From a virus (Duplodnaviria > Caudoviricetes), in IMG/VR virus record IMGVR_UViG_3300042549_007930, positions 1 through 56,837 of that record: a stretch of DNA of 56,837 nucleotides. The stretch is one strand, 5' to 3'. The translations under genes and the position numbers were made by a program. Of this stretch, positions 1-56,837 are shown piece after piece; within the stretch, counting starts at the first letter, position 1, and each line of letters starts with the position of its first letter. The notes below the pieces were generated by a model. It made no database searches and was not told where the DNA came from. It saw only the letters and a program-made list of their open reading frames with translations.

Positions 1-393
1 AAACAATGTTTTAAATTTATACCTGAGAAATATAAATCAGTAATAATCCATGATTGTGATGTTATAATAGATTCTGAAGTATTAAATAAACTTCAACATA
101 ATAGTTTAGCTATAACTAATTATAAATTAGATGGATTAAAATATGGTTTTATAGAGTTAGATCAAAATTTTAAATATTTAAAAGGTAATGAAAAGGAAAC
201 TGAAACCGGGCATATATCAATTGGAGCCTATTCAGTTGAAGGAAAATTATTTTTTGATTACTTAAAAACTGCTACTGAAGAAAGTTTATTAGCTTATTAT
301 AATCAGGCAGAATGTGTAAATGTAGTTTACTCTAAAAAACATACTAATTTAGGTGATATTAACTCTTATATGGATAATTTATGGTTATTGTAG
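1..393 (+). CDS. Sugar-phosphate nucleotidyltransferase (NTP_transferase-like), 5'-truncated by window edge
   Basis: Frame 1 open from base 1 to TAG at 391-393; HDCD, YGF, EK, SIGAY and LGD motifs; overlaps the start of the next gene. Confidence 0.6.
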   Translation, partial: KQCFKFIPEKYKSVIIHDCDVIIDSEVLNKLQHNSLAITNYKLDGLKYGFIELDQNFKYLKGNEKETETGHISIGAYSVEGKLFFDYLKTATEESLLAYYNQAECVNVVYSKKHTNLGDINSYMDNLWLL

Positions 394-1370
394 TAGACTT
401 TGATGGAACATTAGCGTTAGGAGATACAAGTAATATCCCAACAATGCATCCTAATCTTAAATTAATTACCCTTATTAATCAGATGTATAATGATGGTAAT
501 TATATAAAAATAGTAACAGCTCGAGGATGTAAATCTTGCTCCACTATTAAAGAAAGGGAAGACAAATATGGAAAAATTATAACTAATTGGTTAAACATTA
601 ATGGAGTAACCTATAATGAATTATCATTTAATAAAGAGTACGGAGATGCTTATATTGATGATAGAGGTTATAATATTAAAGATACAATCTATTATAACAA
701 ATTAGATTCTAAATTTACTAATAATAAAGTAAGACGAATTAATGATTGTGTAGTTAAGAAAAGTGACTCAACTATACAAGAAGTATCTTGGTATAATAAA
801 GCACTAGAAATAGGATTAGATATACCTTCAGTTTTAAGTTATGATAAGGATACTATAGCAACTAGTTTTATTGAAGGTTCTTCTTGTTATAATGTAGATT
901 TAATTCTTAATACTTTAAGAAAATTTAAAAATACTAAACCAACTAATAAAGTTAATTTTAATTCTTATATTGAAAGAATTGAAAATCATATCAAAAACAA
1001 TCCTTCAATAAAGTCTGGAAATAAATTAATTGATAAATTAAATTCAATTAACCCACCTAATACTTTCAATCATGGAGATTTCTCCACTCATAATCAAATT
1101 GAAAATGAGGGTAAATTATACCTAATAGATCCTATATATTCAGAAGATGTCTATCAATCCTATGTTATAGATGCTGCTAAACATTTATTTAGTGTTTTAT
1201 ATTATAATTTAGATGCTGACTTCTATAATATATGTTATAATGAGTATATAACTAAACTTGATATTAAAGAAGAAGAATTAAATATCTTAATAGCAAGTGA
1301 ATCAATCAGAGTATCTAATAGAAAAAAACAACTAATTGATGTTACTAATAATTTAATAGACATTTTATGA
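381..1370 (+). CDS. HAD-family phosphatase fused to an APH/choline-kinase-like domain
   Basis: N-terminal DFDGT, TARG, YIDD; C-terminal HGDF..N and LIDP kinase motifs. Confidence 0.75.
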   Translation: MVIVVDFDGTLALGDTSNIPTMHPNLKLITLINQMYNDGNYIKIVTARGCKSCSTIKEREDKYGKIITNWLNINGVTYNELSFNKEYGDAYIDDRGYNIKDTIYYNKLDSKFTNNKVRRINDCVVKKSDSTIQEVSWYNKALEIGLDIPSVLSYDKDTIATSFIEGSSCYNVDLILNTLRKFKNTKPTNKVNFNSYIERIENHIKNNPSIKSGNKLIDKLNSINPPNTFNHGDFSTHNQIENEGKLYLIDPIYSEDVYQSYVIDAAKHLFSVLYYNLDADFYNICYNEYITKLDIKEEELNILIASESIRVSNRKKQLIDVTNNLIDIL

Positions 1371-2440
1371 AAATAATAGATGTAAATATACCTGATTTAA
1401 CTCACCCTCATAGACATTATTGTTTCTTTTTAGAGGATACTTTAATACAGCATAAAGATCCTATTATAGAAAAGGGTATAGGGCAAGGATGGATGAAATT
1501 AATTCATAATAATGTTGAATTAGATTTAGATCAAAAAGATTATGGTAAAATGGGACATAAAACTTTACCTATTATAAATCATAATATTGATATGATACAT
1601 GATGAGATCATAACTGAAGATTTATTTTTACTTTATGACCCAGCTGGATTAAATTATGCTCATTTCTTTTTTGATTTGTTTGGAAAGGTACTTTATTATG
1701 ATGAATTAATAAAAAATAATCCTAATATAGTTTTAGGTATCCCAGAAGATTTTTATCAAACTGAGGGTAATAATACTTTTATAAAACAATGGTTAGATTT
1801 ATATTATGAGGGTAAAGATATAAAAATAATTGTATTAAAAAAAGATATTAAGTACTTGGTATCTAAATTAATTATACCTAATATATTGTATGGTTTCCCT
1901 GAGGGTAATGGAGACAATTATATAATAGATAAAATAATAGAAACTGTAACTAAAGTACCATCATTAACACCTGTTAAAAATGGATGTTACATTTCAAGGC
2001 AAGACACTATTAAAAGAGGATGGTACCATAAAAGAGATTTAGTTAATGAATTAGAATTTATTGATAAGGTAAAAACTGAACTTGACTATGATATAATTGA
2101 ATTAATGGATTATGATTTAAAAGGAAAAATACAAATATTTAAATCATACAAAAATATAATTCAACAAAACAGTGCTTCTAATATTAATATATTATTTTCA
2201 GATAAAAATAACACTAATATAATTTTAACTAATCCTAGAATGGGTGAATGGTTAAATTACAAATTATCACAATTTTCAAATAAATCTAAAACTAATTTAA
2301 TAGTATTAAATGGTGTGGGTAGTTATTTAACTGAAGAATTAGATCCTAATCAAGTTGATAAAGGAAATTATCCATGGGAACTAGATAATATAGATGGTAT
2401 TATAGAGGTATTAAAACAAATTGATAAAGGAGAAATATAA
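1367..2440 (+). CDS. Glycosyltransferase family 61-like protein
   Basis: NYAHFFFD, YISR, R.LVNE motifs. Confidence 0.7.
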   Translation: MKIIDVNIPDLTHPHRHYCFFLEDTLIQHKDPIIEKGIGQGWMKLIHNNVELDLDQKDYGKMGHKTLPIINHNIDMIHDEIITEDLFLLYDPAGLNYAHFFFDLFGKVLYYDELIKNNPNIVLGIPEDFYQTEGNNTFIKQWLDLYYEGKDIKIIVLKKDIKYLVSKLIIPNILYGFPEGNGDNYIIDKIIETVTKVPSLTPVKNGCYISRQDTIKRGWYHKRDLVNELEFIDKVKTELDYDIIELMDYDLKGKIQIFKSYKNIIQQNSASNINILFSDKNNTNIILTNPRMGEWLNYKLSQFSNKSKTNLIVLNGVGSYLTEELDPNQVDKGNYPWELDNIDGIIEVLKQIDKGEI

Positions 2441-2451
2441 GATATTTTATT

Positions 2452-3594
2452 ATGATATTATTATTAAATACTATTTTTACAGAAGAATCACCTACCCCAC
2501 CTTATCCTAATGTTAATTTACAAAGAGTTTATTACAAATATGATAGAGGTAATTTACAAGACTATGATCAAATAGATATTTTTAAATACTCTTTATCAAG
2601 TTTATCAGTAGCTTATCCTTGGAGTAAAGTTATATTAAAAATAACTTTAGAAGGTAAATATAAAGACAGAAAACAAGAATTAGAAAATTACATTAAAAAT
2701 GAATTTAAAAATTTTAATCTAATTCTAGAATGGGAGAGAAATGGATACCAGCAAGACTGGATAGAAACTTATAAAATTTTAGATGATGATCTAATATGGT
2801 TCTGCTGTAATCATGATCATATTTTTATAGATTCAGATACTGAGCATTTAAAAAATTTAATTGAATGTATTAAAAAAGATAGTAATTATCCTTTAGTTAC
2901 AAGTGGTTTTTCACATTTTCCTGAATGTATTAGAATGGCTAAATCTGGTTTACATTTAGCCCCTAAAGATCCTACATCATATAAAATTGAAGATAGATGT
3001 ATAACTCTAGATTCAACAGTACATGATAGTATACAAATAATAACTAAACAGGTATATTATGAATGGTGGTGTAAACATGATCTTAAAGGAGGATACTTTC
3101 CACGACCTGACTCACATTGGACAATCTCTATAGGATGGGTAATACCAGTTCCTCAAATACGATTTTTTATCCCATTTAAAGAGTTAGTTAGACATTTTGA
3201 TGGATATGGTCACTCTCAAATTTCAAATTATAATTGCCCCGCTTTAGATATTCCTCCTGGATTTTTTGAAAATGATATGAAAATAAGATATGGGTATGAT
3301 GATTATAAAGAAGGTTGGATTAATATAAATCCAAAAAATGAAAATTATTATGCTCATGATAAATCAGGAACTGACTATAAATTTGAAATAGATAGTTTAC
3401 CTTTATTCTGGAAAGATAGAATATCAATTACAGATATTAATCCTAATATTGATAAAGAAGAAATGATACAATATTATTTAAAATCTATACTTGATATAAT
3501 TTATACTTCAAATGAGTGGGAGATAGATGAAGAAGTAGAAAATAAAATAATTAATGAGTATTTAAAATCATACTCTTATGAGCTTTTAAATTAA
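2452..3594 (+). CDS. Putative glycosyltransferase-like protein (GT-A fold)
   Basis: NHDH (DxD-like) after a hydrophobic strand, RHFDGY; sits in the sugar island. Confidence 0.45.
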   Translation: MILLLNTIFTEESPTPPYPNVNLQRVYYKYDRGNLQDYDQIDIFKYSLSSLSVAYPWSKVILKITLEGKYKDRKQELENYIKNEFKNFNLILEWERNGYQQDWIETYKILDDDLIWFCCNHDHIFIDSDTEHLKNLIECIKKDSNYPLVTSGFSHFPECIRMAKSGLHLAPKDPTSYKIEDRCITLDSTVHDSIQIITKQVYYEWWCKHDLKGGYFPRPDSHWTISIGWVIPVPQIRFFIPFKELVRHFDGYGHSQISNYNCPALDIPPGFFENDMKIRYGYDDYKEGWININPKNENYYAHDKSGTDYKFEIDSLPLFWKDRISITDINPNIDKEEMIQYYLKSILDIIYTSNEWEIDEEVENKIINEYLKSYSYELLN

Positions 3595-3652
3595 TTTATA
3601 AGATATTTGGATACTCAAATTTCTTTTATTACATTAAATAAAAATTAGTTAC

Positions 3653-4963
3653 ATGGATAATATTTTAAGTTTAGTACAGGAGTACATTACAAAAAAAGAC
3701 AGTGAAAAGAAATGGGTCGCAGGAGAGGACTTAGTCCAATATGCTGGACCTTACTTTGATGGTCAAGAAGCTCAAGCGGTTGTTAAAACTATGCTTGAGG
3801 GTTGGTTAGTATTAGGAAAAGAAGGAGCAATGTTTGAAAGACGCTTCCCTAAAAAATTAGGACACAAGACAGGAGTTATTGTTAATAGTGGTTCAAGTGC
3901 TAACTTATTAATGATGTTAGCTTTAACATCTAAAAGAGGAATGAATTTACCTAAGGGTACAAAAGTAATTACTCCAATAGCTGGATTCCCAGCAACACTT
4001 AGTCCTGCTATCCAAGTAGGCTTTACACCTATATTTGTTGATATTGAATTAGAATCTTTAAATTTAGATTTAGATCAAGTAGAACAAGCATGTATTGATC
4101 ATCCAGATGCTAAAATCATTACATTTGCACATGTATTAGGTAATCCACCTAACATGGATCGATTAATGGAAATTATAAATAAATATGACTTAATTTTATT
4201 AGAAGACTGTTGTGACGCGTTAGGAACAACTTATGATGGTAAAATGTTAGGTTCATTTGGTAAAATGGCTTCATGTTCATTCTATCCAGCACATCATATT
4301 ACAATGGGTGAAGGAGGATTTGTAGCATGTAGTGATCCTCAATTGGAAAAAATCTTAAGAAGTTTTAGAGACTGGGGTAGAGGATGTTACTGTCAAGGTA
4401 AAGCAAATGCTTTAGAATGTGGTTCATGTGGAATTAGATTTAGTAACTGGTTACCAAGTTTACCTAATGAGATATTTGATCACAAATACACTTACGAAGA
4501 GATTGGTTACAATTTGAAACCAACTGAGTTACAAGCAGCAATGGGTAATATTCAGTTAGGTAAATTAGAAGAAATTGGAGTACTAAGAAGAAGAAACCAT
4601 AAAGCAATTGTTGACATCTTTAAAAAATATGAAGATAAATTTATATTACCTAAAGCAACAGATAAATCAGACCCAGATTGGTTTGCAGTTGCATTAACAG
4701 TTAGAGATGGAATGGATTTCACAAGAGCTGAATTTTGTCAGTACTTAGAAAAAAATAAGATTCAAACAAGACCTTATTTCGCAGGTAACATTATGTTGCA
4801 ACCAGGATACTCTCACTTAATTGATTCAAAAGAAGTAATTGAAAAATATCCAGTATCAAGAAAAGTAACAACTGATACATTTTTCTTAGGATGTTCACCT
4901 GTAATTACCTTAGAACAAATTGATTATATAGAAACAATTGTAGATAAATTCTTTAATAATTAA
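3653..4963 (+). CDS. rfbH: CDP-4-keto-6-deoxyglucose 3-dehydratase (E1, RfbH/DdhC)
   Basis: NSGSSANL, EDCCDALG, SFYPAHHITMGEGG (His at the PLP-Lys position), RDWGRGCYC Fe-S motif. Confidence 0.92.
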   Translation: MDNILSLVQEYITKKDSEKKWVAGEDLVQYAGPYFDGQEAQAVVKTMLEGWLVLGKEGAMFERRFPKKLGHKTGVIVNSGSSANLLMMLALTSKRGMNLPKGTKVITPIAGFPATLSPAIQVGFTPIFVDIELESLNLDLDQVEQACIDHPDAKIITFAHVLGNPPNMDRLMEIINKYDLILLEDCCDALGTTYDGKMLGSFGKMASCSFYPAHHITMGEGGFVACSDPQLEKILRSFRDWGRGCYCQGKANALECGSCGIRFSNWLPSLPNEIFDHKYTYEEIGYNLKPTELQAAMGNIQLGKLEEIGVLRRRNHKAIVDIFKKYEDKFILPKATDKSDPDWFAVALTVRDGMDFTRAEFCQYLEKNKIQTRPYFAGNIMLQPGYSHLIDSKEVIEKYPVSRKVTTDTFFLGCSPVITLEQIDYIETIVDKFFNN

Positions 4964-4964
4964 T

Positions 4965-5897
4965 ATGGGCGATAAAAAAATAGGATGTTTTTTCCTTCAA
5001 ATTAGTAATGAGGAATATGATAATTATCAAAAAGATGATTTTTTAGCTCCTAATGCTATAAATAGTTTTAAAAAATGGCATCCCGAAGTTGATATACATC
5101 ATATCACTAATGATAATTTTGAATCATATTTAAAAGATTTAAATATAACTGATTATTATGATAATTTAGGTTTAGTTAGAATTCACCTTATTAGAGAATT
5201 AATAAGACAGAAAAAATATGATAAAATTATAATGTTGGGTGTAGATACCTTTACATGTTCATATTTAGATGAATTTATAAACAATGATACTGATGACTTA
5301 ATATGCTCATCTGGTCCTCCATATTTGTTTATAAAAACAGATTATTGGGCTCCTAAAAGTGTTCAATTTGAGCATAATGGTTTTATTTACAATGATGTAG
5401 ATTTTATTAATGCTGATGTAGTTTGTTTTAATAATTTATATGCAGCTGAAATGTTATATGACAAATCTATTGAATTTTGGACTGGCCATGCTGAACAGGG
5501 AGGTATGAATTACTTATATCAAAATCAAGACCAATTAAATATTAAAGTCAGTATTGTAGATTTTCCTTATAATAAAGCCAACTCATTATATAATGTTAGG
5601 TCTAAAGGAAGTGCTTGTGGTGGTGATCAAATGCGTCAAGGAAAATTATATAGTGGTAACTATAAAGATCCAAATAGTAGAGTTATAGGTGATGTTTATC
5701 CTACCTCAACTTACCAGGTAAGAGATAATAAATTATTTACTCCTGATAATAAACAAATAAAAGTATTTCATTACGCTGAAGCTTTAGGAGTTAAAACTAA
5801 AGAGGAATATAATGAGGCTATATATGAGATGAAAAATATATGGTTTAATAAAGAAACAAAAAAATTCTTAATAGAAGAATGTGATATGAATTTTTAA
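4965..5897 (+). CDS. Putative glycosyltransferase-like protein
   Basis: SFKKWHP, IMLGVDT, INADVV and EQGGMN resemble GT8/GT-A motifs; context. Confidence 0.45.
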   Translation: MGDKKIGCFFLQISNEEYDNYQKDDFLAPNAINSFKKWHPEVDIHHITNDNFESYLKDLNITDYYDNLGLVRIHLIRELIRQKKYDKIIMLGVDTFTCSYLDEFINNDTDDLICSSGPPYLFIKTDYWAPKSVQFEHNGFIYNDVDFINADVVCFNNLYAAEMLYDKSIEFWTGHAEQGGMNYLYQNQDQLNIKVSIVDFPYNKANSLYNVRSKGSACGGDQMRQGKLYSGNYKDPNSRVIGDVYPTSTYQVRDNKLFTPDNKQIKVFHYAEALGVKTKEEYNEAIYEMKNIWFNKETKKFLIEECDMNF

Positions 5898-5898
5898 T

Positions 5899-6855
5899 AT
5901 GAAAAAAGTAGTATACGTAACAGGTTGCTTAGGGTTTATAGGATCTTATGTAACAAGAGAATGCTTAAAAAAAGGATGGTATGTTAAAGGAGTTGACAAA
6001 ATGACTTACGCTGCCAATAAAGAATTACTACATCAGTTTAGAGAATATGATAATTTCTCATTTGTAGATTGTGATATAAACGACTTAAAATTTTTATATG
6101 ATTGTGATTATATAATTAATACTGCCGCTGAGACTCACGTTGGTAATTCCATAGTTAACAGTGATGAATTTGTATCTTCAAATATAAATGGGGTACATAA
6201 CTTACTTGAGTTAATAAAAAACCATAGAGGAGAAAATACATCTAAACCTATTTTACTTCATTTCAGTACAGATGAAGTATATGGAGATATTGAAGAAGGA
6301 GAACATATTGAAACAGATTTACTTAAACCTTCTAATCCATACTCAGCTACTAAAGCAGCAGCTGATATGTTAATAACAGCTTGGGGTAGAACTTATAATT
6401 TACCTTATATCATAATAAGACCCACAAACAATTATGGTGTAGGTCAATATGTTGAAAAATTAATCCCTAAATCACTTAAGTATTTAAAATTAGGTAAAAA
6501 AATACCTTTACATAATAATGGTACTCCAATTAGAAATTGGCTACATGCTCAAGACACAGCTAACGCTGTTATTAAAATAATTGAATCGGGAGTACAAAAT
6601 GAAATTTATAACATTTGTGGAGGGTTTGAACAGAGTAATTTGGATACTGTAAAAAAATTACTTACATTATATAATAATGATCAAGTTTATATTTTAGAGG
6701 ATTTTATAGACTTCTCATGTAATAGACAAGGTCAAGATGTTAGATATGCTTTAAATGATGATAAATTAAGAGCATTAGGATGGAAACCTGAAATGAATTT
6801 TGAAATAGAATTAAAATCAATAGTAGAATATTATAAAAATAAATTTATATGGTAA
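5899..6855 (+). CDS. rfbB: dTDP-glucose 4,6-dehydratase (RmlB-like)
   Basis: TGCLGFIG, DKMTYAA, AAETHV, STDEVYG, PYSATKAAAD, NNYG, GQDVRY. Confidence 0.9.
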   Translation: MKKVVYVTGCLGFIGSYVTRECLKKGWYVKGVDKMTYAANKELLHQFREYDNFSFVDCDINDLKFLYDCDYIINTAAETHVGNSIVNSDEFVSSNINGVHNLLELIKNHRGENTSKPILLHFSTDEVYGDIEEGEHIETDLLKPSNPYSATKAAADMLITAWGRTYNLPYIIIRPTNNYGVGQYVEKLIPKSLKYLKLGKKIPLHNNGTPIRNWLHAQDTANAVIKIIESGVQNEIYNICGGFEQSNLDTVKKLLTLYNNDQVYILEDFIDFSCNRQGQDVRYALNDDKLRALGWKPEMNFEIELKSIVEYYKNKFIW

Positions 6856-7514
6856 AAACATTAGACGAGTTAGCGATACAGTACGAAACAGATAAAGCTA
6901 CAATTTATCCTAGATCTAGTGTTCATGGGTATGCTCCAATCTATGATAAATTATTAACTCCTTTAAGAGATAAGCCTATAAAAATGTTAGAGGTAGGAGT
7001 GTGTATGGAGGGATCAGAAGGAGGTCATTCAATATTAATGTGGAATGATTATTTTACTAAAGCTCATATTCATACTTTTGATATTGTTGATATGTCTTCA
7101 AAATTATGTATAACTGAAAATGATAATGTTTTCTTTTATCAAGGGGATCAAAGTAATAGAGAACATATGAAAAATATGTACCAGGAATATGGTAGCACTG
7201 AATTTGATTTTATTTTAGAAGACGGTTCACATGAACATAACCATCAAATGATCTCTTTAGGTTATTTATTTAAATATGTTAAGTCAGGAGGATATTACAT
7301 ATTAGAAGATATGTCAATACCAGAACAAGTAGTATGTTGTATACGAAATGATGAGACTTATAAAATACTTCAACAGTTTAAAGAAACAGGTAAAATTGTT
7401 TCTGAACATTTATTATCTGAAGAAATAGACTATTTGGAAAAAAATATTAAAAGTATAGAAATACATCATGATATTCAAAACGCTTACGCAGTTGCAATTA
7501 TAACTAAAAAATAA
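6849..7514 (+). CDS. Class I SAM-dependent (sugar O-)methyltransferase
   Basis: TDK...HGY, LEVGV, GDQS, ILEDGSH, GGYYILED. Confidence 0.8.
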   Translation: MVKTLDELAIQYETDKATIYPRSSVHGYAPIYDKLLTPLRDKPIKMLEVGVCMEGSEGGHSILMWNDYFTKAHIHTFDIVDMSSKLCITENDNVFFYQGDQSNREHMKNMYQEYGSTEFDFILEDGSHEHNHQMISLGYLFKYVKSGGYYILEDMSIPEQVVCCIRNDETYKILQQFKETGKIVSEHLLSEEIDYLEKNIKSIEIHHDIQNAYAVAIITKK

Positions 7515-7519
7515 TAAAC

Positions 7520-8317
7520 ATGAATACAAGAGAATCAAAATGTGTAAAAATCCTAACAGACCTTGTTGAAAATGAGGGGCTAGTAGGTATTAAAACTAGT
7601 TTCGAAGATGAAGGTGCTACCTTTAATGAAACAGTTAGACTTAAACAAGTATGTAATGAGGCTAAAGTCAAAATTACACTTAAAATAGGAGGGCCAGAAG
7701 CAATTAGAGATTTAAAAGACTCTACTATTATTGGAGTAAAAGGAATTGTTGCTCCTATGGTTGAATCAGAATTTGGTCTAGTAAAATTCTTACAAGCTAC
7801 TAAAACTCATATATCAGAAGATACTTTAAGTTCATTGCAATTGAATGTAAATCTAGAAACAATCACCGCTATGAATAACTCTGATAAAATATTATCCATT
7901 CCTGAAGTACAGGATTTATATGGAGTGACTGTAGGTAGAGTTGATTTAGTATCATCAATGGGTAAGGATAGATCTTATGTTAATAGTGAAGAGGTTTATA
8001 AATTAGCTAAACAAGTATTTACTAAAGCAAAATCTAAAGGACTTAAAGCTTGCTTAGGTGGAGCAGTATCTATTGAGTCATTAGACTTCCTTAAAAAATT
8101 ACACTCAGAAGGATTACTTGATAAATTTGAAACTAGATATTGTATTTTTGATCCATCAATATCATTAAAGAATTTATCTAGAGCATTAGCTAAAGCTCAA
8201 ATGTTTGAATACGAGTGGATGACTAGTAAACATGAATATTATACAGCTTTATCAAATCAAGATATTAAACGAATCAAAATGATTCAAGATCGTATCAACC
8301 AATCTTCTACATTTTAA
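7520..8317 (+). CDS. HpcH/HpaI aldolase / citrate-lyase-family protein
   Basis: FEDEG, LKIGGPEAIRD, APMVES, NLET, VGRVDL. Confidence 0.75.
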   Translation: MNTRESKCVKILTDLVENEGLVGIKTSFEDEGATFNETVRLKQVCNEAKVKITLKIGGPEAIRDLKDSTIIGVKGIVAPMVESEFGLVKFLQATKTHISEDTLSSLQLNVNLETITAMNNSDKILSIPEVQDLYGVTVGRVDLVSSMGKDRSYVNSEEVYKLAKQVFTKAKSKGLKACLGGAVSIESLDFLKKLHSEGLLDKFETRYCIFDPSISLKNLSRALAKAQMFEYEWMTSKHEYYTALSNQDIKRIKMIQDRINQSSTF

Positions 8318-8318
8318 T

Positions 8319-8954
8319 ATGAAGGTACTAGTTACAGGAGGTTCTAGAGGTATAGGTAAAGCAATTGTGACTCTATTTAAAGAAAAAGGTCATGATGTGT
8401 ATTCTCCATCAAGAGAAGAATTAGACCTAACAAAGGACTTTACACTAGTAAAAACTAATTTTGATATTATTATTAATAATGCTGGGGTAAATCCTCTAAA
8501 ACATATTGAAGAAATAAATGATAATGAGGTGATGAAGGTAAATTACCAGTCACCTCTTTCAATTATTCAACAATGTCTTCCTTATATGCTAAATAAAGGT
8601 TATGGAAGAATATTAAACATAGGGAGTATTTGGATAGAATTAGCTAAACCTAAAAGATTAGCTTATAGTGCTAGTAAAAATGCTATACATGCCCTAACAA
8701 AATCAATTGTAGCTGAATATGGAGACCAAGGTATAATAGCTAATACTGTATCACCTGGATTCATAGGGACTGATTTAACCTATCAAAACAACTCAGAATT
8801 AGAGATACAAAACCTTACAAACCAAATACCTCTAAAAAGATTAGGCACACCAGAAGAAGTAGCGAAACTAGTTTACCAACTTACAATAGAAAATAATTTT
8901 ATAGCAGGACAAAATATAATAATAGACGGAGGATATTCATGTACAATACTATAA
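8319..8954 (+). CDS. Short-chain dehydrogenase/reductase
   Basis: TGGSRGIG, NNAG, YSASK, PGFIGT, IDGG. Confidence 0.92.
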   Translation: MKVLVTGGSRGIGKAIVTLFKEKGHDVYSPSREELDLTKDFTLVKTNFDIIINNAGVNPLKHIEEINDNEVMKVNYQSPLSIIQQCLPYMLNKGYGRILNIGSIWIELAKPKRLAYSASKNAIHALTKSIVAEYGDQGIIANTVSPGFIGTDLTYQNNSELEIQNLTNQIPLKRLGTPEEVAKLVYQLTIENNFIAGQNIIIDGGYSCTIL

Positions 8955-9955
8955 AAATACAATCAAAAATTAATAACTACAATATCCAGTTTGTAGATAC
9001 TCTTAATAACATACAATCCCTTATTGACCAACCTCATACTATTACTTTTATAGATAGTAATGTTTCTAAATTATATCCTGAATTATATAGGGAAGCAAAT
9101 ATTAGTGTAGAATGTAATGAAAATGCTAAGACCTTAGAAGGCACATATAATATTTTTGATACTTTAATTGAACAAAAAGCTAATATACAAACTAAATTAG
9201 TAGTAATAGGAGGAGGTATTTTACAAGATCTAATTGGATTTTGTGCTTCAACATACTGTAGAGGTATTCAATATGATTTAGTTCCAACAACTTTATTATC
9301 TCAAGCTGATAGTTGTTTAGGAGGAAAAACTTCTATAAATGTTAAAGGTAAGAAAAATATTTTAGGAACATTTTACCCACCCAACAACATTTATATTTGT
9401 ACTGAGTTTTTAAAAACTTTATCTACATTAGATTATTGTAGTGGGTTAGGTGAAGTATATAAATTTCATATACTGGAAAATAAAATTGATCAATTTAACA
9501 TTGATGGAGATATAAATAATATGATATATAAAGGATTATTATTTAAAGGAGATATACTTTCTAGAGATGAATTTGATAAAGGAGAACGTAAGTATTTAAA
9601 TTTTGGACATACATTTGGACACGCTTTAGAAACCACATCACAAAATAATCTCCCTCATGGTATAGCTGTCATTTTAGGAAGTATAATTGCAAGTCGAATT
9701 GCTAATAAGCTAAAATATAAAGTACCTAATTATGATTTATTACTATTAAAAGGAAAAGAATTAATAAATAGGTCTAATATAAAATTAGAACAGTCTTGGT
9801 TTGATTTAGATAGTCTATTAGAGATAGTAAAATCAGATAAAAAGAGTACAGGAAAATTAACAATGGTCTTATCTACAGATCATAACTTTCTTCAAGATAT
9901 AGAAGATATAAAAATTATAAAACAAGCTTTACAAGAAACATATGAGAGTATCTGA
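8939..9955 (+). CDS. 3-dehydroquinate synthase-family (sugar-phosphate cyclase-like) protein
   Basis: GGGILQD, RG, PTTLLSQADSCLGGK, KN..GTF, LNFGHTFGHALE, HGIAV, DKK. Confidence 0.85.
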   Translation: MYNTIKIQSKINNYNIQFVDTLNNIQSLIDQPHTITFIDSNVSKLYPELYREANISVECNENAKTLEGTYNIFDTLIEQKANIQTKLVVIGGGILQDLIGFCASTYCRGIQYDLVPTTLLSQADSCLGGKTSINVKGKKNILGTFYPPNNIYICTEFLKTLSTLDYCSGLGEVYKFHILENKIDQFNIDGDINNMIYKGLLFKGDILSRDEFDKGERKYLNFGHTFGHALETTSQNNLPHGIAVILGSIIASRIANKLKYKVPNYDLLLLKGKELINRSNIKLEQSWFDLDSLLEIVKSDKKSTGKLTMVLSTDHNFLQDIEDIKIIKQALQETYESI

Positions 9956-11669
9956 TTATATAATACAATATTTAAAAGATAAACACAACACTGATACTAT
10001 ATTCACTGTATCAGGAGGAGGATGTATTTTTCTTATAGATTCTTTAGGGCATACTGAGGGAGTTAATTATGTAGCTACCCACCATGAACAAGCAGCAGCT
10101 ATAGCAGCTGAGGGATATGCTAGAATGAATAGTAAATTAGGAGCTTGTATTGTTACAAGTGGTCCTGGTGCTACTAATGCTATGACAGGAACATTATGTA
10201 GTTGGCAAGACTCTATACCTGTTATTTTTATTAGTGGTCAGGTAAATAAAGAATTAACAACTAATTTTACTGGACTACCTTTAAGACAGTTAGGAGACCA
10301 AGAATATAATATTGTTGAGTCAGTTAAAAATATGACAAAGTATGCTGTACAAGTTAATAATGTAGATGATATTAGATTTCATTTAGAAAAAGCTTGTACT
10401 TTAGCAACAACAGGAAGACCAGGTCCTGTATGGTTAGATATACCTCTTAATATACAATCAGCTGAAATTAATCCTGAACAATTGCATGGGTATAATGAAT
10501 CTATTGAGTTTCATCAAGCTAGTGAATTAGATATAGAACAAGTTATTACTAAATGGAATAATGCAAAGAAACCCTTACTATTAGTTGGTAACGGAATAAG
10601 ATTATCAGGAGGAGTAAAGGAGTTAAGAGAATTGCTAACTAAAACTAATATACCAGTTATCTCAGCTGTAAATGGAAATGATATAGTGACTTCTGACTAT
10701 GAACATTACTGTGGTAGATTTGGAACACATGCTCAAATTAGTGCTAATAAATTATTAAGTGAATGTGATTTTTTATTATCAATAGGAAGTAGATTATATG
10801 TAAGACAAACAGGATATAACTTTAAAGGATTTGCTAAACAAGCTCATAGGATATATGTTGATATAGACCAAAATGAGTTAAACAAACCAACTTTATTCCC
10901 TGACCATAAAATACATTCAGATGCTAAAGACTTTATTAATAAGTTATTACAAGAAGATATCAATGTGAGTAATTCAGAATGGTTAGAAGAATGTAAAGAA
11001 AGTAATAAAGCCCCTAAAGTATTACAAAGACATAGAGATAAAAAACATAATACTAGTGTATATGCTTTTATAGAACAGTTATCTAAAGTCTTACCTAAAG
11101 ATCACCATGTGGTAACTAGTGATGGCTCAGCTAATGTAGTTACTATGCAAGTAATGGATTTAACAGGTAATCAAAGATTAATCACAAATACAGGATGTGC
11201 TCCTATGGGTTATGGATTACCAGCTGCAATTGGAGCCGCTACACATAATAAAATAGTTTGTATAGAAGGAGATGGAAGTTTACACTTAAATGTCCATGAA
11301 TTGCAAACTATGAAACATTATAATCTTCCTATTAAATTAATAGTAATTAATAATGATGGGTACTTATCTATAAAGGTATCTCAAAAAACATTCTTTAATG
11401 GTAATTATGTAGCATCAGAAAAAAATAGTGGTGTATCATTTCCTAATTATGAAAAATTAATTAAAGCTTATGACTTACCTTATTTTAATATTACCAATAA
11501 TGATAATATACATCCTACATTAACTAAATTTTTATCTCAAGATGGACCATGTGTATTAGAAGTATTTACAGATCCAGATGAATTCCATGAACCAAAAGTA
11601 GTAGCTAAATTAGATGATGAAGGAAAATTTATACCAGGAGAATTAAATAATATACAATGGATAGAATAA
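9942..11669 (+). CDS. Thiamine-diphosphate enzyme, acetolactate-synthase-like (YerE-type)
   Basis: HHEQAA, TSGPGATN, GRPGPVWLDIP, MGYGLP, GDGS...NN ThDP motif. Confidence 0.9.
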   Translation: MRVSDYIIQYLKDKHNTDTIFTVSGGGCIFLIDSLGHTEGVNYVATHHEQAAAIAAEGYARMNSKLGACIVTSGPGATNAMTGTLCSWQDSIPVIFISGQVNKELTTNFTGLPLRQLGDQEYNIVESVKNMTKYAVQVNNVDDIRFHLEKACTLATTGRPGPVWLDIPLNIQSAEINPEQLHGYNESIEFHQASELDIEQVITKWNNAKKPLLLVGNGIRLSGGVKELRELLTKTNIPVISAVNGNDIVTSDYEHYCGRFGTHAQISANKLLSECDFLLSIGSRLYVRQTGYNFKGFAKQAHRIYVDIDQNELNKPTLFPDHKIHSDAKDFINKLLQEDINVSNSEWLEECKESNKAPKVLQRHRDKKHNTSVYAFIEQLSKVLPKDHHVVTSDGSANVVTMQVMDLTGNQRLITNTGCAPMGYGLPAAIGAATHNKIVCIEGDGSLHLNVHELQTMKHYNLPIKLIVINNDGYLSIKVSQKTFFNGNYVASEKNSGVSFPNYEKLIKAYDLPYFNITNNDNIHPTLTKFLSQDGPCVLEVFTDPDEFHEPKVVAKLDDEGKFIPGELNNIQWIE

Positions 11670-12433
11670 AAATATTAATTACAGGAGGTAATGGTTATAT
11701 TGCTAAAAGCATTACTAACCGTTTATGGGAAAAATACCATATATTATCTCCTGGAAGAGAAGAATTAGATTTACTTGATTCTAAATCAGTAGATGAATTT
11801 TTTGAAGGGAAACATTTTGATGTTGTTATTCATACAGCTACATTAGGTGGAAGTAGATTAAAAGAAGAGGATGAAACAGTTAGTTTTTATAACCTAATTA
11901 TGTTTTATAATCTAATTAGAAAAAAAGAACAGTTTAACAAATTAATATCATTTGGTTCAGGAGCTGAATATAGAACAGAATATACTCCATATGGCTTTAG
12001 TAAGAAGATTATAAATAAACTTATTCACAAGTATGATAATTTTTATAATTTAAGAATATATGCTGTATTTGATGAAAAAGAAAAAGATACACGTTTTATC
12101 AAATCTAGTATACAACGTTACTTAAATAATGAGCCTATAGTTATACACCAAGATAAATTAATGGATTTTATTTATATGCCTGACTTAATTTCTATAATTG
12201 AATTTTATATAACAGGAACTAATTTACAAAAAGAAATAGATTGTATATATGATGATACAGTTTCATTAAGTAATATAGCTAAGCAAATAAATAACTTATC
12301 AATAAATAAAGTCCCAATTAATATACAAAACCCTACCCCAGGAGAAAATTATATAGGAACTTATAATGAGCTGCCAATAGCTTATATAGGATTAGAAAAT
12401 GGAATTAAAAACGTTTTTGATAGATTAAAATGA
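11657..12433 (+). CDS. NAD-dependent epimerase/dehydratase
   Basis: TGGNGYIA, FGSGAEY, YGFSK. Confidence 0.85.
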   Translation: MDRIKILITGGNGYIAKSITNRLWEKYHILSPGREELDLLDSKSVDEFFEGKHFDVVIHTATLGGSRLKEEDETVSFYNLIMFYNLIRKKEQFNKLISFGSGAEYRTEYTPYGFSKKIINKLIHKYDNFYNLRIYAVFDEKEKDTRFIKSSIQRYLNNEPIVIHQDKLMDFIYMPDLISIIEFYITGTNLQKEIDCIYDDTVSLSNIAKQINNLSINKVPINIQNPTPGENYIGTYNELPIAYIGLENGIKNVFDRLK

Positions 12434-13359
12434 ATATAAAAATTATTATACATTTGATGCCTTGGGAGATAGATTATGCCTTATTAACCTATACCCAACT
12501 TAAAAAAACTAAATATCATTTACCTGATGATGTTAATGTTTATGTTGAAACGGTTTTAAATTTATCTAATTATACTATTGATTGGGATCAAACTAAATTT
12601 CCTAAACAATACTTTATAGACAAATACACTCAATTAGCTCCACTACTTAAAGATTATAATCATATAAGTAGAATACATGATAATGAAAATTTATATGGGC
12701 ATTTAGATTTACAACGAGAATGTATAGCACCTGAAATTGATTATTATTTAGGTATTTGCCCTGATATATATTTTAGTGAGTACACTTTACCTTATTTAAT
12801 AGAAAGTGCTAGACAAATAACTAATAAGTATTTTATCATAACACCTAACATATCAAAAGTAGGTGATGCTGATTGGGATGAAATTACAAACCCTAAATAT
12901 TTAGATATCCCTTACTCAGATTACCTCAAAGTAGATATATTTGATATCAGAAATGATAATAAAAATTTAAATCAAGATGTAAGTTTATACCCAACTAAAA
13001 AAAGTAAATTTGCGGGTTGGTTTGATTTTTGTAGTAAATCATTTTATGAAGATTTATGTCCAGTCCAAGAAGATTGGGTGGGTTATGGACCTTGGGATTG
13101 GTACTCATTAATGATAACTAATTATGTTAAGTCATTAGGAGTAGATTTTCAGCAGTACTTACTTCAAGGAGAAACTATTTGGATGTATCCATCAGGCCCT
13201 TTAGTAGGAGATAATATTGATGGGTTTTCAAAATATTATAGAGATCATATAGTTTTTAAAGAAGGTGATAAACATTCTCAAAGAGCTTTATTTGAATCTA
13301 AAATGCAAGAATATCTTGAAAGAGGAATACAAACTTTAAAAGACAAAAATATAATATGA
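12430..13359 (+). CDS. Putative glycosyltransferase-like protein
   Basis: CPDIYF (DxD-like), GYGPWD; context. Confidence 0.45.
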   Translation: MNIKIIIHLMPWEIDYALLTYTQLKKTKYHLPDDVNVYVETVLNLSNYTIDWDQTKFPKQYFIDKYTQLAPLLKDYNHISRIHDNENLYGHLDLQRECIAPEIDYYLGICPDIYFSEYTLPYLIESARQITNKYFIITPNISKVGDADWDEITNPKYLDIPYSDYLKVDIFDIRNDNKNLNQDVSLYPTKKSKFAGWFDFCSKSFYEDLCPVQEDWVGYGPWDWYSLMITNYVKSLGVDFQQYLLQGETIWMYPSGPLVGDNIDGFSKYYRDHIVFKEGDKHSQRALFESKMQEYLERGIQTLKDKNII

Positions 13360-14288
13360 TTTCACTTATAATACCAACAATAGGTACTAACTCAGACTAC
13401 ACTGATAATTTAATTAACAATATTAGGGATTTATACCCTAATGAAAATGAAGTTGAAATAGTACTTCATATAGATGACACTGTAACTTTAGGAGTAAATT
13501 ACAATAATGCTGTGGCTAAAGCTAAAGGTGATAAAATTATTTTACTTCATAACGATATGATTATATCTAAGGGGTTTATTGAAACCATGGATAAACATAT
13601 TCAAAAAGGTAGAGTAACAACTTATACTAGGATTGAACCACCCATCTATAATGATACTTACCCAGGTAAAGTAATTTTAGACTGTGGAGGTGATTTAAAA
13701 ACATTTAATAAGGATAAATTTGATAATTTTAATATTGAAGAATCTTTAATAGATGGTGGCTCACAATTATTCTTTGGTTGTATGAAAGAAGATTATATTG
13801 GTATTGATGGTTATACCTTTAAAATGTTTTGTGAGGATGATGACTTACATTTAAGATATAAATTAGCTAATTTTGAACATAAAGTATCTTCAGCTCATGT
13901 TTACCATTTTGTAAGTAAAACTTCTAGAGCTAAAACTGACTATAAAGAAATTGAAAGTGAATCTAATATGGCTTTTATTAAAAAATGGGGATTCAGAAAC
14001 TCTCAATTCAATAAAGTATATAAAACTTATTATAACATAAAAGGAGATTTCCCAGCTTTATCATGGTGGATAAATCATTTTTCAACATCTATTTTAGAAG
14101 AAGCAAATATTATTGTAGATGTGGATGTTAGTAAATTTGAACAAAATGATCAAAATAATATTTTACAAATGTCTGATATTATATCTTCTAATAATGAAAT
14201 AGGTGAGTTTGAATTAGGTAATTTAAAAGTAAAAGTTAAATCCTTAGATTCATATGAGAAAGATTTAATATATCTTAAAAATAATTAA
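13356..14288 (+). CDS. Glycosyltransferase family 2
   Basis: ISLIIP, LLHNDM, FCEDDDL, VYHFVS. Confidence 0.85.
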   Translation: MISLIIPTIGTNSDYTDNLINNIRDLYPNENEVEIVLHIDDTVTLGVNYNNAVAKAKGDKIILLHNDMIISKGFIETMDKHIQKGRVTTYTRIEPPIYNDTYPGKVILDCGGDLKTFNKDKFDNFNIEESLIDGGSQLFFGCMKEDYIGIDGYTFKMFCEDDDLHLRYKLANFEHKVSSAHVYHFVSKTSRAKTDYKEIESESNMAFIKKWGFRNSQFNKVYKTYYNIKGDFPALSWWINHFSTSILEEANIIVDVDVSKFEQNDQNNILQMSDIISSNNEIGEFELGNLKVKVKSLDSYEKDLIYLKNN

Positions 14289-14309
14289 TATTTATACCAA
14301 AATAAAACT

Positions 14310-14732
14310 ATGGCTTATAAATTAAAAGAATTCTTCTTAGGTGAAGATTTACTTAACGAAGAAGGAGAATTAAATTACAACGCTACCTTTAATGGTGAAA
14401 AGTTTAAAGTGGTAGTTGATGTAAATAAAAATCCAAGTAAAAAAGGTATTAAAGTTAAATTCTACCCTGTTAATCAAGAGGGTATGGTAATTTCTAATTT
14501 AACACCTGAAGAAATTGATACATTGCAAAACAGTTTAGCAACTACTATATCTAAAAAATTCATTGACTATGGTTTAGAATTTGATAGAGATACAGACGCT
14601 CCAGATAAACAAGCAGCTAACTTCCAAATACCATTAGACTCAGTATTTACATTTATTAGAGATAAAGTATTAGGTAGTACACCTGAAAACGATCCAGAAG
14701 AAGAAGTTCCGGCAGATGAAGAAAACGCCTAA
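14310..14732 (+). CDS. Hypothetical late protein (possible head-internal protein)
   Basis: Preceded by TATTTATA; LKE/LNE motifs; acidic tail. Confidence 0.55.
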   Translation: MAYKLKEFFLGEDLLNEEGELNYNATFNGEKFKVVVDVNKNPSKKGIKVKFYPVNQEGMVISNLTPEEIDTLQNSLATTISKKFIDYGLEFDRDTDAPDKQAANFQIPLDSVFTFIRDKVLGSTPENDPEEEVPADEENA

Positions 14733-15024
14733 TATAGTATTTATAGATTATAGTTTAAGGGGTATCATGGATACCCTTTTTACCCCTAAAATACAAAAGT
14801 TATTATTTGAAAATGTTTTTATAAGTATAAAAAGTGCTTTAAAAACTAAAAAGAAAGAGGTTGTCATATGTGATATCACTCAAATAGAAACTAGTATATT
14901 AATACCTAAAACTCATTGGGTTAATGCTTTAAAATCTGTTTTAGAATATTATGTTAGAGTTGAAGACTACTCAATGTGTACTCAAGTTAATAAACTAATT
15001 AAAGATATAGAAGATGGACGATGA
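14716..15024 (+). CDS. Hypothetical protein with a UvrB/UvrC-like C-terminal motif
   Basis: LEYYVRVEDYSMC; start uncertain. Confidence 0.5.
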   Translation: MKKTPNIVFIDYSLRGIMDTLFTPKIQKLLFENVFISIKSALKTKKKEVVICDITQIETSILIPKTHWVNALKSVLEYYVRVEDYSMCTQVNKLIKDIEDGR

Positions 15025-15442
15025 ATTAAAACATAACTTAGAAGCCGGATTCAATAAATTATTTAACTCCCCAGTTATAATAAGAAAGAAAAAACGTGAT
15101 CAGGCTCTAAAGAAAAAAGCGTTATTTATATCTTTAATAACCCAATACGAAATTTCCCTTAACAAATCAGTTAAATTACAAGAAGAATATGCTATTGATT
15201 TATTTGACTATGAAGGGGCATATTATGAAATTATAGACAAGTTAATGTTGTTAATGTGGGGTGGTGATGTTTATGAAATAATAACTTACTATTTATATGA
15301 GCGACTTAATTTAGATGGTAGTTTAAATAGTATAATTGAAACTAATGAAGAAGGAATAGAAACTGAAGTGTTCTTAAAAACCTCTGAGGAGTTATATAAT
15401 TACCTAATAAAAATCAATCCAAATTTCTTAAACGAAAAATAA
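15014..15442 (+). CDS. Hypothetical protein
   Basis: 142 aa ORF overlapping the previous gene. Confidence 0.65.
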   Translation: MDDELKHNLEAGFNKLFNSPVIIRKKKRDQALKKKALFISLITQYEISLNKSVKLQEEYAIDLFDYEGAYYEIIDKLMLLMWGGDVYEIITYYLYERLNLDGSLNSIIETNEEGIETEVFLKTSEELYNYLIKINPNFLNEK

Positions 15443-15447
15443 GTTAT

Positions 15448-16104
15448 ATGGCTAGAGCAGCTAAAATATTCTCTAAGGAAGATTTACTTAGGGCAATGAA
15501 GGTGACTAAAAGTGTTAGAGCAGCAGCTCGTTACTTAAATTGTTCGTACCAACATCTTAAACCCTATATGAAATCTTATAGGTTAGATGATAATGACATT
15601 AACTCCCCTACTCTATTTGAAACTCATAAAAACCAAGTTGGTAAAGGTATTCCTAAATTCTTAACTAACCATGGTAAGGGACCTGACTTACAAAAACTAT
15701 TATCAGGTGAATTATACACTGAATCATATAGTATAGATAAATTCAAGCAACGTCTAATAACTGAGGCTATACTGCCTGAAGAATGTTCATGTTGTGGATT
15801 TAAAGAACAACGAGTATCAGATTATAGAGTACCTTTACTATTAAGTTTTAAAGATTATAATAAACGTAATTGGAAAAGAGACAATATAGAGTTCTTATGC
15901 TACAACTGTTACTTTTTAACTATCGGAGACATATTTTCAGCTAAACAAATTCAAGGTATAGAAGATTATAAAGACGTTCCTAAAGTACAAGAGGTAAAAT
16001 GGGAAATGGATGATAACACTTATGACCATTTTAAATCATTAGGGTTAATAGGCAATGATGAAATTGAAAATGAGGAAGACGATATAATATCTTATAATAA
16101 ATAG
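15448..16104 (+). CDS. HTH + Zn-binding degenerate HNH-like protein
   Basis: SVRAAARYLNCSY helix-turn-helix; CSCCG...N...N..FLCYNC; catalytic His not apparent. Confidence 0.6.
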   Translation: MARAAKIFSKEDLLRAMKVTKSVRAAARYLNCSYQHLKPYMKSYRLDDNDINSPTLFETHKNQVGKGIPKFLTNHGKGPDLQKLLSGELYTESYSIDKFKQRLITEAILPEECSCCGFKEQRVSDYRVPLLLSFKDYNKRNWKRDNIEFLCYNCYFLTIGDIFSAKQIQGIEDYKDVPKVQEVKWEMDDNTYDHFKSLGLIGNDEIENEEDDIISYNK

Positions 16105-16168
16105 CTTTGGCTACCTAATATCTCTTTTATATATTTATAGCATATAAATTAAAACGTAAAACATAAAA

Positions 16169-16393
16169 ATGGAAAACACATTCAACTTAAAAAAATACCT
16201 TGCTGAAGGAAAATTAACTGAAAATGAAGAGGTAAATGAAAATGAAACCTTAAATGAAGGAGCATTAAACTTTTCACCTGAAGAAATAGAAATATTAAAA
16301 GATGGTTTAGGTTGGATACTTGAATATCAAGAAGGTGTTGCTTCTGATGAGTATATTAATGCTGTTAAAGAATTAGAAGCAAAATTAGGATAA
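16169..16393 (+). CDS. Small acidic late protein (possible head-internal protein)
   Basis: TATTTATA upstream; FNLKKYLAE and repeated L/V-x-E. Confidence 0.6.
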   Translation: MENTFNLKKYLAEGKLTENEEVNENETLNEGALNFSPEEIEILKDGLGWILEYQEGVASDEYINAVKELEAKLG

Positions 16394-16469
16394 AATCCTC
16401 ACCCACTATATAAAAAATGTTTGGCTCCCATAGGGAGCCTTCATATATTTAGGTATTAAAATAAAAGTT

Positions 16470-16892
16470 ATGTTATACCAAGTATCAAATGAATGGAAAT
16501 GTGGGTTTATGGAAGATTTTATAGCCTACTCTAAAGGTGGTTATACATTAGATTCACCCCAAACTAAAATATCTATTGTAAAAGTATTCAAATATAAAAT
16601 TGAATCCAGACAAACACCTGGTATAGCTAATATAAAAGGTAAAAAATTTATAACACCAGGTTGGATACCATGTCACCCAAACACTGAGTTGAGTGATATT
16701 ACTTGGATACAAAAAGTATCAAAACAAGAACAAGTAAAGGAAATTGATACATGGAGATTCAAATCTTCAAGTAATGATGGTGAGTATGTTACTAAACGAA
16801 ATGGTTTTAAATATACTTGTAACTGTCCTGGATTTTGGAGAGCTAAAGATAGAGAATGTAAACATATTAAAGAAGTAAAGGGCAAACAATAA
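16470..16892 (+). CDS. SWIM zinc-finger protein
   Basis: C-terminal YTCNCPGF...CKHI. Confidence 0.75.
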   Translation: MLYQVSNEWKCGFMEDFIAYSKGGYTLDSPQTKISIVKVFKYKIESRQTPGIANIKGKKFITPGWIPCHPNTELSDITWIQKVSKQEQVKEIDTWRFKSSSNDGEYVTKRNGFKYTCNCPGFWRAKDRECKHIKEVKGKQ

Positions 16893-16897
16893 TATTT

Positions 16898-17128
16898 ATG
16901 AATATGATAACAACTGAGTACATACATAAATTTATTGATCATACTATTATAAAGTATGTTCCTGAAGGTATAGACCCTATATTACATGTTAATGCTAGAG
17001 TTGAAATTAGATCTGTTATAATGAAATTGTTAAAACAAAATCAATTACCTCTAAAATTATCTCTAATTAAATTGGTTATAATAGATTACAAAGATATACT
17101 TCACGCTAAATATTCTGTGTTAAATTAG
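16898..17128 (+). CDS. Hypothetical protein
   Basis: 76 aa ORF in gene row. Confidence 0.55.
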   Translation: MNMITTEYIHKFIDHTIIKYVPEGIDPILHVNARVEIRSVIMKLLKQNQLPLKLSLIKLVIIDYKDILHAKYSVLN

Positions 17129-17181
17129 GCTCCCCAAATTTGATTTCGTATATTAAGGTATAATTAAAATTAAATGTTATG
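17125..17181 (+). promoter_or_regulatory. Early-type promoter/leader (Bacteroidota sigma-A-like)
   Basis: TTAGG-N15-TTCGTATATT..GTTATG; other copies outside the array at ~19852, 20999, 22329; variants at ~3606, 16106, 16420, 23408, 34104, 56555. Confidence 0.75.
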
Positions 17182-17541
17182 ACTAAAGCACCAAATAGAG
17201 GAAGACCAACTGAAAATGATACTCCAATACTTCAGTACACTCAGAATTTTAAAGAACATACAGGTGAAACATTTACTTGGAATTGGGACAAAACTCGATT
17301 CCCAAATGGACCATTAAGTGTTGAAATTAAAGACCCACAATGGAGCACTTTTGACAGATTAGAAAATAAATTAGCAGCATTATTATCTCAATATGAAGTA
17401 AAAGGTAGTGAGCGTAAAAAACGAATTACCAAAACTGATAAATTAGAAATAGAAGCATTAGAAAGTGAAATAAATGAAATATGGTATGGTTTCTATCCTG
17501 AAGACAGACCTAAAGTAAGAAAAAACGCTAAACGTAAATAA
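17179..17541 (+). CDS. Hypothetical protein
   Basis: Directly follows a promoter/leader repeat. Confidence 0.7.
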   Translation: MTKAPNRGRPTENDTPILQYTQNFKEHTGETFTWNWDKTRFPNGPLSVEIKDPQWSTFDRLENKLAALLSQYEVKGSERKKRITKTDKLEIEALESEINEIWYGFYPEDRPKVRKNAKRK

Positions 17542-17862
17542 ATGAAGGCTAAACAACTTAAATTCAAAAATTTAGATGAACTAATGGAGTTCAATGAAGA
17601 TCAAGTTCGTGACATACACCTTCATACTTTTAAATTCTTAAGACAAGAATGGAATAAAAATAAAAAGTTTAGTGATGTAGATCTTTTCAATGTAGATTTT
17701 GAAGACGATGATGAATTTGAAAATATAATTTTAACTATTCATTCTAATGAATGGATTAAAGCTTTAGAATTAGGGTTAGAATATTTTGTAGAACAAGAAG
17801 AATACGAGACATGTGCTCACATTAGAAATTTATTAATTAAAATTAAAACTAAAAAGAAATGA
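17542..17862 (+). CDS. UvrB/UvrC-motif protein
   Basis: LEYFVEQEEYETCAHIRNLL. Confidence 0.6.
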   Translation: MKAKQLKFKNLDELMEFNEDQVRDIHLHTFKFLRQEWNKNKKFSDVDLFNVDFEDDDEFENIILTIHSNEWIKALELGLEYFVEQEEYETCAHIRNLLIKIKTKKK

Positions 17863-18065
17863 GTTATTTTCAAGCAACAGTAGAAATCCTTGACATGAAT
17901 GAAAAAGGTAAACAATCAAAAAACAGAGAGTTATATTTAGTAGATGCTGTTTCGGTAACAGACGCAGAAGTTAAAGTAACAAAAATGTTTGAAGACGAAG
18001 GTTCACAAGTGGATTTTCAAGTAAAAAGTGTTAGAGAAACAAAGATTTTACAAGTAATTGAATAA
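17859..18065 (+). CDS. DUF4494-like protein
   Basis: ELYLVDAVSVTDAE motif typical of Bacteroidota and their phages. Confidence 0.65.
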   Translation: MSYFQATVEILDMNEKGKQSKNRELYLVDAVSVTDAEVKVTKMFEDEGSQVDFQVKSVRETKILQVIE

Positions 18066-18115
18066 AAGCTTTTTGAAGCACACCCCATCCTTAGATACGT
18101 ATATACGCCACAAAC

Positions 18116-18325
18116 ATGAATTACCTTTATAAACATAATGATAAATTGTATTTGGTACTTAGAAACATGCCCGAACATAATTTTAAAAATAAGGATGGGT
18201 CTTTTAACATGGAGGTTTTAAAGGCATGGCGCGATCATTTAGGTGGCGACCATGTCTTAAAACAAAATGATAGATTTTTAATAGTAGAAACAATACAAGA
18301 AATAGAATATGAAACAAGTAATTAG
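18116..18325 (+). CDS. Hypothetical protein
   Basis: 69 aa ORF; TACGTATA upstream. Confidence 0.6.
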   Translation: MNYLYKHNDKLYLVLRNMPEHNFKNKDGSFNMEVLKAWRDHLGGDHVLKQNDRFLIVETIQEIEYETSN

Positions 18326-18560
18326 ATTTACAGCCACTTGGTGTGGTCCATGTAAAATGTATGCTCCAACATTTGAAAGAGTAGCCTCAGAAGTATCAGG
18401 AGTACAATTTAAAACAATTGATGTTGATTCAGGAGACCCATTAATAATGAAGTTAGGAATTAGAAACGTGCCAACAACAGTTATATTAGAAGGAGATAAA
18501 GTACTTCAAAAACAATCTGGGAATATGGGAGCGGAACAGTTGAAACAACTTATTGGATAA
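18309..18560 (+). CDS. Thioredoxin
   Basis: FTATWCGPCK, IDVD, VPT. Confidence 0.92.
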   Translation: MKQVIRFTATWCGPCKMYAPTFERVASEVSGVQFKTIDVDSGDPLIMKLGIRNVPTTVILEGDKVLQKQSGNMGAEQLKQLIG

Positions 18561-18562
18561 AA

Positions 18563-19588
18563 ATGATTAAACAACAATTTGAAAAATATAAAATAAGTCA
18601 GATGCAATTAGACCCCTTTGGGGTCTGCAATGCTAAATGTTGGTTTTGCCCTGTTAAGTATAAAGGTAATCCTAAAGAGGGTAAAGAGGTTATGTCTATA
18701 GAATTGTTGGAGAAAATCATTGTTAATTTACTTGAGGAACGAGGTAGAGAAGATGGTTTAGTAAGTAAGAGTTTTAATGGGTTTTATACCGCCCATTATA
18801 ATGAAATACTATTATACCCTCATTTTGAAGAGATGTTAAAGTTATGTAAAAAATATAGATTACATACTTTAGTATTAACAAATGGGGTTCCAATGACTCC
18901 TGAAAAAACTGATTTGATAAAACAATACCCTGAAGTAATAACTGGAGTATGTTTTAATACACCTGCATTTGAAGCAGATGTATGGAGTAAACGTAGTGGA
19001 ATTAATATTAAACAATTTGATAAATTAATTAATAATATTAAATACGCTACTGAAAACTTACCTGATTTAGTTAGGGGAGGAGCTTTATCAATTCAAGTAA
19101 ATGGAGTAAATGAAAATTCATTCAGTGATAGAGGGGGTTGGTTAGATAAAGGTTTAGAGTTTCCAACTGACATTGATTTAGATCAATATAAAGGAGAATT
19201 AATTACTCAAGCTAATTTAGCTAGAGAAATGTTTCCGGGAGTTCAAGTGTATGAAGTACCTTCATTAATTGATAGAGCAGGTTTATTAGATAATATTATT
19301 ACTAATAAAGAGGCTATTAAGAGAAATTTACAAGGGTACAATGAAAATAAAAAAGTAATTGGTTGTGGAAATGGTATAGAGGTAGGAGGAAGACCTATAG
19401 GGTGGATACATATTAACGCAGCGGGTGATGCTTTCTTATGTTGTAATGATTATGATTTTGATTTTAAATTTGGTAACTTCAAAACACAAGAATTGAGAGA
19501 TTTTTGGGGTACAGAAGAACATATCAATTTAGTACAAAAGTCTTATGATACAATATGTAGAAATTGTGCATCTGCAATATTTGAATAA
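18563..19588 (+). CDS. Radical SAM protein with SPASM/twitch domain
   Basis: CNAKCWFC, TNG, G..FLCCND, CRNC. Confidence 0.88.
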   Translation: MIKQQFEKYKISQMQLDPFGVCNAKCWFCPVKYKGNPKEGKEVMSIELLEKIIVNLLEERGREDGLVSKSFNGFYTAHYNEILLYPHFEEMLKLCKKYRLHTLVLTNGVPMTPEKTDLIKQYPEVITGVCFNTPAFEADVWSKRSGINIKQFDKLINNIKYATENLPDLVRGGALSIQVNGVNENSFSDRGGWLDKGLEFPTDIDLDQYKGELITQANLAREMFPGVQVYEVPSLIDRAGLLDNIITNKEAIKRNLQGYNENKKVIGCGNGIEVGGRPIGWIHINAAGDAFLCCNDYDFDFKFGNFKTQELRDFWGTEEHINLVQKSYDTICRNCASAIFE

Positions 19589-19590
19589 TT

Positions 19591-19845
19591 ATGAATAAAA
19601 TACAAGAAATTTTTACAGCATGGGCAATATCATTTGACCCAAACCAAGCTCAATCTGATTTAGCAAGTGAGAGAATTCAAATTTGTAATGAATGTGAATT
19701 TAAAGCTACAATACCTATTATACATTGTAGTTTATGTGGTTGTGCCTTAAGAGCTAAGATTTTTACACCTCTTAAAGGAACAGAAGAAACACCTACTTGC
19801 CCTAAACATAAATGGAAAGAAGTAGAGGAGAAATACCTACCGTAG
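19591..19845 (+). CDS. Small Cys-rich metal-binding protein
   Basis: RIQICNEC...CSLCGC...K...CP.HKW. Confidence 0.7.
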   Translation: MNKIQEIFTAWAISFDPNQAQSDLASERIQICNECEFKATIPIIHCSLCGCALRAKIFTPLKGTEETPTCPKHKWKEVEEKYLP

Positions 19846-19900
19846 GAAATGTTTGGAAAACCAAAACGCATTTCGTATATTAAAGCATAAATTTAAAAAT

Positions 19901-20125
19901 ATGAAAACAGTTATTAAAGTTTTAGCAATATTAATATTAGGGTTTGGGTTAGTACAATTAACTGACTTAGCACTCTATCTAATGAATAGACCTGATAGTT
20001 ACCTATTCAATATTGGGTTATTAATATTTGGAATATTGTTTGTAGCATTTGGCTATTTAGGATTGTATCTACTGAAGGTGTTAAAACCAGAGGATGAGGA
20101 AGAAAAAGAAGAAAATGAATTATAA
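19901..20125 (+). CDS. Two-TM membrane protein
   Basis: Start moved from 19853 to the ATG at 19901 behind the promoter repeat; two hydrophobic segments and an acidic tail. Confidence 0.7.
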   Translation: MKTVIKVLAILILGFGLVQLTDLALYLMNRPDSYLFNIGLLIFGILFVAFGYLGLYLLKVLKPEDEEEKEENEL

Positions 20126-20146
20126 ATCAAATTTAAACAACAAGTT

Positions 20147-20974
20147 ATGAACAGAATTTTAGTAGCATTAGGTTTAGTCCTAACAATTTTTGCAATCACA
20201 ATGTCATGTGAAAACATTGACTCAGGTAACATTGGTATCAAAGTAAACAAGTTTGGTACGGGAAGAGGGGTAAGTGGAGTGACAGAATGTACAGGTACAG
20301 TCTTTTACAACCCAATCACAACAAACATTTTTGAATTCCCAATTAACATTAGGCATAAGGAATATACAGAAGAAGGATCGTTTGTAGTAAATAGTAAGGA
20401 TGGATCAGAGTTTCATGTGTCACCGATTGTAAACTATAGAATTAATCCTGATAAAGCCACTCAAATCTTTGCCAAATATAGAAAAGACTTAGATGGTATT
20501 GAGAATGGGTTCTTGAAAACAGCTGTAACAGAAGCATTCAGAATTGTCACAAATAGTTATACTGCTGATCAATTAATTTCAAGTAGAGAATCTTTTGATA
20601 ATAAAGTAAAAGCTACATTAAGGAAACAACTTGAACCTGAAGGATTTGTATTAGATCAGTTTACAACTAATTTAGAATATCCAACATCGTTTAAGAACGC
20701 TATTAACGCTAAAAATAATGCAGTACAAAAAGCATTAATGGCTGAAAATAGGGTTAAACAAGCAGAAGCTGAAGCTAAAATTAAAGTAGCAACTGCTGAA
20801 GGAGACGCACAAGCGACACTTACAAGAGCAAAAGCTGAAGCTGAAGCAAATGCTTTGAAACAAAGAACATTAACACCTCTATTAATTCAACAACAATGGA
20901 TTGAGAAATGGAGAGGAAATGTACCAACAACAACATTAGGTTCAGGTACAAATGTGATGTATGGTTTAAAGTAA
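20147..20974 (+). CDS. SPFH/Band 7/prohibitin-family membrane protein
   Basis: N-terminal hydrophobic segment with Cys; AINAKNNA; AEAEA coiled coil; IEKW.G.VP. Confidence 0.88.
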   Translation: MNRILVALGLVLTIFAITMSCENIDSGNIGIKVNKFGTGRGVSGVTECTGTVFYNPITTNIFEFPINIRHKEYTEEGSFVVNSKDGSEFHVSPIVNYRINPDKATQIFAKYRKDLDGIENGFLKTAVTEAFRIVTNSYTADQLISSRESFDNKVKATLRKQLEPEGFVLDQFTTNLEYPTSFKNAINAKNNAVQKALMAENRVKQAEAEAKIKVATAEGDAQATLTRAKAEAEANALKQRTLTPLLIQQQWIEKWRGNVPTTTLGSGTNVMYGLK

Positions 20975-21052
20975 AATTATATAAAATATGTTTAGAGGCT
21001 TGGATTTCCAAGCCTCTTTTCGTATATTAAAATATAATTAAAATGATAAATT

Positions 21053-22168
21053 ATGATGTTACCAATTTTATTTAAACGTTCAAATAGTAAAGAACATATC
21101 AACCAATGGCAAATTGAGGTTGAAGGAAGTAAATTTAGAACCACAACTGGGTTTGTAGGTATGAAGATGTTTACAGGTGATTGGACTGAATGTACTCCTA
21201 AAAATGTAGGTAAAAAGAATTCAACAACAGCTGAAGAACAAGCTTTATTTGAAGCTAATGCCCTTCATACTAAACGTAAAGATTTAGGTTATTGGGAAGA
21301 TATAAATGATTGTGATAAGAAAGTATTCTTTCAACCTATGTTAGCCCAAGACTATGATAAGAGAAAAGACAAAATTAAATTCCCAATCTTATCTCAACCT
21401 AAATTAGATGGTATCAGATGTATTATTAAATCAGATGGTATGTGGACAAGAAATGGTAAAGAGATTATTTCTGCGCCTCACATATATGAATATTTAAAAC
21501 ATATCTTTGATAATCAACCCGACTTAGTATTGGACGGTGAATTATATACTTCAGATAGAGATGTTGATTTTAATACTATTATTTCATGTGTTAGAAAAAC
21601 AAAACCAACACAAGCTGATTTAGAAATGTCAGCTAAATATATTGAGTTTTGGGCTTATGATTTATATGATGGTGAAGATTTAACATATGAAGATAGAAGA
21701 AATCTATTAAAAGAGTTAGAAAGTAGATATAATGTTTATTATCCTTTATACAGAGTAGTTACAACTTATCAATTGCCTGATGAAAAACATATTATGGAAC
21801 AACTTCAACATTACATTGAACAAGGTTTTGAAGGCCAAATATTAAGAGATCCAAACACTCCTTATGAAAATAAAAGATCAAATGGTTTATTAAAACATAA
21901 AACATTTTTTGATGAGGAGTTTGATATCATTGGTTACGCTGAGGGTGTAGGTAAATTTTCAGGTAAATTAGCAACTTTAAAAGTAGATGTTAATGGGGTT
22001 CAAGTTGATTGTACTATAAATGGTACAATGGGTTATTTAGAAGAATTATTTGAAATTAAAGATAATTTAATAGGTAAAAAAGCAACTGTTAAATATTTTG
22101 AAAAAACAACTGATAATTCATTACGTTTTCCAAAAGTGATTCAAATAGATAGAAACAGTTATGAGTAG
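21053..22168 (+). CDS. ATP-dependent DNA ligase
   Basis: PMLA, QPKLDGIRC, LDGELY, EGQILR, YENKRS..LLKHK, SLRFP. Confidence 0.93.
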   Translation: MMLPILFKRSNSKEHINQWQIEVEGSKFRTTTGFVGMKMFTGDWTECTPKNVGKKNSTTAEEQALFEANALHTKRKDLGYWEDINDCDKKVFFQPMLAQDYDKRKDKIKFPILSQPKLDGIRCIIKSDGMWTRNGKEIISAPHIYEYLKHIFDNQPDLVLDGELYTSDRDVDFNTIISCVRKTKPTQADLEMSAKYIEFWAYDLYDGEDLTYEDRRNLLKELESRYNVYYPLYRVVTTYQLPDEKHIMEQLQHYIEQGFEGQILRDPNTPYENKRSNGLLKHKTFFDEEFDIIGYAEGVGKFSGKLATLKVDVNGVQVDCTINGTMGYLEELFEIKDNLIGKKATVKYFEKTTDNSLRFPKVIQIDRNSYE

Positions 22169-22367
22169 AAAACCTTATAAAAGATTTTATTGTGAAGATA
22201 CATCTCCTGTATTAAAATCAATAAGAAACGCTAAGAATCATGGTAAAATTAGGACAATAAATGATTTAACTTACGAGCAAATAGGAGATGATATGCTGTA
22301 TTGCTTTAAAACCTCTTGCGTTGTTAAACTTGGCTCTCTAGAATTGGATTCGTATATTAAGACATAA
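22161..22367 (+). CDS. Hypothetical protein
   Basis: 68 aa ORF overlapping the ligase stop. Confidence 0.5.
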   Translation: MSRKPYKRFYCEDTSPVLKSIRNAKNHGKIRTINDLTYEQIGDDMLYCFKTSCVVKLGSLELDSYIKT

Positions 22368-22383
22368 TTAAAATATAAAGATT

Positions 22384-22578
22384 ATGAGTAAAGAATTAAG
22401 TGAATTAAGTATAGATGAAATTAATAATAAATTAATTGAAAACTATAAAACTCAAGTTGAGATTTTAAAATCAATGGTGGCTGATAGAGATAAATTAATT
22501 TCTCTATATGAAAAACAATTATTAATTCAGGATAAACATATTGATGAAATTAATAAAATTATAAAATCAAATTTATAA
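22384..22578 (+). CDS. Coiled-coil hypothetical protein
   Basis: Follows a promoter/leader repeat. Confidence 0.65.
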   Translation: MSKELSELSIDEINNKLIENYKTQVEILKSMVADRDKLISLYEKQLLIQDKHIDEINKIIKSNL

Positions 22579-22582
22579 TAAG

Positions 22583-22861
22583 GTGGAGAAAACAGGTAAT
22601 CTTGAAAAACTAACTTATGACTTTAATACAGCCGCTAATCTAGAAATTTGGATGCCAAATCTAGATGGGTGGTATAGAGTCACAAGTAGAGAATTCAGAA
22701 GTTTTAATGGTAAGAGAAGAATTAATGGGGAAGAATATAAAGGTGTTGTATTCCATTATGGAACTAATAAAAGAGCTAACAAGTCATTAGTAGAGGCTAA
22801 TAAAATAGCGAGCCATAATTACAAAAGTGTTAGGAGACCCGGAGATCAATTAGTATATTAA
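22583..22861 (+). CDS. Hypothetical phage protein
   Basis: GTG start; WYRVTSREFRSFNGKRRI. Confidence 0.65.
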   Translation: MEKTGNLEKLTYDFNTAANLEIWMPNLDGWYRVTSREFRSFNGKRRINGEEYKGVVFHYGTNKRANKSLVEANKIASHNYKSVRRPGDQLVY

Positions 22862-22884
22862 ATTAAATAAAAAAATAAATATAA

Positions 22885-23088
22885 ATGGAGAAATTAGGAG
22901 TATTTTTTGCCGCTATTGGTATGATAATAGTAATAGCTGTGTTAATGGCTTGGCCTACACAATGGCTTTGGAATAATGCTTTAATAGGGGCTATTGATGG
23001 TTTAAATCCAATTGGGTTTTGGCAGGCGTTAGGTATTAATGTATTATGTGGTATTTTATTTAGAAACTCAACAACAAATTCAAAATAA
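22885..23088 (+). CDS. Small membrane protein
   Basis: Hydrophobic; WLWN and IGFWQALG motifs. Confidence 0.75.
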   Translation: MEKLGVFFAAIGMIIVIAVLMAWPTQWLWNNALIGAIDGLNPIGFWQALGINVLCGILFRNSTTNSK

Positions 23089-23264
23089 TGAGTTATTATC
23101 AAGTTATATTAAAATCAGGAAAGACACACCCGTCTCTTTATAAAACTATTCCTAATGCTATTAAAAATGTAGGGGTAGAGAATATAAAGGAGATTAAAGA
23201 AATTAGATCGGAATTAGTAGATGCTAAATACGAAGAACCAACAGGAACATTAAACATAGAATAA
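23088..23264 (+). CDS. Hypothetical protein (58 aa, not in ORF track)
   Basis: TAATG overlap with previous stop; MSYYQVILKSGK... Confidence 0.6.
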   Translation: MSYYQVILKSGKTHPSLYKTIPNAIKNVGVENIKEIKEIRSELVDAKYEEPTGTLNIE

Positions 23265-23265
23265 T

Positions 23266-23406
23266 ATGAGCAAAAACAGCGCTAAAACAAACTACGAACA
23301 ATTGATTCAGTGGTTACCAACATTAGGACAACCTAAAGTGAAAAAAGAACAACAGTCAACTAAATTTAGTAAAGCTGACCATTACAAGAGTAAAGGGGTT
23401 AAATAA
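23266..23406 (+). CDS. Hypothetical basic protein (46 aa, not in ORF track)
   Basis: MSKNSAKTNYEQLIQWL... Confidence 0.55.
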   Translation: MSKNSAKTNYEQLIQWLPTLGQPKVKKEQQSTKFSKADHYKSKGVK

Positions 23407-23456
23407 GTTTTGCTTTCCAAATATCTTTTCATATATTTAGGTATAAATTAAATGAA

Positions 23457-23630
23457 ATGAAAACTGTACAATTTACCTTACAAGAAAGATGGGCTGCTTC
23501 AAAGCATATGGTTCAAAAATCTAAAAAAACTTACACTAGAAAAGATAAACATAAAAACAAGGACCTTAAAGGTCCTTCTTTTATTGTAATGTTTGGCTCT
23601 CCGGGGTATACTTCGTATATTAAAATATAA
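23457..23630 (+). CDS. ArfA-like small basic protein with internal terminator (57 aa, not in ORF track)
   Basis: Has its own promoter at ~23408; KSKKTYTRKDKHK motif; hairpin and U-tract lie before the stop codon. Confidence 0.6.
   Translation: MKTVQFTLQERWAASKHMVQKSKKTYTRKDKHKNKDLKGPSFIVMFGSPGYTSYIKI
23559..23585 (+). terminator. Intrinsic terminator inside ORF 23457-23630
   Basis: AAGGACCT-TAA-AGGTCCTT followed by CTTTTATT. Confidence 0.65.
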
Positions 23631-23647
23631 TTAAAAAGATAAAGGTT

Positions 23648-23809
23648 ATGAAAGAAGCGCATTTACAATTAGCTAAACAGTTAATAGAATTAAAACATTT
23701 AAGAGAGGATGTTAAAGTAGCTTATATTGATTTTGAAGATGGATCAGGAAAAAGTTTTATATTTAGTACTACAGTTAATCCTAATCATAAAATTCATATT
23801 AGATTATAA
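23648..23809 (+). CDS. Hypothetical early protein (53 aa, not in ORF track)
   Basis: ATG at the end of a repeat; IDFEDGSGKSF. Confidence 0.7.
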   Translation: MKEAHLQLAKQLIELKHLREDVKVAYIDFEDGSGKSFIFSTTVNPNHKIHIRL

Positions 23810-23878
23810 AAGTAAAGTTTGGCTCCCCTAAATTAATTTCGTATATTAAATCATATTAATAATTAAAAATAAAATGTT

Positions 23879-24616
23879 ATGACAAATCAAGAAACACAAT
23901 TAGAATTAGATTTCGGAATGTTAACAGTTGCTCAACAAGAGCGTGTTGATTCATTTATTCAAAACCAAAAAAATATTATTCAAAATAATATTAAAAATAG
24001 TAATGCTATTGAAACATTATTAAATGAAGGTGGTTTTATTAAAGGTGTTGATTATGAAAACACTATTAAAACTAAAGTTGTAACAGAAGAAAAAGAATTT
24101 TATTGTGATGGTAATTTTAAAACTGATATTACTTATGAAACAGTAGAAGGTAGTATTTCAATTTTATATAAAAAATATGATCCTAGAGAAAATAAAATTG
24201 TAACTCAAAGAGGTTATATTTCAAAAAATTCTGATAAACTTGAATGTAGTTGTATTACTTCACAATATAGAGCTTACAAACCGAAATCATTATATGAAAA
24301 ACTTGTAGAAAGTAATAGTAAAGCTCAAAATGAGTTTGATAGTGATAATCGTGAAAGATTAATTGTAAAATATACTGTTAACAAATACAAAAATTTATTT
24401 CCAAAAGCTGAAGTTACAGTAGGTAGAGATTACTATAAAAATTATAGAAGTAATTATATTGAATTTCCAATTGTAATGGTTAAATTTGAAAGTGGTTCAT
24501 ACATTAGCTTCAGAATGGGTTATATAATTGATGAAGAAGTGGTTTATAAAAAACATGATGCAGTTGCTTCTCAATTAAGTGCTATTGAATTATTAAATAT
24601 TTTTAATCAACAATAA
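23879..24616 (+). CDS. Hypothetical early protein
   Basis: 245 aa ORF behind a repeat. Confidence 0.75.
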   Translation: MTNQETQLELDFGMLTVAQQERVDSFIQNQKNIIQNNIKNSNAIETLLNEGGFIKGVDYENTIKTKVVTEEKEFYCDGNFKTDITYETVEGSISILYKKYDPRENKIVTQRGYISKNSDKLECSCITSQYRAYKPKSLYEKLVESNSKAQNEFDSDNRERLIVKYTVNKYKNLFPKAEVTVGRDYYKNYRSNYIEFPIVMVKFESGSYISFRMGYIIDEEVVYKKHDAVASQLSAIELLNIFNQQ

Positions 24617-24677
24617 AGTTTGGCTCCCCTAAATTGATTTCGTATATTAAAGTATAATAATAAAAAATATAAATGTT

Positions 24678-25478
24678 ATGACACAGTTAAAAAAATTATC
24701 AAGAGAGGAGTTAAAATCATTAGCACCTCAAGTATTTAACCATCAAGTTAGTTCTAAGTTAACTGACAAGTATGTTCATATTCCAACTGATACTATAGTT
24801 GAAGATATGGAAAAGTTAGGTTGGTTTCCCTACCAAGTGAAAACAGTTAAGGCTAGAAAATCATCAGGTGCAATGGGTAAACACTTAATTCAGTTTTTTA
24901 ATCCTGAAATTGTTATTAATAATGAAGCAGGTGAAGCTGATTTGTTTCCAAATTTATTATTAATTAATTCACATGACGGTTCTACTTCAGTAAGATTTGA
25001 AATGGGAGTATTCAGATTAGTATGTGAAAATGGTTTAGTAATTAAATCAAAAGATTTTGGAGGTTTCAAAATGAGACACATGGGTTATAATTTTGAAGAT
25101 TTAAGAACCCATATTAGCTCTTTAGTTAAAACATTACCTGATGTAGTTGATAATTTGAATAAATTCTCTCAGGTAATTATGACACCTGAACAACAAAATG
25201 AATTTGCAAATAAGGCAATTGAAGCTAGGTTTAATGAAGAAAAATCATTACCTCAAAGTGAAATTGACTATTTGTTAACACCTGAACGTAAAGAAGATGA
25301 AGGTGACAATTTATGGGTTGTACTAAATCGTGTACAAGAAAAATTAACTCAAGGAGGTTTTGGTTATTTAAACGCTAAGGGTAAATTAAGAAAAACAAGA
25401 GCTGTTAAAAACTTCACCATGGACACTGAAATGAATATGAAGTTGTGGGAAATTGCTGAAGAGTATTTAGTTAACTAA
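24678..25478 (+). CDS. DUF932/DUF945-family protein
   Basis: LLINSHDGS, GVFRLVCENGL, LWVVLNRVQE, N..LW. Confidence 0.85.
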   Translation: MTQLKKLSREELKSLAPQVFNHQVSSKLTDKYVHIPTDTIVEDMEKLGWFPYQVKTVKARKSSGAMGKHLIQFFNPEIVINNEAGEADLFPNLLLINSHDGSTSVRFEMGVFRLVCENGLVIKSKDFGGFKMRHMGYNFEDLRTHISSLVKTLPDVVDNLNKFSQVIMTPEQQNEFANKAIEARFNEEKSLPQSEIDYLLTPERKEDEGDNLWVVLNRVQEKLTQGGFGYLNAKGKLRKTRAVKNFTMDTEMNMKLWEIAEEYLVN

Positions 25479-25539
25479 AATTAAGGGGAGCTTGGCTCCC
25501 CTAATATAAAATCGTATATTAAATTAAATAAATAAAATT

Positions 25540-25728
25540 ATGACATTAACACCAATTCAAAAATTAAGAGAAGATATTAGAAGTTATGACTCTTCTATAT
25601 ACTTGTATGTTTTAGCTTTATTAGTTGAAGCAGAAGGTCAGGAAAAAGCATTCTTGGAAAAAGTTTATAACGAACCTAAAACAACTGAGTTTGAAGACTA
25701 TTATAAACAGTTTGGAAAACCTAAATAG
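25540..25728 (+). CDS. Hypothetical early protein
   Basis: Behind a repeat. Confidence 0.65.
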   Translation: MTLTPIQKLREDIRSYDSSIYLYVLALLVEAEGQEKAFLEKVYNEPKTTEFEDYYKQFGKPK

Positions 25729-25771
25729 GATTCGTATATTAAATCATATTAATAATTAAAAATAGAAAGTT

Positions 25772-25960
25772 ATGACATTACAAGTAATTAATACCAAAAA
25801 GGAAAAGTACAATCAAATTAGAACAACTAAAGAAAATTTATTTTCTGATTTAAAATTTCAAGGTTGGAATTTAAAAGATTGTAAAATAAGTGAATTAAAA
25901 GAAGGTTTAGTTCATACATTGTACAGAAGTGCAGATGGTAAAAACACTAGTACAAGATAA
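25772..25960 (+). CDS. Hypothetical early protein
   Basis: Behind a repeat. Confidence 0.65.
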   Translation: MTLQVINTKKEKYNQIRTTKENLFSDLKFQGWNLKDCKISELKEGLVHTLYRSADGKNTSTR

Positions 25961-25968
25961 AAACAAAA

Positions 25969-26098
25969 AGTCAGGTGGCGGAATTGGTAGACGCAAATGC
26001 CACTCGGAGAGTTATATAAAAGTATAAATCTCCTTGCTAGTGGTAGGGTTTCCTAAAGAGTAAAACATCCCATACAGGTTCAAATCCTGTCTTGACTT
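25969..26098 (+). ncRNA. tRNA-like RNA (Leu-type D arm, canonical T arm, anticodon arm replaced by a long hairpin)
   Basis: Acceptor AGTCAGG/CTTGACT; D arm GCG-GAATTGGTAGA-CGC; T arm ACAGG-TTCAAAT-CCTGT; ~79 nt between the D and T arms. Confidence 0.8.
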
Positions 26099-26106
26099 CT
26101 AATAAA

Positions 26107-26137
26107 TGCCTCATAACCATTTATTATTTTTAATTAT
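26107..26137 (+). ncRNA. Putative antisense element, copy 1 (complementary to cassette leader and AUG)
   Basis: TGCCTCATAACCATTTATTATTTTTAATTAT; reverse complement ATAATTAAAAATAATAAATGGTTATG. Confidence 0.55.
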
Positions 26138-26145
26138 CGAAGAAG

Positions 26146-26171
26146 AGCCTAACAGAAATGTTAGGCTTTTT
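26146..26171 (+). terminator. Intrinsic terminator
   Basis: AGCCTAACA-GAAA-TGTTAGGCT-TTTT. Confidence 0.85.
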
Positions 26172-26215
26172 GGGTTTAACTTCGTATATTAGGGTATAAT
26201 TAAAAATATAAAGTT

Positions 26216-26491
26216 ATGACAAAAGAGAAAGTAGGTTACAGTAGAGAAGCAATGATTAAGTTTCTAAAAATTGAAGGTGTTTATGTAATTGGAACAACTG
26301 AAGAATTTTCAGGTCAAAAAGGTGGAATTTGGGTTGGTGGTGAAGAAATGGATGGGTTATTTGAATACTATAATAATAGTTCTAAATTTACATTTGGAGT
26401 AGAGAAAAAATTAAACGAAGCTGTTAATAAAAGAGGGTGGTGGTTTAGTTGGAATGATCCGGGTACAATGATGGTGTGGCCAATTAATTAA
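26216..26491 (+). CDS. Hypothetical early protein
   Basis: Behind a repeat; GW..SWNDPGT. Confidence 0.75.
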   Translation: MTKEKVGYSREAMIKFLKIEGVYVIGTTEEFSGQKGGIWVGGEEMDGLFEYYNNSSKFTFGVEKKLNEAVNKRGWWFSWNDPGTMMVWPIN

Positions 26492-26549
26492 AATTTGGCT
26501 CCCCTAAATTGAATTCGTATATTAAAGTATAATTAAAAATAAAAATGTT

Positions 26550-26747
26550 ATGATAAATCCAAAAGTACAAGAAGTTATTGACACTTTAAGAGAAATTGAA
26601 GTGGATGGTGAAACAATGCAATACATTCTAGATAAAGTAGGAATGTCAGATCAAATATTAAGACAATTAATATTTTTAGCCCCTAAAGATCAATTAGAAG
26701 ATCTTATGGATGAAGTAGTAGCTTACCAAAAAATAAGAGGTTATTAA
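26550..26747 (+). CDS. Hypothetical early protein
   Basis: Behind a repeat. Confidence 0.7.
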   Translation: MINPKVQEVIDTLREIEVDGETMQYILDKVGMSDQILRQLIFLAPKDQLEDLMDEVVAYQKIRGY

Positions 26748-26809
26748 CCAAGGATTGGCTATTTAAAATATATTTCGTATATTAAAGTATAATTAAAAAG
26801 ATAAAAGTT

Positions 26810-27565
26810 ATGAAAAACATTGAAACATTAAATCAGGAAATTGTAAAGTTAGAAGAACAAAAAACTAATTTCTTAAATTTAGAACAAGATTTAAAAGATG
26901 CAAGATCTAATATCTATGTTAGAGAACAACAAGCATTAAGTGATTCTTTATTAATATTTTTTGAGGGTTTTAATCCTGATGCGTATATTGAAGTATCAAG
27001 AGACTCTATTTACTTTAAAACTGATCACCCTGATTACACTTACCGAAAAGAATTATTTAGTATTTATTTAAGAGAAAGATACGCAATTGAGGGTAAAAAA
27101 TATAGTGGGGCTGATTTATCTTATTACACCACTTCTACTAAAGGAGATGATGTTTGGGAGTTAAAAAGATTAAGAATGTTAGGAGATGTAGCTGACATTT
27201 TAATTAAAAGTCAACATGCAATAGTTGATGTAGCCAATAATACTGTAGACAAATTCAAAGAAGAATTTAATGAAGTTTATGGTAAAATGGGTGTTGTTGG
27301 AAATTCTATTAGAGACTTAAATAACCAAATTAGAGAAATCCAAAAACAAATTAAAAGAATTGAATTATTTGGAGAAGGTATTCAATTTGAAAAATCAAGA
27401 TGTATTACTTTGAAACATAATTATGAACCAAGAGTTGTATCTTTAAAATTAATTGAAGTTTCTAAATCAGGTAAAAAAGCAACTGCTGTATTTGAGTGGG
27501 AGAAAGGAAGAGAATCAAGAGAAGAAGGTGTAAATGTTGAAAAAATCATTTACCAAGTTATATAA
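26810..27565 (+). CDS. Hypothetical coiled-coil early protein
   Basis: 251 aa ORF behind a repeat. Confidence 0.75.
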   Translation: MKNIETLNQEIVKLEEQKTNFLNLEQDLKDARSNIYVREQQALSDSLLIFFEGFNPDAYIEVSRDSIYFKTDHPDYTYRKELFSIYLRERYAIEGKKYSGADLSYYTTSTKGDDVWELKRLRMLGDVADILIKSQHAIVDVANNTVDKFKEEFNEVYGKMGVVGNSIRDLNNQIREIQKQIKRIELFGEGIQFEKSRCITLKHNYEPRVVSLKLIEVSKSGKKATAVFEWEKGRESREEGVNVEKIIYQVI

Positions 27566-27566
27566 G

Positions 27567-27597
27567 TGCCTCATAACCACTTATTATTTTTAATTAT
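27567..27597 (+). ncRNA. Putative antisense element, copy 2
   Basis: 30/31 identical to 26107-26137; followed by hairpin GCCCCTT-ATT-AAGGGGC-TTT (27609-27628). Confidence 0.55.
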
Positions 27598-27681
27598 ACT
27601 TTGTTAAGGCCCCTTATTAAGGGGCTTTGGCTTTCTAAATTATAATTCGTATATTAGGGTATAATTAAAAAATAAAATGTT

Positions 27682-27918
27682 ATGACAAGTTTTAAATTGC
27701 AAGATGAAGCAAATGGGTCTTTTAAAATATTTGATTTAAGACAAGCTATAGGTAGAGAATTTAGTGATAATCACTCTCCAACTTTAAGGAGTAAATTATT
27801 AGAAGTAAGTGATTGTGGGAATGTTTGTACTGTAATTAGTATAGAAGCCTATAATAAACAAGGGGGCAAAGTAAGTAAACAACCTTCTTATTTAACTTGG
27901 AATGCCTTATTTTATTAA
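27682..27918 (+). CDS. Hypothetical early protein
   Basis: Behind a repeat. Confidence 0.7.
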   Translation: MTSFKLQDEANGSFKIFDLRQAIGREFSDNHSPTLRSKLLEVSDCGNVCTVISIEAYNKQGGKVSKQPSYLTWNALFY

Positions 27919-27975
27919 AATTTGGCTTTTATAAGTCAGCTTCGTATATTAGGGTATAATTAAAAATTAAATGTT

Positions 27976-28101
27976 ATGAAAAAAATAGTATTGTTAGGAG
28001 TTATTTATTGGGAAGTAGAAATTGGAGGGGTAACTCATATGTCATTCAACCCTCAAGAATTAGTTGTTAAAATGGCCTCAATGGGTTTAAGTTTAAATTA
28101 A
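27976..28101 (+). CDS. Hypothetical early protein (41 aa, not in ORF track)
   Basis: ATG at the end of a repeat. Confidence 0.6.
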   Translation: MKKIVLLGVIYWEVEIGGVTHMSFNPQELVVKMASMGLSLN

Positions 28102-28113
28102 AAATATAAAGTT

Positions 28114-28332
28114 ATGAGTTTACATTCAGTTTATATATGTGAAGATTTTGAAGTTGGTAATGGTATTTTAACTATTTGGGATGCCAAAGAAGTAGCTAAG
28201 GTAAAAGATATAGATGGTTTTAATAGGATTAGTGAAATTCTAATTTCTGAAAATGGAGTATTACCTAATGGAATTATATGTCCTAATTTATTTCATAATT
28301 CTGAATTTTTTGATATTATACTTTTTGAATAA
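28114..28332 (+). CDS. Hypothetical early protein
   Basis: Preceded by the leader half of the repeat only. Confidence 0.65.
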   Translation: MSLHSVYICEDFEVGNGILTIWDAKEVAKVKDIDGFNRISEILISENGVLPNGIICPNLFHNSEFFDIILFE

Positions 28333-28389
28333 TATTTGGCTTTTATAAGTTGACTTCGTATATTAGGGTATAATTAAAAATATAAAGTT

Positions 28390-28692
28390 ATGATAAAGAA
28401 AGAAAGATTAAGATTAAATACAGTTCATGTATTTGAAATGGTAAAAGCAAATTTTGAAGTAAGTACTGATTTTTGTGATGATGAAGGTCATGGTTATTTT
28501 ACTTTTGGGGTAATGAAAGATGGAGTAGAATACTTATTTGATTTAAGTAGAAGAGATTTTAGTGTTATTACCCATAAAATAAGAGGTGAAAAAGGTTATG
28601 AAATTGGAGCTGATTTAGAAGCTGAATTAGACAGATTTATTTTCTTAGAATTAGAAAATTCAAATGCCTTTATTGATAATATGGTTAAATAA
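28390..28692 (+). CDS. Hypothetical early protein
   Basis: Behind a repeat. Confidence 0.7.
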   Translation: MIKKERLRLNTVHVFEMVKANFEVSTDFCDDEGHGYFTFGVMKDGVEYLFDLSRRDFSVITHKIRGEKGYEIGADLEAELDRFIFLELENSNAFIDNMVK

Positions 28693-28753
28693 TATAGTTT
28701 GGCTCCTTAAAGGAGCCTTCGTATATTAAGGTATAATTAAAAATAAAAATGTT

Positions 28754-28981
28754 ATGAAAGTTACAGATGAAAAAGCAAGAGTAAAAGCTCTAAAAAATAA
28801 AATTAAAGATTTAACTGGGGTTAGAAGATTATATAAACCTTCTAAAGTTACTATTAAAGGAGAACCATTTCTTAGGTTTTATAATTCAGTAGATGGAATA
28901 GTTTGGCTTGATAGATTTTATGTAAATGAATATGATAAAGTTTTCACAGTAAAAGATGGAGAATTAGTTTTATTAGGGTAA
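28754..28981 (+). CDS. Hypothetical early protein
   Basis: Behind a repeat. Confidence 0.7.
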   Translation: MKVTDEKARVKALKNKIKDLTGVRRLYKPSKVTIKGEPFLRFYNSVDGIVWLDRFYVNEYDKVFTVKDGELVLLG

Positions 28982-29038
28982 TTTGGCTTTATAATAATAA
29001 ATTCGTATATTAAAGTATAATTAAAAATATAAGATGCT

Positions 29039-29398
29039 ATGGCAACAAGATCAAGAATCGGAATCGAAAATGAAAATGGTACAATTAGTTCAATTTATTG
29101 TCATTGGGATGGTTACCCAGATGGTGTAGGGGCAACTTTAGAAGAACATTACTCCAATAGACAAAAATTAAGAATGTTAATTAATTTAGGTGACATTAGT
29201 ATTTTAGGAGAACATGTAGCAACAATGGATGAACACTCTTTTGATAATAGAAAAGAAGGTGTTACAGTAGCTTATCATAGAGATAGAGGTGAAGAAAAAC
29301 GAGAAGCAAGAGTAGACAAATCATTAGAAACATTCTCAAACTATGAACAATATGGTTATGTTTACACTAAGGATGAAAAATGGGTAATGTTTGAATAA
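29039..29398 (+). CDS. Conserved phage protein (MATRS..IYCHWDGYP type)
   Basis: MATRSRIG, SIYCHWDGYP, AYHRDRGE. Confidence 0.75.
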   Translation: MATRSRIGIENENGTISSIYCHWDGYPDGVGATLEEHYSNRQKLRMLINLGDISILGEHVATMDEHSFDNRKEGVTVAYHRDRGEEKREARVDKSLETFSNYEQYGYVYTKDEKWVMFE

Positions 29399-29404
29399 TA
29401 AAAA

Positions 29405-29418
29405 GGGGCTTCGGCCCC
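29405..29418 (+). terminator. cUUCGg tetraloop hairpin
   Basis: GGGGC-TTCG-GCCCC just after the stop of 29039-29398. Confidence 0.6.
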
Positions 29419-29479
29419 ATATTATTTGGCTCCTATATATATATTTCGTATATTTAATTATAATTTAAAAATAAATGTT

Positions 29480-29761
29480 ATGAGAAAAGGTACAGTTACA
29501 GGTGAAATTAAAAGTATTTTAAATGAATTAAATGTAAAGTATAATGGATGTTATTCAGATACTTATAGGTTTGTAGAAGGAGGCAGATGGAATAATAGAA
29601 GGGTAGGGGTAAAATTTATAGGGGTATTCTTGACACCCGAACAAACAGAATTAGTAAAAATTAAAATGGAAAATAAAGGTTTTAAATTTGATTTTATTAG
29701 GGAAAATAGAGGTAAAAGTTATTATAATACTAATGGTACTAGATTTTGTTTTAAATATTAA
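29480..29761 (+). CDS. Hypothetical early protein
   Basis: Start moved from the TTG at 29426 to the ATG at the end of the repeat. Confidence 0.7.
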   Translation: MRKGTVTGEIKSILNELNVKYNGCYSDTYRFVEGGRWNNRRVGVKFIGVFLTPEQTELVKIKMENKGFKFDFIRENRGKSYYNTNGTRFCFKY

Positions 29762-29821
29762 TTAGGTTTGGCCCCTTAAAGGGGCCTTCGTATATTATAG
29801 TATAATTAAAAATATAGAGTT

Positions 29822-29995
29822 ATGACACAAGAAGAAATGAATACCGAAAATGCTTTAGTATTAGAAAAGTATGAAGTGATTAAAAAATTAGATAATTACT
29901 TACACAACGCAGCTTTTGATAGAATTACCCTAACAAGTGATATGTTAAAGGAGTTAAAAGGTATGATTGATGAAATGTTATTATCCGATTTTTAA
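29822..29995 (+). CDS. Hypothetical early protein (57 aa, not in ORF track)
   Basis: ATG at the end of a repeat. Confidence 0.65.
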   Translation: MTQEEMNTENALVLEKYEVIKKLDNYLHNAAFDRITLTSDMLKELKGMIDEMLLSDF

Positions 29996-30055
29996 TATTT
30001 GGCCTTTAAAAATATTATTCGTATATTAAAGTATAATAATTAAAAATAAAATGTT

Positions 30056-30277
30056 ATGAAAGTAAAAGATTTAATTAAGTTTTTGAGTGAACAAGATCAA
30101 AATTTAGAAGTAGTTATTAAATATATTGATCACACAGATTGGAATTATGAATTGCCTTTAAGAGCTCAAGATGTTTATGTGGACGAAGTATTTGAAGTGG
30201 ATGAAGCTAATTTGGAAGAAGGTCAATCTATTGAATCAGGAGATGAGTGTTTAGTAATTGAATTAAGTTTTGAATAA
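30056..30277 (+). CDS. Hypothetical acidic early protein
   Basis: MKVKDLI..L....QNLEV; behind a repeat. Confidence 0.72.
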   Translation: MKVKDLIKFLSEQDQNLEVVIKYIDHTDWNYELPLRAQDVYVDEVFEVDEANLEEGQSIESGDECLVIELSFE

Positions 30278-30283
30278 CATATT

Positions 30284-30388
30284 ATGAAAGAGAAATTATA
30301 TATTATTGAGGGATTTGAAATATGGGCGAATAATGAAGCCGGGGCTATTGAAAAATATAGATTATGGTGTTTACCATGTTGGAATTAA
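30284..30388 (+). CDS. Hypothetical peptide (34 aa)
   Basis: MKEKLYIIEGFEIWA...; fills the gap up to the next repeat. Confidence 0.5.
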   Translation: MKEKLYIIEGFEIWANNEAGAIEKYRLWCLPCWN

Positions 30389-30448
30389 TATTTGGCTTTT
30401 AAGTTTATATTTCGTATATTATAGTATAATAATTAAAAATAATATGTT

Positions 30449-30625
30449 ATGGAAAGTAGATTTGGTATTGAATTAGAGGTATTAGAGAGAGCATTACAAA
30501 ATATGATCAGTGAAGGTTATATGGGTAAAGATGATACAATTGAAGATTTAGAAGATTTAGCTTATACATGTTGTGAAGGGTTAGCTTGGTACGCCAAATC
30601 TAAAATATATGATTGGGCAAATTAA
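30449..30625 (+). CDS. Hypothetical early protein (58 aa, not in ORF track)
   Basis: ATG at the end of a repeat. Confidence 0.65.
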   Translation: MESRFGIELEVLERALQNMISEGYMGKDDTIEDLEDLAYTCCEGLAWYAKSKIYDWAN

Positions 30626-30684
30626 GGTTTGGCTTTTAAGATTATTATTCGTATATTAAGGTATAATTAAAAAGATAAATTGTT

Positions 30685-30852
30685 ATGGAAAATCAAGTAA
30701 ACGAATTAGAGTTATTGTTAATAAGGTTAGAAAACCTTGAATTGCAAATGGTTGAATTAGGAATAATAGAAGATGGAGATGAAAGAAGTGAAGTAATTGG
30801 TACAATAAAAGAATCAATATACGATGAAATAAGAGAAATAAGCAACGAATAA
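30685..30852 (+). CDS. Hypothetical acidic early protein (55 aa, not in ORF track)
   Basis: ATG at the end of a repeat; MENQVNELELLL... Confidence 0.65.
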   Translation: MENQVNELELLLIRLENLELQMVELGIIEDGDERSEVIGTIKESIYDEIREISNE

Positions 30853-31375
30853 AATTCAGTGTATGAAACCAATAATATTCTATCATACGGGGAAAGATAT
30901 ATGGGTAAAAGTAGATGAAATACTCACCGGGGAAACGATCATTTCCTCACCCGTTTCACCCCTCACATAATGTGACAAATCGGAATTAATATACCCTAAC
31001 AAATAATGGGATATGGATATTGGGATATAGGGATAGTATAGTATGTGGAAAATAGATTATATGGGATGTGGAAATAACAAAGGCGGGTACGTGACTTCAT
31101 TGAGGTGGGAGGCCAAGCCTTACTCGAATAGAGGAGTATATACTTTACCCTAAATAATGTTTTAAAACGCTGATTATACCCTGAAAAATATATGTTAAAA
31201 TGTTTGGCTTAGTTAAAAAGGTTTTATAAATTAAATTAAAAAAGGGTTTTAAACGCTGCCATGTTGTGAACCTAAAGTAGACGCGGCCCCACTCCCCCGG
31301 GGCCCCTACTTAAATTTTGTTTGGCTATTGGAAAATTGCTTCGTATATTATAGCATAATTAAAAAATAAAACGTT

Positions 31376-31663
31376 ATGACAAAGCAAGAATTTTTATCGG
31401 GTAAGTGTTTTACAATTGGGGCTCCGACTTATAAGGGTGCTAACACCTATAGCTATTATAAAAGTGATAGGAATGAGGGTTGTATAATGAGACAATCAAG
31501 ATCATCATTAGACAATAGAATAGTATTAAATGATTATGAGTGTAACGCTCCAACAGTGGGGTCAAAATCGTTTACTGGGTTTACTTACGTGTTGAAAAAG
31601 AAAGTAGTGGTTAAATATCGGTTTGAGGACCTAATACCGTTTGAGGAAACTGTAGGGGAGTAA
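31376..31663 (+). CDS. Hypothetical early protein
   Basis: Behind a repeat. Confidence 0.7.
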   Translation: MTKQEFLSGKCFTIGAPTYKGANTYSYYKSDRNEGCIMRQSRSSLDNRIVLNDYECNAPTVGSKSFTGFTYVLKKKVVVKYRFEDLIPFEETVGE

Positions 31664-31697
31664 AACCCCTGCATAGTTATAGAGAAAATCTATAGCA

Positions 31698-31934
31698 ATG
31701 AACATAACTAAACAACTAAACGGGTTAAACGCCCGTCTAAACGAATTACTCGAGGATCTAGACCGAGTACTGGATTATACCGATAATAACGAATTGTATA
31801 ACGAGATAGATAATAATGTCAAATCTCAGCTGGAAAACGCGCAAACGCACCTAGATATCGCTATTGACGATATAAATGACGGTATGTATGAAAATCCGCC
31901 CGCGGACGAAGAAGATTTAGAAGAATGGGATTAA
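31698..31934 (+). CDS. Acidic helical hypothetical protein
   Basis: 78 aa ORF with unusually CpG-rich codons. Confidence 0.6.
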   Translation: MNITKQLNGLNARLNELLEDLDRVLDYTDNNELYNEIDNNVKSQLENAQTHLDIAIDDINDGMYENPPADEEDLEEWD

Positions 31935-32269
31935 AAAATGATTTTGCATCCTTACAGTTCGGACCCGTTCGGTGCTGGTTTATAAACGTATAGCCACGCG
32001 TCGTTGCTGTCCATCGACGGATCCGCGGGATCACGGGACAAGATTATGGTGATAAGAGATCGAAAACACTCTTTACCCAACCCCCTTGTATATACAAATA
32101 TATACGAGTTTCAAATAACCCCTTTGATATAAAATTCATAAAGGTTAAAAAAAGAGATCTTAAAAAGATTTTACCAAATAAAAAAGTATATACAAAATAA
32201 ATGGGGAGCGGTTTGGCTCCCCAACTTCTGTTTCGTATATTGCTACATAATAATAAAAACAAATAGGTT

Positions 32270-32935
32270 ATGTTAAAATTAAAAAATCTTTTCTTAGTAA
32301 TTCTTTTAGGAATTAGTTTTATCTCATGTACTCCAGAAGACATAAGAGATAATTGCCCATGTGTAGATGGAAATTGTGACGCATCATTTTATATAGATGC
32401 AGTACAAAATCCAGGTTCATATCAAGATGCTCAGGGTGTATGGCATGTTAAATGGTCAGGTTTACATTATTTTAGAATTAAAGGTCAAACAGATCAATTA
32501 GATCCAGAGTATGTAGTAAACGGAGTTCCATTAATTGAAACAGGATATGATTCAAATTTCTTTTATACACCATCAGGTATTACATGGACATTTCCATTAT
32601 ATTCATATTTAGGAGTTTTCTCCAATAATAATCTAACAAACCCAATTCCGGTAGGTAATGGTACATATACTTTACCTCAAATAGTAGGTGACACTAGTGT
32701 TTCTAATTTAGCAGGGTATGAGATTAATAGATATTTTAATTTTAATCACCCGGCAGCAAAAACGATGCTCCAAACATACTCTAAGTACACTTATACACCA
32801 GTACAACAGATGCCATTTCATCAAGGAATGATCGGTAAAACCGCTGATATATACATTCGAGTTTTATTTAATTCAGATTTTTCGGGTGTCACTCAGGAAC
32901 GTTTATATAAATTAACTGTTAAATTTGAGCAATAA
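32270..32935 (+). CDS. Putative lipoprotein
   Basis: Basic N-terminus, hydrophobic core and FISC lipobox. Confidence 0.7.
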   Translation: MLKLKNLFLVILLGISFISCTPEDIRDNCPCVDGNCDASFYIDAVQNPGSYQDAQGVWHVKWSGLHYFRIKGQTDQLDPEYVVNGVPLIETGYDSNFFYTPSGITWTFPLYSYLGVFSNNNLTNPIPVGNGTYTLPQIVGDTSVSNLAGYEINRYFNFNHPAAKTMLQTYSKYTYTPVQQMPFHQGMIGKTADIYIRVLFNSDFSGVTQERLYKLTVKFEQ

Positions 32936-33561
32936 TGACTGAGGTAATTTCAATTCATAAAGCACTTATATTAGAAGCTCGTTCTGATATAGAGATTTAC
33001 GCCACCAATAGAGTTTCATCTCCTCTAAATAAACTTCCTAATTTTTTAAAATGGAAAACCAATTGGGATGAATTAGTTTCACGTTACCATAAAATTCCTA
33101 CTCATAAATTAGCTTCGTTTGTTAATTTTGAATATAGTATTGAATATAAATTTAAAGAGGAAGGTGAGGAAGGTACTGTTTCTTGGGTATATATGTATGG
33201 CAAGACGCGTGCGGGTAGGGAACAGCTTGATCGTTCTTTTACTAAAGGAAAATATGTATACGTATTAACTAATATAGCTTACCCCGGAGTTTGCAAAATA
33301 GGAAAAGCTGTTAATCCACAAGAAAGAATAAAACAAATTAATAACGCAGGAGTAGTTTCCGAATGGGAGCTAAAGTATGCTTTACCTGTTAGTGATGATT
33401 TTTTAGTTGAGAATTTAGTTCATCAAGAATTAGCTACTTTAAGATTAAATTCACATCAAGGTTCATCTAGAGAGTTTTTTTCTATAAGTTTAAAAGAAGC
33501 AATTTCTACTATAGAAAAAATAGGTTCTAACTTTAAAACAGATTCACCAATTTATTATTAA
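32935..33561 (+). CDS. T5orf172/GIY-YIG domain protein
   Basis: YVYVL.N...KIG...P.ERI..IN, E..VH..L, REFF. Confidence 0.82.
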   Translation: MTEVISIHKALILEARSDIEIYATNRVSSPLNKLPNFLKWKTNWDELVSRYHKIPTHKLASFVNFEYSIEYKFKEEGEEGTVSWVYMYGKTRAGREQLDRSFTKGKYVYVLTNIAYPGVCKIGKAVNPQERIKQINNAGVVSEWELKYALPVSDDFLVENLVHQELATLRLNSHQGSSREFFSISLKEAISTIEKIGSNFKTDSPIYY

Positions 33562-33577
33562 TTAAAAACTTATTATT

Positions 33578-33784
33578 ATGGAAATTATTTTATATTTACT
33601 TTTTGCATTTTTAAAATTTTATTTTATCTTAGGTTGTATTTTTACTTTATTCGCAGGATTATTTGCTTTTGCAACTAGAACCGAGAATGAATACACAATG
33701 GGAGAAATATTTACTGTTATTTTTATTTACCCTATTGTAATCTATTACTTATTAAATCCAGAAAAAAACGATTATGAGCAATAA
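33578..33784 (+). CDS. Small two-TM membrane protein
   Basis: Hydrophobic segments. Confidence 0.6.
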   Translation: MEIILYLLFAFLKFYFILGCIFTLFAGLFAFATRTENEYTMGEIFTVIFIYPIVIYYLLNPEKNDYEQ

Positions 33785-34076
33785 TTTTGAGAGTTTTTTA
33801 ATTTCCCAAATGGAAGAAGTTATGAATTCATTTACTTCTAATCTAGAAGGAATTATTGAAGGTGAAAATGAAATTTCACAAAACCAAAAAGAAGATATTT
33901 TAAAAGACTTATTAGATATAGTAGAGACTATTTCTCCTTATCAAGGTGTATTAGGACCACAAATAAAGGATAAAATCAACCATATTAAACACTTATTAAA
34001 TATCTCAAACGAGGTAGATGAAGGTGAAGAGCACCCACTTAATACCCCACCATTATCAGATATTCAAGAAAATTAA
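33774..34076 (+). CDS. Hypothetical protein
   Basis: 100 aa acidic ORF. Confidence 0.6.
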   Translation: MSNNFESFLISQMEEVMNSFTSNLEGIIEGENEISQNQKEDILKDLLDIVETISPYQGVLGPQIKDKINHIKHLLNISNEVDEGEEHPLNTPPLSDIQEN

Positions 34077-34179
34077 CCTCTTTTGAAGACTTCACACAAA
34101 AGGCTTGGCTTGCAGTTTTTAATTTATTATATTAGGAGCATGGAGGAAGATAAAACTATAATATATAAAAGATAGAAAG

Positions 34180-34488
34180 ATGAGAAAATGGGAAATGGTA
34201 GTATTTGGTATCGAGGGTTGTGATTACTGCCGCGAACTGAAGAACGGATTAGGGGTAATGAACATTCCTTTCACTTACATCAATATCTCAGACAACGATG
34301 AGTTGGGAGATAAAATAGAGGATATATATAAATGTCCTGTTTACCCTATGGTTTCTCTCAGACAAGATAAAATACCTCAGCAAATAGCTTGGCTACCCGG
34401 AACTTCTTTATTACATTCCACATCAATTCGAGTTTTCGATACAATCAATCAGTTATTAATTAATATTAAAGAAACATATGACAATTAA
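34180..34488 (+). CDS. Glutaredoxin-like protein
   Basis: GCDYC and cis-Pro YP motif. Confidence 0.75.
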   Translation: MRKWEMVVFGIEGCDYCRELKNGLGVMNIPFTYINISDNDELGDKIEDIYKCPVYPMVSLRQDKIPQQIAWLPGTSLLHSTSIRVFDTINQLLINIKETYDN

Positions 34489-35245
34489 ATTATCAGCGGA
34501 TCAAATATCAGCTAATTGGGATACCTTCATGTCTAATATAGACACTTATATCTCAGAACCAAGACGTTCGCAACTTAAGACTTTCTATACTAAGTATCAA
34601 GAACGTATTATGATGATGCCTGCATCTAATAAAAAAGAATACCATTCAGCATTCCCAGGAGGATATGTGGATCATGTTAATCGTGTAGTTTTAGGTGCTA
34701 GAAAATTACATTCTTTATGGACAGAAATGGGTTGTGACACTTCAACTTACACTTTAGAAGAATTAGTCTTCTCAGCTATCAACCATGATTTAGGTAAAAT
34801 GGGAGATGATGAGAATGAAGCTTACATACCACAGACAGACGTGTGGAGAAAGGATAAATTAGGTGAAGATTACACGTTTAATACTAAATTAGCATTTGCG
34901 TCGGTTCCTGATAGATCGCTGTTTTTACTTATGTCTAATGACATTAAATACACTTTCAATGAAATGGTAGCTATTCAAACTCACGATGGTTTATATGATG
35001 AGGGTAATAAGAAATATCTTATGGGTTATATGCCGGAATTAAAACCAAGAACTGCTTTACCTTACATTTTACATCAAGCTGATATGATGGCCGCACGTAT
35101 TGAGTGGGAAACTGATTATTTGCCTAAATTTAAAGGAGATAAAAAAGTAGAAGTAAAATTACAACCTACTAATAAGTTTTCTATTAAAGCACCTAAATTA
35201 TCAAATCCTGATGCCCCTTTTGCTAATCTTTTAAACAATATATAA
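34478..35245 (+). CDS. HD-domain phosphohydrolase
   Basis: YH..FPGG..DH, NHDLGK, HDG, LHQAD. Confidence 0.88.
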   Translation: MTIKLSADQISANWDTFMSNIDTYISEPRRSQLKTFYTKYQERIMMMPASNKKEYHSAFPGGYVDHVNRVVLGARKLHSLWTEMGCDTSTYTLEELVFSAINHDLGKMGDDENEAYIPQTDVWRKDKLGEDYTFNTKLAFASVPDRSLFLLMSNDIKYTFNEMVAIQTHDGLYDEGNKKYLMGYMPELKPRTALPYILHQADMMAARIEWETDYLPKFKGDKKVEVKLQPTNKFSIKAPKLSNPDAPFANLLNNI

Positions 35246-35247
35246 TA

Positions 35248-35529
35248 ATGGATACAATAATTTTAATTAATGTAGTAGTAATACTTGTAGGTGTAGTAGG
35301 ATATGTAATTTGGAATCTAATGAAGAAAGTTGAAAAACTTGAATCAATGATTGATGTACAAGAAAGATATATAACTGATTTTTATGATCTAGTTAAACAA
35401 TCTGAAATGAAAATTAAAGAAATTGATTCAAAACAATTATTTCAATCAGATGATGAGGTAGGTTTCTTTTTTAATAATTTAAAAACAATACAAGAGGCTT
35501 TATCCGATTATATTAAATATATAAAATAA
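35248..35529 (+). CDS. Membrane-anchored coiled-coil protein
   Basis: N-terminal TM; FQSDDEVGFFF. Confidence 0.7.
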   Translation: MDTIILINVVVILVGVVGYVIWNLMKKVEKLESMIDVQERYITDFYDLVKQSEMKIKEIDSKQLFQSDDEVGFFFNNLKTIQEALSDYIKYIK

Positions 35530-35530
35530 C

Positions 35531-36331
35531 ATGGAAGTATTAAGTTCAGAAATCAAGATACTTCATGTCCCTCAAGAAGAAACAGAAGTACAATATACAA
35601 AAAAAGGTACAGTAAGGAAAAGAAAGCCTAAAACTAAGAAAATGTATTTCACTCAGGACACTGAGGATGCAATTGTAGAGTATTTAGCCGCCACGGATCA
35701 TTACACCCGAAATAAGATTTATAATGAAAGAATAAAATATGCCTTTCATAAGTTAACAGAAAATATAATTCACACCTTTAAATTTTATTATACAGAAGTA
35801 GAAACAATAGCTGAGCTTCAACATGAAGTTACAGCCTTTCTCCTTGAAAAACTGCATCTCTATAATCAATCTAAGGGTAAAGCTTATTCTTATTTTGGTA
35901 CTATTGCTAAACGTTATTTAATTCTTTATAATAATAAGAATTATGAAAAACTAAAAGGTAAAGCTGGTGTGGACGCTATAGACGAAGACAAAACAATTGT
36001 AATTAATATTTTAAACTCTTCAGCACCTACAGATGATCCTTTAGTTAGTGAGAATTATTTTATAGAACAATTTATTAAATATATGGATATTCATTTATTC
36101 AGAATATTTCCTGATAAAGAAGATGCTAAGACAACTGATGCTATTATGGAATTATTTAAACGAAGAGAAGACTTAGATATCTTTAATAAAAAAGGAATTT
36201 ACATTTATATTAGAGAGATGACTAATCAAGATACTCCTCAAATAACTAAAGTAATAAAAAGTTTAAAGAAAGTATATCTTAGACTATTAAACCAATATCT
36301 AGATTATGGTTATGTTGGGTTAAACTATTAA
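35531..36331 (+). CDS. Putative phage late sigma factor (T4 gp55-like)
   Basis: KLTENII, KGKAYSYFGTIAKRYLI (sigma region-2-like); just upstream of the structural module. Confidence 0.6.
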   Translation: MEVLSSEIKILHVPQEETEVQYTKKGTVRKRKPKTKKMYFTQDTEDAIVEYLAATDHYTRNKIYNERIKYAFHKLTENIIHTFKFYYTEVETIAELQHEVTAFLLEKLHLYNQSKGKAYSYFGTIAKRYLILYNNKNYEKLKGKAGVDAIDEDKTIVINILNSSAPTDDPLVSENYFIEQFIKYMDIHLFRIFPDKEDAKTTDAIMELFKRREDLDIFNKKGIYIYIREMTNQDTPQITKVIKSLKKVYLRLLNQYLDYGYVGLNY

Positions 36332-36350
36332 GAAATTTTTATTTAATTTA

Positions 36351-36358
36351 TATTTATA
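36351..36358 (+). promoter_or_regulatory. Putative late promoter motif TATTTATA
   Basis: Just upstream of starts at 14289, 16132, 36351, 39595, 42394, 49587, 55797. Confidence 0.6.
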
Positions 36359-36371
36359 ATAAAAATATATC

Positions 36372-36749
36372 ATGGATTTTAACACCATAACACTCTTTGG
36401 TAAAAAGACTTTTGCTGATTTACTAAAAGAGATACATACTAATTCCTCTAATAAGGAAAGAGAGATTAGAGCTCTTATAGACAATTTAAAACCGTTCATC
36501 AACTCTGCTGGTGACGCGGTTATTATTGTCCCTTTAATTAAAGACTATTTAGATGTATCTGTAAAAAATGATGATTTATTAATCAAAATGGCAGGTATTG
36601 TACAACGTGCAATAAATTCTAACCAAGGGTCAGATGATTTATTATTATCAGATTCTGATAAAGAGATGCTATTCCAATCAATGAATGAGTTAGATGCTAA
36701 AGTAAAAGAAGAATTACCTAAAATAGAGAATGAGCAATTTATATCCTAG
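36372..36749 (+). CDS. Conserved hypothetical phage protein
   Basis: VPLIKDYLDVSVKNDD.L.K. Confidence 0.7.
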   Translation: MDFNTITLFGKKTFADLLKEIHTNSSNKEREIRALIDNLKPFINSAGDAVIIVPLIKDYLDVSVKNDDLLIKMAGIVQRAINSNQGSDDLLLSDSDKEMLFQSMNELDAKVKEELPKIENEQFIS

Positions 36750-37656
36750 TTTACAAACCAGTATATCTGATAATTCTAGTAAAAAAGGAGGTGGAGGTGG
36801 TAACACTTTTTTCTTTGCTAGAGTTAATGACATTTTATTATCAACTAAAACTGAAACTGATAATTTTTTTAATGACGCAGGTGGATGGGCAGGATTAGGT
36901 TCTATTAAATTTACTAAGTTAGGTTCTTCAACAGATAATGGTAATCCAACCTCTTTAATAGCTAGACCTTTATTTACTAATGTTTCACAATATCCTATTT
37001 TACAAGAAATTGTTTTAATATTACAAGCACCTTCTGAAGGGTTAAATAAAGATCCTCAAGCTAAAACTTATTATTATCTAACAACTGTAGGATTATGGAA
37101 TAGTATTCACCATAATGCTTTTCCTGATATACCTAATTTTAATAGTAAAATAAGAAATAAGAATAAAACTTCTACTAAAGAAATAGAAGAAGGAAGTACT
37201 AATACTAATTCACCTGATACTGAAGTTTTAAAATTTGGAAACTCATTTAAAGAAAAATCAGGAATAAGAAATTTACTTCCAGAAGAAGGAGATGTTATAG
37301 TTGAAGGAAGATGGGGTCAATCAATTAGACTTTCATCTACAACTACAAAAAAATTACCAAATAATTCATGGAGTGCTCAGGGTGAATTAGGATCACCTAT
37401 TACTATTATACGTAATGGGCAATCTAAAGAAAGAAACACTTCAGCGCCATGGGTTCCTTTATATGAAGATATTAATAATGATGGTTCATCAATTTATATG
37501 TCATCAGGTCAAGATATACCTTTAGAACTTGCTTCTAAAAATTTAAAATCTTTTGATGTAACTGTAGGGGCAGCATTTAACTCTGCATTACAAATTCCTG
37601 ATCCTTATATTCCATCCCCAAATATTTCACCTAACCAAGCAGATAATCTTAAATAA
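36730..37656 (+). CDS. Baseplate hub/spike protein, N-terminal part (gp5-like OB fold)
   Basis: P...YPI..E.V, EGDVIVEGRWGQSIRL; upstream of gp25/gp6. Confidence 0.55.
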   Translation: MSNLYPSLQTSISDNSSKKGGGGGNTFFFARVNDILLSTKTETDNFFNDAGGWAGLGSIKFTKLGSSTDNGNPTSLIARPLFTNVSQYPILQEIVLILQAPSEGLNKDPQAKTYYYLTTVGLWNSIHHNAFPDIPNFNSKIRNKNKTSTKEIEEGSTNTNSPDTEVLKFGNSFKEKSGIRNLLPEEGDVIVEGRWGQSIRLSSTTTKKLPNNSWSAQGELGSPITIIRNGQSKERNTSAPWVPLYEDINNDGSSIYMSSGQDIPLELASKNLKSFDVTVGAAFNSALQIPDPYIPSPNISPNQADNLK

Positions 37657-38075
37657 TGGCAGACTATAAACCAGACTTTCCTTACTTAGGAGAACAAATA
37701 ATAATAAATTCAGGTAGAGTTATTCTTAATTCTAAGGATGATTCTGTGTTTTTGTTTGGTAAAAAAGCTATAGGTTTTTCTTCAGCTGGTACTATTAATT
37801 TTGACGCTGATGATTCTATCATAGTTAACGCTCCTAAAATTTATTTAGGTTTGGGTGCTGCAGAACCTTTAGTAAGAGGAACTCAATTAACTATAATGTT
37901 AGATGATATATTAGATGCTTTAAGAGTTTTAAGTGCTCAATTAAGTGGTACTCAAGATAGTAATGGTGTTGGTATAACTAATATAATAACAGCTAGTGAT
38001 AGTTTAGCTAAATCTGTAGGCAGAATTAAGGGTAGAATAAAAGATATAACATCTAAACAAAATTATACTTTATAA
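37656..38075 (+). CDS. Baseplate spike-like protein (gp5 C-terminal beta-helix-like)
   Basis: QIIINSGRVILNSK, IYLG..A.EPLVRG. Confidence 0.55.
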   Translation: MADYKPDFPYLGEQIIINSGRVILNSKDDSVFLFGKKAIGFSSAGTINFDADDSIIVNAPKIYLGLGAAEPLVRGTQLTIMLDDILDALRVLSAQLSGTQDSNGVGITNIITASDSLAKSVGRIKGRIKDITSKQNYTL

Positions 38076-39574
38076 TGGCCATACCTGTAGGAATATCTAG
38101 AGTTTTAACTGAAATTGCTCCTAAGCGTATAAATGATGCTGTGGAGAAGATATTAGATGTTTTAAATAAAATTAATGAGGGTGTTAGAAAAATTAATGAA
38201 ATTGATTTTTGTAATCCTTTAGGATACATTTTAACTAAAGCTTTACCTCCTGGAGGTGTTTTAGAAAATAAAATGTTACAATATGCTAAAAAAGTAACTG
38301 ATTTCATTAATAATGTTGAAAATAAAATGTCTCCAGGTAGAATTGAAAGTGAAATTATCAGACCTGGTGATACACCTGAACAAATAAAAGCTAAAGATGA
38401 AGCTTATAAAACTAGATTATTATCATATCAAGCATCAATTGAAGAGATAAGAGTATCTTTAGAAGAAATTATACCTCCTCCAGATTTAGTTGAAATTTTC
38501 CCAGGAGGTGAAGGTTTAGTACAAACTATTAATTCAATAAATTTAGCTTTAACTGCTACAAGTGATACTATTGATGCTAAAATTGATCCTAAACAAACTA
38601 TTTTAACTCAAATTTCTCTTTTAAAATCTTTTTCTGATAAATTAAGACCTTTTATGAGTCCTATTAATATAGCTACTTTAGCTATAGGTGATCAAGCTGA
38701 AGAATTAAATAAAAAATTAAGAGATTTTATTAAACCTGAACGATTTGCTTCAAGTGTAGCCTTTATTGTAAGACAGGTAAAAGCTATAGATAAAGGAATT
38801 GCTCAAATACAAAAAATGGTCCAATTAATTAATACTATTTTAAAATTAATTAATCTTCTTATAAAAATCTTTAAATTTGTATGTAAAATACTTAAAATAG
38901 CTCCTATACCTGTAGCTGTTGGTGGAGGTGGTGGTCCGGTTATAGCTGTGACAACAGGTTCATTAACTTCTAAAGCAGATAGAGTAGCAAAATTTCAAGC
39001 TGATATTGATGATTATGGTAAAATAATTAGAATGATATCTAACTTTTTAAGTAAAAGTATAATTCTTCAAATACAAAGAATAAGAAAAGAAATTATAAGA
39101 TTATTAACAGGTTTAAATATTTTATATAAAAATCTTTTAGCATGTCCTTATACAAATGATCCTTTATTAGAGCAAAGTTTACAAAATGCTATCTCTTCTC
39201 TAGAAAATAATTTAACTACTTTAGATACTTTATTTCCTACAGCTAAAACAGATACTCTTTTACCTTCATTATATGGAGGATATGAAATTGATATTATTAA
39301 AGAAGAAGTTGTTGACGCTGGGATAAAATTATTAAGAAGAAGAGTAATAGTAGCTGATCAAAGAGGAATTACAGTTTATGAAGGTACACCTACTTTTGCT
39401 TCTGATGATCAAGTTTTAATAAAAGAAGGTCAATACCAAATTGATAAATTAGGAAATGTAGGTACTAGTGATGAAGGCAATTCAGCTCCTACTAACCAAC
39501 AAGTAATAAATGAAATGAATGAATTAGGATTTAACCCAAATAATGTCACTGTTACTCCTGATGACATAGATTAA
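38075..39574 (+). CDS. Helical virion-associated hypothetical protein
   Basis: 499 aa, amphipathic/hydrophobic helices; in the baseplate module. Confidence 0.65.
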   Translation: MAIPVGISRVLTEIAPKRINDAVEKILDVLNKINEGVRKINEIDFCNPLGYILTKALPPGGVLENKMLQYAKKVTDFINNVENKMSPGRIESEIIRPGDTPEQIKAKDEAYKTRLLSYQASIEEIRVSLEEIIPPPDLVEIFPGGEGLVQTINSINLALTATSDTIDAKIDPKQTILTQISLLKSFSDKLRPFMSPINIATLAIGDQAEELNKKLRDFIKPERFASSVAFIVRQVKAIDKGIAQIQKMVQLINTILKLINLLIKIFKFVCKILKIAPIPVAVGGGGGPVIAVTTGSLTSKADRVAKFQADIDDYGKIIRMISNFLSKSIILQIQRIRKEIIRLLTGLNILYKNLLACPYTNDPLLEQSLQNAISSLENNLTTLDTLFPTAKTDTLLPSLYGGYEIDIIKEEVVDAGIKLLRRRVIVADQRGITVYEGTPTFASDDQVLIKEGQYQIDKLGNVGTSDEGNSAPTNQQVINEMNELGFNPNNVTVTPDDID

Positions 39575-39605
39575 AAACAAGTTGTATTATTAAATATTTA
39601 TAATT

Positions 39606-40082
39606 ATGAATTTAGAAGCTTTAAGAAAATTAATCAGAGAAGAAATGAGAACTGTAATCAGAGAGGAACTAAAAGGTATCCTTACTGAAGCGGTAATCAT
39701 AGCAAGTACGCCTGAAACAAAAACTCAAGCTCAAACTCACCCTCATGTTAAAGTTGAGTCTACTTACAAACCTAAATTTTCAGAAATTTTAGCTGAAAAG
39801 AAAACTCCTGTATCTACCGGAAACCCAATGTTTGATTTATTAAATGAAACCGCAAATGAAGGAGGATGGAGATCTATAAATGGTGGTTATAACGCCTCAG
39901 ATGCAGTAGGTTGGGCTGGTGGAATGCCTGGTATGGGTGGTGCTAATACCCCTGTAGTAGCATCGGTAGATCAAATGGTATCACAACATGCCCCTGTACA
40001 TGATATTAATGATGTAAGAATAGATGCTGTTCCTGATTTTACAGGACTAATGGGTAAATTAAAAGAAAACGGTAAATTATAA
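39606..40082 (+). CDS. Late hypothetical protein
   Basis: LRKLIREE..VIREEL, LTE/LNE motifs; TATTTATA upstream. Confidence 0.7.
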   Translation: MNLEALRKLIREEMRTVIREELKGILTEAVIIASTPETKTQAQTHPHVKVESTYKPKFSEILAEKKTPVSTGNPMFDLLNETANEGGWRSINGGYNASDAVGWAGGMPGMGGANTPVVASVDQMVSQHAPVHDINDVRIDAVPDFTGLMGKLKENGKL

Positions 40083-40492
40083 TGGCATATAATGTAATTA
40101 ATATTAATCCTTTAGACTTACAACCTAGTAAAGGTGTAGGTATTAAAGTACCCTTTGATGGTCCTACAGGGTTAAATATAACTTACACTACTAAAGAAGC
40201 TATTAAATCTAATATATTAAATTTCTTTTTAACAGGTAAAAGAGAAAGAATAATGAATCCTAATATGGGAGCAGGTATTAGAGAACAACTATTTGAACAA
40301 ATAACAAATAATACCGCTGAAAATATAGAAGATATTATTACTTTTGGTTTAGGTGATTATTTCCCTCAAGTTAAGTTAACTAATTTAAACGTTAGTGCCT
40401 CACCTGATCAGAATTTAATACAAATATATTTTAGTTATTCTATAAAAAACACTAATATACAAGACGAAATTACAATAAATTTCAATAATTAA
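40082..40492 (+). CDS. Baseplate wedge / sheath initiator (gp25-like)
   Basis: IKSNILNFFLT.K.ERIMNP.MG..I...LFE. Confidence 0.85.
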   Translation: MAYNVININPLDLQPSKGVGIKVPFDGPTGLNITYTTKEAIKSNILNFFLTGKRERIMNPNMGAGIREQLFEQITNNTAENIEDIITFGLGDYFPQVKLTNLNVSASPDQNLIQIYFSYSIKNTNIQDEITINFNN

Positions 40493-40494
40493 TA

Positions 40495-42375
40495 ATGGCT
40501 AATTCTAAGACCGTACAATATTTAAATAAAGATTTTGATAGTTTAAAAGCTCAATTAATAAATTTTGCTCAAACTTACTATCCAAATACTTATAATGATT
40601 TCAATGAGGCTTCACCAGGTATGATGCTTATTGAGATGGCATCTTATGTAGGGGATGTTTTATCATTTTATATTGATAATCAAATACAAGAAAATTTCCT
40701 TCAATTTGCTAAACAAAGAAAAAATTTATTAGCTCAAGCTTATACTTTTGGTTACCAACCTAAAGTAACTAAAGCAGCTTCTGTAATATTATCAGTTTAT
40801 CAAGTAGTACCTTCTACTTTAGCATCAGGTCAATATGAACCTGATTTAAATTATGCTTTAATTTTAGAAGAAGGAGGTAAAATATCATCTAATTTAGATC
40901 CTAGTGTTCAGTTTTATATAAATGAAAAATTAGATTTTTCAAAATCTACACCTGGTTCTGAAACTGAAATATCTGTTTACTCAACAGATGTTTTTCAAAA
41001 TCCTCAATTTTATTTATTAAAGAAAACTGTTAAAGCCTCAGCAGGAACTTTAACTTCTACTAATATAACCTTTGGTAATCCTGAGCGTTTTCCTACAGTA
41101 GATATTAATGATACTAATATTATTGAAATAGTTAGTGTAGTTGATTCTAATAATAATAAATGGTATGAAGTACCTTATTTAGCCCAAGATACTATTTTTG
41201 AACCTACTGTTAATATAGCTCAAAATGATCCAAATCTAGCTCAATATAATGACACAGTACCTTATTTACTAAAATTACAAAAAGTACCTAGAAGATTTGT
41301 AACTAGATTTAAAGAAAATAATCAATTGCAAATGCAATTTGGACCTGGTGTTTCATCAGGAGCAGATGAAGAAATTATCCCTAACTCAGATAATATAGGT
41401 TTAGGATTACCTTATGGGGTAAATAAAATGACAACTGCATTTGATCCTTCAAACTTTTTATATACTCAAACTTATGGTTTAGCACCTTCTAATACTGTTT
41501 TAACTGTAACTTATTTAAAAGGAGGAGGAGCATCTTCAAATGCACCTGTAGGCACATTAACTGTAAATTCAGGTGTCACTACTGTATTTAATGGTAACAA
41601 TATAGATACTACTTTATCTACTACTGTACGTAATTCATTAGCTTTTGATAATGAAGAAGCAGCTAATGGTGGAGGAGATGGAGATACTAATGAACAAATA
41701 AGACAAAATGCTTTATCATCATATCCTACTCAATTAAGAACTGTAACTAAAGATGATTATATTATTAGAGCTTTATCTTTACCTTCAAAATATGGTGTAA
41801 TTGATAAAGCCTATATTAATCAAGATATTAGTATTCAAACTAATTTCATGACAGATATAATGGCTACTCAAAATTATAATTCTATTTCTTTATATATTTT
41901 ATCTAAAGATAATAATAATAATTTATCTATTCCTAATAACGCTGTAAAACAAAATCTTAAAACTTATCTTTCTCAATATAGAATGATAACTGACGCTGTT
42001 AATATAAATGAGGCTTTTATTATTAATATTGGAGTAAATTTTGAAATTATAGTTAGACCTAATTATAATAATAGATTAGTTTTAAATAATTGTTTAACTT
42101 TATTACAATCTTATTTTAATGTTGATAATTGGCAAATAAACCAACCTATCATCCTACCAGAAATTTATAGTAATTTAGATCAAATTGAAGGAGTTCAAAC
42201 TGTACAAAAAGTAGAAATTATAAATAAAGCAGGAAGTAATACTAATTATTCACCATACTCATATGATATTAAAGGAGCTACTATTAATAATATAGTTTAT
42301 CCATCATTAGATCCAAGTATTTTTGAAGTTAAATTCCCTACAACTGATATACAAGGTAGAGTAGTTACTTTTTAA
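40495..42375 (+). CDS. Baseplate wedge protein (T4 gp6 / baseplate J-like)
   Basis: KDFDSLK, YVGDVLSFYID, QFG.G, GGG..D..EQIR, Q.RTVTKDDY. Confidence 0.88.
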   Translation: MANSKTVQYLNKDFDSLKAQLINFAQTYYPNTYNDFNEASPGMMLIEMASYVGDVLSFYIDNQIQENFLQFAKQRKNLLAQAYTFGYQPKVTKAASVILSVYQVVPSTLASGQYEPDLNYALILEEGGKISSNLDPSVQFYINEKLDFSKSTPGSETEISVYSTDVFQNPQFYLLKKTVKASAGTLTSTNITFGNPERFPTVDINDTNIIEIVSVVDSNNNKWYEVPYLAQDTIFEPTVNIAQNDPNLAQYNDTVPYLLKLQKVPRRFVTRFKENNQLQMQFGPGVSSGADEEIIPNSDNIGLGLPYGVNKMTTAFDPSNFLYTQTYGLAPSNTVLTVTYLKGGGASSNAPVGTLTVNSGVTTVFNGNNIDTTLSTTVRNSLAFDNEEAANGGGDGDTNEQIRQNALSSYPTQLRTVTKDDYIIRALSLPSKYGVIDKAYINQDISIQTNFMTDIMATQNYNSISLYILSKDNNNNLSIPNNAVKQNLKTYLSQYRMITDAVNINEAFIINIGVNFEIIVRPNYNNRLVLNNCLTLLQSYFNVDNWQINQPIILPEIYSNLDQIEGVQTVQKVEIINKAGSNTNYSPYSYDIKGATINNIVYPSLDPSIFEVKFPTTDIQGRVVTF

Positions 42376-42416
42376 AGAAATTGATTTAATGTATATTTAT
42401 AATATATATTAGATTT

Positions 42417-43448
42417 ATGGCTATTTACAAAATATTTCCTGAAAAAGATACTTTCATTTCTCACTATCGTCCTACTCAAAACTTTGGTAGAGACGAAATA
42501 TTAGAAATTTCTAATGAAACTGAATTAACTTCATTACACGCTGACAAAACCCGAACTTTAATACAGTTCCCTACATCTCAAATAACAGATGTTATTAATA
42601 ATAAAGTAAGTGGTAGTTTTGTATCTTATCTAAGATTATTCTTAGCTAATGCTTATATCCCTTCAGATTATACTATATTAGCTTATCCTGTCTCAAGAAG
42701 TTGGGAAATGGGGTTAGGTAGATCTACTGATGATCCTATTAGTACCCTTGGATGTACTTGGAACGCATCAGCTCAATCATCAAGCTGGGTTAGTGCTGGT
42801 GGAGATTATTTAGAAAATATTTCTTCATCTCAAAATTTTAACTATATATCTGATAAAGATGTTAACATGAATGTTAGCAATATAGTTTTAGGATGGAAAT
42901 CAGGATCTTTTTCTAATTATGGTATTTTATTAAAACAGAGTAGTAGTATAGAAGGAAGTGAAAATCCACTTATTACTAAATTCTTTTCAATGGATACTCA
43001 TACTATTTACCCTCCTCAATTAGAATTTAGATGGGATGATAGTTCATATAATACTACTTTAACTCAAATAACATCTTCAGATTTTATTTCTACTATTTCT
43101 AATAATAAAACAGAATTTGAAGAAAATACTATATATAAATTTAGAATTAAAGCTAGAGATAGATTCCCAGCTAGATCATTTTCAACAGTATCAGTTTATT
43201 TAACTACAAAAGCCTTACCATCAACAACATATTGGGCTTTAAAAGATGTTAAAACTGAAGAAATAATAATTGACTTTGATACTACTTACACTAAAGTAAG
43301 TTGTGATAATACTAGTAATTATTTTAAATTATATATGGATGGTTTAGAACCTGAAAGATATTATCAAATTATATATAAAACTATATTATCAAGTGGTGAA
43401 ACTGTAGTTATAGATGATCCATCAAATTATTTTAAAATAGTTAGATAA
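42417..43448 (+). CDS. Virion protein with DNRLRE-like carbohydrate-binding domain
   Basis: KDTFI...P.QNFG....L, R.LIQF, W.., GGDY, NYGILLK, PQL. Confidence 0.65.
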   Translation: MAIYKIFPEKDTFISHYRPTQNFGRDEILEISNETELTSLHADKTRTLIQFPTSQITDVINNKVSGSFVSYLRLFLANAYIPSDYTILAYPVSRSWEMGLGRSTDDPISTLGCTWNASAQSSSWVSAGGDYLENISSSQNFNYISDKDVNMNVSNIVLGWKSGSFSNYGILLKQSSSIEGSENPLITKFFSMDTHTIYPPQLEFRWDDSSYNTTLTQITSSDFISTISNNKTEFEENTIYKFRIKARDRFPARSFSTVSVYLTTKALPSTTYWALKDVKTEEIIIDFDTTYTKVSCDNTSNYFKLYMDGLEPERYYQIIYKTILSSGETVVIDDPSNYFKIVR

Positions 43449-43783
43449 TGGCTGAACAAGTTCAATTAAATAAAATAGTCTATGGTAAAATTACATACCC
43501 CAATGTGATCAATACTCAGTTTACTCAATTAGTAGGTGCTAACCCTGCTGAGGAAGCTGCTCCTATTACTATAGAAGAATTTTTTCAAGCCTATAATGAT
43601 TTATTTTTTGAGATTCCTATTGATGGAGAATTTAATTCTCATTTAGAATTGATAAAAAGAAGCACAGAGTATGTTGGTGTTACTCAAAACCCAGATGAAA
43701 TTGATGCTTTATTAACAGAAATAAATCAATTAAGATTAGAAAATCTTAGATTAAATCAGCAATTAGATGAATTAAATTCATAA
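43448..43783 (+). CDS. Virion-module hypothetical protein
   Basis: EEFF..Y..LF.EIP; C-terminal coiled coil. Confidence 0.7.
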   Translation: MAEQVQLNKIVYGKITYPNVINTQFTQLVGANPAEEAAPITIEEFFQAYNDLFFEIPIDGEFNSHLELIKRSTEYVGVTQNPDEIDALLTEINQLRLENLRLNQQLDELNS

Positions 43784-43793
43784 TAAAAAATAA

Positions 43794-46700
43794 ATGGAAA
43801 TAACTAATATATCAAGTCTAGATAGAGCTTCTTATTTAAATCAAGACTATAAACCTCAAGATGAGACCTTACTAAATACTTTAGAAGTAAATAGTGATTT
43901 TGGTAACCCTGAGGATAAAATAGAAGTCCATATTATATCTCCTGATGGGGAAGTTTTAGAATCAGATTATGAGTTTAGAAATTATAAGATAGCAAATAAA
44001 ACAGAAGATACTTCTTTATTTAATCAAATCATATTAGACCCTAAAGCTGATCTAGAACGATTTAATTATTCTACTGGACAATATGATGTTAATTATAATT
44101 TTTATAGACAATTATTCTTAAGTAACCCTACAAATAACTACTTTATATCAGAAATATCATCAGATAGAACTGAAATAAAAGTTACTAATAATAATATATC
44201 CTATACTGATTTAGGTCAATCTTATTTAAATTATATAGCTACTCGAAATTCAAGAAACTTCTATTCAGATTTCATTTTAAATTTTGGAGATAATAAAACT
44301 TATATAGGAGTTAATGTAGCTTTTGATAATGTTAATGAAAATATTCCTAGTTTATATATTAAATTATATGAACCACTTCCAGCTGATATAACTGTTAAAA
44401 GTACTTTATGGTTAGTAGAGGCTATATCAGAACCTTATTCATTTAGAGTAAATACAGATTTTATAGCTGAAGATACAAATACTACTATTCCTTTAAAAGG
44501 ACCAAATATTAATATTGATTTAAATGATAGAATTAATTTAACAACACCTTATTTAAATCTATCTAATTTATTAACTAATTCTTCTACTTCATCTTATCAA
44601 CAATTACAATCTTGGTTAGATGAAAAAAGTATAGAGATAACTGTTGATTATACTGATTTTTCTAATTTTGTTCATTTTTCATCAGCTGTTGAAAGATTAG
44701 ATAATTTTAAATATAAATTATCTCAAATCCAATCTTTACAAGCTGATATAAACACTTTATCATCTTTAAATCCTTTAACAGGTCCAACTTATATTAATAG
44801 TAATAAAGCTATTTTACAAGCTAAATTAGATACTCTTATTCAAAAATTAGATGGTTATGAGTATTACTTATACTTTGAAACAGGATCAAAAGCATGGCCT
44901 AAAATTAATGGGGTAAAACCTTATATTAACGCTGGGGTGACTGACCCTCAAGCTAAAACATGGTTTGGTAGTGCTGATGAAAATTCAAATTATTATGGAG
45001 GAGAAATACTATCTGCTTCTTCTTTTGATACTTCTAATAGGGATTACATTTGGAATAATTTACCTGATTATATTAAAGCTGATCCTCAAAATGCTAATTT
45101 AGAGTTATTTACATCAATGTTAGGTCAGCATTATGATTATATTTGGACTTACATTAAAGATATAACTGATATTCAGGTTGCAGATAATAGAATTGATTTT
45201 GGTATTTCAAAAGATTTAGTAGCTGATACTTTAAGAAGTTTTGGTATTAAATTATACACTAACTCTAGAAACCAAGATGATATTTACTCTTCATTATTAG
45301 GGATAAATGCTGAGGGTAGTTTCTTACCTTCAACAGGATCTTATTTAATTGATACTTATGTAACTGCATCTCAATATACTATCCCTGACAATGATATCGT
45401 AAAAGAAACATATAAAAGGATTTATCACAACATGCCTTATTTACTTAAGACTCGTGGTACAAGAGCAGGTTTACGTGCTTTAATCAATTGTTTTGGTATT
45501 CCTGAAACTATTTTAAAAGTAAGAGAGTATGGTGGTTTAGATAAAGATTCAAATGATGTAACTACATTCTATGAAAAATTCGCTTATGGATTTAGTACTA
45601 ATGGTAGCTCATCTTTATCAATACCTTGGTTACCTTTAAATTCACAATATCTAGACACTTCATATAATGATATAGTACCTGATACTTTAGAATTTAGATT
45701 TAAAACACCTAGTATACCAGATGTGAGTCATTATTCTCAATCACTATTTTATGTAACTTCACCAACTGAAGGATTACAATTTGGGATTCAATTATTATAT
45801 CCATCAGGAACTAACGCTTCTTATAATACAAATGGGTTAAATGAAGCTTACTCTAAGTATGGAGAATTAAGATTTTTCTTATCAGGTTCAAATGGATACA
45901 TTAATACAACACCTTTATATTTACCTTTCTTTAATGGAGATTGGTGGAATGTTAAATTAAACAGAGAAACAGGAAGTTTAAGACTAATTCAAACTGGCTC
46001 AGATAATACTTATACTTTATCCGCTAAAAATTCTATATACAATGGGTATAATGGAATTAGTGTAGGTTTTGAAGGTTCTACATCTTTATTTATATCAGGT
46101 TCAACATCTTCTTCATATAATAGAGCATGGAGTAATTACACTACATTTGATATTTCTCAATATGGGTACGACTCACCTATAGCTTTATATGATTTTGATT
46201 TTACAATTTATGACGATGATTCAATTGAACCTCCATATTTTGGTTATTTAGGAGGAGATGGTATTCATAATTCACCTTTAGCCCCTAATAATATATTTAG
46301 TGGTTCATTTCAAGAATTTAGATATTGGATAGGTAATTTAGAAAACACTTCGTTTAATGATCACACTTTAAATCCTCGTTCTATAGTAGGTAATGACCCT
46401 TCAGCTTCATATTCTGAATTAAGTTTTAGATTACCTTTAGGGAATGAATTAGATAACAATTTAACTCAATTCTTAACTTCAGCTCATCCTACAATAGCAG
46501 GTAACCAAATAACATCCTCATTCTTATTTGAATCAGGTAGTACTTCTATAGTATTATCAACAGCTAAAATAAATAATTTAGCGTCTGCTTCATATGATAC
46601 TACTGTTTACACTTCATTAATTAATACTCCTAATATAGGAGCTATAACTGAAGTAGATAACAAAGTAAGAATAACTGAACCAAATTTAATACCAGGAGAC

Positions 46701-49568
46701 GTATTAACTCCTTACATTAGTATTCAAAAACCAGGAAATATTCCTTATACAAATGATTTATCAATTGTAGATATATCTTTATCTCCTCAAGATTCTATTA
46801 ATGAAGATATAATATCTCAATTAGGAACTTTTAATATTGATGAGTATATAGGTGATCCTAGATTAGCATCTCTATCATCATATCCTAATTTAATTGAATT
46901 AAAAAACTTTTATTTCCAAAAATATTCTAGATCACAAAATATATTTGATTTAATAAAACTTTTATCTTATTTTGATAATTCATTATTTAAAATGATAAAG
47001 GATTTTGTTCCTGCTAAAGCTAACCTTTCAACTGGTTTAACTATTAAATCTCATATTTTAGAAAGAAATAAAAATGCTAGATTTGAACCTTCATTTACTT
47101 TTATAGATCATAGTGGTTCTATAGAAACAGCTTTCCTATCAGGTTCTAATGGATTAAATTTAGATTTAAATACAGATTATATTGAAAATATAACTAATGA
47201 CTTACTCCCACCTTTCCTTTTTAATCATAATGATAGAAGAGAATTATTTACAGGAGAATTAGGAGGATCTGAAGCTACAATTTATTATCCTCAAAGTAGA
47301 AGTATTGTTTATGAAAAAAATAAATTAGACATATCAGCGTCTGTAGCTATAGCTAACAGATATTCTGAATTACCTTTCTTACCTACATTAAATAATGTAT
47401 TAAATGCCAGAACAACTAATAATTATTTAGATGTAGATTATTCTTATAACCCAAATACTCCTGTTAATATAAACTTTTTAAGTGCTAGTTTAGCTTTAAG
47501 TTTAAGAACAACTGATTATCCATTTTTAGATGCTCCTGTTCAAGATAGTAATTATACTTTAAAAAGACATACTCAACCTAGGTATGAGGGAAGTACATTA
47601 TATGGTAAAAAATATAATATTTACTCTACTGACGATATATCATTTGGTAAAGATCCTGTTATTAATTTAAATTCAGTTAAATTTGCTTATTTTAATGAAA
47701 TATCTTCTCAGTCATCTACTCTTTCAGGAAGAAGTAATGCTAATATAAAATATTTAATTGATAGCGCTTCAAATATTATTGAGTTAACAGAAGCTAATAA
47801 TAATTTATTTGATGTTCAAGATATTTTTAATAAAACTAATGCTAATATAGCTTTAGATAATACAAAATTTCCTTCAAATCAAAAAGCATTAAATGGTTTA
47901 AAAGCTATTTATACAGGTGGATTTAGATATGAACCTATTCTTCAAAATTTTTCTAATCTACAATCAACTTGGGATAATCTAGAATTTACATTTACAGAAG
48001 ATATAGCAATTCCTAATCCAAATGCTGGTGCTCAAGTTACAGCAAGTATAAATCCAGGTTTTACTTTAGGTCTTCCTACTTTAACTACCTCTATAACATC
48101 TACAGCTCCTCAAGTAAGTAGTTTTTTAAGTACTACTATAAATTCAAGTATAAGTTTCCCAGTAGTAAGAACTACTCCTTCAGATGTAGAAGTTAGACAA
48201 AGAATAACAGGAAGTGTAACTGTAACAATGAAATTATCACCACCAAATGATGATCCTGTTATATTATATACAGGTTTAAATGGTACAGGTGATCGATTTG
48301 AGATTATGGCTCTTGGTAATCAAAGCGCATGGTCAACTTATACTACTAATGCTGGTGTAGTTAACTTAAATGATGCTATCCAAAGTATGAGAGTTCCTGC
48401 TGGTAAAAGAGCAGCAATATCTGATCCACGTGGTGGTTCAACAGGATGGGTTTATGGACCAGCACTTGTAAGTGGCCCAGGTTGTCCTTTATGTCATCAT
48501 CCAAGGGGATATGATGATTTTTCAGCTTTAGCATTAGATTGTAATGTAGTTTTCACAGCTTCTCCTGCTCAAAATACTTATCAAACCTCAACTAATTTAG
48601 TACGTTTAAACACAGGTTCAGGAACATATCCTTTAGATGATGTTGATGGAATAGTAATAACTGCTACTTACCCATTTGAAGGTTTAATAATATTACCTGC
48701 AGGAATACCAAATGGTAATATTGAATTAAGAAATTTAAATGGAGTTGTAGGTAATATTAGTCAAACATTTGAATTTAATAGACAAAATAATGCTAATTCA
48801 TTCCCTAGATTTACATCAGCTCCTACAGCAGTAATATCACCTTTTACTCTAGGTAGTACATACTATTTTACCCAAGCTCCTGCTCAAATTTATCTTACAG
48901 GTTCATTTGATTATGGTTTCTTATCAGGTTCAGGTGCTAATGCTAGTAGTTCTAATAATTGGTATTTTGAAAGAGGAAATAAAGCAGAATCTGGTAGTCA
49001 ATTTTTATTAATGACTGCTTCATATGACTTATCTAAATTATATTATAACCATTATGTTCCTGGAGGGCAATATTATGGAAATACTATTATTCAAGTTTTA
49101 CCTACTCAATCTTTAGAATTAGGCTATCAAAGTATAACAGAATATTTTAACCCTAAAAAAGGAGATTTAGTTAGATTTTATAATCATGAAAGTGGAAAAT
49201 TCCCATTCTCTTCAATATTTGAAAGAGAAATAACAAATATTATACCACCTACTCAAAATCCAGGTACAGGAACTAATGGTACCGGTTCATATGCAGGTAG
49301 ATTAGTATTTGAAGTATCAAGTGATATCACTACAACAAATATTCCAAGTCAAGCATGTAAAAATAATCCTCAAGGTCCTATTATAGGTCAAATTTTAGAT
49401 TTTATAATGTTAGCTAAAATCCCTGATGAAACTAATGTTGTTATAAGTCATGAAAAAAATGATGGACTTACTTCATCTGGAATTTTATATACTGAAGATA
49501 TAAATCCTCAATTAAAAGCAGAGGCAGGTAATATAATTAAAGTATTAAAATCACAAAATTTAATTTAA
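43794..49568 (+). CDS. Large baseplate wedge/tail protein (gp7 / P2 gpI-like core plus lectin-like domains)
   Basis: LPDYI, LLKTRGT..GLRALINCFGIP; LamG-like FSGSFQEFRYW; crystallin-like insert. Confidence 0.7.
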   Translation: MEITNISSLDRASYLNQDYKPQDETLLNTLEVNSDFGNPEDKIEVHIISPDGEVLESDYEFRNYKIANKTEDTSLFNQIILDPKADLERFNYSTGQYDVNYNFYRQLFLSNPTNNYFISEISSDRTEIKVTNNNISYTDLGQSYLNYIATRNSRNFYSDFILNFGDNKTYIGVNVAFDNVNENIPSLYIKLYEPLPADITVKSTLWLVEAISEPYSFRVNTDFIAEDTNTTIPLKGPNINIDLNDRINLTTPYLNLSNLLTNSSTSSYQQLQSWLDEKSIEITVDYTDFSNFVHFSSAVERLDNFKYKLSQIQSLQADINTLSSLNPLTGPTYINSNKAILQAKLDTLIQKLDGYEYYLYFETGSKAWPKINGVKPYINAGVTDPQAKTWFGSADENSNYYGGEILSASSFDTSNRDYIWNNLPDYIKADPQNANLELFTSMLGQHYDYIWTYIKDITDIQVADNRIDFGISKDLVADTLRSFGIKLYTNSRNQDDIYSSLLGINAEGSFLPSTGSYLIDTYVTASQYTIPDNDIVKETYKRIYHNMPYLLKTRGTRAGLRALINCFGIPETILKVREYGGLDKDSNDVTTFYEKFAYGFSTNGSSSLSIPWLPLNSQYLDTSYNDIVPDTLEFRFKTPSIPDVSHYSQSLFYVTSPTEGLQFGIQLLYPSGTNASYNTNGLNEAYSKYGELRFFLSGSNGYINTTPLYLPFFNGDWWNVKLNRETGSLRLIQTGSDNTYTLSAKNSIYNGYNGISVGFEGSTSLFISGSTSSSYNRAWSNYTTFDISQYGYDSPIALYDFDFTIYDDDSIEPPYFGYLGGDGIHNSPLAPNNIFSGSFQEFRYWIGNLENTSFNDHTLNPRSIVGNDPSASYSELSFRLPLGNELDNNLTQFLTSAHPTIAGNQITSSFLFESGSTSIVLSTAKINNLASASYDTTVYTSLINTPNIGAITEVDNKVRITEPNLIPGDVLTPYISIQKPGNIPYTNDLSIVDISLSPQDSINEDIISQLGTFNIDEYIGDPRLASLSSYPNLIELKNFYFQKYSRSQNIFDLIKLLSYFDNSLFKMIKDFVPAKANLSTGLTIKSHILERNKNARFEPSFTFIDHSGSIETAFLSGSNGLNLDLNTDYIENITNDLLPPFLFNHNDRRELFTGELGGSEATIYYPQSRSIVYEKNKLDISASVAIANRYSELPFLPTLNNVLNARTTNNYLDVDYSYNPNTPVNINFLSASLALSLRTTDYPFLDAPVQDSNYTLKRHTQPRYEGSTLYGKKYNIYSTDDISFGKDPVINLNSVKFAYFNEISSQSSTLSGRSNANIKYLIDSASNIIELTEANNNLFDVQDIFNKTNANIALDNTKFPSNQKALNGLKAIYTGGFRYEPILQNFSNLQSTWDNLEFTFTEDIAIPNPNAGAQVTASINPGFTLGLPTLTTSITSTAPQVSSFLSTTINSSISFPVVRTTPSDVEVRQRITGSVTVTMKLSPPNDDPVILYTGLNGTGDRFEIMALGNQSAWSTYTTNAGVVNLNDAIQSMRVPAGKRAAISDPRGGSTGWVYGPALVSGPGCPLCHHPRGYDDFSALALDCNVVFTASPAQNTYQTSTNLVRLNTGSGTYPLDDVDGIVITATYPFEGLIILPAGIPNGNIELRNLNGVVGNISQTFEFNRQNNANSFPRFTSAPTAVISPFTLGSTYYFTQAPAQIYLTGSFDYGFLSGSGANASSSNNWYFERGNKAESGSQFLLMTASYDLSKLYYNHYVPGGQYYGNTIIQVLPTQSLELGYQSITEYFNPKKGDLVRFYNHESGKFPFSSIFEREITNIIPPTQNPGTGTNGTGSYAGRLVFEVSSDITTTNIPSQACKNNPQGPIIGQILDFIMLAKIPDETNVVISHEKNDGLTSSGILYTEDINPQLKAEAGNIIKVLKSQNLI

Positions 49569-49616
49569 AGAAATAAAAAATACATATATTTATAATTAGT
49601 AATTACAAAACATACA

Positions 49617-50276
49617 ATGGGATACTTAAATAATACCACAGTAACTATAGACGCTATTCTTACTAAAAAAGGACGTGAATTATTAGCTAAAAATGATGGT
49701 TCTTTTAGAATCACTCAATTTTCATTATCTGATGATGAAATAGATTATACTTTATATAATCCTTATCACCCATCAGGATCTGCTTTTTATGGTGAAGCTA
49801 TTGAAGCTATGCCTATATTAGAAGCATTCCCTGATGAAACTCAAATAATGAAGTATAAACTTTTAACATTACCAAGAGGTACTGCTAAATTACCTGTACT
49901 AGATGTAGGTTATGCTACTATAACATTACGTCAAGGTGCTTCACTTGCAATTACTCCTCAAACATTAAACTACTTAGGAGCAACTACAGCATTTGAATCT
50001 TCAGGATACACAGCTACTATTGGTGATTCAAGATTAATGTCTACATTTAATGGTGTAGGTATTAATACTACAGAAGCAGCTTCTTTAAATTCAACAACTA
50101 CTATTGGAACTAATGTTTCAAGAACTGTAATTGGAGCTACTATAAACTTAACAGCAACTACTGTTAATACTTTATTTGGTTCAAGAAATTCATTAACAAC
50201 TACCTTAATTATAACAGGTAGAGATTCAGGAGCAAGATTAACAATACCAGTAACTATAACTAAAGTAACTAGTTAA
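49617..50276 (+). CDS. Conserved virion (baseplate/tail) protein
   Basis: DAILTKKGRELLA, ITQFSLSDDEIDY. Confidence 0.7.
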   Translation: MGYLNNTTVTIDAILTKKGRELLAKNDGSFRITQFSLSDDEIDYTLYNPYHPSGSAFYGEAIEAMPILEAFPDETQIMKYKLLTLPRGTAKLPVLDVGYATITLRQGASLAITPQTLNYLGATTAFESSGYTATIGDSRLMSTFNGVGINTTEAASLNSTTTIGTNVSRTVIGATINLTATTVNTLFGSRNSLTTTLIITGRDSGARLTIPVTITKVTS

Positions 50277-50288
50277 TAAAATAAAAAC

Positions 50289-51329
50289 ATGAGCTATATA
50301 CCTTTTAACGCTGAAGACTTTGTAGTAAGTGCAGATTCAATCACTTCAACTCTATGGAGCAATAATGCGTCTACATTAACATCATTTTTTACATCATCAG
50401 CAGGAATTACTAATAATGCCTATTTACCTGTATATGCTGTAAATCCAATTTCAAATGCAACAGCTTTACCTCAATTTTCTTTAGCTTATGGGCAATTTGA
50501 AGGTTCGGGTTCAGCTCCTATCAATGCTTCAGTTATTGGTTCTACTCCTACAAGAATTACTTATGGTCAATTTAGAACATTAGTTAATGGAGATGAGAAT
50601 ACTAATTTCAATTTTGGAACTGGTAACACTAATTCACCTGATCTTTATGTTATAAACATTAATAGAGCTAACTATAAAGAAAAATTATTCTTAGGAACAT
50701 TTAATTTATGGTTATCAGGTTCAGATGGTGTAAATTCATCTTTAATTAAATTAACTGATAATAGTATATCAACAACAACTGTAAATTACTGTGATGCTGG
50801 TAGAGTATTTGATATTGTAAGTGGTTCTAATGGAATTACTACAACTTCAAATTTCACAGGTTCGGCAGCTGGGTATACTGCATCAGGTTCATACGGTAAG
50901 TATTTACCAGATGTAGGTTTAATTTTATTAAATCCTAGAGCTTTAGCTTTATCTGCTAGTCAAGGAGGTATAGGTTTAACACCAGATTTAGGTTTAAATG
51001 CAAATGCCTTAAACAATACTAATAGACGATTACATAGAGCTATGAGTTTAGGAGCTAATTTTCAACTAAATAGTGAAGAAACAATAACATCAGATTATAT
51101 ATTTGTTAGAGTTAAAAATGGTGATTTTAATTACACTACTAACCCATCTATGATAAGTGGTAGTGGAGAATTTTATTATCCATCATTAGTTAACAATCCT
51201 CAAACATTTATTACAACAGTAGGAATGTATAATGATAATAATGAATTATTAGCTGTTGCTAAACTATCAAAACCTCTTGTAAAGGATTTTACAAAAGAAG
51301 CTCTTATTAGAGTAAAATTAGACTTTTAA
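50289..51329 (+). CDS. Virion (baseplate/tail) protein
   Basis: C-terminal FNYTTNPS..ITTVGMYND.NELLAVAKLSKP. Confidence 0.7.
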   Translation: MSYIPFNAEDFVVSADSITSTLWSNNASTLTSFFTSSAGITNNAYLPVYAVNPISNATALPQFSLAYGQFEGSGSAPINASVIGSTPTRITYGQFRTLVNGDENTNFNFGTGNTNSPDLYVININRANYKEKLFLGTFNLWLSGSDGVNSSLIKLTDNSISTTTVNYCDAGRVFDIVSGSNGITTTSNFTGSAAGYTASGSYGKYLPDVGLILLNPRALALSASQGGIGLTPDLGLNANALNNTNRRLHRAMSLGANFQLNSEETITSDYIFVRVKNGDFNYTTNPSMISGSGEFYYPSLVNNPQTFITTVGMYNDNNELLAVAKLSKPLVKDFTKEALIRVKLDF

Positions 51330-51332
51330 TGA

Positions 51333-53765
51333 ATGAGTTTTTCTTACAAAACATTAAGTTCAAATGATATAACATTGACCTCCTATATAGCTAACAAGCA
51401 ATGGGAGGTTACAAATACTACTTTGTCTCAAAATGGTGTTACGATTTATATAGGTGAAAATTTACCTATATCTAGAACCTACCTTTTTGATCCTATCAAT
51501 GACCTTCAAACCTCTAATGACGAATATAGAAGACTAGTATTTGATTCTATAAAACATTTATTTTTTGAAAATTATACATCAGGTTCATTAACTGGTGAAT
51601 TTTTTCATTCATCTTCTTATTTTAACTATGAACAAAATACTTTAGCCTCAGGTTCAGGTGTGTCTACTTTTAGAAGAATTCCAACTACTACTGGTAGTAA
51701 TACCCCTGTATTATATGATTCTGATGATCTTTATAATGATAATGCTGTATTTGATGCTGATAGAGGAGGAAAAGTAGTAATAGTATCTATAGACCAAAAT
51801 GTATTTGGATCAGGACTAAACCCAAACTCAGTTTATATCTCAGGTTCGGGGTATTATTTAAGAGATGATGGTGAAGGAAATTTATATAACTGGAGAAATG
51901 AAGGAAATTACGCTAAATATTCATCAGCTATATATGATAAAGATGTTTATTTAGAATTAGTAGGTAATGGTTTACAATTAGAGTATGTAGGAAATGTATT
52001 TTACTCTCATGGTTTAATTGTAATTACTGATGAAGATTATTTATGTGTATTTGGAGCTCCTCCAAGTGCAGTGAATGACTACTTTTCATATTTTAATATG
52101 GATTCACCAGGAGCTTTAGATATCTTAGGTAATGATATTTGTGATTGTGGTACAATAAACATTTCATCTTTTGCTACTTCATCTGTGTCAGGTTCTACAT
52201 TTCCTAATTTTACTTATAATAATGGATTAATTAATATAATCCAAGACCAAGCTAGTGTGATACCTGGAAATTATAGTATAGGTTATACTATAGTTAATTC
52301 ATCAGGATTAATAAGTAATACAGGTTCAATAAATTTATCTATAACATCTCAACCTTTAGTGATAGAAAATATTATTTCTTCATCAGTTTGTTTTGGTACA
52401 GCATCTTTATTACCTGTTACTTTCTCAATAAATTATGGTGTACCTTATTATAGTTACTCATTAGATAATGGAAACACTTATATTGGTGCTAGTCCTTTAT
52501 TTAACGTGACTGTTAGTGGAAGTATATCATCTTCACTTAATAATACTATTTATGTAAAAGATTATTTTGGAGAAATAGCTACAGCTTCATTTTCAACAAT
52601 GTTCCCAGCTATAACTTCAAGTACTGTTATTACAAAATTACCTTGTTCAAATATTGCAACTGATGGTATTATATCAGTATCAAATAGTACAGCTACATCT
52701 GCTTCTATAGATGGAGGACCATATTCTATATTACCAACTCAATTCACAGGCCTTAGTACAGGTTCACATACTATTATTTATAAAAATAATTTTGGGTGTA
52801 CAACTAGTTCAATTTATAATTTAGATATTTATCCACCTTTAACTGCTAGTGTGACTATGAGTCATGTTAATTGTTATGGTTCATCAACTGGACAAATAAA
52901 TATAAATTTAAGTAATATTATTGACAGATTACGTTTAAATTTTATTGATCCAACAGGTAGTTATGTTATTAATAATGTTCCTATAACTTCAAGTGCTTTA
53001 ACTTTTTCAAATTTAGCAACAGGAAGTTGGACAGCCTCTATATTTACTACGGATTTATATGGTTGTCAAAATTATTATAATTCATTTAATATAACAAGTT
53101 CAGCCCCAATTACTTTCACAACTACAGCTTCTTATATAAATTCATGTTCAAATCAAATTATATTTAATGCTACTGGTGGTTTAGGAAATTATACTTATTT
53201 TGCTCAAGAAACTGACACAGGTACATCTTATTCATCAACAGGTTCAGTACTTTCAACATTTAATTTAAAGGGAGGTATATTCACTGTATATGTTCAAGAT
53301 ACAGGATCATGCATATCAGGTTTTAAAACTCAAGAAGTTTATGGTAGAAAATATATTTATAGTGGTTCATATTGTGATACTTCAGCTATTCCAACAACAA
53401 CTACAACTACTACAACTACAACAACAACAACAACCACTTTAACTCCATTTGAAGGATACACTTATGTTATAAGTTCAACTGGATATTTTAATGCTGAAGA
53501 TGCTTGTCTTTTACCTGAAGAATTCCTAAATGTGTACAGAAATATACCATTAATAGCAATAGGACAAACAGTATTTAATGATGAAATATGCGCTACACCT
53601 ATAGATGGAGATAATCTTTGGTGGTATATTACTGCTGATGTTGGTGGTAGTAACCAATCAGTTAATATAAATAATCTTGGAGTAATTACAGCAATTAATA
53701 ACTGTACTACACCAAAACCTAATGTTGGTAATTTATCTTTATCATCAGCTTCAGCGTCACCTTAA
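51333..53765 (+). CDS. Tail-fibre/adhesin-like virion protein with SprB-like repeats and poly-Thr linker
   Basis: DDGEGNL, VGNVFYSHG; HVNCYGSSTGQI and V.D..GC/SC repeats; T15 tract. Confidence 0.65.
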   Translation: MSFSYKTLSSNDITLTSYIANKQWEVTNTTLSQNGVTIYIGENLPISRTYLFDPINDLQTSNDEYRRLVFDSIKHLFFENYTSGSLTGEFFHSSSYFNYEQNTLASGSGVSTFRRIPTTTGSNTPVLYDSDDLYNDNAVFDADRGGKVVIVSIDQNVFGSGLNPNSVYISGSGYYLRDDGEGNLYNWRNEGNYAKYSSAIYDKDVYLELVGNGLQLEYVGNVFYSHGLIVITDEDYLCVFGAPPSAVNDYFSYFNMDSPGALDILGNDICDCGTINISSFATSSVSGSTFPNFTYNNGLINIIQDQASVIPGNYSIGYTIVNSSGLISNTGSINLSITSQPLVIENIISSSVCFGTASLLPVTFSINYGVPYYSYSLDNGNTYIGASPLFNVTVSGSISSSLNNTIYVKDYFGEIATASFSTMFPAITSSTVITKLPCSNIATDGIISVSNSTATSASIDGGPYSILPTQFTGLSTGSHTIIYKNNFGCTTSSIYNLDIYPPLTASVTMSHVNCYGSSTGQININLSNIIDRLRLNFIDPTGSYVINNVPITSSALTFSNLATGSWTASIFTTDLYGCQNYYNSFNITSSAPITFTTTASYINSCSNQIIFNATGGLGNYTYFAQETDTGTSYSSTGSVLSTFNLKGGIFTVYVQDTGSCISGFKTQEVYGRKYIYSGSYCDTSAIPTTTTTTTTTTTTTTTLTPFEGYTYVISSTGYFNAEDACLLPEEFLNVYRNIPLIAIGQTVFNDEICATPIDGDNLWWYITADVGGSNQSVNINNLGVITAINNCTTPKPNVGNLSLSSASASP
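53394..53438 (+). repeat. (ACN)15 poly-threonine codon tract
   Basis: 15 consecutive ACA/ACT/ACC codons. Confidence 0.95.
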
Positions 53766-53778
53766 TAAATAAAATAAA

Positions 53779-55155
53779 ATGCCAAATAACGGATACATAT
53801 CAAGTTCAGGAGTAGATCAAGTTTTCACAACAGGTCCTTATATAGGAGCTATTGTGACATCTAGTTATTCTAGTGGTAGTACCTTATTGGGACCTGCTAT
53901 TACTTTATATCAACCTTTTATATCAGAATCAAGAGATGTTATAGTTCCTTGTACTGACCCTAGTGGTAATTATCCTATCTTTAGAAGATGGTATTATGAC
54001 CCAATAAGTTGTTCTATTGATGGTTGTTTACCTCCTACCATTATAAGTGCTGCTGTTAGAAATTGTAGTAGACTAGATGATTATAGATACTGGTTATTTT
54101 TCAATTCAGGATCAACTAATGCTATTTTATCAACTATAGAATATAGTACTGTATCTGATTTCTCATTTAACACAGGTTCAGTAATAATTACAAATTCATT
54201 ATCTACTTATACTTCATCTATTGATATAAGTAATTTACCTTTATTACCACTTAAAGCTACTCCGGTATATTTTAGAGTATTTGATAGTTGTAGTTTAGGA
54301 TTATCAGCTTATAGTAATTTAGTATCAGCTTCATGTCAAACAACTCCACCACCAACAAATTCACCTTTCACTGTAAGGTTAAGAAATAGTATGATAGGTT
54401 CAAATAATACTGTATATTATACTCATGAAGGAGTTGAATATTCTTTATTTGGAGGAGCTACTGTTAATTTAGTTATGCAGACATTAAGTACCTTAAATAT
54501 CCCTTTTAGAACTTTAAAACCTGAAGGGGATGTAAGAACAATAATATGCTCAGGTTCATCTCCTATTTTTAATGGTTCTGTAACTACTCAATTAAATGAT
54601 AGTACTCCTACTTTTATTGGTACTACTGTTTATCAATCAGTTAACACTTACACTTCTAATGTATATTATAATTCTGAGGGAACACCAGATGCTTCTGTAA
54701 CTATTGATAGATCTTTATGGAGTGGAACAGGATTACTAGAAATAAACTTTACAGATTTTGTACCGGCTGACGGGGCTAACCCTTGGAACACTAATTTTAA
54801 TATTGGACCAGTAAAAATTCTTTGTAATTTATTTTACAATCAAGGTTATCTACCTAAAGCAATTTGGGAAGCAGATGAAAAATTTGGTAGATTAATGTTA
54901 AGAACAAATAAAGAAGGATTATTTGGTTATTTAACTTGGGCTAAACCTATTGTTAATTTCTTAACTAAACATCCTCAATACTCTAAATATTTCTATTCAT
55001 TTGTTTTAAAACCATGGTCTGAACATATGGCTTATAGAATGGGAGTATTACCTAAAGATAATAAACTTGGAAAAATAATACATTATGTTGGTAATAAATT
55101 TTCAGTATTAGTTTATAAGTTAATAACATCTAAGAGAAAAAGAAGAAAAAAATAA
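53779..55155 (+). CDS. Virion protein with a distinct basic C-terminal module
   Basis: Ser/Thr-rich beta region, then KILC..FY..G...W.AD..FG...GY..WAKP.V and KRKRRKK. Confidence 0.65.
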   Translation: MPNNGYISSSGVDQVFTTGPYIGAIVTSSYSSGSTLLGPAITLYQPFISESRDVIVPCTDPSGNYPIFRRWYYDPISCSIDGCLPPTIISAAVRNCSRLDDYRYWLFFNSGSTNAILSTIEYSTVSDFSFNTGSVIITNSLSTYTSSIDISNLPLLPLKATPVYFRVFDSCSLGLSAYSNLVSASCQTTPPPTNSPFTVRLRNSMIGSNNTVYYTHEGVEYSLFGGATVNLVMQTLSTLNIPFRTLKPEGDVRTIICSGSSPIFNGSVTTQLNDSTPTFIGTTVYQSVNTYTSNVYYNSEGTPDASVTIDRSLWSGTGLLEINFTDFVPADGANPWNTNFNIGPVKILCNLFYNQGYLPKAIWEADEKFGRLMLRTNKEGLFGYLTWAKPIVNFLTKHPQYSKYFYSFVLKPWSEHMAYRMGVLPKDNKLGKIIHYVGNKFSVLVYKLITSKRKRRKK

Positions 55156-55160
55156 AATAA

Positions 55161-55805
55161 ATGTCAGTTTTCGCTAAACCCTATAATTCCTCAAAGTATT
55201 TTTCTTACCAACGAGGTAAAATTATTACTGAAAAATATTGGGAAAGACCTACTTATTCTAAATTAAAAGAATTTTTATTAGAAATAAAAAATGATTCTGA
55301 AATAATGAAGGATTATGATTTATATCTTGTAGGAGATGTATTATGGAATTTTAATAATACTGAAGATATTGATATTATTATAATTGGTAATCCTACTTCT
55401 TATATAGTTTTAGAAGATTATATGCATTATATGTATGATATAGCTTTTAATAAATACAATATATTAATAGATATAAGTTGGGTAAATACTAAACCTGAAG
55501 ATATTATTTATACATCTGATTTAAATTTTTCTTATGATAATGATTTTCTAAGAATAGGATATGTAAGAAAACAAATAGGAGAGGAATACGAAGAATTAGA
55601 TTTAAGAACTAATCCTTCATTCTCAACTCAAGGTGATTATTTAATTAAAGGTAATTTTAAAAATATAAATTTTAAAGAATCTTTCATTAATAAAATAAAA
55701 ACTACTTCAAATTCTATTATAAAAACAACATTCCCTGTTAAAGAATTTTTAGAAAACGATGAAGAATATTTTTTAAAAAACATTAATAAGCTTCAATATT
55801 TATAA
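55161..55805 (+). CDS. Pol-beta-superfamily nucleotidyltransferase-like protein
   Basis: LYLVGD......T.DIDIII and a later IDI. Confidence 0.6.
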   Translation: MSVFAKPYNSSKYFSYQRGKIITEKYWERPTYSKLKEFLLEIKNDSEIMKDYDLYLVGDVLWNFNNTEDIDIIIIGNPTSYIVLEDYMHYMYDIAFNKYNILIDISWVNTKPEDIIYTSDLNFSYDNDFLRIGYVRKQIGEEYEELDLRTNPSFSTQGDYLIKGNFKNINFKESFINKIKTTSNSIIKTTFPVKEFLENDEEYFLKNINKLQYL

Positions 55806-55809
55806 TAAG

Positions 55810-56115
55810 ATGGCTGCAATAACACAAGACATAAACGCTGTATTAGGATTCAAAAATGAGTATATCATTTATGAAAACGAGGTACGTTGTAAGATAGGAG
55901 AAAATGAATTTAATATGTCTCATAATCCTACTTTAACTTCAGATACATCAGGTTCATTAAAATCCTTCGCTATAAGTTCAGATTTTGCTCCCTATGTTAC
56001 AACTGTAGGACTATATAATGGTTCAAATGAATTATTAGCTGTAGCTAAATTAGCTCAACCTTTACCCTTATCAGCCACTGCTGATACAACAATAGTAGTA
56101 AGGTACGATATTTAA
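55810..56115 (+). CDS. Virion protein, paralog of the C-terminal domain of 50289-51329
   Basis: EFNMSHNPT...YVTTVGLYN..NELLAVAKLAQP. Confidence 0.75.
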   Translation: MAAITQDINAVLGFKNEYIIYENEVRCKIGENEFNMSHNPTLTSDTSGSLKSFAISSDFAPYVTTVGLYNGSNELLAVAKLAQPLPLSATADTTIVVRYDI

Positions 56116-56125
56116 AATAAAAATT

Positions 56126-56572
56126 ATGTGGTTATATAAAGAAAAAGAAATTAAAGAATTATCAGACATGCCCGGAGACCCTTTCGGGTTTATTTATGTT
56201 GTGACTCACACTCCTACAGGAAGAAAATATCTAGGTAAAAAACAGTTAATGTCAGTACAGAAAAAAGCTTTAGGTAAGAAAGAATTAGCTTTACTTACTG
56301 ATGGTAGAGCTAGTAAGAAAAAAACTGTAATAAAAGAATCTGACTGGAAAACTTACTATGGTTCACATGCTGAAATAAAACAATTAATAAAAGACAAAAA
56401 ACATTTGGAGTTTACAAGAGAGATACTTACATTTGTACCTACTAAAAAACTTCTTACTTATTACGAGACTAAATATCTTTTTATAAATGAAGTTTTAGAA
56501 ACTCAAAATGAGTATATAAATGACAACATTCTTGGAAAATTTTTCAAGAAAGACTTTGCTCCCCAAAAATAA
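56126..56572 (+). CDS. GIY-YIG-like endonuclease (Seg-like)
   Basis: GFIY...TGRKYLGKK, ESDWKTYYGS, YE, NDNI. Confidence 0.75.
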   Translation: MWLYKEKEIKELSDMPGDPFGFIYVVTHTPTGRKYLGKKQLMSVQKKALGKKELALLTDGRASKKKTVIKESDWKTYYGSHAEIKQLIKDKKHLEFTREILTFVPTKKLLTYYETKYLFINEVLETQNEYINDNILGKFFKKDFAPQK

Positions 56573-56600
56573 TTCATTATATTAAATAAAAATAAACTCT

Positions 56601-56756
56601 ATGAAACGCTACGGTCTTTTCACTAAAAATTCAGATGAAGCTATTAATAACATACCTTCACGAAGTATAGAAGAAGCAAAATCATTCTTTATAGCAAAGA
56701 AAAAATTAACTGTAGATCAATTTGACCAATTATTTGAAGTTAGGTTAGTAAATTAA
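56601..56756 (+). CDS. Hypothetical protein (51 aa, not in ORF track)
   Basis: Behind a variant early promoter at ~56555. Confidence 0.55.
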   Translation: MKRYGLFTKNSDEAINNIPSRSIEEAKSFFIAKKKLTVDQFDQLFEVRLVN

Positions 56757-56771
56757 AAATTAAAATAGGTT

Positions 56772-56837
56772 ATGGTAAATGGAATTTTATTAGGTTTAGT
56801 ACAATCAGTACTAGGGAAAGGGCATGTTACGTCAAAA
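56772..56837 (+). CDS. 5' fragment of next gene (possibly primase), truncated by window edge
   Basis: MVNGILLGLVQSVLGKGH; GTTATG leader; product is a guess. Confidence 0.35.
   Translation, partial: MVNGILLGLVQSVLGKGHVTSK

Follow-up and report, generated by a model that had tools for sequence, protein, structure and literature searches.

The tails of the ribosome rescue factors ArfA and BrfA are inserted in the empty mRNA channel, and ArfA is distributed among Gammaproteobacteria and some Betaproteobacteria. Both arfA and brfA are described as giving rise to transcripts truncated ahead of the stop codon, and a KH motif is common to both products (PMC8012679, PMC6299226); a preliminary description of the present locus likewise states that ArfA and BrfA are made from non-stop mRNAs. 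Mature ArfA is reported to comprise 52-55 amino acids, with an RF2-binding segment at residues 15-31 in which a hydrophobic residue at position 25 extends a sheet of RF2 (PMC6299226). ArfT is given as 40 amino acids long and is described in the same source as being without ArfA-type control by termination or RNase III cleavage (PMC6299226), and a structure of BrfA has been deposited in the PDB (6SZS; PMC8012679). Release-factor-dependent small rescue factors are considered hard to detect by sequence, and the existence of more of them has been predicted (PMC8012679). For the FCB group, the survey table of PMC11633108 gives 0 arfA genes in 1,956 genomes.

The locus considered here belongs to the IMG/VR virus record IMGVR_UViG_3300042549_007930, whose entire 56,837 nucleotides were analyzed and are referred to below as the window. 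On the + strand, an open reading frame of 57 aa (23457-23630), extending in the mechanical ORF list from the ATG at 23457 to the first in-frame stop (TAA, 23628-23630), encodes a sequence that includes ...QKSKKTYTRKDKHKNKDLKGPSFIVMFGSPGYTSYIKI. Its conserved coding core (23457-23561, + strand), delimited by family conservation and codon-position diversity, comprises residues 1-35, MKTVQFTLQERWAASKHMVQKSKKTYTRKDKHKNK, and is under purifying selection. Alignment with ArfA residues ~28-46 places within this core an ArfA-like basic module, K21-H32 (KSKKTYTRKDKH; 23517-23552, + strand), which contains the RK.KH ('KH') motif. The hairpin AAGGACCTTAAAGGTCCTT (23559-23577, + strand; 8 bp, a loop of 3, four G-C pairs, -9.9 kcal/mol) codes for K35-D-L-K-G-P-S41, and directly 3' of it stands the T-run of an intrinsic terminator, CTTTTATT (23578-23585, + strand). 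Hairpin and T-run together occupy nt 103-129 of the ORF, in frame, and the stop follows 51 nt past the hairpin, directly after the -10 box of the next gene. The terminator that had been proposed to lie in frame ahead of the stop is accordingly located at 23559-23585, with the stop at 23628, and the arrangement that defines the arfA/brfA regulatory type, a terminator in the ORF before its stop codon, is present here at the level of sequence.

Intrinsic termination usually leaves the RNA 3' end 7-9 nt past the stem; for this reason, a 3' end is expected at ~23584-23586, which would yield a product of 42-43 aa without a stop codon. Terminator-like sites are frequent in this part of the genome, with 7 in the region 20000-28000 against 2.4 expected, the ORF hairpin being one of them. 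In a window-wide control on the + strand, ten terminator-like hairpins were found, of which seven are intergenic and two are weak and lie within long ORFs; 23457-23630 is the only case of a short ORF reading through such a hairpin. Folding of the whole 201-nt region gave a stability not above that of shuffled sequences (z -0.30), and it is the local hairpin alone that stands out.

The small gene has its own promoter, as the preliminary description had stated: TTTGCT-N17-TATATT (23409-23437, + strand) differs by a single mismatch from the repeated promoter motif of the phage, of which the window holds 29 copies against 1.31 expected, a number reached by 0 of 100 shuffles. Three relatives (L001, L004 and L006) carry a matching motif at an equal upstream distance. 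Transcription is expected to start near 23444-23446, which would leave a leader of ~12 nt without a Shine-Dalgarno sequence. The next gene (23648-23809, + strand), which encodes 53 aa, is served by a promoter, TTGGCT-N17-TATATT (23593-23621, + strand), that lies within the tail of the small ORF, whose final codons, S-Y-I-K-I-stop, thus double as the -10 region for that gene. Terminator T-run and promoter together form the ORF's 3' tail, an overlap with the promoter that the first reading of the sequence had missed. In several loci a DUF932 gene adjoins the small gene, an observation that is uninformative on translation.

A word-indexed search retrieved 20 relatives of the small protein; with a profile run against 1.84 billion representatives, 205 clusters were recovered at E<=1e-3, 59 of them at E<=1e-10. 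The proteins of this 205-cluster family are 33-60 aa long and come mostly from phage contigs. Nucleotide diversity at codon positions 1, 2 and 3 of the small gene is 0.232, 0.157 and 0.555, respectively, third positions being 2.4-3.5 times more variable than first and second ones, and the window differs from one relative (L049) by 16 synonymous and 2 non-synonymous codon changes. ORF 23457-23630 is a real, conserved gene. The N-terminal 20 residues are conserved as strongly as the basic tail, which suggests a second partner. No relevant family for the protein was present in NCBIfam, PHROGs returned sub-threshold matches only (phrog_20887, E 0.041; phrog_2701, E 0.094), and no Rfam family was matched. 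In an AlphaFold 2 monomer model, residues 8-18 form a helix and the remainder is unstructured (pLDDT 66); such a mostly disordered model is compatible with a peptide that would fold on its target.

Carriage of the gene by a phage, as originally claimed, is confirmed both by the window being an IMG/VR virus record and by the presence of the gene in a cultured Flavobacterium phage. A 'distant' blastn search with 22800-24700 gave no DNA match among cultured phages, and cultured relatives were detected at the protein level only. Contigs from 24 metatranscriptome runs each hold a small share of the sequence (0.06-0.13 of sampled words). Four of these runs were aligned, giving contig pieces of 109-847 nt that are 90-99% alike, with pieces ending at 23541 and 23488; no piece among the contigs of these four runs spans 23559-23592. 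Since contigs cannot reveal RNA ends, the metatranscriptome contigs are silent on termination.

The arrangement of hairpin and stop was compared across 65 distinct viral loci. The hairpin lies wholly within the ORF in 37 of them, whereas the stop falls within the hairpin in 1 and before it in 18, and 9 have no hairpin. An in-ORF hairpin characterizes the window's sequence type (Q-E/D-R/Q-W), being present in 34 of its 36 loci and in 3 of the remaining 29; in the two exceptions of that type, an in-ORF stem appears too on folding. Within this clade, 27 different hairpin sequences occur whose stems covary and start 1-14 nt past the KH codon. Stems of at least 7 bp are found in 35 of the 37 loci with an in-ORF hairpin, and 28 of these 35 have a T-rich tail as well, against a background of 0.70 hairpins of this kind per kb in these loci; a few in-ORF hairpins (e.g., those of L049, L061 and L068) are without a T-run. 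When 32 hairpin regions were aligned with MAFFT, RNAalifold predicted no pairing in the consensus; loops of 3-8 nt throw the stems out of register, and stems called sequence by sequence were therefore used. The predicted placing of a terminator before the stop is thus no peculiarity of a single window. The stop follows 7-206 nt beyond the stem, and in 22 of 34 loci the distance is at least 16 nt, which lies past the point where intrinsic terminators usually release the transcript.

In sister clades, the ORF ends 2-10 residues past KHK, often with a terminator directly after the stop, and most of the wider family has an ordinary stop codon. Because the sister clades stop just after KHK, the region 3' of the hairpin is dispensable for the protein, and their ordinary stop at the hairpin site points to a functional peptide of ~36-43 aa; since most members have an ordinary stop, the protein does not need non-stop expression. 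The preliminary description had expected the internal hairpin to recur in homologues and had taken homologues that stop before it as evidence against its reading. Recurrence holds for 37 of the 65 loci and for 34 of the 36 that share the window's sequence type but not for the sister clades, while stops before the hairpin are the rule in the sister clades (18 loci, plus the 9 hairpin-less ones) and in most of the wider family, and not in the window's clade. This comparison shows the putative non-stop design to be a clade-specific regulatory layer rather than a family-wide property, and the design in the window's clade stands. On a rough neutral expectation, the spacer codons, among which are lysine codons one mutation away from a stop, would have gained at least 4.2 stops over the clade as a whole, and 0 were counted among 36 loci (P ~0.015, or ~0.08 if L088 is taken as one gain). 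That the G+C-rich stems contain no stops is a weak argument, as frame +1 is likewise free of them (frame +2 has them in 14 of 35); the case thus rests on the stop that is missing before the hairpin, not within it.

The C-terminal module of the family reads R/K..V.K[NS]KK.Y.RK.KH and its N-terminal part ..I.VT.QE[RI]W.A.., and the module is locally similar to the channel-binding segment of ArfA. The basic motif that had been ascribed to ArfA is indeed visible in the ArfA alignment as KGKGS-[YF]-x-R-K-x-K-H. In profile searches of 177,635 distinct PDB sequences, among which ArfA accounts for 6, profile A1 gave ArfA chains as 4 of 5 matches, with ArfA on top (E 0.19-0.33), and the broader profile A6 gave ArfA as the top 4 and as 6 of 11 matches overall (best E 0.015); in both searches, ArfA ranked ahead of many lysine-rich ribosomal and histone chains. 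Profile-profile comparison of the family with ArfA (hhalign) moved from P 0.0012 to 4.2e-4 as the profile broadened, at a probability of 20-34%. Of 813 segments from the six-frame translation of the window, an ArfA HMM placed the small ORF first (E 0.14). A second match of this HMM, at 25911-26024 (E 1.3), lies partly over another ORF, its last residues being encoded by a promoter, and it was discarded as noise. The ArfA match is short (~22-25 columns, lysine-rich), with borderline E-values of 0.015-0.33. The Pfam ArfA family PF03889 matched 0 of 21 family members (hmmscan, E<=10) and no segment of the six frames of the window at E<=10, the E. coli positive control scoring 89.7 bits. N-terminal of the R..V position, no counterpart to the RF2-binding segment of ArfA (residues 15-31, F25) could be aligned. 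For peptide residues 1-43 (alignment A2) and the RF2 from a Lacinutrix MAG, complex prediction gave a score of 0.00, which is evidence neither way. Overall, the conserved layout and the basic-motif resemblance favor the ArfA-like rescue-factor reading of the preliminary description, and the short borderline match, the Pfam ArfA null and the missing RF2 segment weigh against it.

Tentatively, and with a chance that we place somewhat short of even, the small gene is regarded as a phage functional analogue of ArfA and BrfA that is gated by trans-translation. According to this model, a large Flavobacterium-type myovirus would produce, at an early stage of infection, a peptide of ~36-43 residues. 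The Lys/Arg-rich C-terminal module of this peptide would insert in the empty mRNA channel once a ribosome has stalled at the 3' end of a broken mRNA, and its short N-terminal strand or helix part would engage a release factor, leading to release of the peptide chain. In the window's clade, the monocistronic transcript would end at the terminator 1-14 nt past the KH codon, before any stop, and because the terminator stands ahead of every stop codon, the peptide would be translated from a non-stop mRNA. As long as the host tmRNA-SmpB system is active, the product would be tagged and degraded; once trans-translation is saturated, for example by mRNA cleavage during infection or defense, the untagged peptide would build up and free ribosomes for phage translation.

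Other explanations deserve consideration. The gene might encode an ordinary small basic early protein, either a nucleic-acid binder or a host-takeover factor, over whose 3' end the terminator has slid in a compact, promoter-dense genome; the likeness to ArfA would then be compositional, and the non-stop effect incidental or avoided by read-through. This explanation, which we consider possible but doubtful, fits a block of small genes in which each has a promoter and several terminators are fused to promoters, as well as the normal stop of most family members, the uniformly borderline ArfA statistics and the failure of the Pfam ArfA model. However, ArfA tops both PDB profile searches with a score that rises as the profile is broadened, and a stop is absent in 34 of 36 clade members despite near-stop lysine codons in the spacer. 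Moreover, since 7 of the 10 terminator-like hairpins on the + strand are intergenic, with no ORF read-through, compaction is not by itself enough to drive terminators into genes in this window. Also unlikely is a ribosome blocker whose tail fills the empty mRNA channel and excludes tmRNA-SmpB or ArfB without recruiting a release factor, either protecting phage products from tagging or shutting off the host. It draws on the same channel-binding resemblance and would account for the lack of an alignable RF2-binding segment, but the phage needs the ribosomes that blocked rescue would lock up, conservation is equally high in the N-terminal 20 residues and in the tail, and self-limiting non-stop expression suits a rescue factor better than an inhibitor of the degrading system.

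An ORF that extends across a terminator also has the layout expected of antitermination that depends on translation. By crossing the hairpin, a polymerase-coupled ribosome could prevent termination and tune downstream read-through in cis, with the peptide being secondary; this seems improbable, given that the gene downstream is served by a separate promoter (23593-23621) and that the peptide is under strong purifying selection and is kept where the stop precedes the hairpin or the hairpin is absent. Least credible is that the ORF arose by chance and that the locus represents a small RNA or simply the terminator of an upstream operon: although the ORF is short, is without a Shine-Dalgarno sequence and is annotated in databases as nothing beyond 'hypothetical protein', this is contradicted by the clear coding signature in codon-position diversity and in the codon changes relative to L049, and also by the 205 clusters matching the profile, the lack of an Rfam match and the gene's own promoter.

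Certain Bacteroidales proteins have the C-terminal module in common with the family (hhalign probability 97.5%). In the PDB profile search, they matched eS25 (E 0.0024), not ArfA, and among 121 Bacteroidales genomes 7 were matched, with the motif present only in the query's own. These proteins were considered as a bridge to ArfA and dropped in view of the hhalign P (0.0075), the eS25 match and the confinement of the motif to one genome. A broader proposal, speculative and rather unlikely as a whole, is that large phages of Flavobacteria and other Bacteroidota carry their own release-factor-dependent rescue factor, as far as the searches show the first viral one; that its non-stop switch, like those of arfA and brfA, evolved independently and acts as a sensor of swamped trans-translation; and that the module on Bacteroidales proteins represents an unrecognized rescue factor.

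If this were true, phages would manage stalled ribosomes during infection, and a peptide that escapes tagging once trans-translation is swamped by the mRNA cleavage following infection or an RNase-based defense, returning stalled ribosomes to phage translation, would combine counter-defense with the management of ribosome resources. Rescue-factor biology would be extended to Bacteroidota, the sporadic Bacteroidales proteins with the module would mark an unrecognized rescue factor in an ArfA-less phylum, and clades with and without the non-stop switch would constitute a natural experiment. Direct testing would be feasible because a cultured phage-host pair has the gene. Comparative genomics alone has singled out a large family that joins an ArfA-like channel motif to the non-stop hallmark of ArfA and BrfA, in viruses whose hosts belong to the FCB group, where the survey mentioned above lists no arfA (1,956 genomes, PMC11633108). 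Should the reading prove wrong, the conserved terminator-inside-ORF layout would still call for an explanation.

Among described sequences, a cultured member of the family is gp147 (KNV73_gp147, YP_010114536.1; 'hypothetical protein') of Flavobacterium phage vB_FspM_immuto_2-6A, which is 83% identical to the window's protein over residues 1-35. Its hairpin (locus L052) also lies inside the ORF, where it is covered by the annotated 49-aa CDS, whereas the hairpin sequence and the tail are its own. The baseplate protein of vB_FspM_immuto is 48% identical to that of the window, and Flavobacterium sp. LMO8 together with phage vB_FspM_immuto provides a cultured phage-host pair with the gene. The best Pfam match is DUF7230 (PF23876, 42 positions), found for 15 of 21 members at E<=10. 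The alignments are collinear, residue n falling on profile position n (best E 4.6e-4; L029, 8.4e-5), but all matches remain below the cut-off (<=23.1 bits against a gathering threshold of 27, the best relatives scoring 19-23), and the window's own protein reaches 12 bits (E 0.24). The small-protein family is, judging from these alignments, related to DUF7230 while standing outside the curated family. An Atlas cluster carrying DUF7230 is 73% viral, and a literature search found no mention of this domain.

ArfT of Francisella resembles the family in its length of ~40 aa and its basic C-terminal tail, and its control, which involves neither termination nor RNase III, recalls the sister clades; its motif, however, compared by description only, is KKGGSTNKK rather than RK.KH. 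BrfA has a rho-independent terminator before the stop, a KH motif and regulation by trans-translation (PMC8012679); the terminator layout and the KH motif recur here, and such regulation is proposed. BrfA is regarded as having arrived at the non-stop logic independently, as the phage family would have done. In contrast to the phage gene, brfA is a chromosomal gene of Bacillus (B. subtilis group), and its active form has ~62 aa; no BrfA chain was among the PDB matches of profiles A1, A4 and A6 at E<=10.

ArfA differs from the family in several respects. The phage proteins, which come from phages of Bacteroidota, are without the GKG insert; their pre-motif part of 16-20 residues is unrelated to the RF2-binding segment of ArfA; their stem is of the terminator type, with 7-11 bp, in contrast to E. 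coli with its long RNase III stem; and many members have a normal stop. On the other hand, both are small proteins, and R..V.KNKK...Y.RK.KH of ArfA aligns with R/K..V.K[NS]KK.Y.RK.KH of the family. In both, a stem-loop stands shortly past the KH codon and ahead of the stop, an arrangement from which the active product of arfA is reported to arise on a non-stop mRNA (PMC8012679), and the read-through tail is dispensable. The phage gene also matches the geometry of E. coli arfA, in which the stem begins ~15 nt past a KH codon ending at nt 135. Mature ArfA ends 7-10 residues after KH, and the predicted phage product would end 10-11 residues after it.

The small ORF stands as first described, running on the + strand from the ATG at 23457 to its first in-frame stop codon at 23628-23630 (57 codons), and the hairpin said to precede that stop in frame is present at 23559-23577 (ORF nt 103-121) as a perfect 8-bp stem, AAGGACCTTAAAGGTCCTT, followed by CTTTTATT. 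This hairpin is kept in the RNAfold centroid structure and has a free energy of -9.9 kcal/mol when folded alone. The ORF's own promoter was likewise recovered as a copy of a repeated signal, with one mismatch; it occupies 23409-23437 and lies 20 nt ahead of the ATG. Another copy (23593-23621, + strand) lies within the tail of the ORF and serves the next gene (23648-23809), the stop codon of the small ORF sitting right behind the -10 box of that promoter. Because the next promoter falls within the tail, the ORF beyond codon 35 consists of recognizable non-coding signals only, namely the stem with its T-run and the promoter's stretch from -35 to -10. A consensus scan found seven terminator-like sites in 20000-28000, including the small-gene hairpin, against 2.4 expected. 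Among the 10 such hairpins in a control listing of the window's + strand, seven are intergenic, one is that of the small gene, and the other two are weak stems within genes of 308 and 626 aa, which argues that terminators inside genes are not routine for this phage.

The repeated signal, TTGGCT-N17-TATATT, occurs 29 times on the + strand against 1.31 expected, a count reached in none of 100 shuffles; copies lie mainly in 16107-34417, with one at 56555, and TTCG usually precedes TATATT. Its usual form is ..TTCGTATATT, and nearly all small genes of the 16-34 kb block own one; at 16421, 28699, and 29768, the 17-nt spacer is a G+C-rich hairpin, fusing terminator and promoter. The signal looks unlike the usual -33/-7 promoter of Bacteroidota. 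The virus record, with an estimated completeness of 27%, comprises a sugar-nucleotide cluster (1-14 kb), the small-gene block with one promoter per gene (16-34 kb), and baseplate genes (beyond 40 kb); no tRNA or tmRNA genes were found in the window. The genes of positions 1-14300 are of sugar-nucleotide/polysaccharide type (a phosphoheptose isomerase-like gene, an aminotransferase, two epimerases, a methyltransferase, and a FabG-like reductase) and form an auxiliary metabolic block within the phage fragment. Endonuclease-like ORFs at 15448-16104 (HNH endonuclease PHROGs) and 56126-56572 (homing-endonuclease PHROGs, the top match being named 'NAD synthetase', phrog_447) border the small-gene and structural blocks. 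Two genes downstream of the small gene lies a DUF932 gene (24678-25478; Pfam E 2.2e-25; phrog_12094), and this linkage recurs in several sister-clade loci (L012, L013, and L016), with the DUF932 gene directly 3' of the small gene.

A word-indexed search recovered 20 relatives of the small protein, of 40-82 aa; IMG/VR scans gave 19 loci and later 211 relatives, the best 80 of which formed the locus set analyzed; and a family profile run against 1.84 billion representatives matched 205 clusters at E<=1e-3, of which 59 reached E<=1e-10. The conserved part comprises residues 1-35, [M]K.I..T.QE[RI]W.A....V.K[SN]KK.Y.RK.KHK. Across 63 distinct sequences, the three codon positions have nucleotide diversities of 0.232/0.157/0.555, the window and the related locus L049 differ by 16 synonymous and two non-synonymous codons among 32, and no Rfam family matches the small gene. 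On these grounds, a non-coding reading was rejected, and it is extremely improbable that the small ORF is not a gene.

The hairpin layout was surveyed in the best 80 of the 211 relatives together with the sister-clade locus L018 and the window, amounting to 65 distinct loci after duplicate removal. The hairpin lies wholly within the ORF in 37, contains the stop in one, follows the stop in 18, and was not found in nine. The layout tracks sequence type, the in-ORF hairpin being present in 34 of 36 loci of the window's type, defined by Q-[ED]-[RQ]-W, and in 3 of the 29 others. In the two exceptions, L085 and L088, an in-ORF stem appears on folding, that of L088 being imperfect and followed by an A-run. 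The clade's hairpins have 27 different sequences and energies of -7.0 to -15.4 kcal/mol, begin 1-14 nt past the KH codon, and have covarying arms (AAGGACC/GGTCCTT, AAGAGTC/GACTCTT, AGGGGCC/GGTCCCT, and AAAGAGGATCC/GGATCCTTTTT). Stems of at least 7 bp are found in 35 of the 37 loci, with five or more T among the 9 nt that follow in 28 of these 35; such hairpins have a density of 0.70 per kb in the same loci, the family's own included. The stem-to-stop distance is 7-206 nt and reaches at least 16 nt in 22 of 34 loci, which is beyond the usual RNA release point of an intrinsic terminator. ORF tails have no sequence in common, apart from those that extend over a DNA signal located downstream, namely the window phage's promoter (the window, L044, and L045) or, in another lineage, a TTAAAGC...CTTTAAG repeat. 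In L003, L007, L008, and L023, belonging to a different phage lineage, palindrome-like motifs (TTAAAGCATCACTTTAAG and TTAAAGCTTTGCTTTAAG) recur directly 3' of the hairpin and encode recurring 'SKAFL/VKASL' tails; they are probably a promoter or operator.

Sister clades stop 2-10 residues after KHK, with a terminator 8-19 nt past the stop in L083, L094-L096, L098, and L018 and overlapping it in L121, which points to one short transcription unit in two forms, with or without a stop between KH and stem. A rough neutrality test used a FastTree topology. With at least 7.25 third-position changes per site across the clade and spacer codons that offer 1.75 one-step paths to a stop, 4.2 or more spacer stop gains were expected, against none counted among 36 loci (P ~0.015, or ~0.08 if L088 represents one gain). 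The 36 loci had been chosen for an in-ORF hairpin, and the result is suggestive only. The absence of stops from the stems themselves is uninformative, since frame +1 also lacks them.

As for hosts, the window's baseplate wedge protein (40495-42375) shares 48% identity with its counterpart in Flavobacterium phage vB_FspM_immuto. It is also 48.5% identical to that of PP395634.1, a phage recorded on Microcystis, the immuto phages being about as close; either hosts differ widely within a related phage lineage, or the host on record reflects a co-cultured bacterium. Among cultured-phage records, tblastn found the small protein in four only, all immuto isolates, with 83% identity over residues 1-35; the immuto records name the homolog gp147, a hypothetical protein of 49 aa whose annotated CDS includes the hairpin. 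Species-representative genomes contained 13 matching loci, 10 of them in MAGs labeled Bacteroidota (Flavobacteriia, Lacinutrix, Flavobacteriales, Crocinitomicaceae, Bacteroidota, two Bacteroidaceae, and three Prevotellaceae), and several sister-clade loci are preceded by TTTG...TAnnTTTG, presumably the Bacteroidota promoter form. These labels and this promoter form make Bacteroidota the most likely host range of the family, and Flavobacteriia probably host the window's lineage.

No function is assigned to the small protein by Pfam, PHROGs, or NCBIfam. The best Pfam model, DUF7230, aligns collinearly but its cut-off is not reached (matches in 15 of 21 members, best E 4.6e-4; window protein 12 bits), all PHROGs matches are sub-threshold, and NCBIfam holds nothing relevant. 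The proposed likeness to ArfA proved local. The Pfam ArfA model matches none of 21 members and nothing in the window (E. coli positive control, 89.7 bits). Against 177,635 distinct PDB sequences, a first family profile (21 sequences) gave five matches at E<=10, four being ArfA (E 0.19-0.33); a broader profile (119 sequences out of 150 representatives among the matches listed, long or fused ones excluded) gave 11, with ArfA as the top four and six in all (best E 0.015). With 20 enterobacterial ArfA sequences chosen among the matches listed (120 of 730), hhalign yielded P 0.0012, then 4.2e-4 (probability 20%, then 34%). The aligned stretch was constant, R-Q-R-V-E-K-N-K-K-(GKG)-S-Y-x-R-K-G-K-H in ArfA against R/K-x-x-V-x-K-[NS]-K-K-x-Y-x-R-K-x-K-H. 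In reverse, the ArfA HMM placed the small ORF first among 813 six-frame window segments (E 0.14; next 1.3). The second-best match, a 32-aa ORF at 25929-26027 containing KNKKSGGGIGRRKCH, is most likely noise; ORF 25772-25960 runs into it, and a promoter copy encodes its own end. A language-model atlas ranked an ArfA-named cluster 29th (score 0.85), a lead only, and an AF2 monomer model (pLDDT 66) is unstructured apart from a helix at residues 8-18. According to PMC8012679 and PMC6299226, the aligned ArfA segment extends into the mRNA entry channel, and the KH motif is common to BrfA. Nothing N-terminal of it matches, so the RF2-binding segment of ArfA has no visible counterpart. Judged from sequence, the similarity to the channel-binding segment appears real, reflecting common descent or convergence over a stretch too short to prove either, and the small protein appears to lie outside the ArfA family.

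A related module occurs in five Bacteroidaceae/Prevotellaceae MAG contigs (L031-L035; 48-53% G+C) and a Bacteroidales protein, P0020, as 59-61 aa proteins with SKKTYTRK.KHK that end at normal stops. They have only this C-terminal module in common with the phage family (hhalign 97.5%); their N-terminal halves differ (..ELLGPGFHS.., LGPGFHS being invariant ahead of the module), so the module joins different N-terminal parts. In 121 Bacteroidales genomes, the motif was present in the query's own genome only and is thus sporadic. As a bridge to ArfA these proteins were dropped, since their profile's best PDB match is eS25 (E 0.0024 for a tandem chain, 0.08-0.8 for others).

Beyond the hairpin-before-stop layout of the sequence, we infer every step. 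A monocistronic transcript of ~140 nt would probably run from near 23445 to near 23585 without a stop codon, and its translation would yield a 42-43 aa peptide, KH plus 10-11 residues. By analogy with arfA and brfA (PMC8012679), tmRNA-SmpB would tag the peptide for degradation as long as trans-translation has capacity to spare, and the peptide would accumulate once that capacity is exhausted. Accumulated peptide might then bind the vacant mRNA channel, a prediction offered tentatively, and help a release factor to free the ribosome, although recruitment of that factor by the peptide is doubtful. In sister clades, the same peptide would be made constitutively, as for ArfT, without ArfA-type control. 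The preliminary observation is confirmed and its interpretation supported in part; the rescue function is what we infer, and this reading as a whole, though preferred to those below, is a cautious suggestion.

The small protein could also be an ordinary basic protein of early infection whose gene is overlapped by a terminator. This would agree with the normal stops of the sister clades and sits less easily with the near-constant in-ORF hairpin of the window's clade; it is a somewhat unlikely explanation. The lack of an RF2-binding counterpart would suit a channel binder that blocks ribosomes and does not rescue them, which we consider unlikely, non-stop expression making better sense for a rescue factor. 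Still less probable is a translated leader tuning read-through, for which the in-frame terminator speaks; the next gene has its own promoter, and residues 1-35 are conserved as protein.

Comparison across relatives gives strong evidence for a non-stop design, and the proposed rescue function can be tested in a cultured phage system. Among the titles and abstract openings listed in full-text searches of the literature, with subscription journals and supplementary files outside the search, none described this family or an ArfA-like factor encoded by a virus, and DUF7230 was mentioned in no paper searched. Among 1,956 FCB-group genomes in a survey table, arfA was reported in none, ssrA in 1,913, and arfB in 1,426 (PMC11633108). 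In E. coli arfA, the KH codon ends at nt 135 and the stem follows ~15 nt further on; mature ArfA, according to PMC6299226, has 52-55 aa, KH plus 7-10 residues. The small gene would represent the ArfA/BrfA logic in a new, much shorter, virus-encoded family of a different host phylum.

Follow-up and report, generated by a model that had tools for sequence, protein, structure and literature searches.

A conserved hairpin, tail and terminator RNA module mirrors the shared early leader of a phage and is a candidate antisense brake on early genes

Enterobacterial small RNAs derived from 3'ETS or 3'UTR sequences, such as 3'ETS-leuZ, act as Hfq-dependent sponges or as regulators of host genes. To our knowledge, hardly any RNA regulators have been described in phages that infect Bacteroidota, hosts that do not use Shine-Dalgarno-led initiation. 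The c4 RNA of phages P1 and P7 is cut from a longer transcript by a tRNA-processing enzyme, its exposed loops cover a ribosome-binding region, and it controls the icd-ant operon. This antisense RNA was reportedly described by Hartmann et al. in 1995. In T4, early mRNAs are shut off post-transcriptionally by RegA and RegB, as reviewed in PMC3014915, and T4-type phages carry promoter-early/stem-loop (PeSL) cassettes (PMC2839356, PMC4122927). Section 7 of PMC6562991 describes YUNR U-turn loops in hok/Sok and in RNAII/RNAIII of pIP501 and states that such loops speed up antisense pairing.

Here we analyzed a 56,837-nt stretch of a Caudoviricetes record (IMGVR_UViG_3300042549_007930; hereafter the window), the host of which is probably Flavobacterium, judging from cultured relatives. 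It contains a PeSL-like cassette array with 25 repeats of TTGGCT-17 nt-TATATT that often overlap a GC hairpin. Each cassette consists of a terminator hairpin or TTTGG(C), the core TTCGTATATTA, a leader (G)TATAATTAAAAAT..(A/T)GTTATGA and a short ORF. With at most one mismatch, the core matched 27 times (3.8 +/- 1.7 expected), 25 times on the + strand within 17145-32242 and twice on the - strand far off, at 9181 and 12319. GTTATG is found at 19 of the 25 array starts compared to 4 of 61 other starts, and this start context (GUUAUG) is specific to the array; it is unlike the host-type start optimum, which has A at -3 (PMC6847099). Searches of Pfam and PHROGs with five small neighbouring ORFs (62-251 aa) returned no family. 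The features discussed below are:

17145-32242, + strand: early cassette array of about 25 cassettes (25 + strand promoter cores), the proposed targets
25969-26098, + strand: tRNA-like gene (Rfam tRNA, 33.6 bits; gathering threshold 29)
26100-26126, + strand: copy 1 hairpin, with 5' arm 26100-26108, loop CCTCATAAC 26109-26117 (antisense of GTTATGAGG) and 3' arm 26118-26126
26107-26137, + strand: copy 1 of the 31-mer, as in the initial annotation
26127-26141, + strand: tail of copy 1, unpaired and rich in U and A (TTTTTAATTATCGAA); antisense to ATAATTAAAAA at the leaders' 5' end
26142-26171, + strand: copy 1 intrinsic terminator hairpin, core AGCCTAACA/TGTTAGGCT, and U run
27562-27584, + strand: copy 2 hairpin, with 5' arm ATAAGTG 27562-27568, loop CCTCATAAC 27569-27577 and 3' arm CACTTAT 27578-27584
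27567-27597, + strand: copy 2 of the 31-mer
27585-27604, + strand: tail of copy 2, unpaired (TATTTTTAATTATACTTTGT); antisense to the leader segment AAAGTATAATTAAAAATA (inverted repeats I3 and I8)
27605-27629, + strand: copy 2 intrinsic terminator hairpin GGCCCCTT/AAGGGGCT, then TTTGG

The 31-mer occurs exactly twice in the window, both times on the + strand, with 30 of 31 positions identical and a single T/C mismatch; none of 100 dinucleotide shuffles gave two matches. Both copies are intergenic, copy 1 directly 3' of the tRNA-like gene and copy 2 behind a 251-aa ORF (26810-27565), and a strong GC hairpin with a U run comes after each of them. A terminator consensus scan listed the copy 2 terminator only, and the TTTGG behind it doubles as the -33/-35 element of the next promoter. 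Copy 2 with its flank has an exact word of up to 19 nt in common with a leader, the one before 26550, and copy 1 has one of up to 16 nt; an inverted-repeat search of the elements against the leaders returned I3 (22 nt, 95%), I8 (16 nt, 100%) and I11 (17 nt, 94%). This homology begins at about the expected transcription start of the leaders, and the -7/-10 box lies outside it. Thereby we confirm the description in the initial annotation, which had reported a 31-nt element present twice at 30/31 identity, placed between genes on the transcribed strand just before terminators, and mirroring the shared leader.

The 31-mers are parts of a larger unit that was absent from the initial annotation. Around each of them we identified a module consisting of a hairpin (stem of 7-9 bp, loop CCUCAUAAC), a U-rich tail and an intrinsic terminator, in which the loop is antisense to GUUAUGA at the start codons and the tail to the 5' part of the leader. 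RNAfold predicted the same order for both copies, a hairpin followed by a free tail of 15-20 nt and the terminator (26096-26172: MFE -21.3 kcal/mol, z -5.5; 0 of 200 shuffles as good). The T/C difference between the copies is compensated by A/G in the 5' arm of the stem. Covariation was assessed on 21 distinct variants, taken from 37 contigs plus the window. Pairing was present in 86.4% of stem cells; shuffles gave 59.2%, and none of the 500 came as high. All seven stem pairs had changes on both sides, and the inner four pairs were paired in 84 of 84 cells. The covariation score reached 0.72 (0.215 in shuffles, 0 of 500 as high; 0.03-0.20 in slid controls). Among non-Watson-Crick stem cells, G.U outnumbered A.C by 13 to 3 when read on the + strand, with the ratio reversed on the - strand, which argues that the folded molecule is the + strand RNA. 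Downstream of every variant listed stands a second hairpin, of -12 kcal/mol or better, so that a conserved secondary structure ending in an intrinsic terminator is found across the 21 variants. Array-bearing loci totalling 704 kb were scanned for YYTCATAAC. Of its 45 occurrences on the array strand, 35 form part of a hairpin of 4 bp or more that has another hairpin downstream, whereas on the opposite strand 1 of 220 does. The invariance of the loop is given by construction and is not evidence, because all database patterns that recovered elements had TCATAAC fixed. In Rfam, only tRNA (the neighbouring gene) reached the gathering threshold within 25800-27800, with no family for the hairpin, and tRNA was the sole match in 12 related loci. 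From sequence comparison we conclude that both copies belong to a conserved, predicted + strand RNA module, with which a predicted early transcription unit ends in each case.

The gene upstream of copy 1 was not called as a tRNA by ARAGORN at 25969-26098. Its acceptor, D arm and T arm are constant, and a 66-nt insert occupies the anticodon position; in one related locus (L003) the interior is replaced between flanks of about 95% identity. The hairpin lies outside the tRNA-like gene and is also found after ORFs. With the loop left free, searching for the tRNA-like end joined to TTTCTTTT gave 45 distinct matches, mostly chance, with four in array-bearing loci and one true element; the tail 17-mer alone as query gave AT-rich noise.

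The module was found in 37 uncultured phage contigs, all of which carry the promoter core TTCGTATATT. One copy is present in a complete relative of 173 kb, and a single candidate match was obtained in the cultured elemo genome. Cultured phage immuto has no element on its gene strand, where the homologue of the 251-aa ORF is followed only by TTTTTAATTAT, a cgaagaa spacer and the terminator. Since the leaders of immuto still carry GTTATGA, this motif is not maintained by the element. Relatives have about one element per 100 promoter cores. Neither megablast with 24000-30000 nor tblastn with the 499-aa ORF retrieved a close relative among cultured phages, and no cultured phage was established as a carrier of the module. 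The module is thus an accessory, low-copy and dispensable trait, and neither the twin arrangement nor the role of master switch assigned to it previously is supported, given a relative with one copy, a phage with none and so low a ratio of elements to promoters.

Across phages, leaders of the type ATAATTAAAAAT.. go with tails of the type ..TTATTATTTTTAATTAT in the same phage, and leaders of the type GTATAAAAAGAAAAG.. go with tails TTTTCTTTT(TTA), which renders the element-by-leader duplex matrix block-diagonal. Within class B, however, an element does not pair best with the leaders of its own phage (own ranks 1-18 of 20). The covariation of element and leader that had been suggested as a check is seen only between two or three classes, and tracking between so few classes amounts to few independent events. 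The tail is missing in L021 and L067. Identical 27-mers occur in different genomic contexts with diverged flanks.

Modelled duplexes between element and the 25 array leaders averaged -14.4 / -12.8 kcal/mol, compared to -5.9 +/- 1.0 / -5.6 +/- 1.1 kcal/mol for shuffled elements, the best of 200 of which reached -10.7 / -9.8 kcal/mol. The 61 other ORFs averaged -7.3 / -6.4 kcal/mol (Mann-Whitney against the array starts, P = 2e-10 and 3e-9). Once the cost of opening the hairpin was included, the net cofold gain was -10.9 kcal/mol for array mRNAs and -4.4 kcal/mol for the others, and 23-24 of 25 array mRNAs gained -5 kcal/mol or better versus 19-26 of 61 others. Class B and C elements also beat their shuffles (0-3 of 200 as good), so an exposed seed complementary to the targets beyond chance is kept in relatives, with tracking at the level of classes only. 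In the window, few of the codons that actually follow ATGA match the first two bases of the loop (CC). The initial annotation had proposed that the element could pair with the initiation regions of most array mRNAs and had named duplex energies against shuffled controls as a check; predicted pairing is specific to these regions, and the energies are better than those of all 200 shuffles.

Because the elements mirror the start region common to about 25 early genes, we propose them as a candidate antisense brake on these genes. Our preferred reading, held at a little short of even confidence, sees in them an antisense RNA that stems from a 3'UTR or from the 3' trailer of a tRNA-like gene and would act on the translation starts of the early cassettes. 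The module may stay as the 3' end of its parent transcript or be cut off, with tRNA 3' processing as the candidate route for copy 1 behind the tRNA-like gene and 3'UTR processing for copy 2. Acting in trans, the RNA would base-pair with about 25 cassette mRNAs at their 5' UTR and start codon. Contact would begin at the putative U-turn-type 9-nt loop YYUCAUAAC (YUNR: CUCA or UUCA) and extend into the tail, and this pairing would keep 30S subunits from binding and/or offer RNase III a duplex. Since the RNA would come from the same early promoters, the result would be delayed negative feedback on the early cassettes. Co-infecting relatives with the same leader could also be targeted, and as the leader is common to many related phages, silencing of competitors is possible. 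One or two RNA genes facing 25-60 target mRNAs is an unfavourable ratio for the antisense reading, against which the low copy number, the missing tails of L021 and L067 and the poor fit of the loop bases CC also count. The RNA data consisted of Logan contigs of freshwater metatranscriptomes in small shares, which carry neither strand nor level. Contigs of four runs gave patchy cover, the uncovered parts of which carry no meaning, and one contig (X4 record 19; no strand, no level) spans the ORF and the tRNA-like gene up to 26110 and then runs into Illumina adapter.

The anti-leader could also act in cis, pairing either with the 5' leader of its own transcript, built as leader-ORF-[tRNA-like]-anti-leader, which would close the mRNA and silence or stabilise that unit only, or with the next leader on read-through. 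Both window copies do end units that start with a canonical leader (promoters 25731 and 26774), the own-leader duplexes reach -15.1 and -14.4 kcal/mol, and intramolecular pairing is favoured entropically. Yet specificity for the own or the next leader was not seen in duplex ranks among the 25 leaders: the own leader ranks 14th and 11th (6/12, 8/12, 9/19, 10/24, 11/13 and 7/9 in relatives) and the next leader 12th and 16th, which gives no special support to the block of the next gene on read-through transcripts that had been offered earlier as a variant. A strong terminator, moreover, stands between the element and the next leader, and we regard action in cis as rather unlikely but of some weight. 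Unlikely too, in our judgement, is a by-product without targets, that is, an inverted promoter-leader piece captured beside a terminator during cassette shuffling that persists as a hairpin aiding 3'-end stability or termination and whose leader complementarity is historical. Such an origin predicts what is seen in L120, where inverted homology continues through the -7 box (AATATACGAT, + strand); it is also in line with the remnant in immuto, with the sporadic, low-copy occurrence of the module and with the recombination known for PeSL-type promoter/terminator cassettes (PMC2839356, PMC4122927). It sits poorly with the 27-mers that stay identical while their flanks diverge, with the compensatory changes that keep the stem in 21 variants and with tails that match the local leader class, and a simple 3' stabiliser needs neither an anti-start-codon loop nor an unpaired anti-leader.

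Could the hairpin instead mimic a tRNA-Met anticodon arm that is recognised by a protein or the ribosome (a Met-tRNA-binding or -modifying enzyme, an anticodon nuclease, the 30S P site) with no mRNA pairing? The loop core CUCAUAA / UUCAUAA has the letters of a genuine tRNA-Met anticodon loop in the relative G005 (TTGGG-CTCATAA-CCCAA, 93640), and the element often lies right behind a tRNA-like gene. Only one of 108 tRNA-like 3' ends of the type next to copy 1 (from at least 120 stretches found) is followed by the element, however, and the 9-nt loop with its unpaired Y and C flanks, outside the tRNA-like gene, is not the 7-nt loop closed by a base pair of a genuine anticodon arm. Given also an AU-rich, variable stem, and a tail whose tracking of the leader class is left unexplained, we consider mimicry improbable. 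Least probable of all, and very much so, is the leader of a reverse gene or a minus-strand antisense transcript starting at the mirrored leader. The mirrored sequence offers an ATG in leader context, L120 alone has an inverted -7 box, and in a sigma-70-type scan one minus-strand site at copy 2 (27620-27593) matched at 10 of 12 positions, but that scan does no better than chance (18 hits against 15.4 +/- 4.2). The minus strand carries no phage-type core TTCGTATATT in the vicinity of either copy; ORFs that begin at the mirrored ATG measure 25 and 19 codons and are not conserved, their frame relative to the conserved tRNA-like end differing among relatives; and the G.U pairs suit the + strand only. 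The initial annotation had judged likewise, stating that no -33/-7 promoter stands behind the element on the minus strand, that the ORFs there have about 19-25 codons and that it does not look like an inverted cassette.

Returning to the antisense RNA, we tentatively put forward a more far-reaching version, which we ourselves think doubtful: a dedicated anti-leader RNA of Flavobacterium-type phages whose hairpin would copy the U-turn geometry and letters of the initiator/Met anticodon loop to seize GUUAUGA while the tail reads the rest of the 5' UTR. Host tRNA-processing enzymes would mature it from a hypervariable tRNA-like scaffold, and one small RNA would gate the whole early cassette regulon. 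Should the module work as an antisense brake, a single RNA would rule dozens of separately transcribed early genes through the leader they share, as a counterpart in RNA to the proteins RegA and RegB of T4, and the 7-nt loop plus tail would provide a simple experimental handle to switch off phage early genes. Should this mechanism prove wrong, the hairpin would still stand as a new RNA motif backed by covariation, with no Rfam family, in at least 37 uncultured phage contigs.

The locus resembles the PeSL cassettes of T4-type phages in its array of many small ORFan genes, its repeated early promoter beside a terminator stem-loop and its plastic region. PeSL sequences are direct repeats that work on the level of DNA, in recombination and as promoter and terminator, whereas the element is an inverted leader copy with an RNA hairpin at one or two per genome; the likeness is one of build. 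The loop has the Y-U-N-R sequence (CUCA or UUCA) followed by the candidate pairing bases CAUAAC, like hok/Sok and RNAII/RNAIII of pIP501, but its 9 nt, a putative U-turn, would face an unstructured start region and not a loop. With RegA and RegB it would share the recognition of an early mRNA class via a short translation-start motif, by an RNA in place of proteins. Similar to small RNAs of the 3'ETS-leuZ type, the module is located between a tRNA(-like) gene or ORF and the intrinsic terminator of the unit and would be freed by processing with no promoter of its own; those RNAs regulate host genes, whereas its proposed targets are the phage's own early leaders. What it would have in common with c4 of P1 and P7 is a phage-encoded antisense RNA, cut from a longer transcript by a tRNA-processing enzyme, with loops on a ribosome-binding region, all of which is proposed for the module. 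Unlike c4, the module is found at a 3' end and brings along a terminator, and its processing is a candidate step only; c4 acts on a single operon, icd-ant, within the transcript it comes from, whereas the module's proposed target is a leader common to about 25 separate transcripts.

We found the same 31-nt element at two intergenic positions of the window, both on the coding strand, with a single T/C difference between the copies; in no shuffle were two such matches obtained. Every checked detail of this part of the initial annotation proved correct. The record is the entire sequence available for this virus (56,837 bases, 28% G+C), all of its large ORFs lie on the + strand, and it is probably a fragment of a larger genome; its relatives reach sizes of up to 90-173 kb. 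The nearest cultured phages, Flavobacterium phage vB_FspM_immuto (160 kb) and the elemo podoviruses, gave partial matches at 68-77% identity, and the host assignment is based on these distant relatives. Early-region genes of recognisable families lie within 18563-25478. The features referred to here are:

18563-19588, early region, radical SAM and SPASM protein
20147-20974, early region, SPFH/Band 7 protein
21053-22168, early region, ATP-dependent DNA ligase
24678-25478, early region, DUF932 protein
25969-26098, tRNA-like gene 5' of copy 1 (Rfam tRNA, 33.6 bits; no call by ARAGORN)
26107-26137, + strand, copy 1 of the 31-mer
immediately 5' of copy 2, ORF of 251 aa
27567-27597, + strand, copy 2 of the 31-mer
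43794-49568, ORF of 1924 aa

The difference between the twins is compensated just beyond the 31-mer, the hairpin reading TAATAAATG-CCTCATAAC-CATTTATTA in copy 1 and ATAAGTG-CCTCATAAC-CACTTAT in copy 2. For both copies RNAfold predicted a hairpin whose loop spans 9 nt, followed by an unpaired U/A-rich stretch of 15-20 bases (the tail) and a GC hairpin of 13 or 11 bp with a U run; the folding energies are -21.3 kcal/mol (z -5.5) for copy 1 and -19.5 kcal/mol (z -2.2) for copy 2. The loop is antisense to GTTATGAGG, and the remaining leader is matched in antisense by the 3' arm together with the tail. No Rfam family matched this element, either within 25800-27800 of the window or in 12 related loci.

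The leaders concerned belong to an array of early cassettes, for whose promoter core TTCGTATATTA we counted 25 + strand matches within 17145-32242 (≤1 mismatch; 27 matches in total versus 3.8 ± 1.7 expected). Each core has TTTGG(C) about 17 nt on its 5' side and (G)TATAATTAAAAAT...(A/T)GTTATGA on its 3' side, and a sigma-70-type scan described the array promoters as TTGGCT-17 nt-TATATT. From this layout, transcription is expected to start near GTATAATT. GTTATG precedes 19 of the 25 array ORFs versus 4 of 61 other ORFs. Position -3 of the array starts is a G, and nine of the 25 leaders contain an extra AUG five bases upstream of the start, whereas Flavobacterium johnsoniae favours A at -3 and avoids AUG near starts, according to PMC6847099; the array motif is therefore not simply a host-type initiation signal. 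The nine leaders, e.g. 26542-26550, end in ATGTTATGA, an out-of-frame mini-ORF of two codons (ATG TTA TGA) that overlaps the real start codon, which is unusual for a host group said there to avoid AUG near starts (PMC6847099). Across the ~25 small ORFan cassettes (17145-32242), the TTTGG(C) -35/-33 element often lies inside or directly after the preceding terminator hairpin, and this promoter/terminator composite resembles the PeSL cassettes of T4-type phages.

When reverse-complemented, the element agrees with the leader from roughly the expected transcription start through ATGA. The longest exact words in common with a leader measure 19 nt for copy 2 and 16 nt for copy 1, and an inverted-repeat tool returned matches of 22 nt (95%) and 16 nt (100%), in agreement with the earlier description of the element as a mirror of the array leader. 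Mean duplex energies were -14.4 and -12.8 kcal/mol for the 25 array start regions versus -7.3 and -6.4 kcal/mol for the 61 other ORFs (Mann-Whitney p = 2e-10 and 3e-9), and after the cost of hairpin opening the net gain was -10.9 versus -4.4 kcal/mol. The predicted pairing with most array starts, proposed in the initial annotation, exceeds chance, and we regard the complementarity and its specificity as established. The strongest predicted pairing among non-array genes (-16.8 kcal/mol) was seen for a leader-like stretch, AAATTAAAAATATAAAGTTATGA at 28086-28121, which precedes the ORF 28114-28332 and has no promoter core.

Pattern scans recovered true copies (on the array strand, with both hairpin and terminator) in 37 contigs, 30 from IMG/VR and 7 from metagenomes. 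The 68 stretches returned by one scan were mostly genuine gene-strand leaders of other phages, ATAATTAAAAA-N9-GTTATGA behind TTCGTATATTTAGGT; the element is therefore, in inverted orientation, a copy of a leader that a large group of phages shares. A pattern fixing only the tRNA-like 3' end and TCATAAC led to the full hairpin-tail-terminator in 23 of 30 stretches, the remaining 7 lacking it. The invariance of the loop is given by construction, because every element-finding pattern contained TCATAAC.

Alignment of 21 distinct hairpins (7-bp helix) showed 86.4% paired stem cells versus 59.2% in shuffles (0/500 as high), with two-sided changes in all seven stem pairs and the inner four pairs paired in 84/84 cells. 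The covariation score was 0.72 versus 0.215 (0/500 shuffles), and slid partners reached 0.03-0.20. The non-Watson-Crick cells are 13 G.U and 3 A.C on the + strand and the reverse on the - strand; as the aligned rows are related, these 16 cells do not equal 16 independent events. The asymmetry nevertheless points to a folded + strand RNA and not to a DNA site or a minus-strand RNA. We consider structure and folded strand established. Within 704 kb of array-bearing loci, 35 of the 45 YYTCATAAC occurrences on the array strand formed part of such a hairpin, versus 1 of 220 on the opposite strand, where the motif is complementary to real start sites.

Leaders and tails differ between groups of phages. 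Class A phages combine ATAATTAAAAAT.. leaders with ..TTATTATTTTTAATTAT tails, class B phages GTATAAAAAGAAAAG.. leaders with TTTTCTTTT(TTA) tails, and the tail-only duplex matrix is block-diagonal across phages. Class A tails paired with class A leader sets at -5.1 to -11.2 kcal/mol and with class B sets mostly at -2.6 to -8, except for the L111 and L124b tails, which scored equally well on both; for class B tails the energies were -2.2 to -8.2 kcal/mol with class B sets and -0.1 to -4.3 kcal/mol with class A sets. The covariation of element and leader raised in the initial annotation was thus found between classes and not within class B, where the phage's own leaders were not the best partners in the matrix. 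The tail appears to follow leader type between classes only, across few independent events. Class B and C elements performed better than their own shuffles (0-3/200 as good). Two relatives (L021, L067) lack the tail, and their complementarity is limited to the hairpin and ~14 nt around the start codon. Another relative, L124, has two elements (984, 6008) with differing tails, CTTTTCC and TTTATCTTTTTTAATTAT, which may match two leader types of the same phage.

As the best-supported reading we tentatively propose, at slightly less than an even chance, that the module is a base-pairing RNA. Its loop carries a Y-U-N-R motif, CUCA or UUCA, and then CAUAAC; according to PMC6562991, this arrangement in other antisense systems forms a U-turn that exposes the next bases for fast pairing. 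A discrete RNA, presumably released by processing, would meet the AUG with its loop much like the initiator anticodon, and pairing in vivo could spread along the 3' arm and the unpaired tail as far as the mRNA 5' end, with a predicted duplex of up to ~30 bp at best (leader at 23612) and repression as the predicted outcome.

The module might instead act in cis, by pairing with the 5' leader of its own unit or with the one that follows, but neither partner is preferred: the own leaders hold ranks 14 and 11 of 25, similarly middling in six relatives, and the next leaders ranks 12 and 16 of 25; the read-through pairing with the next gene that had been suggested is not preferred. The module could also be a functionless relic of an inverted promoter-leader, as suggested by L120, a relative in which the inverted homology extends beyond the hairpin and across the promoter's -7 box (1775-1800; AATATACGAT, array strand), and by a remnant after the 251-aa ORF homologue in immuto. 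A relic, however, leaves the compensated stem, identical 27-mers in differing contexts and the class-matched tails unexplained. The extended homology in L120 is a clue to the origin of the module by promoter-leader inversion. Mimicry of a tRNA-Met anticodon arm, bound by a protein or the ribosome, fits in part: the seven letters of the loop equal the anticodon loop of a genuine tRNA-Met of the complete relative G005, but the 9-nt loop and the tail disagree. A reverse gene was ruled out on sequence, consistent with the earlier view that the element is not an inverted cassette: the minus strand has no phage-type core near either copy and no conserved frame, and ORFs from the mirrored ATGs span only 25 and 19 codons. 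The sigma-70 scan gave chance-level matches, with one 10-of-12 match at copy 2.

In most contigs found, a tRNA-like gene precedes the element, although two of the scans required that gene. The element follows plain ORFs in window copy 2 and in the relatives L001, L003 (copy 2), L021, L067 and L023, the last with a 62-aa ORF homologue directly before the element and no tRNA-like gene. When tRNA-like 3' ends were sampled regardless of the element, 1 of 108 was followed by it among the matches listed. G005 (173 kb) has exactly one element, which lies within its early array, whereas its 25 ordinary tRNA genes are located in other parts of the genome. We found no element on the immuto gene strand, though immuto leaders contain GTTATGA; after its 251-aa ORF homologue, immuto (MW353175.1, 4709-4760) has TTTTTAATTAT, a cgaagaa spacer and a terminator, with no hairpin or anti-start-codon loop. 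Element frequency is about 1 per hundred promoter cores. Given this low copy number and its absence from immuto, the module is accessory and is not what maintains GTTATGA.

In the tRNA-like gene the acceptor, D arm and T arm are constant, but the interiors found in the window (25969-26098) and in L003 (11158-11255) are unrelated, even though the flanks are ~95% identical. ARAGORN called its relatives Ser, Ala, Ile, Lys, Leu, Pro, 'tRNA-???' or nothing, and Rfam scores were 31-43 bits versus 60-69 for two of three ordinary tRNAs of the relative L103. It looks like a tRNA-shaped scaffold with a hypervariable insert. Its 3' end (CAGGTTCRAWTCCTGNYCTGACT) is very widespread, being present in at least 120 stretches of viral contigs (IMG/VR loci L152-L230); among the matches listed, it occurred in up to 7 copies in 3.4 kb (e.g. 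L164, 285-3380) and mostly in phages without the TTCGTATATT array.

Small parts of the window, as contigs only, were contained in 24 sequencing runs, and in four of these, the 62-aa ORF, the tRNA-like gene and the 251-aa ORF are partly covered by contigs from relatives. One contig (run X4, record 19) extends from the ORF across a variant tRNA-like gene as far as 26110, where it passes into Illumina adapter; another (run X1, record 7) ends at 27568, two bases off the equivalent place in copy 2. Both ends come from metatranscriptomes, of two studies, and fall at nearly the same 5' loop edge. As contigs carry no strand, level or true ends, these two hint only faintly, if at all, at an RNA end at that edge.

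In the literature searched, neither an antisense RNA aimed at a leader common to a whole early gene array nor the hairpin of the element is described. The nearest described counterparts are, for the surrounding array, the PeSL cassettes of T4-type phages and, for the element, the c4 antisense RNA of P1/P7, small RNAs derived from tRNA spacers and 3'UTRs, and the RegA and RegB proteins of T4.
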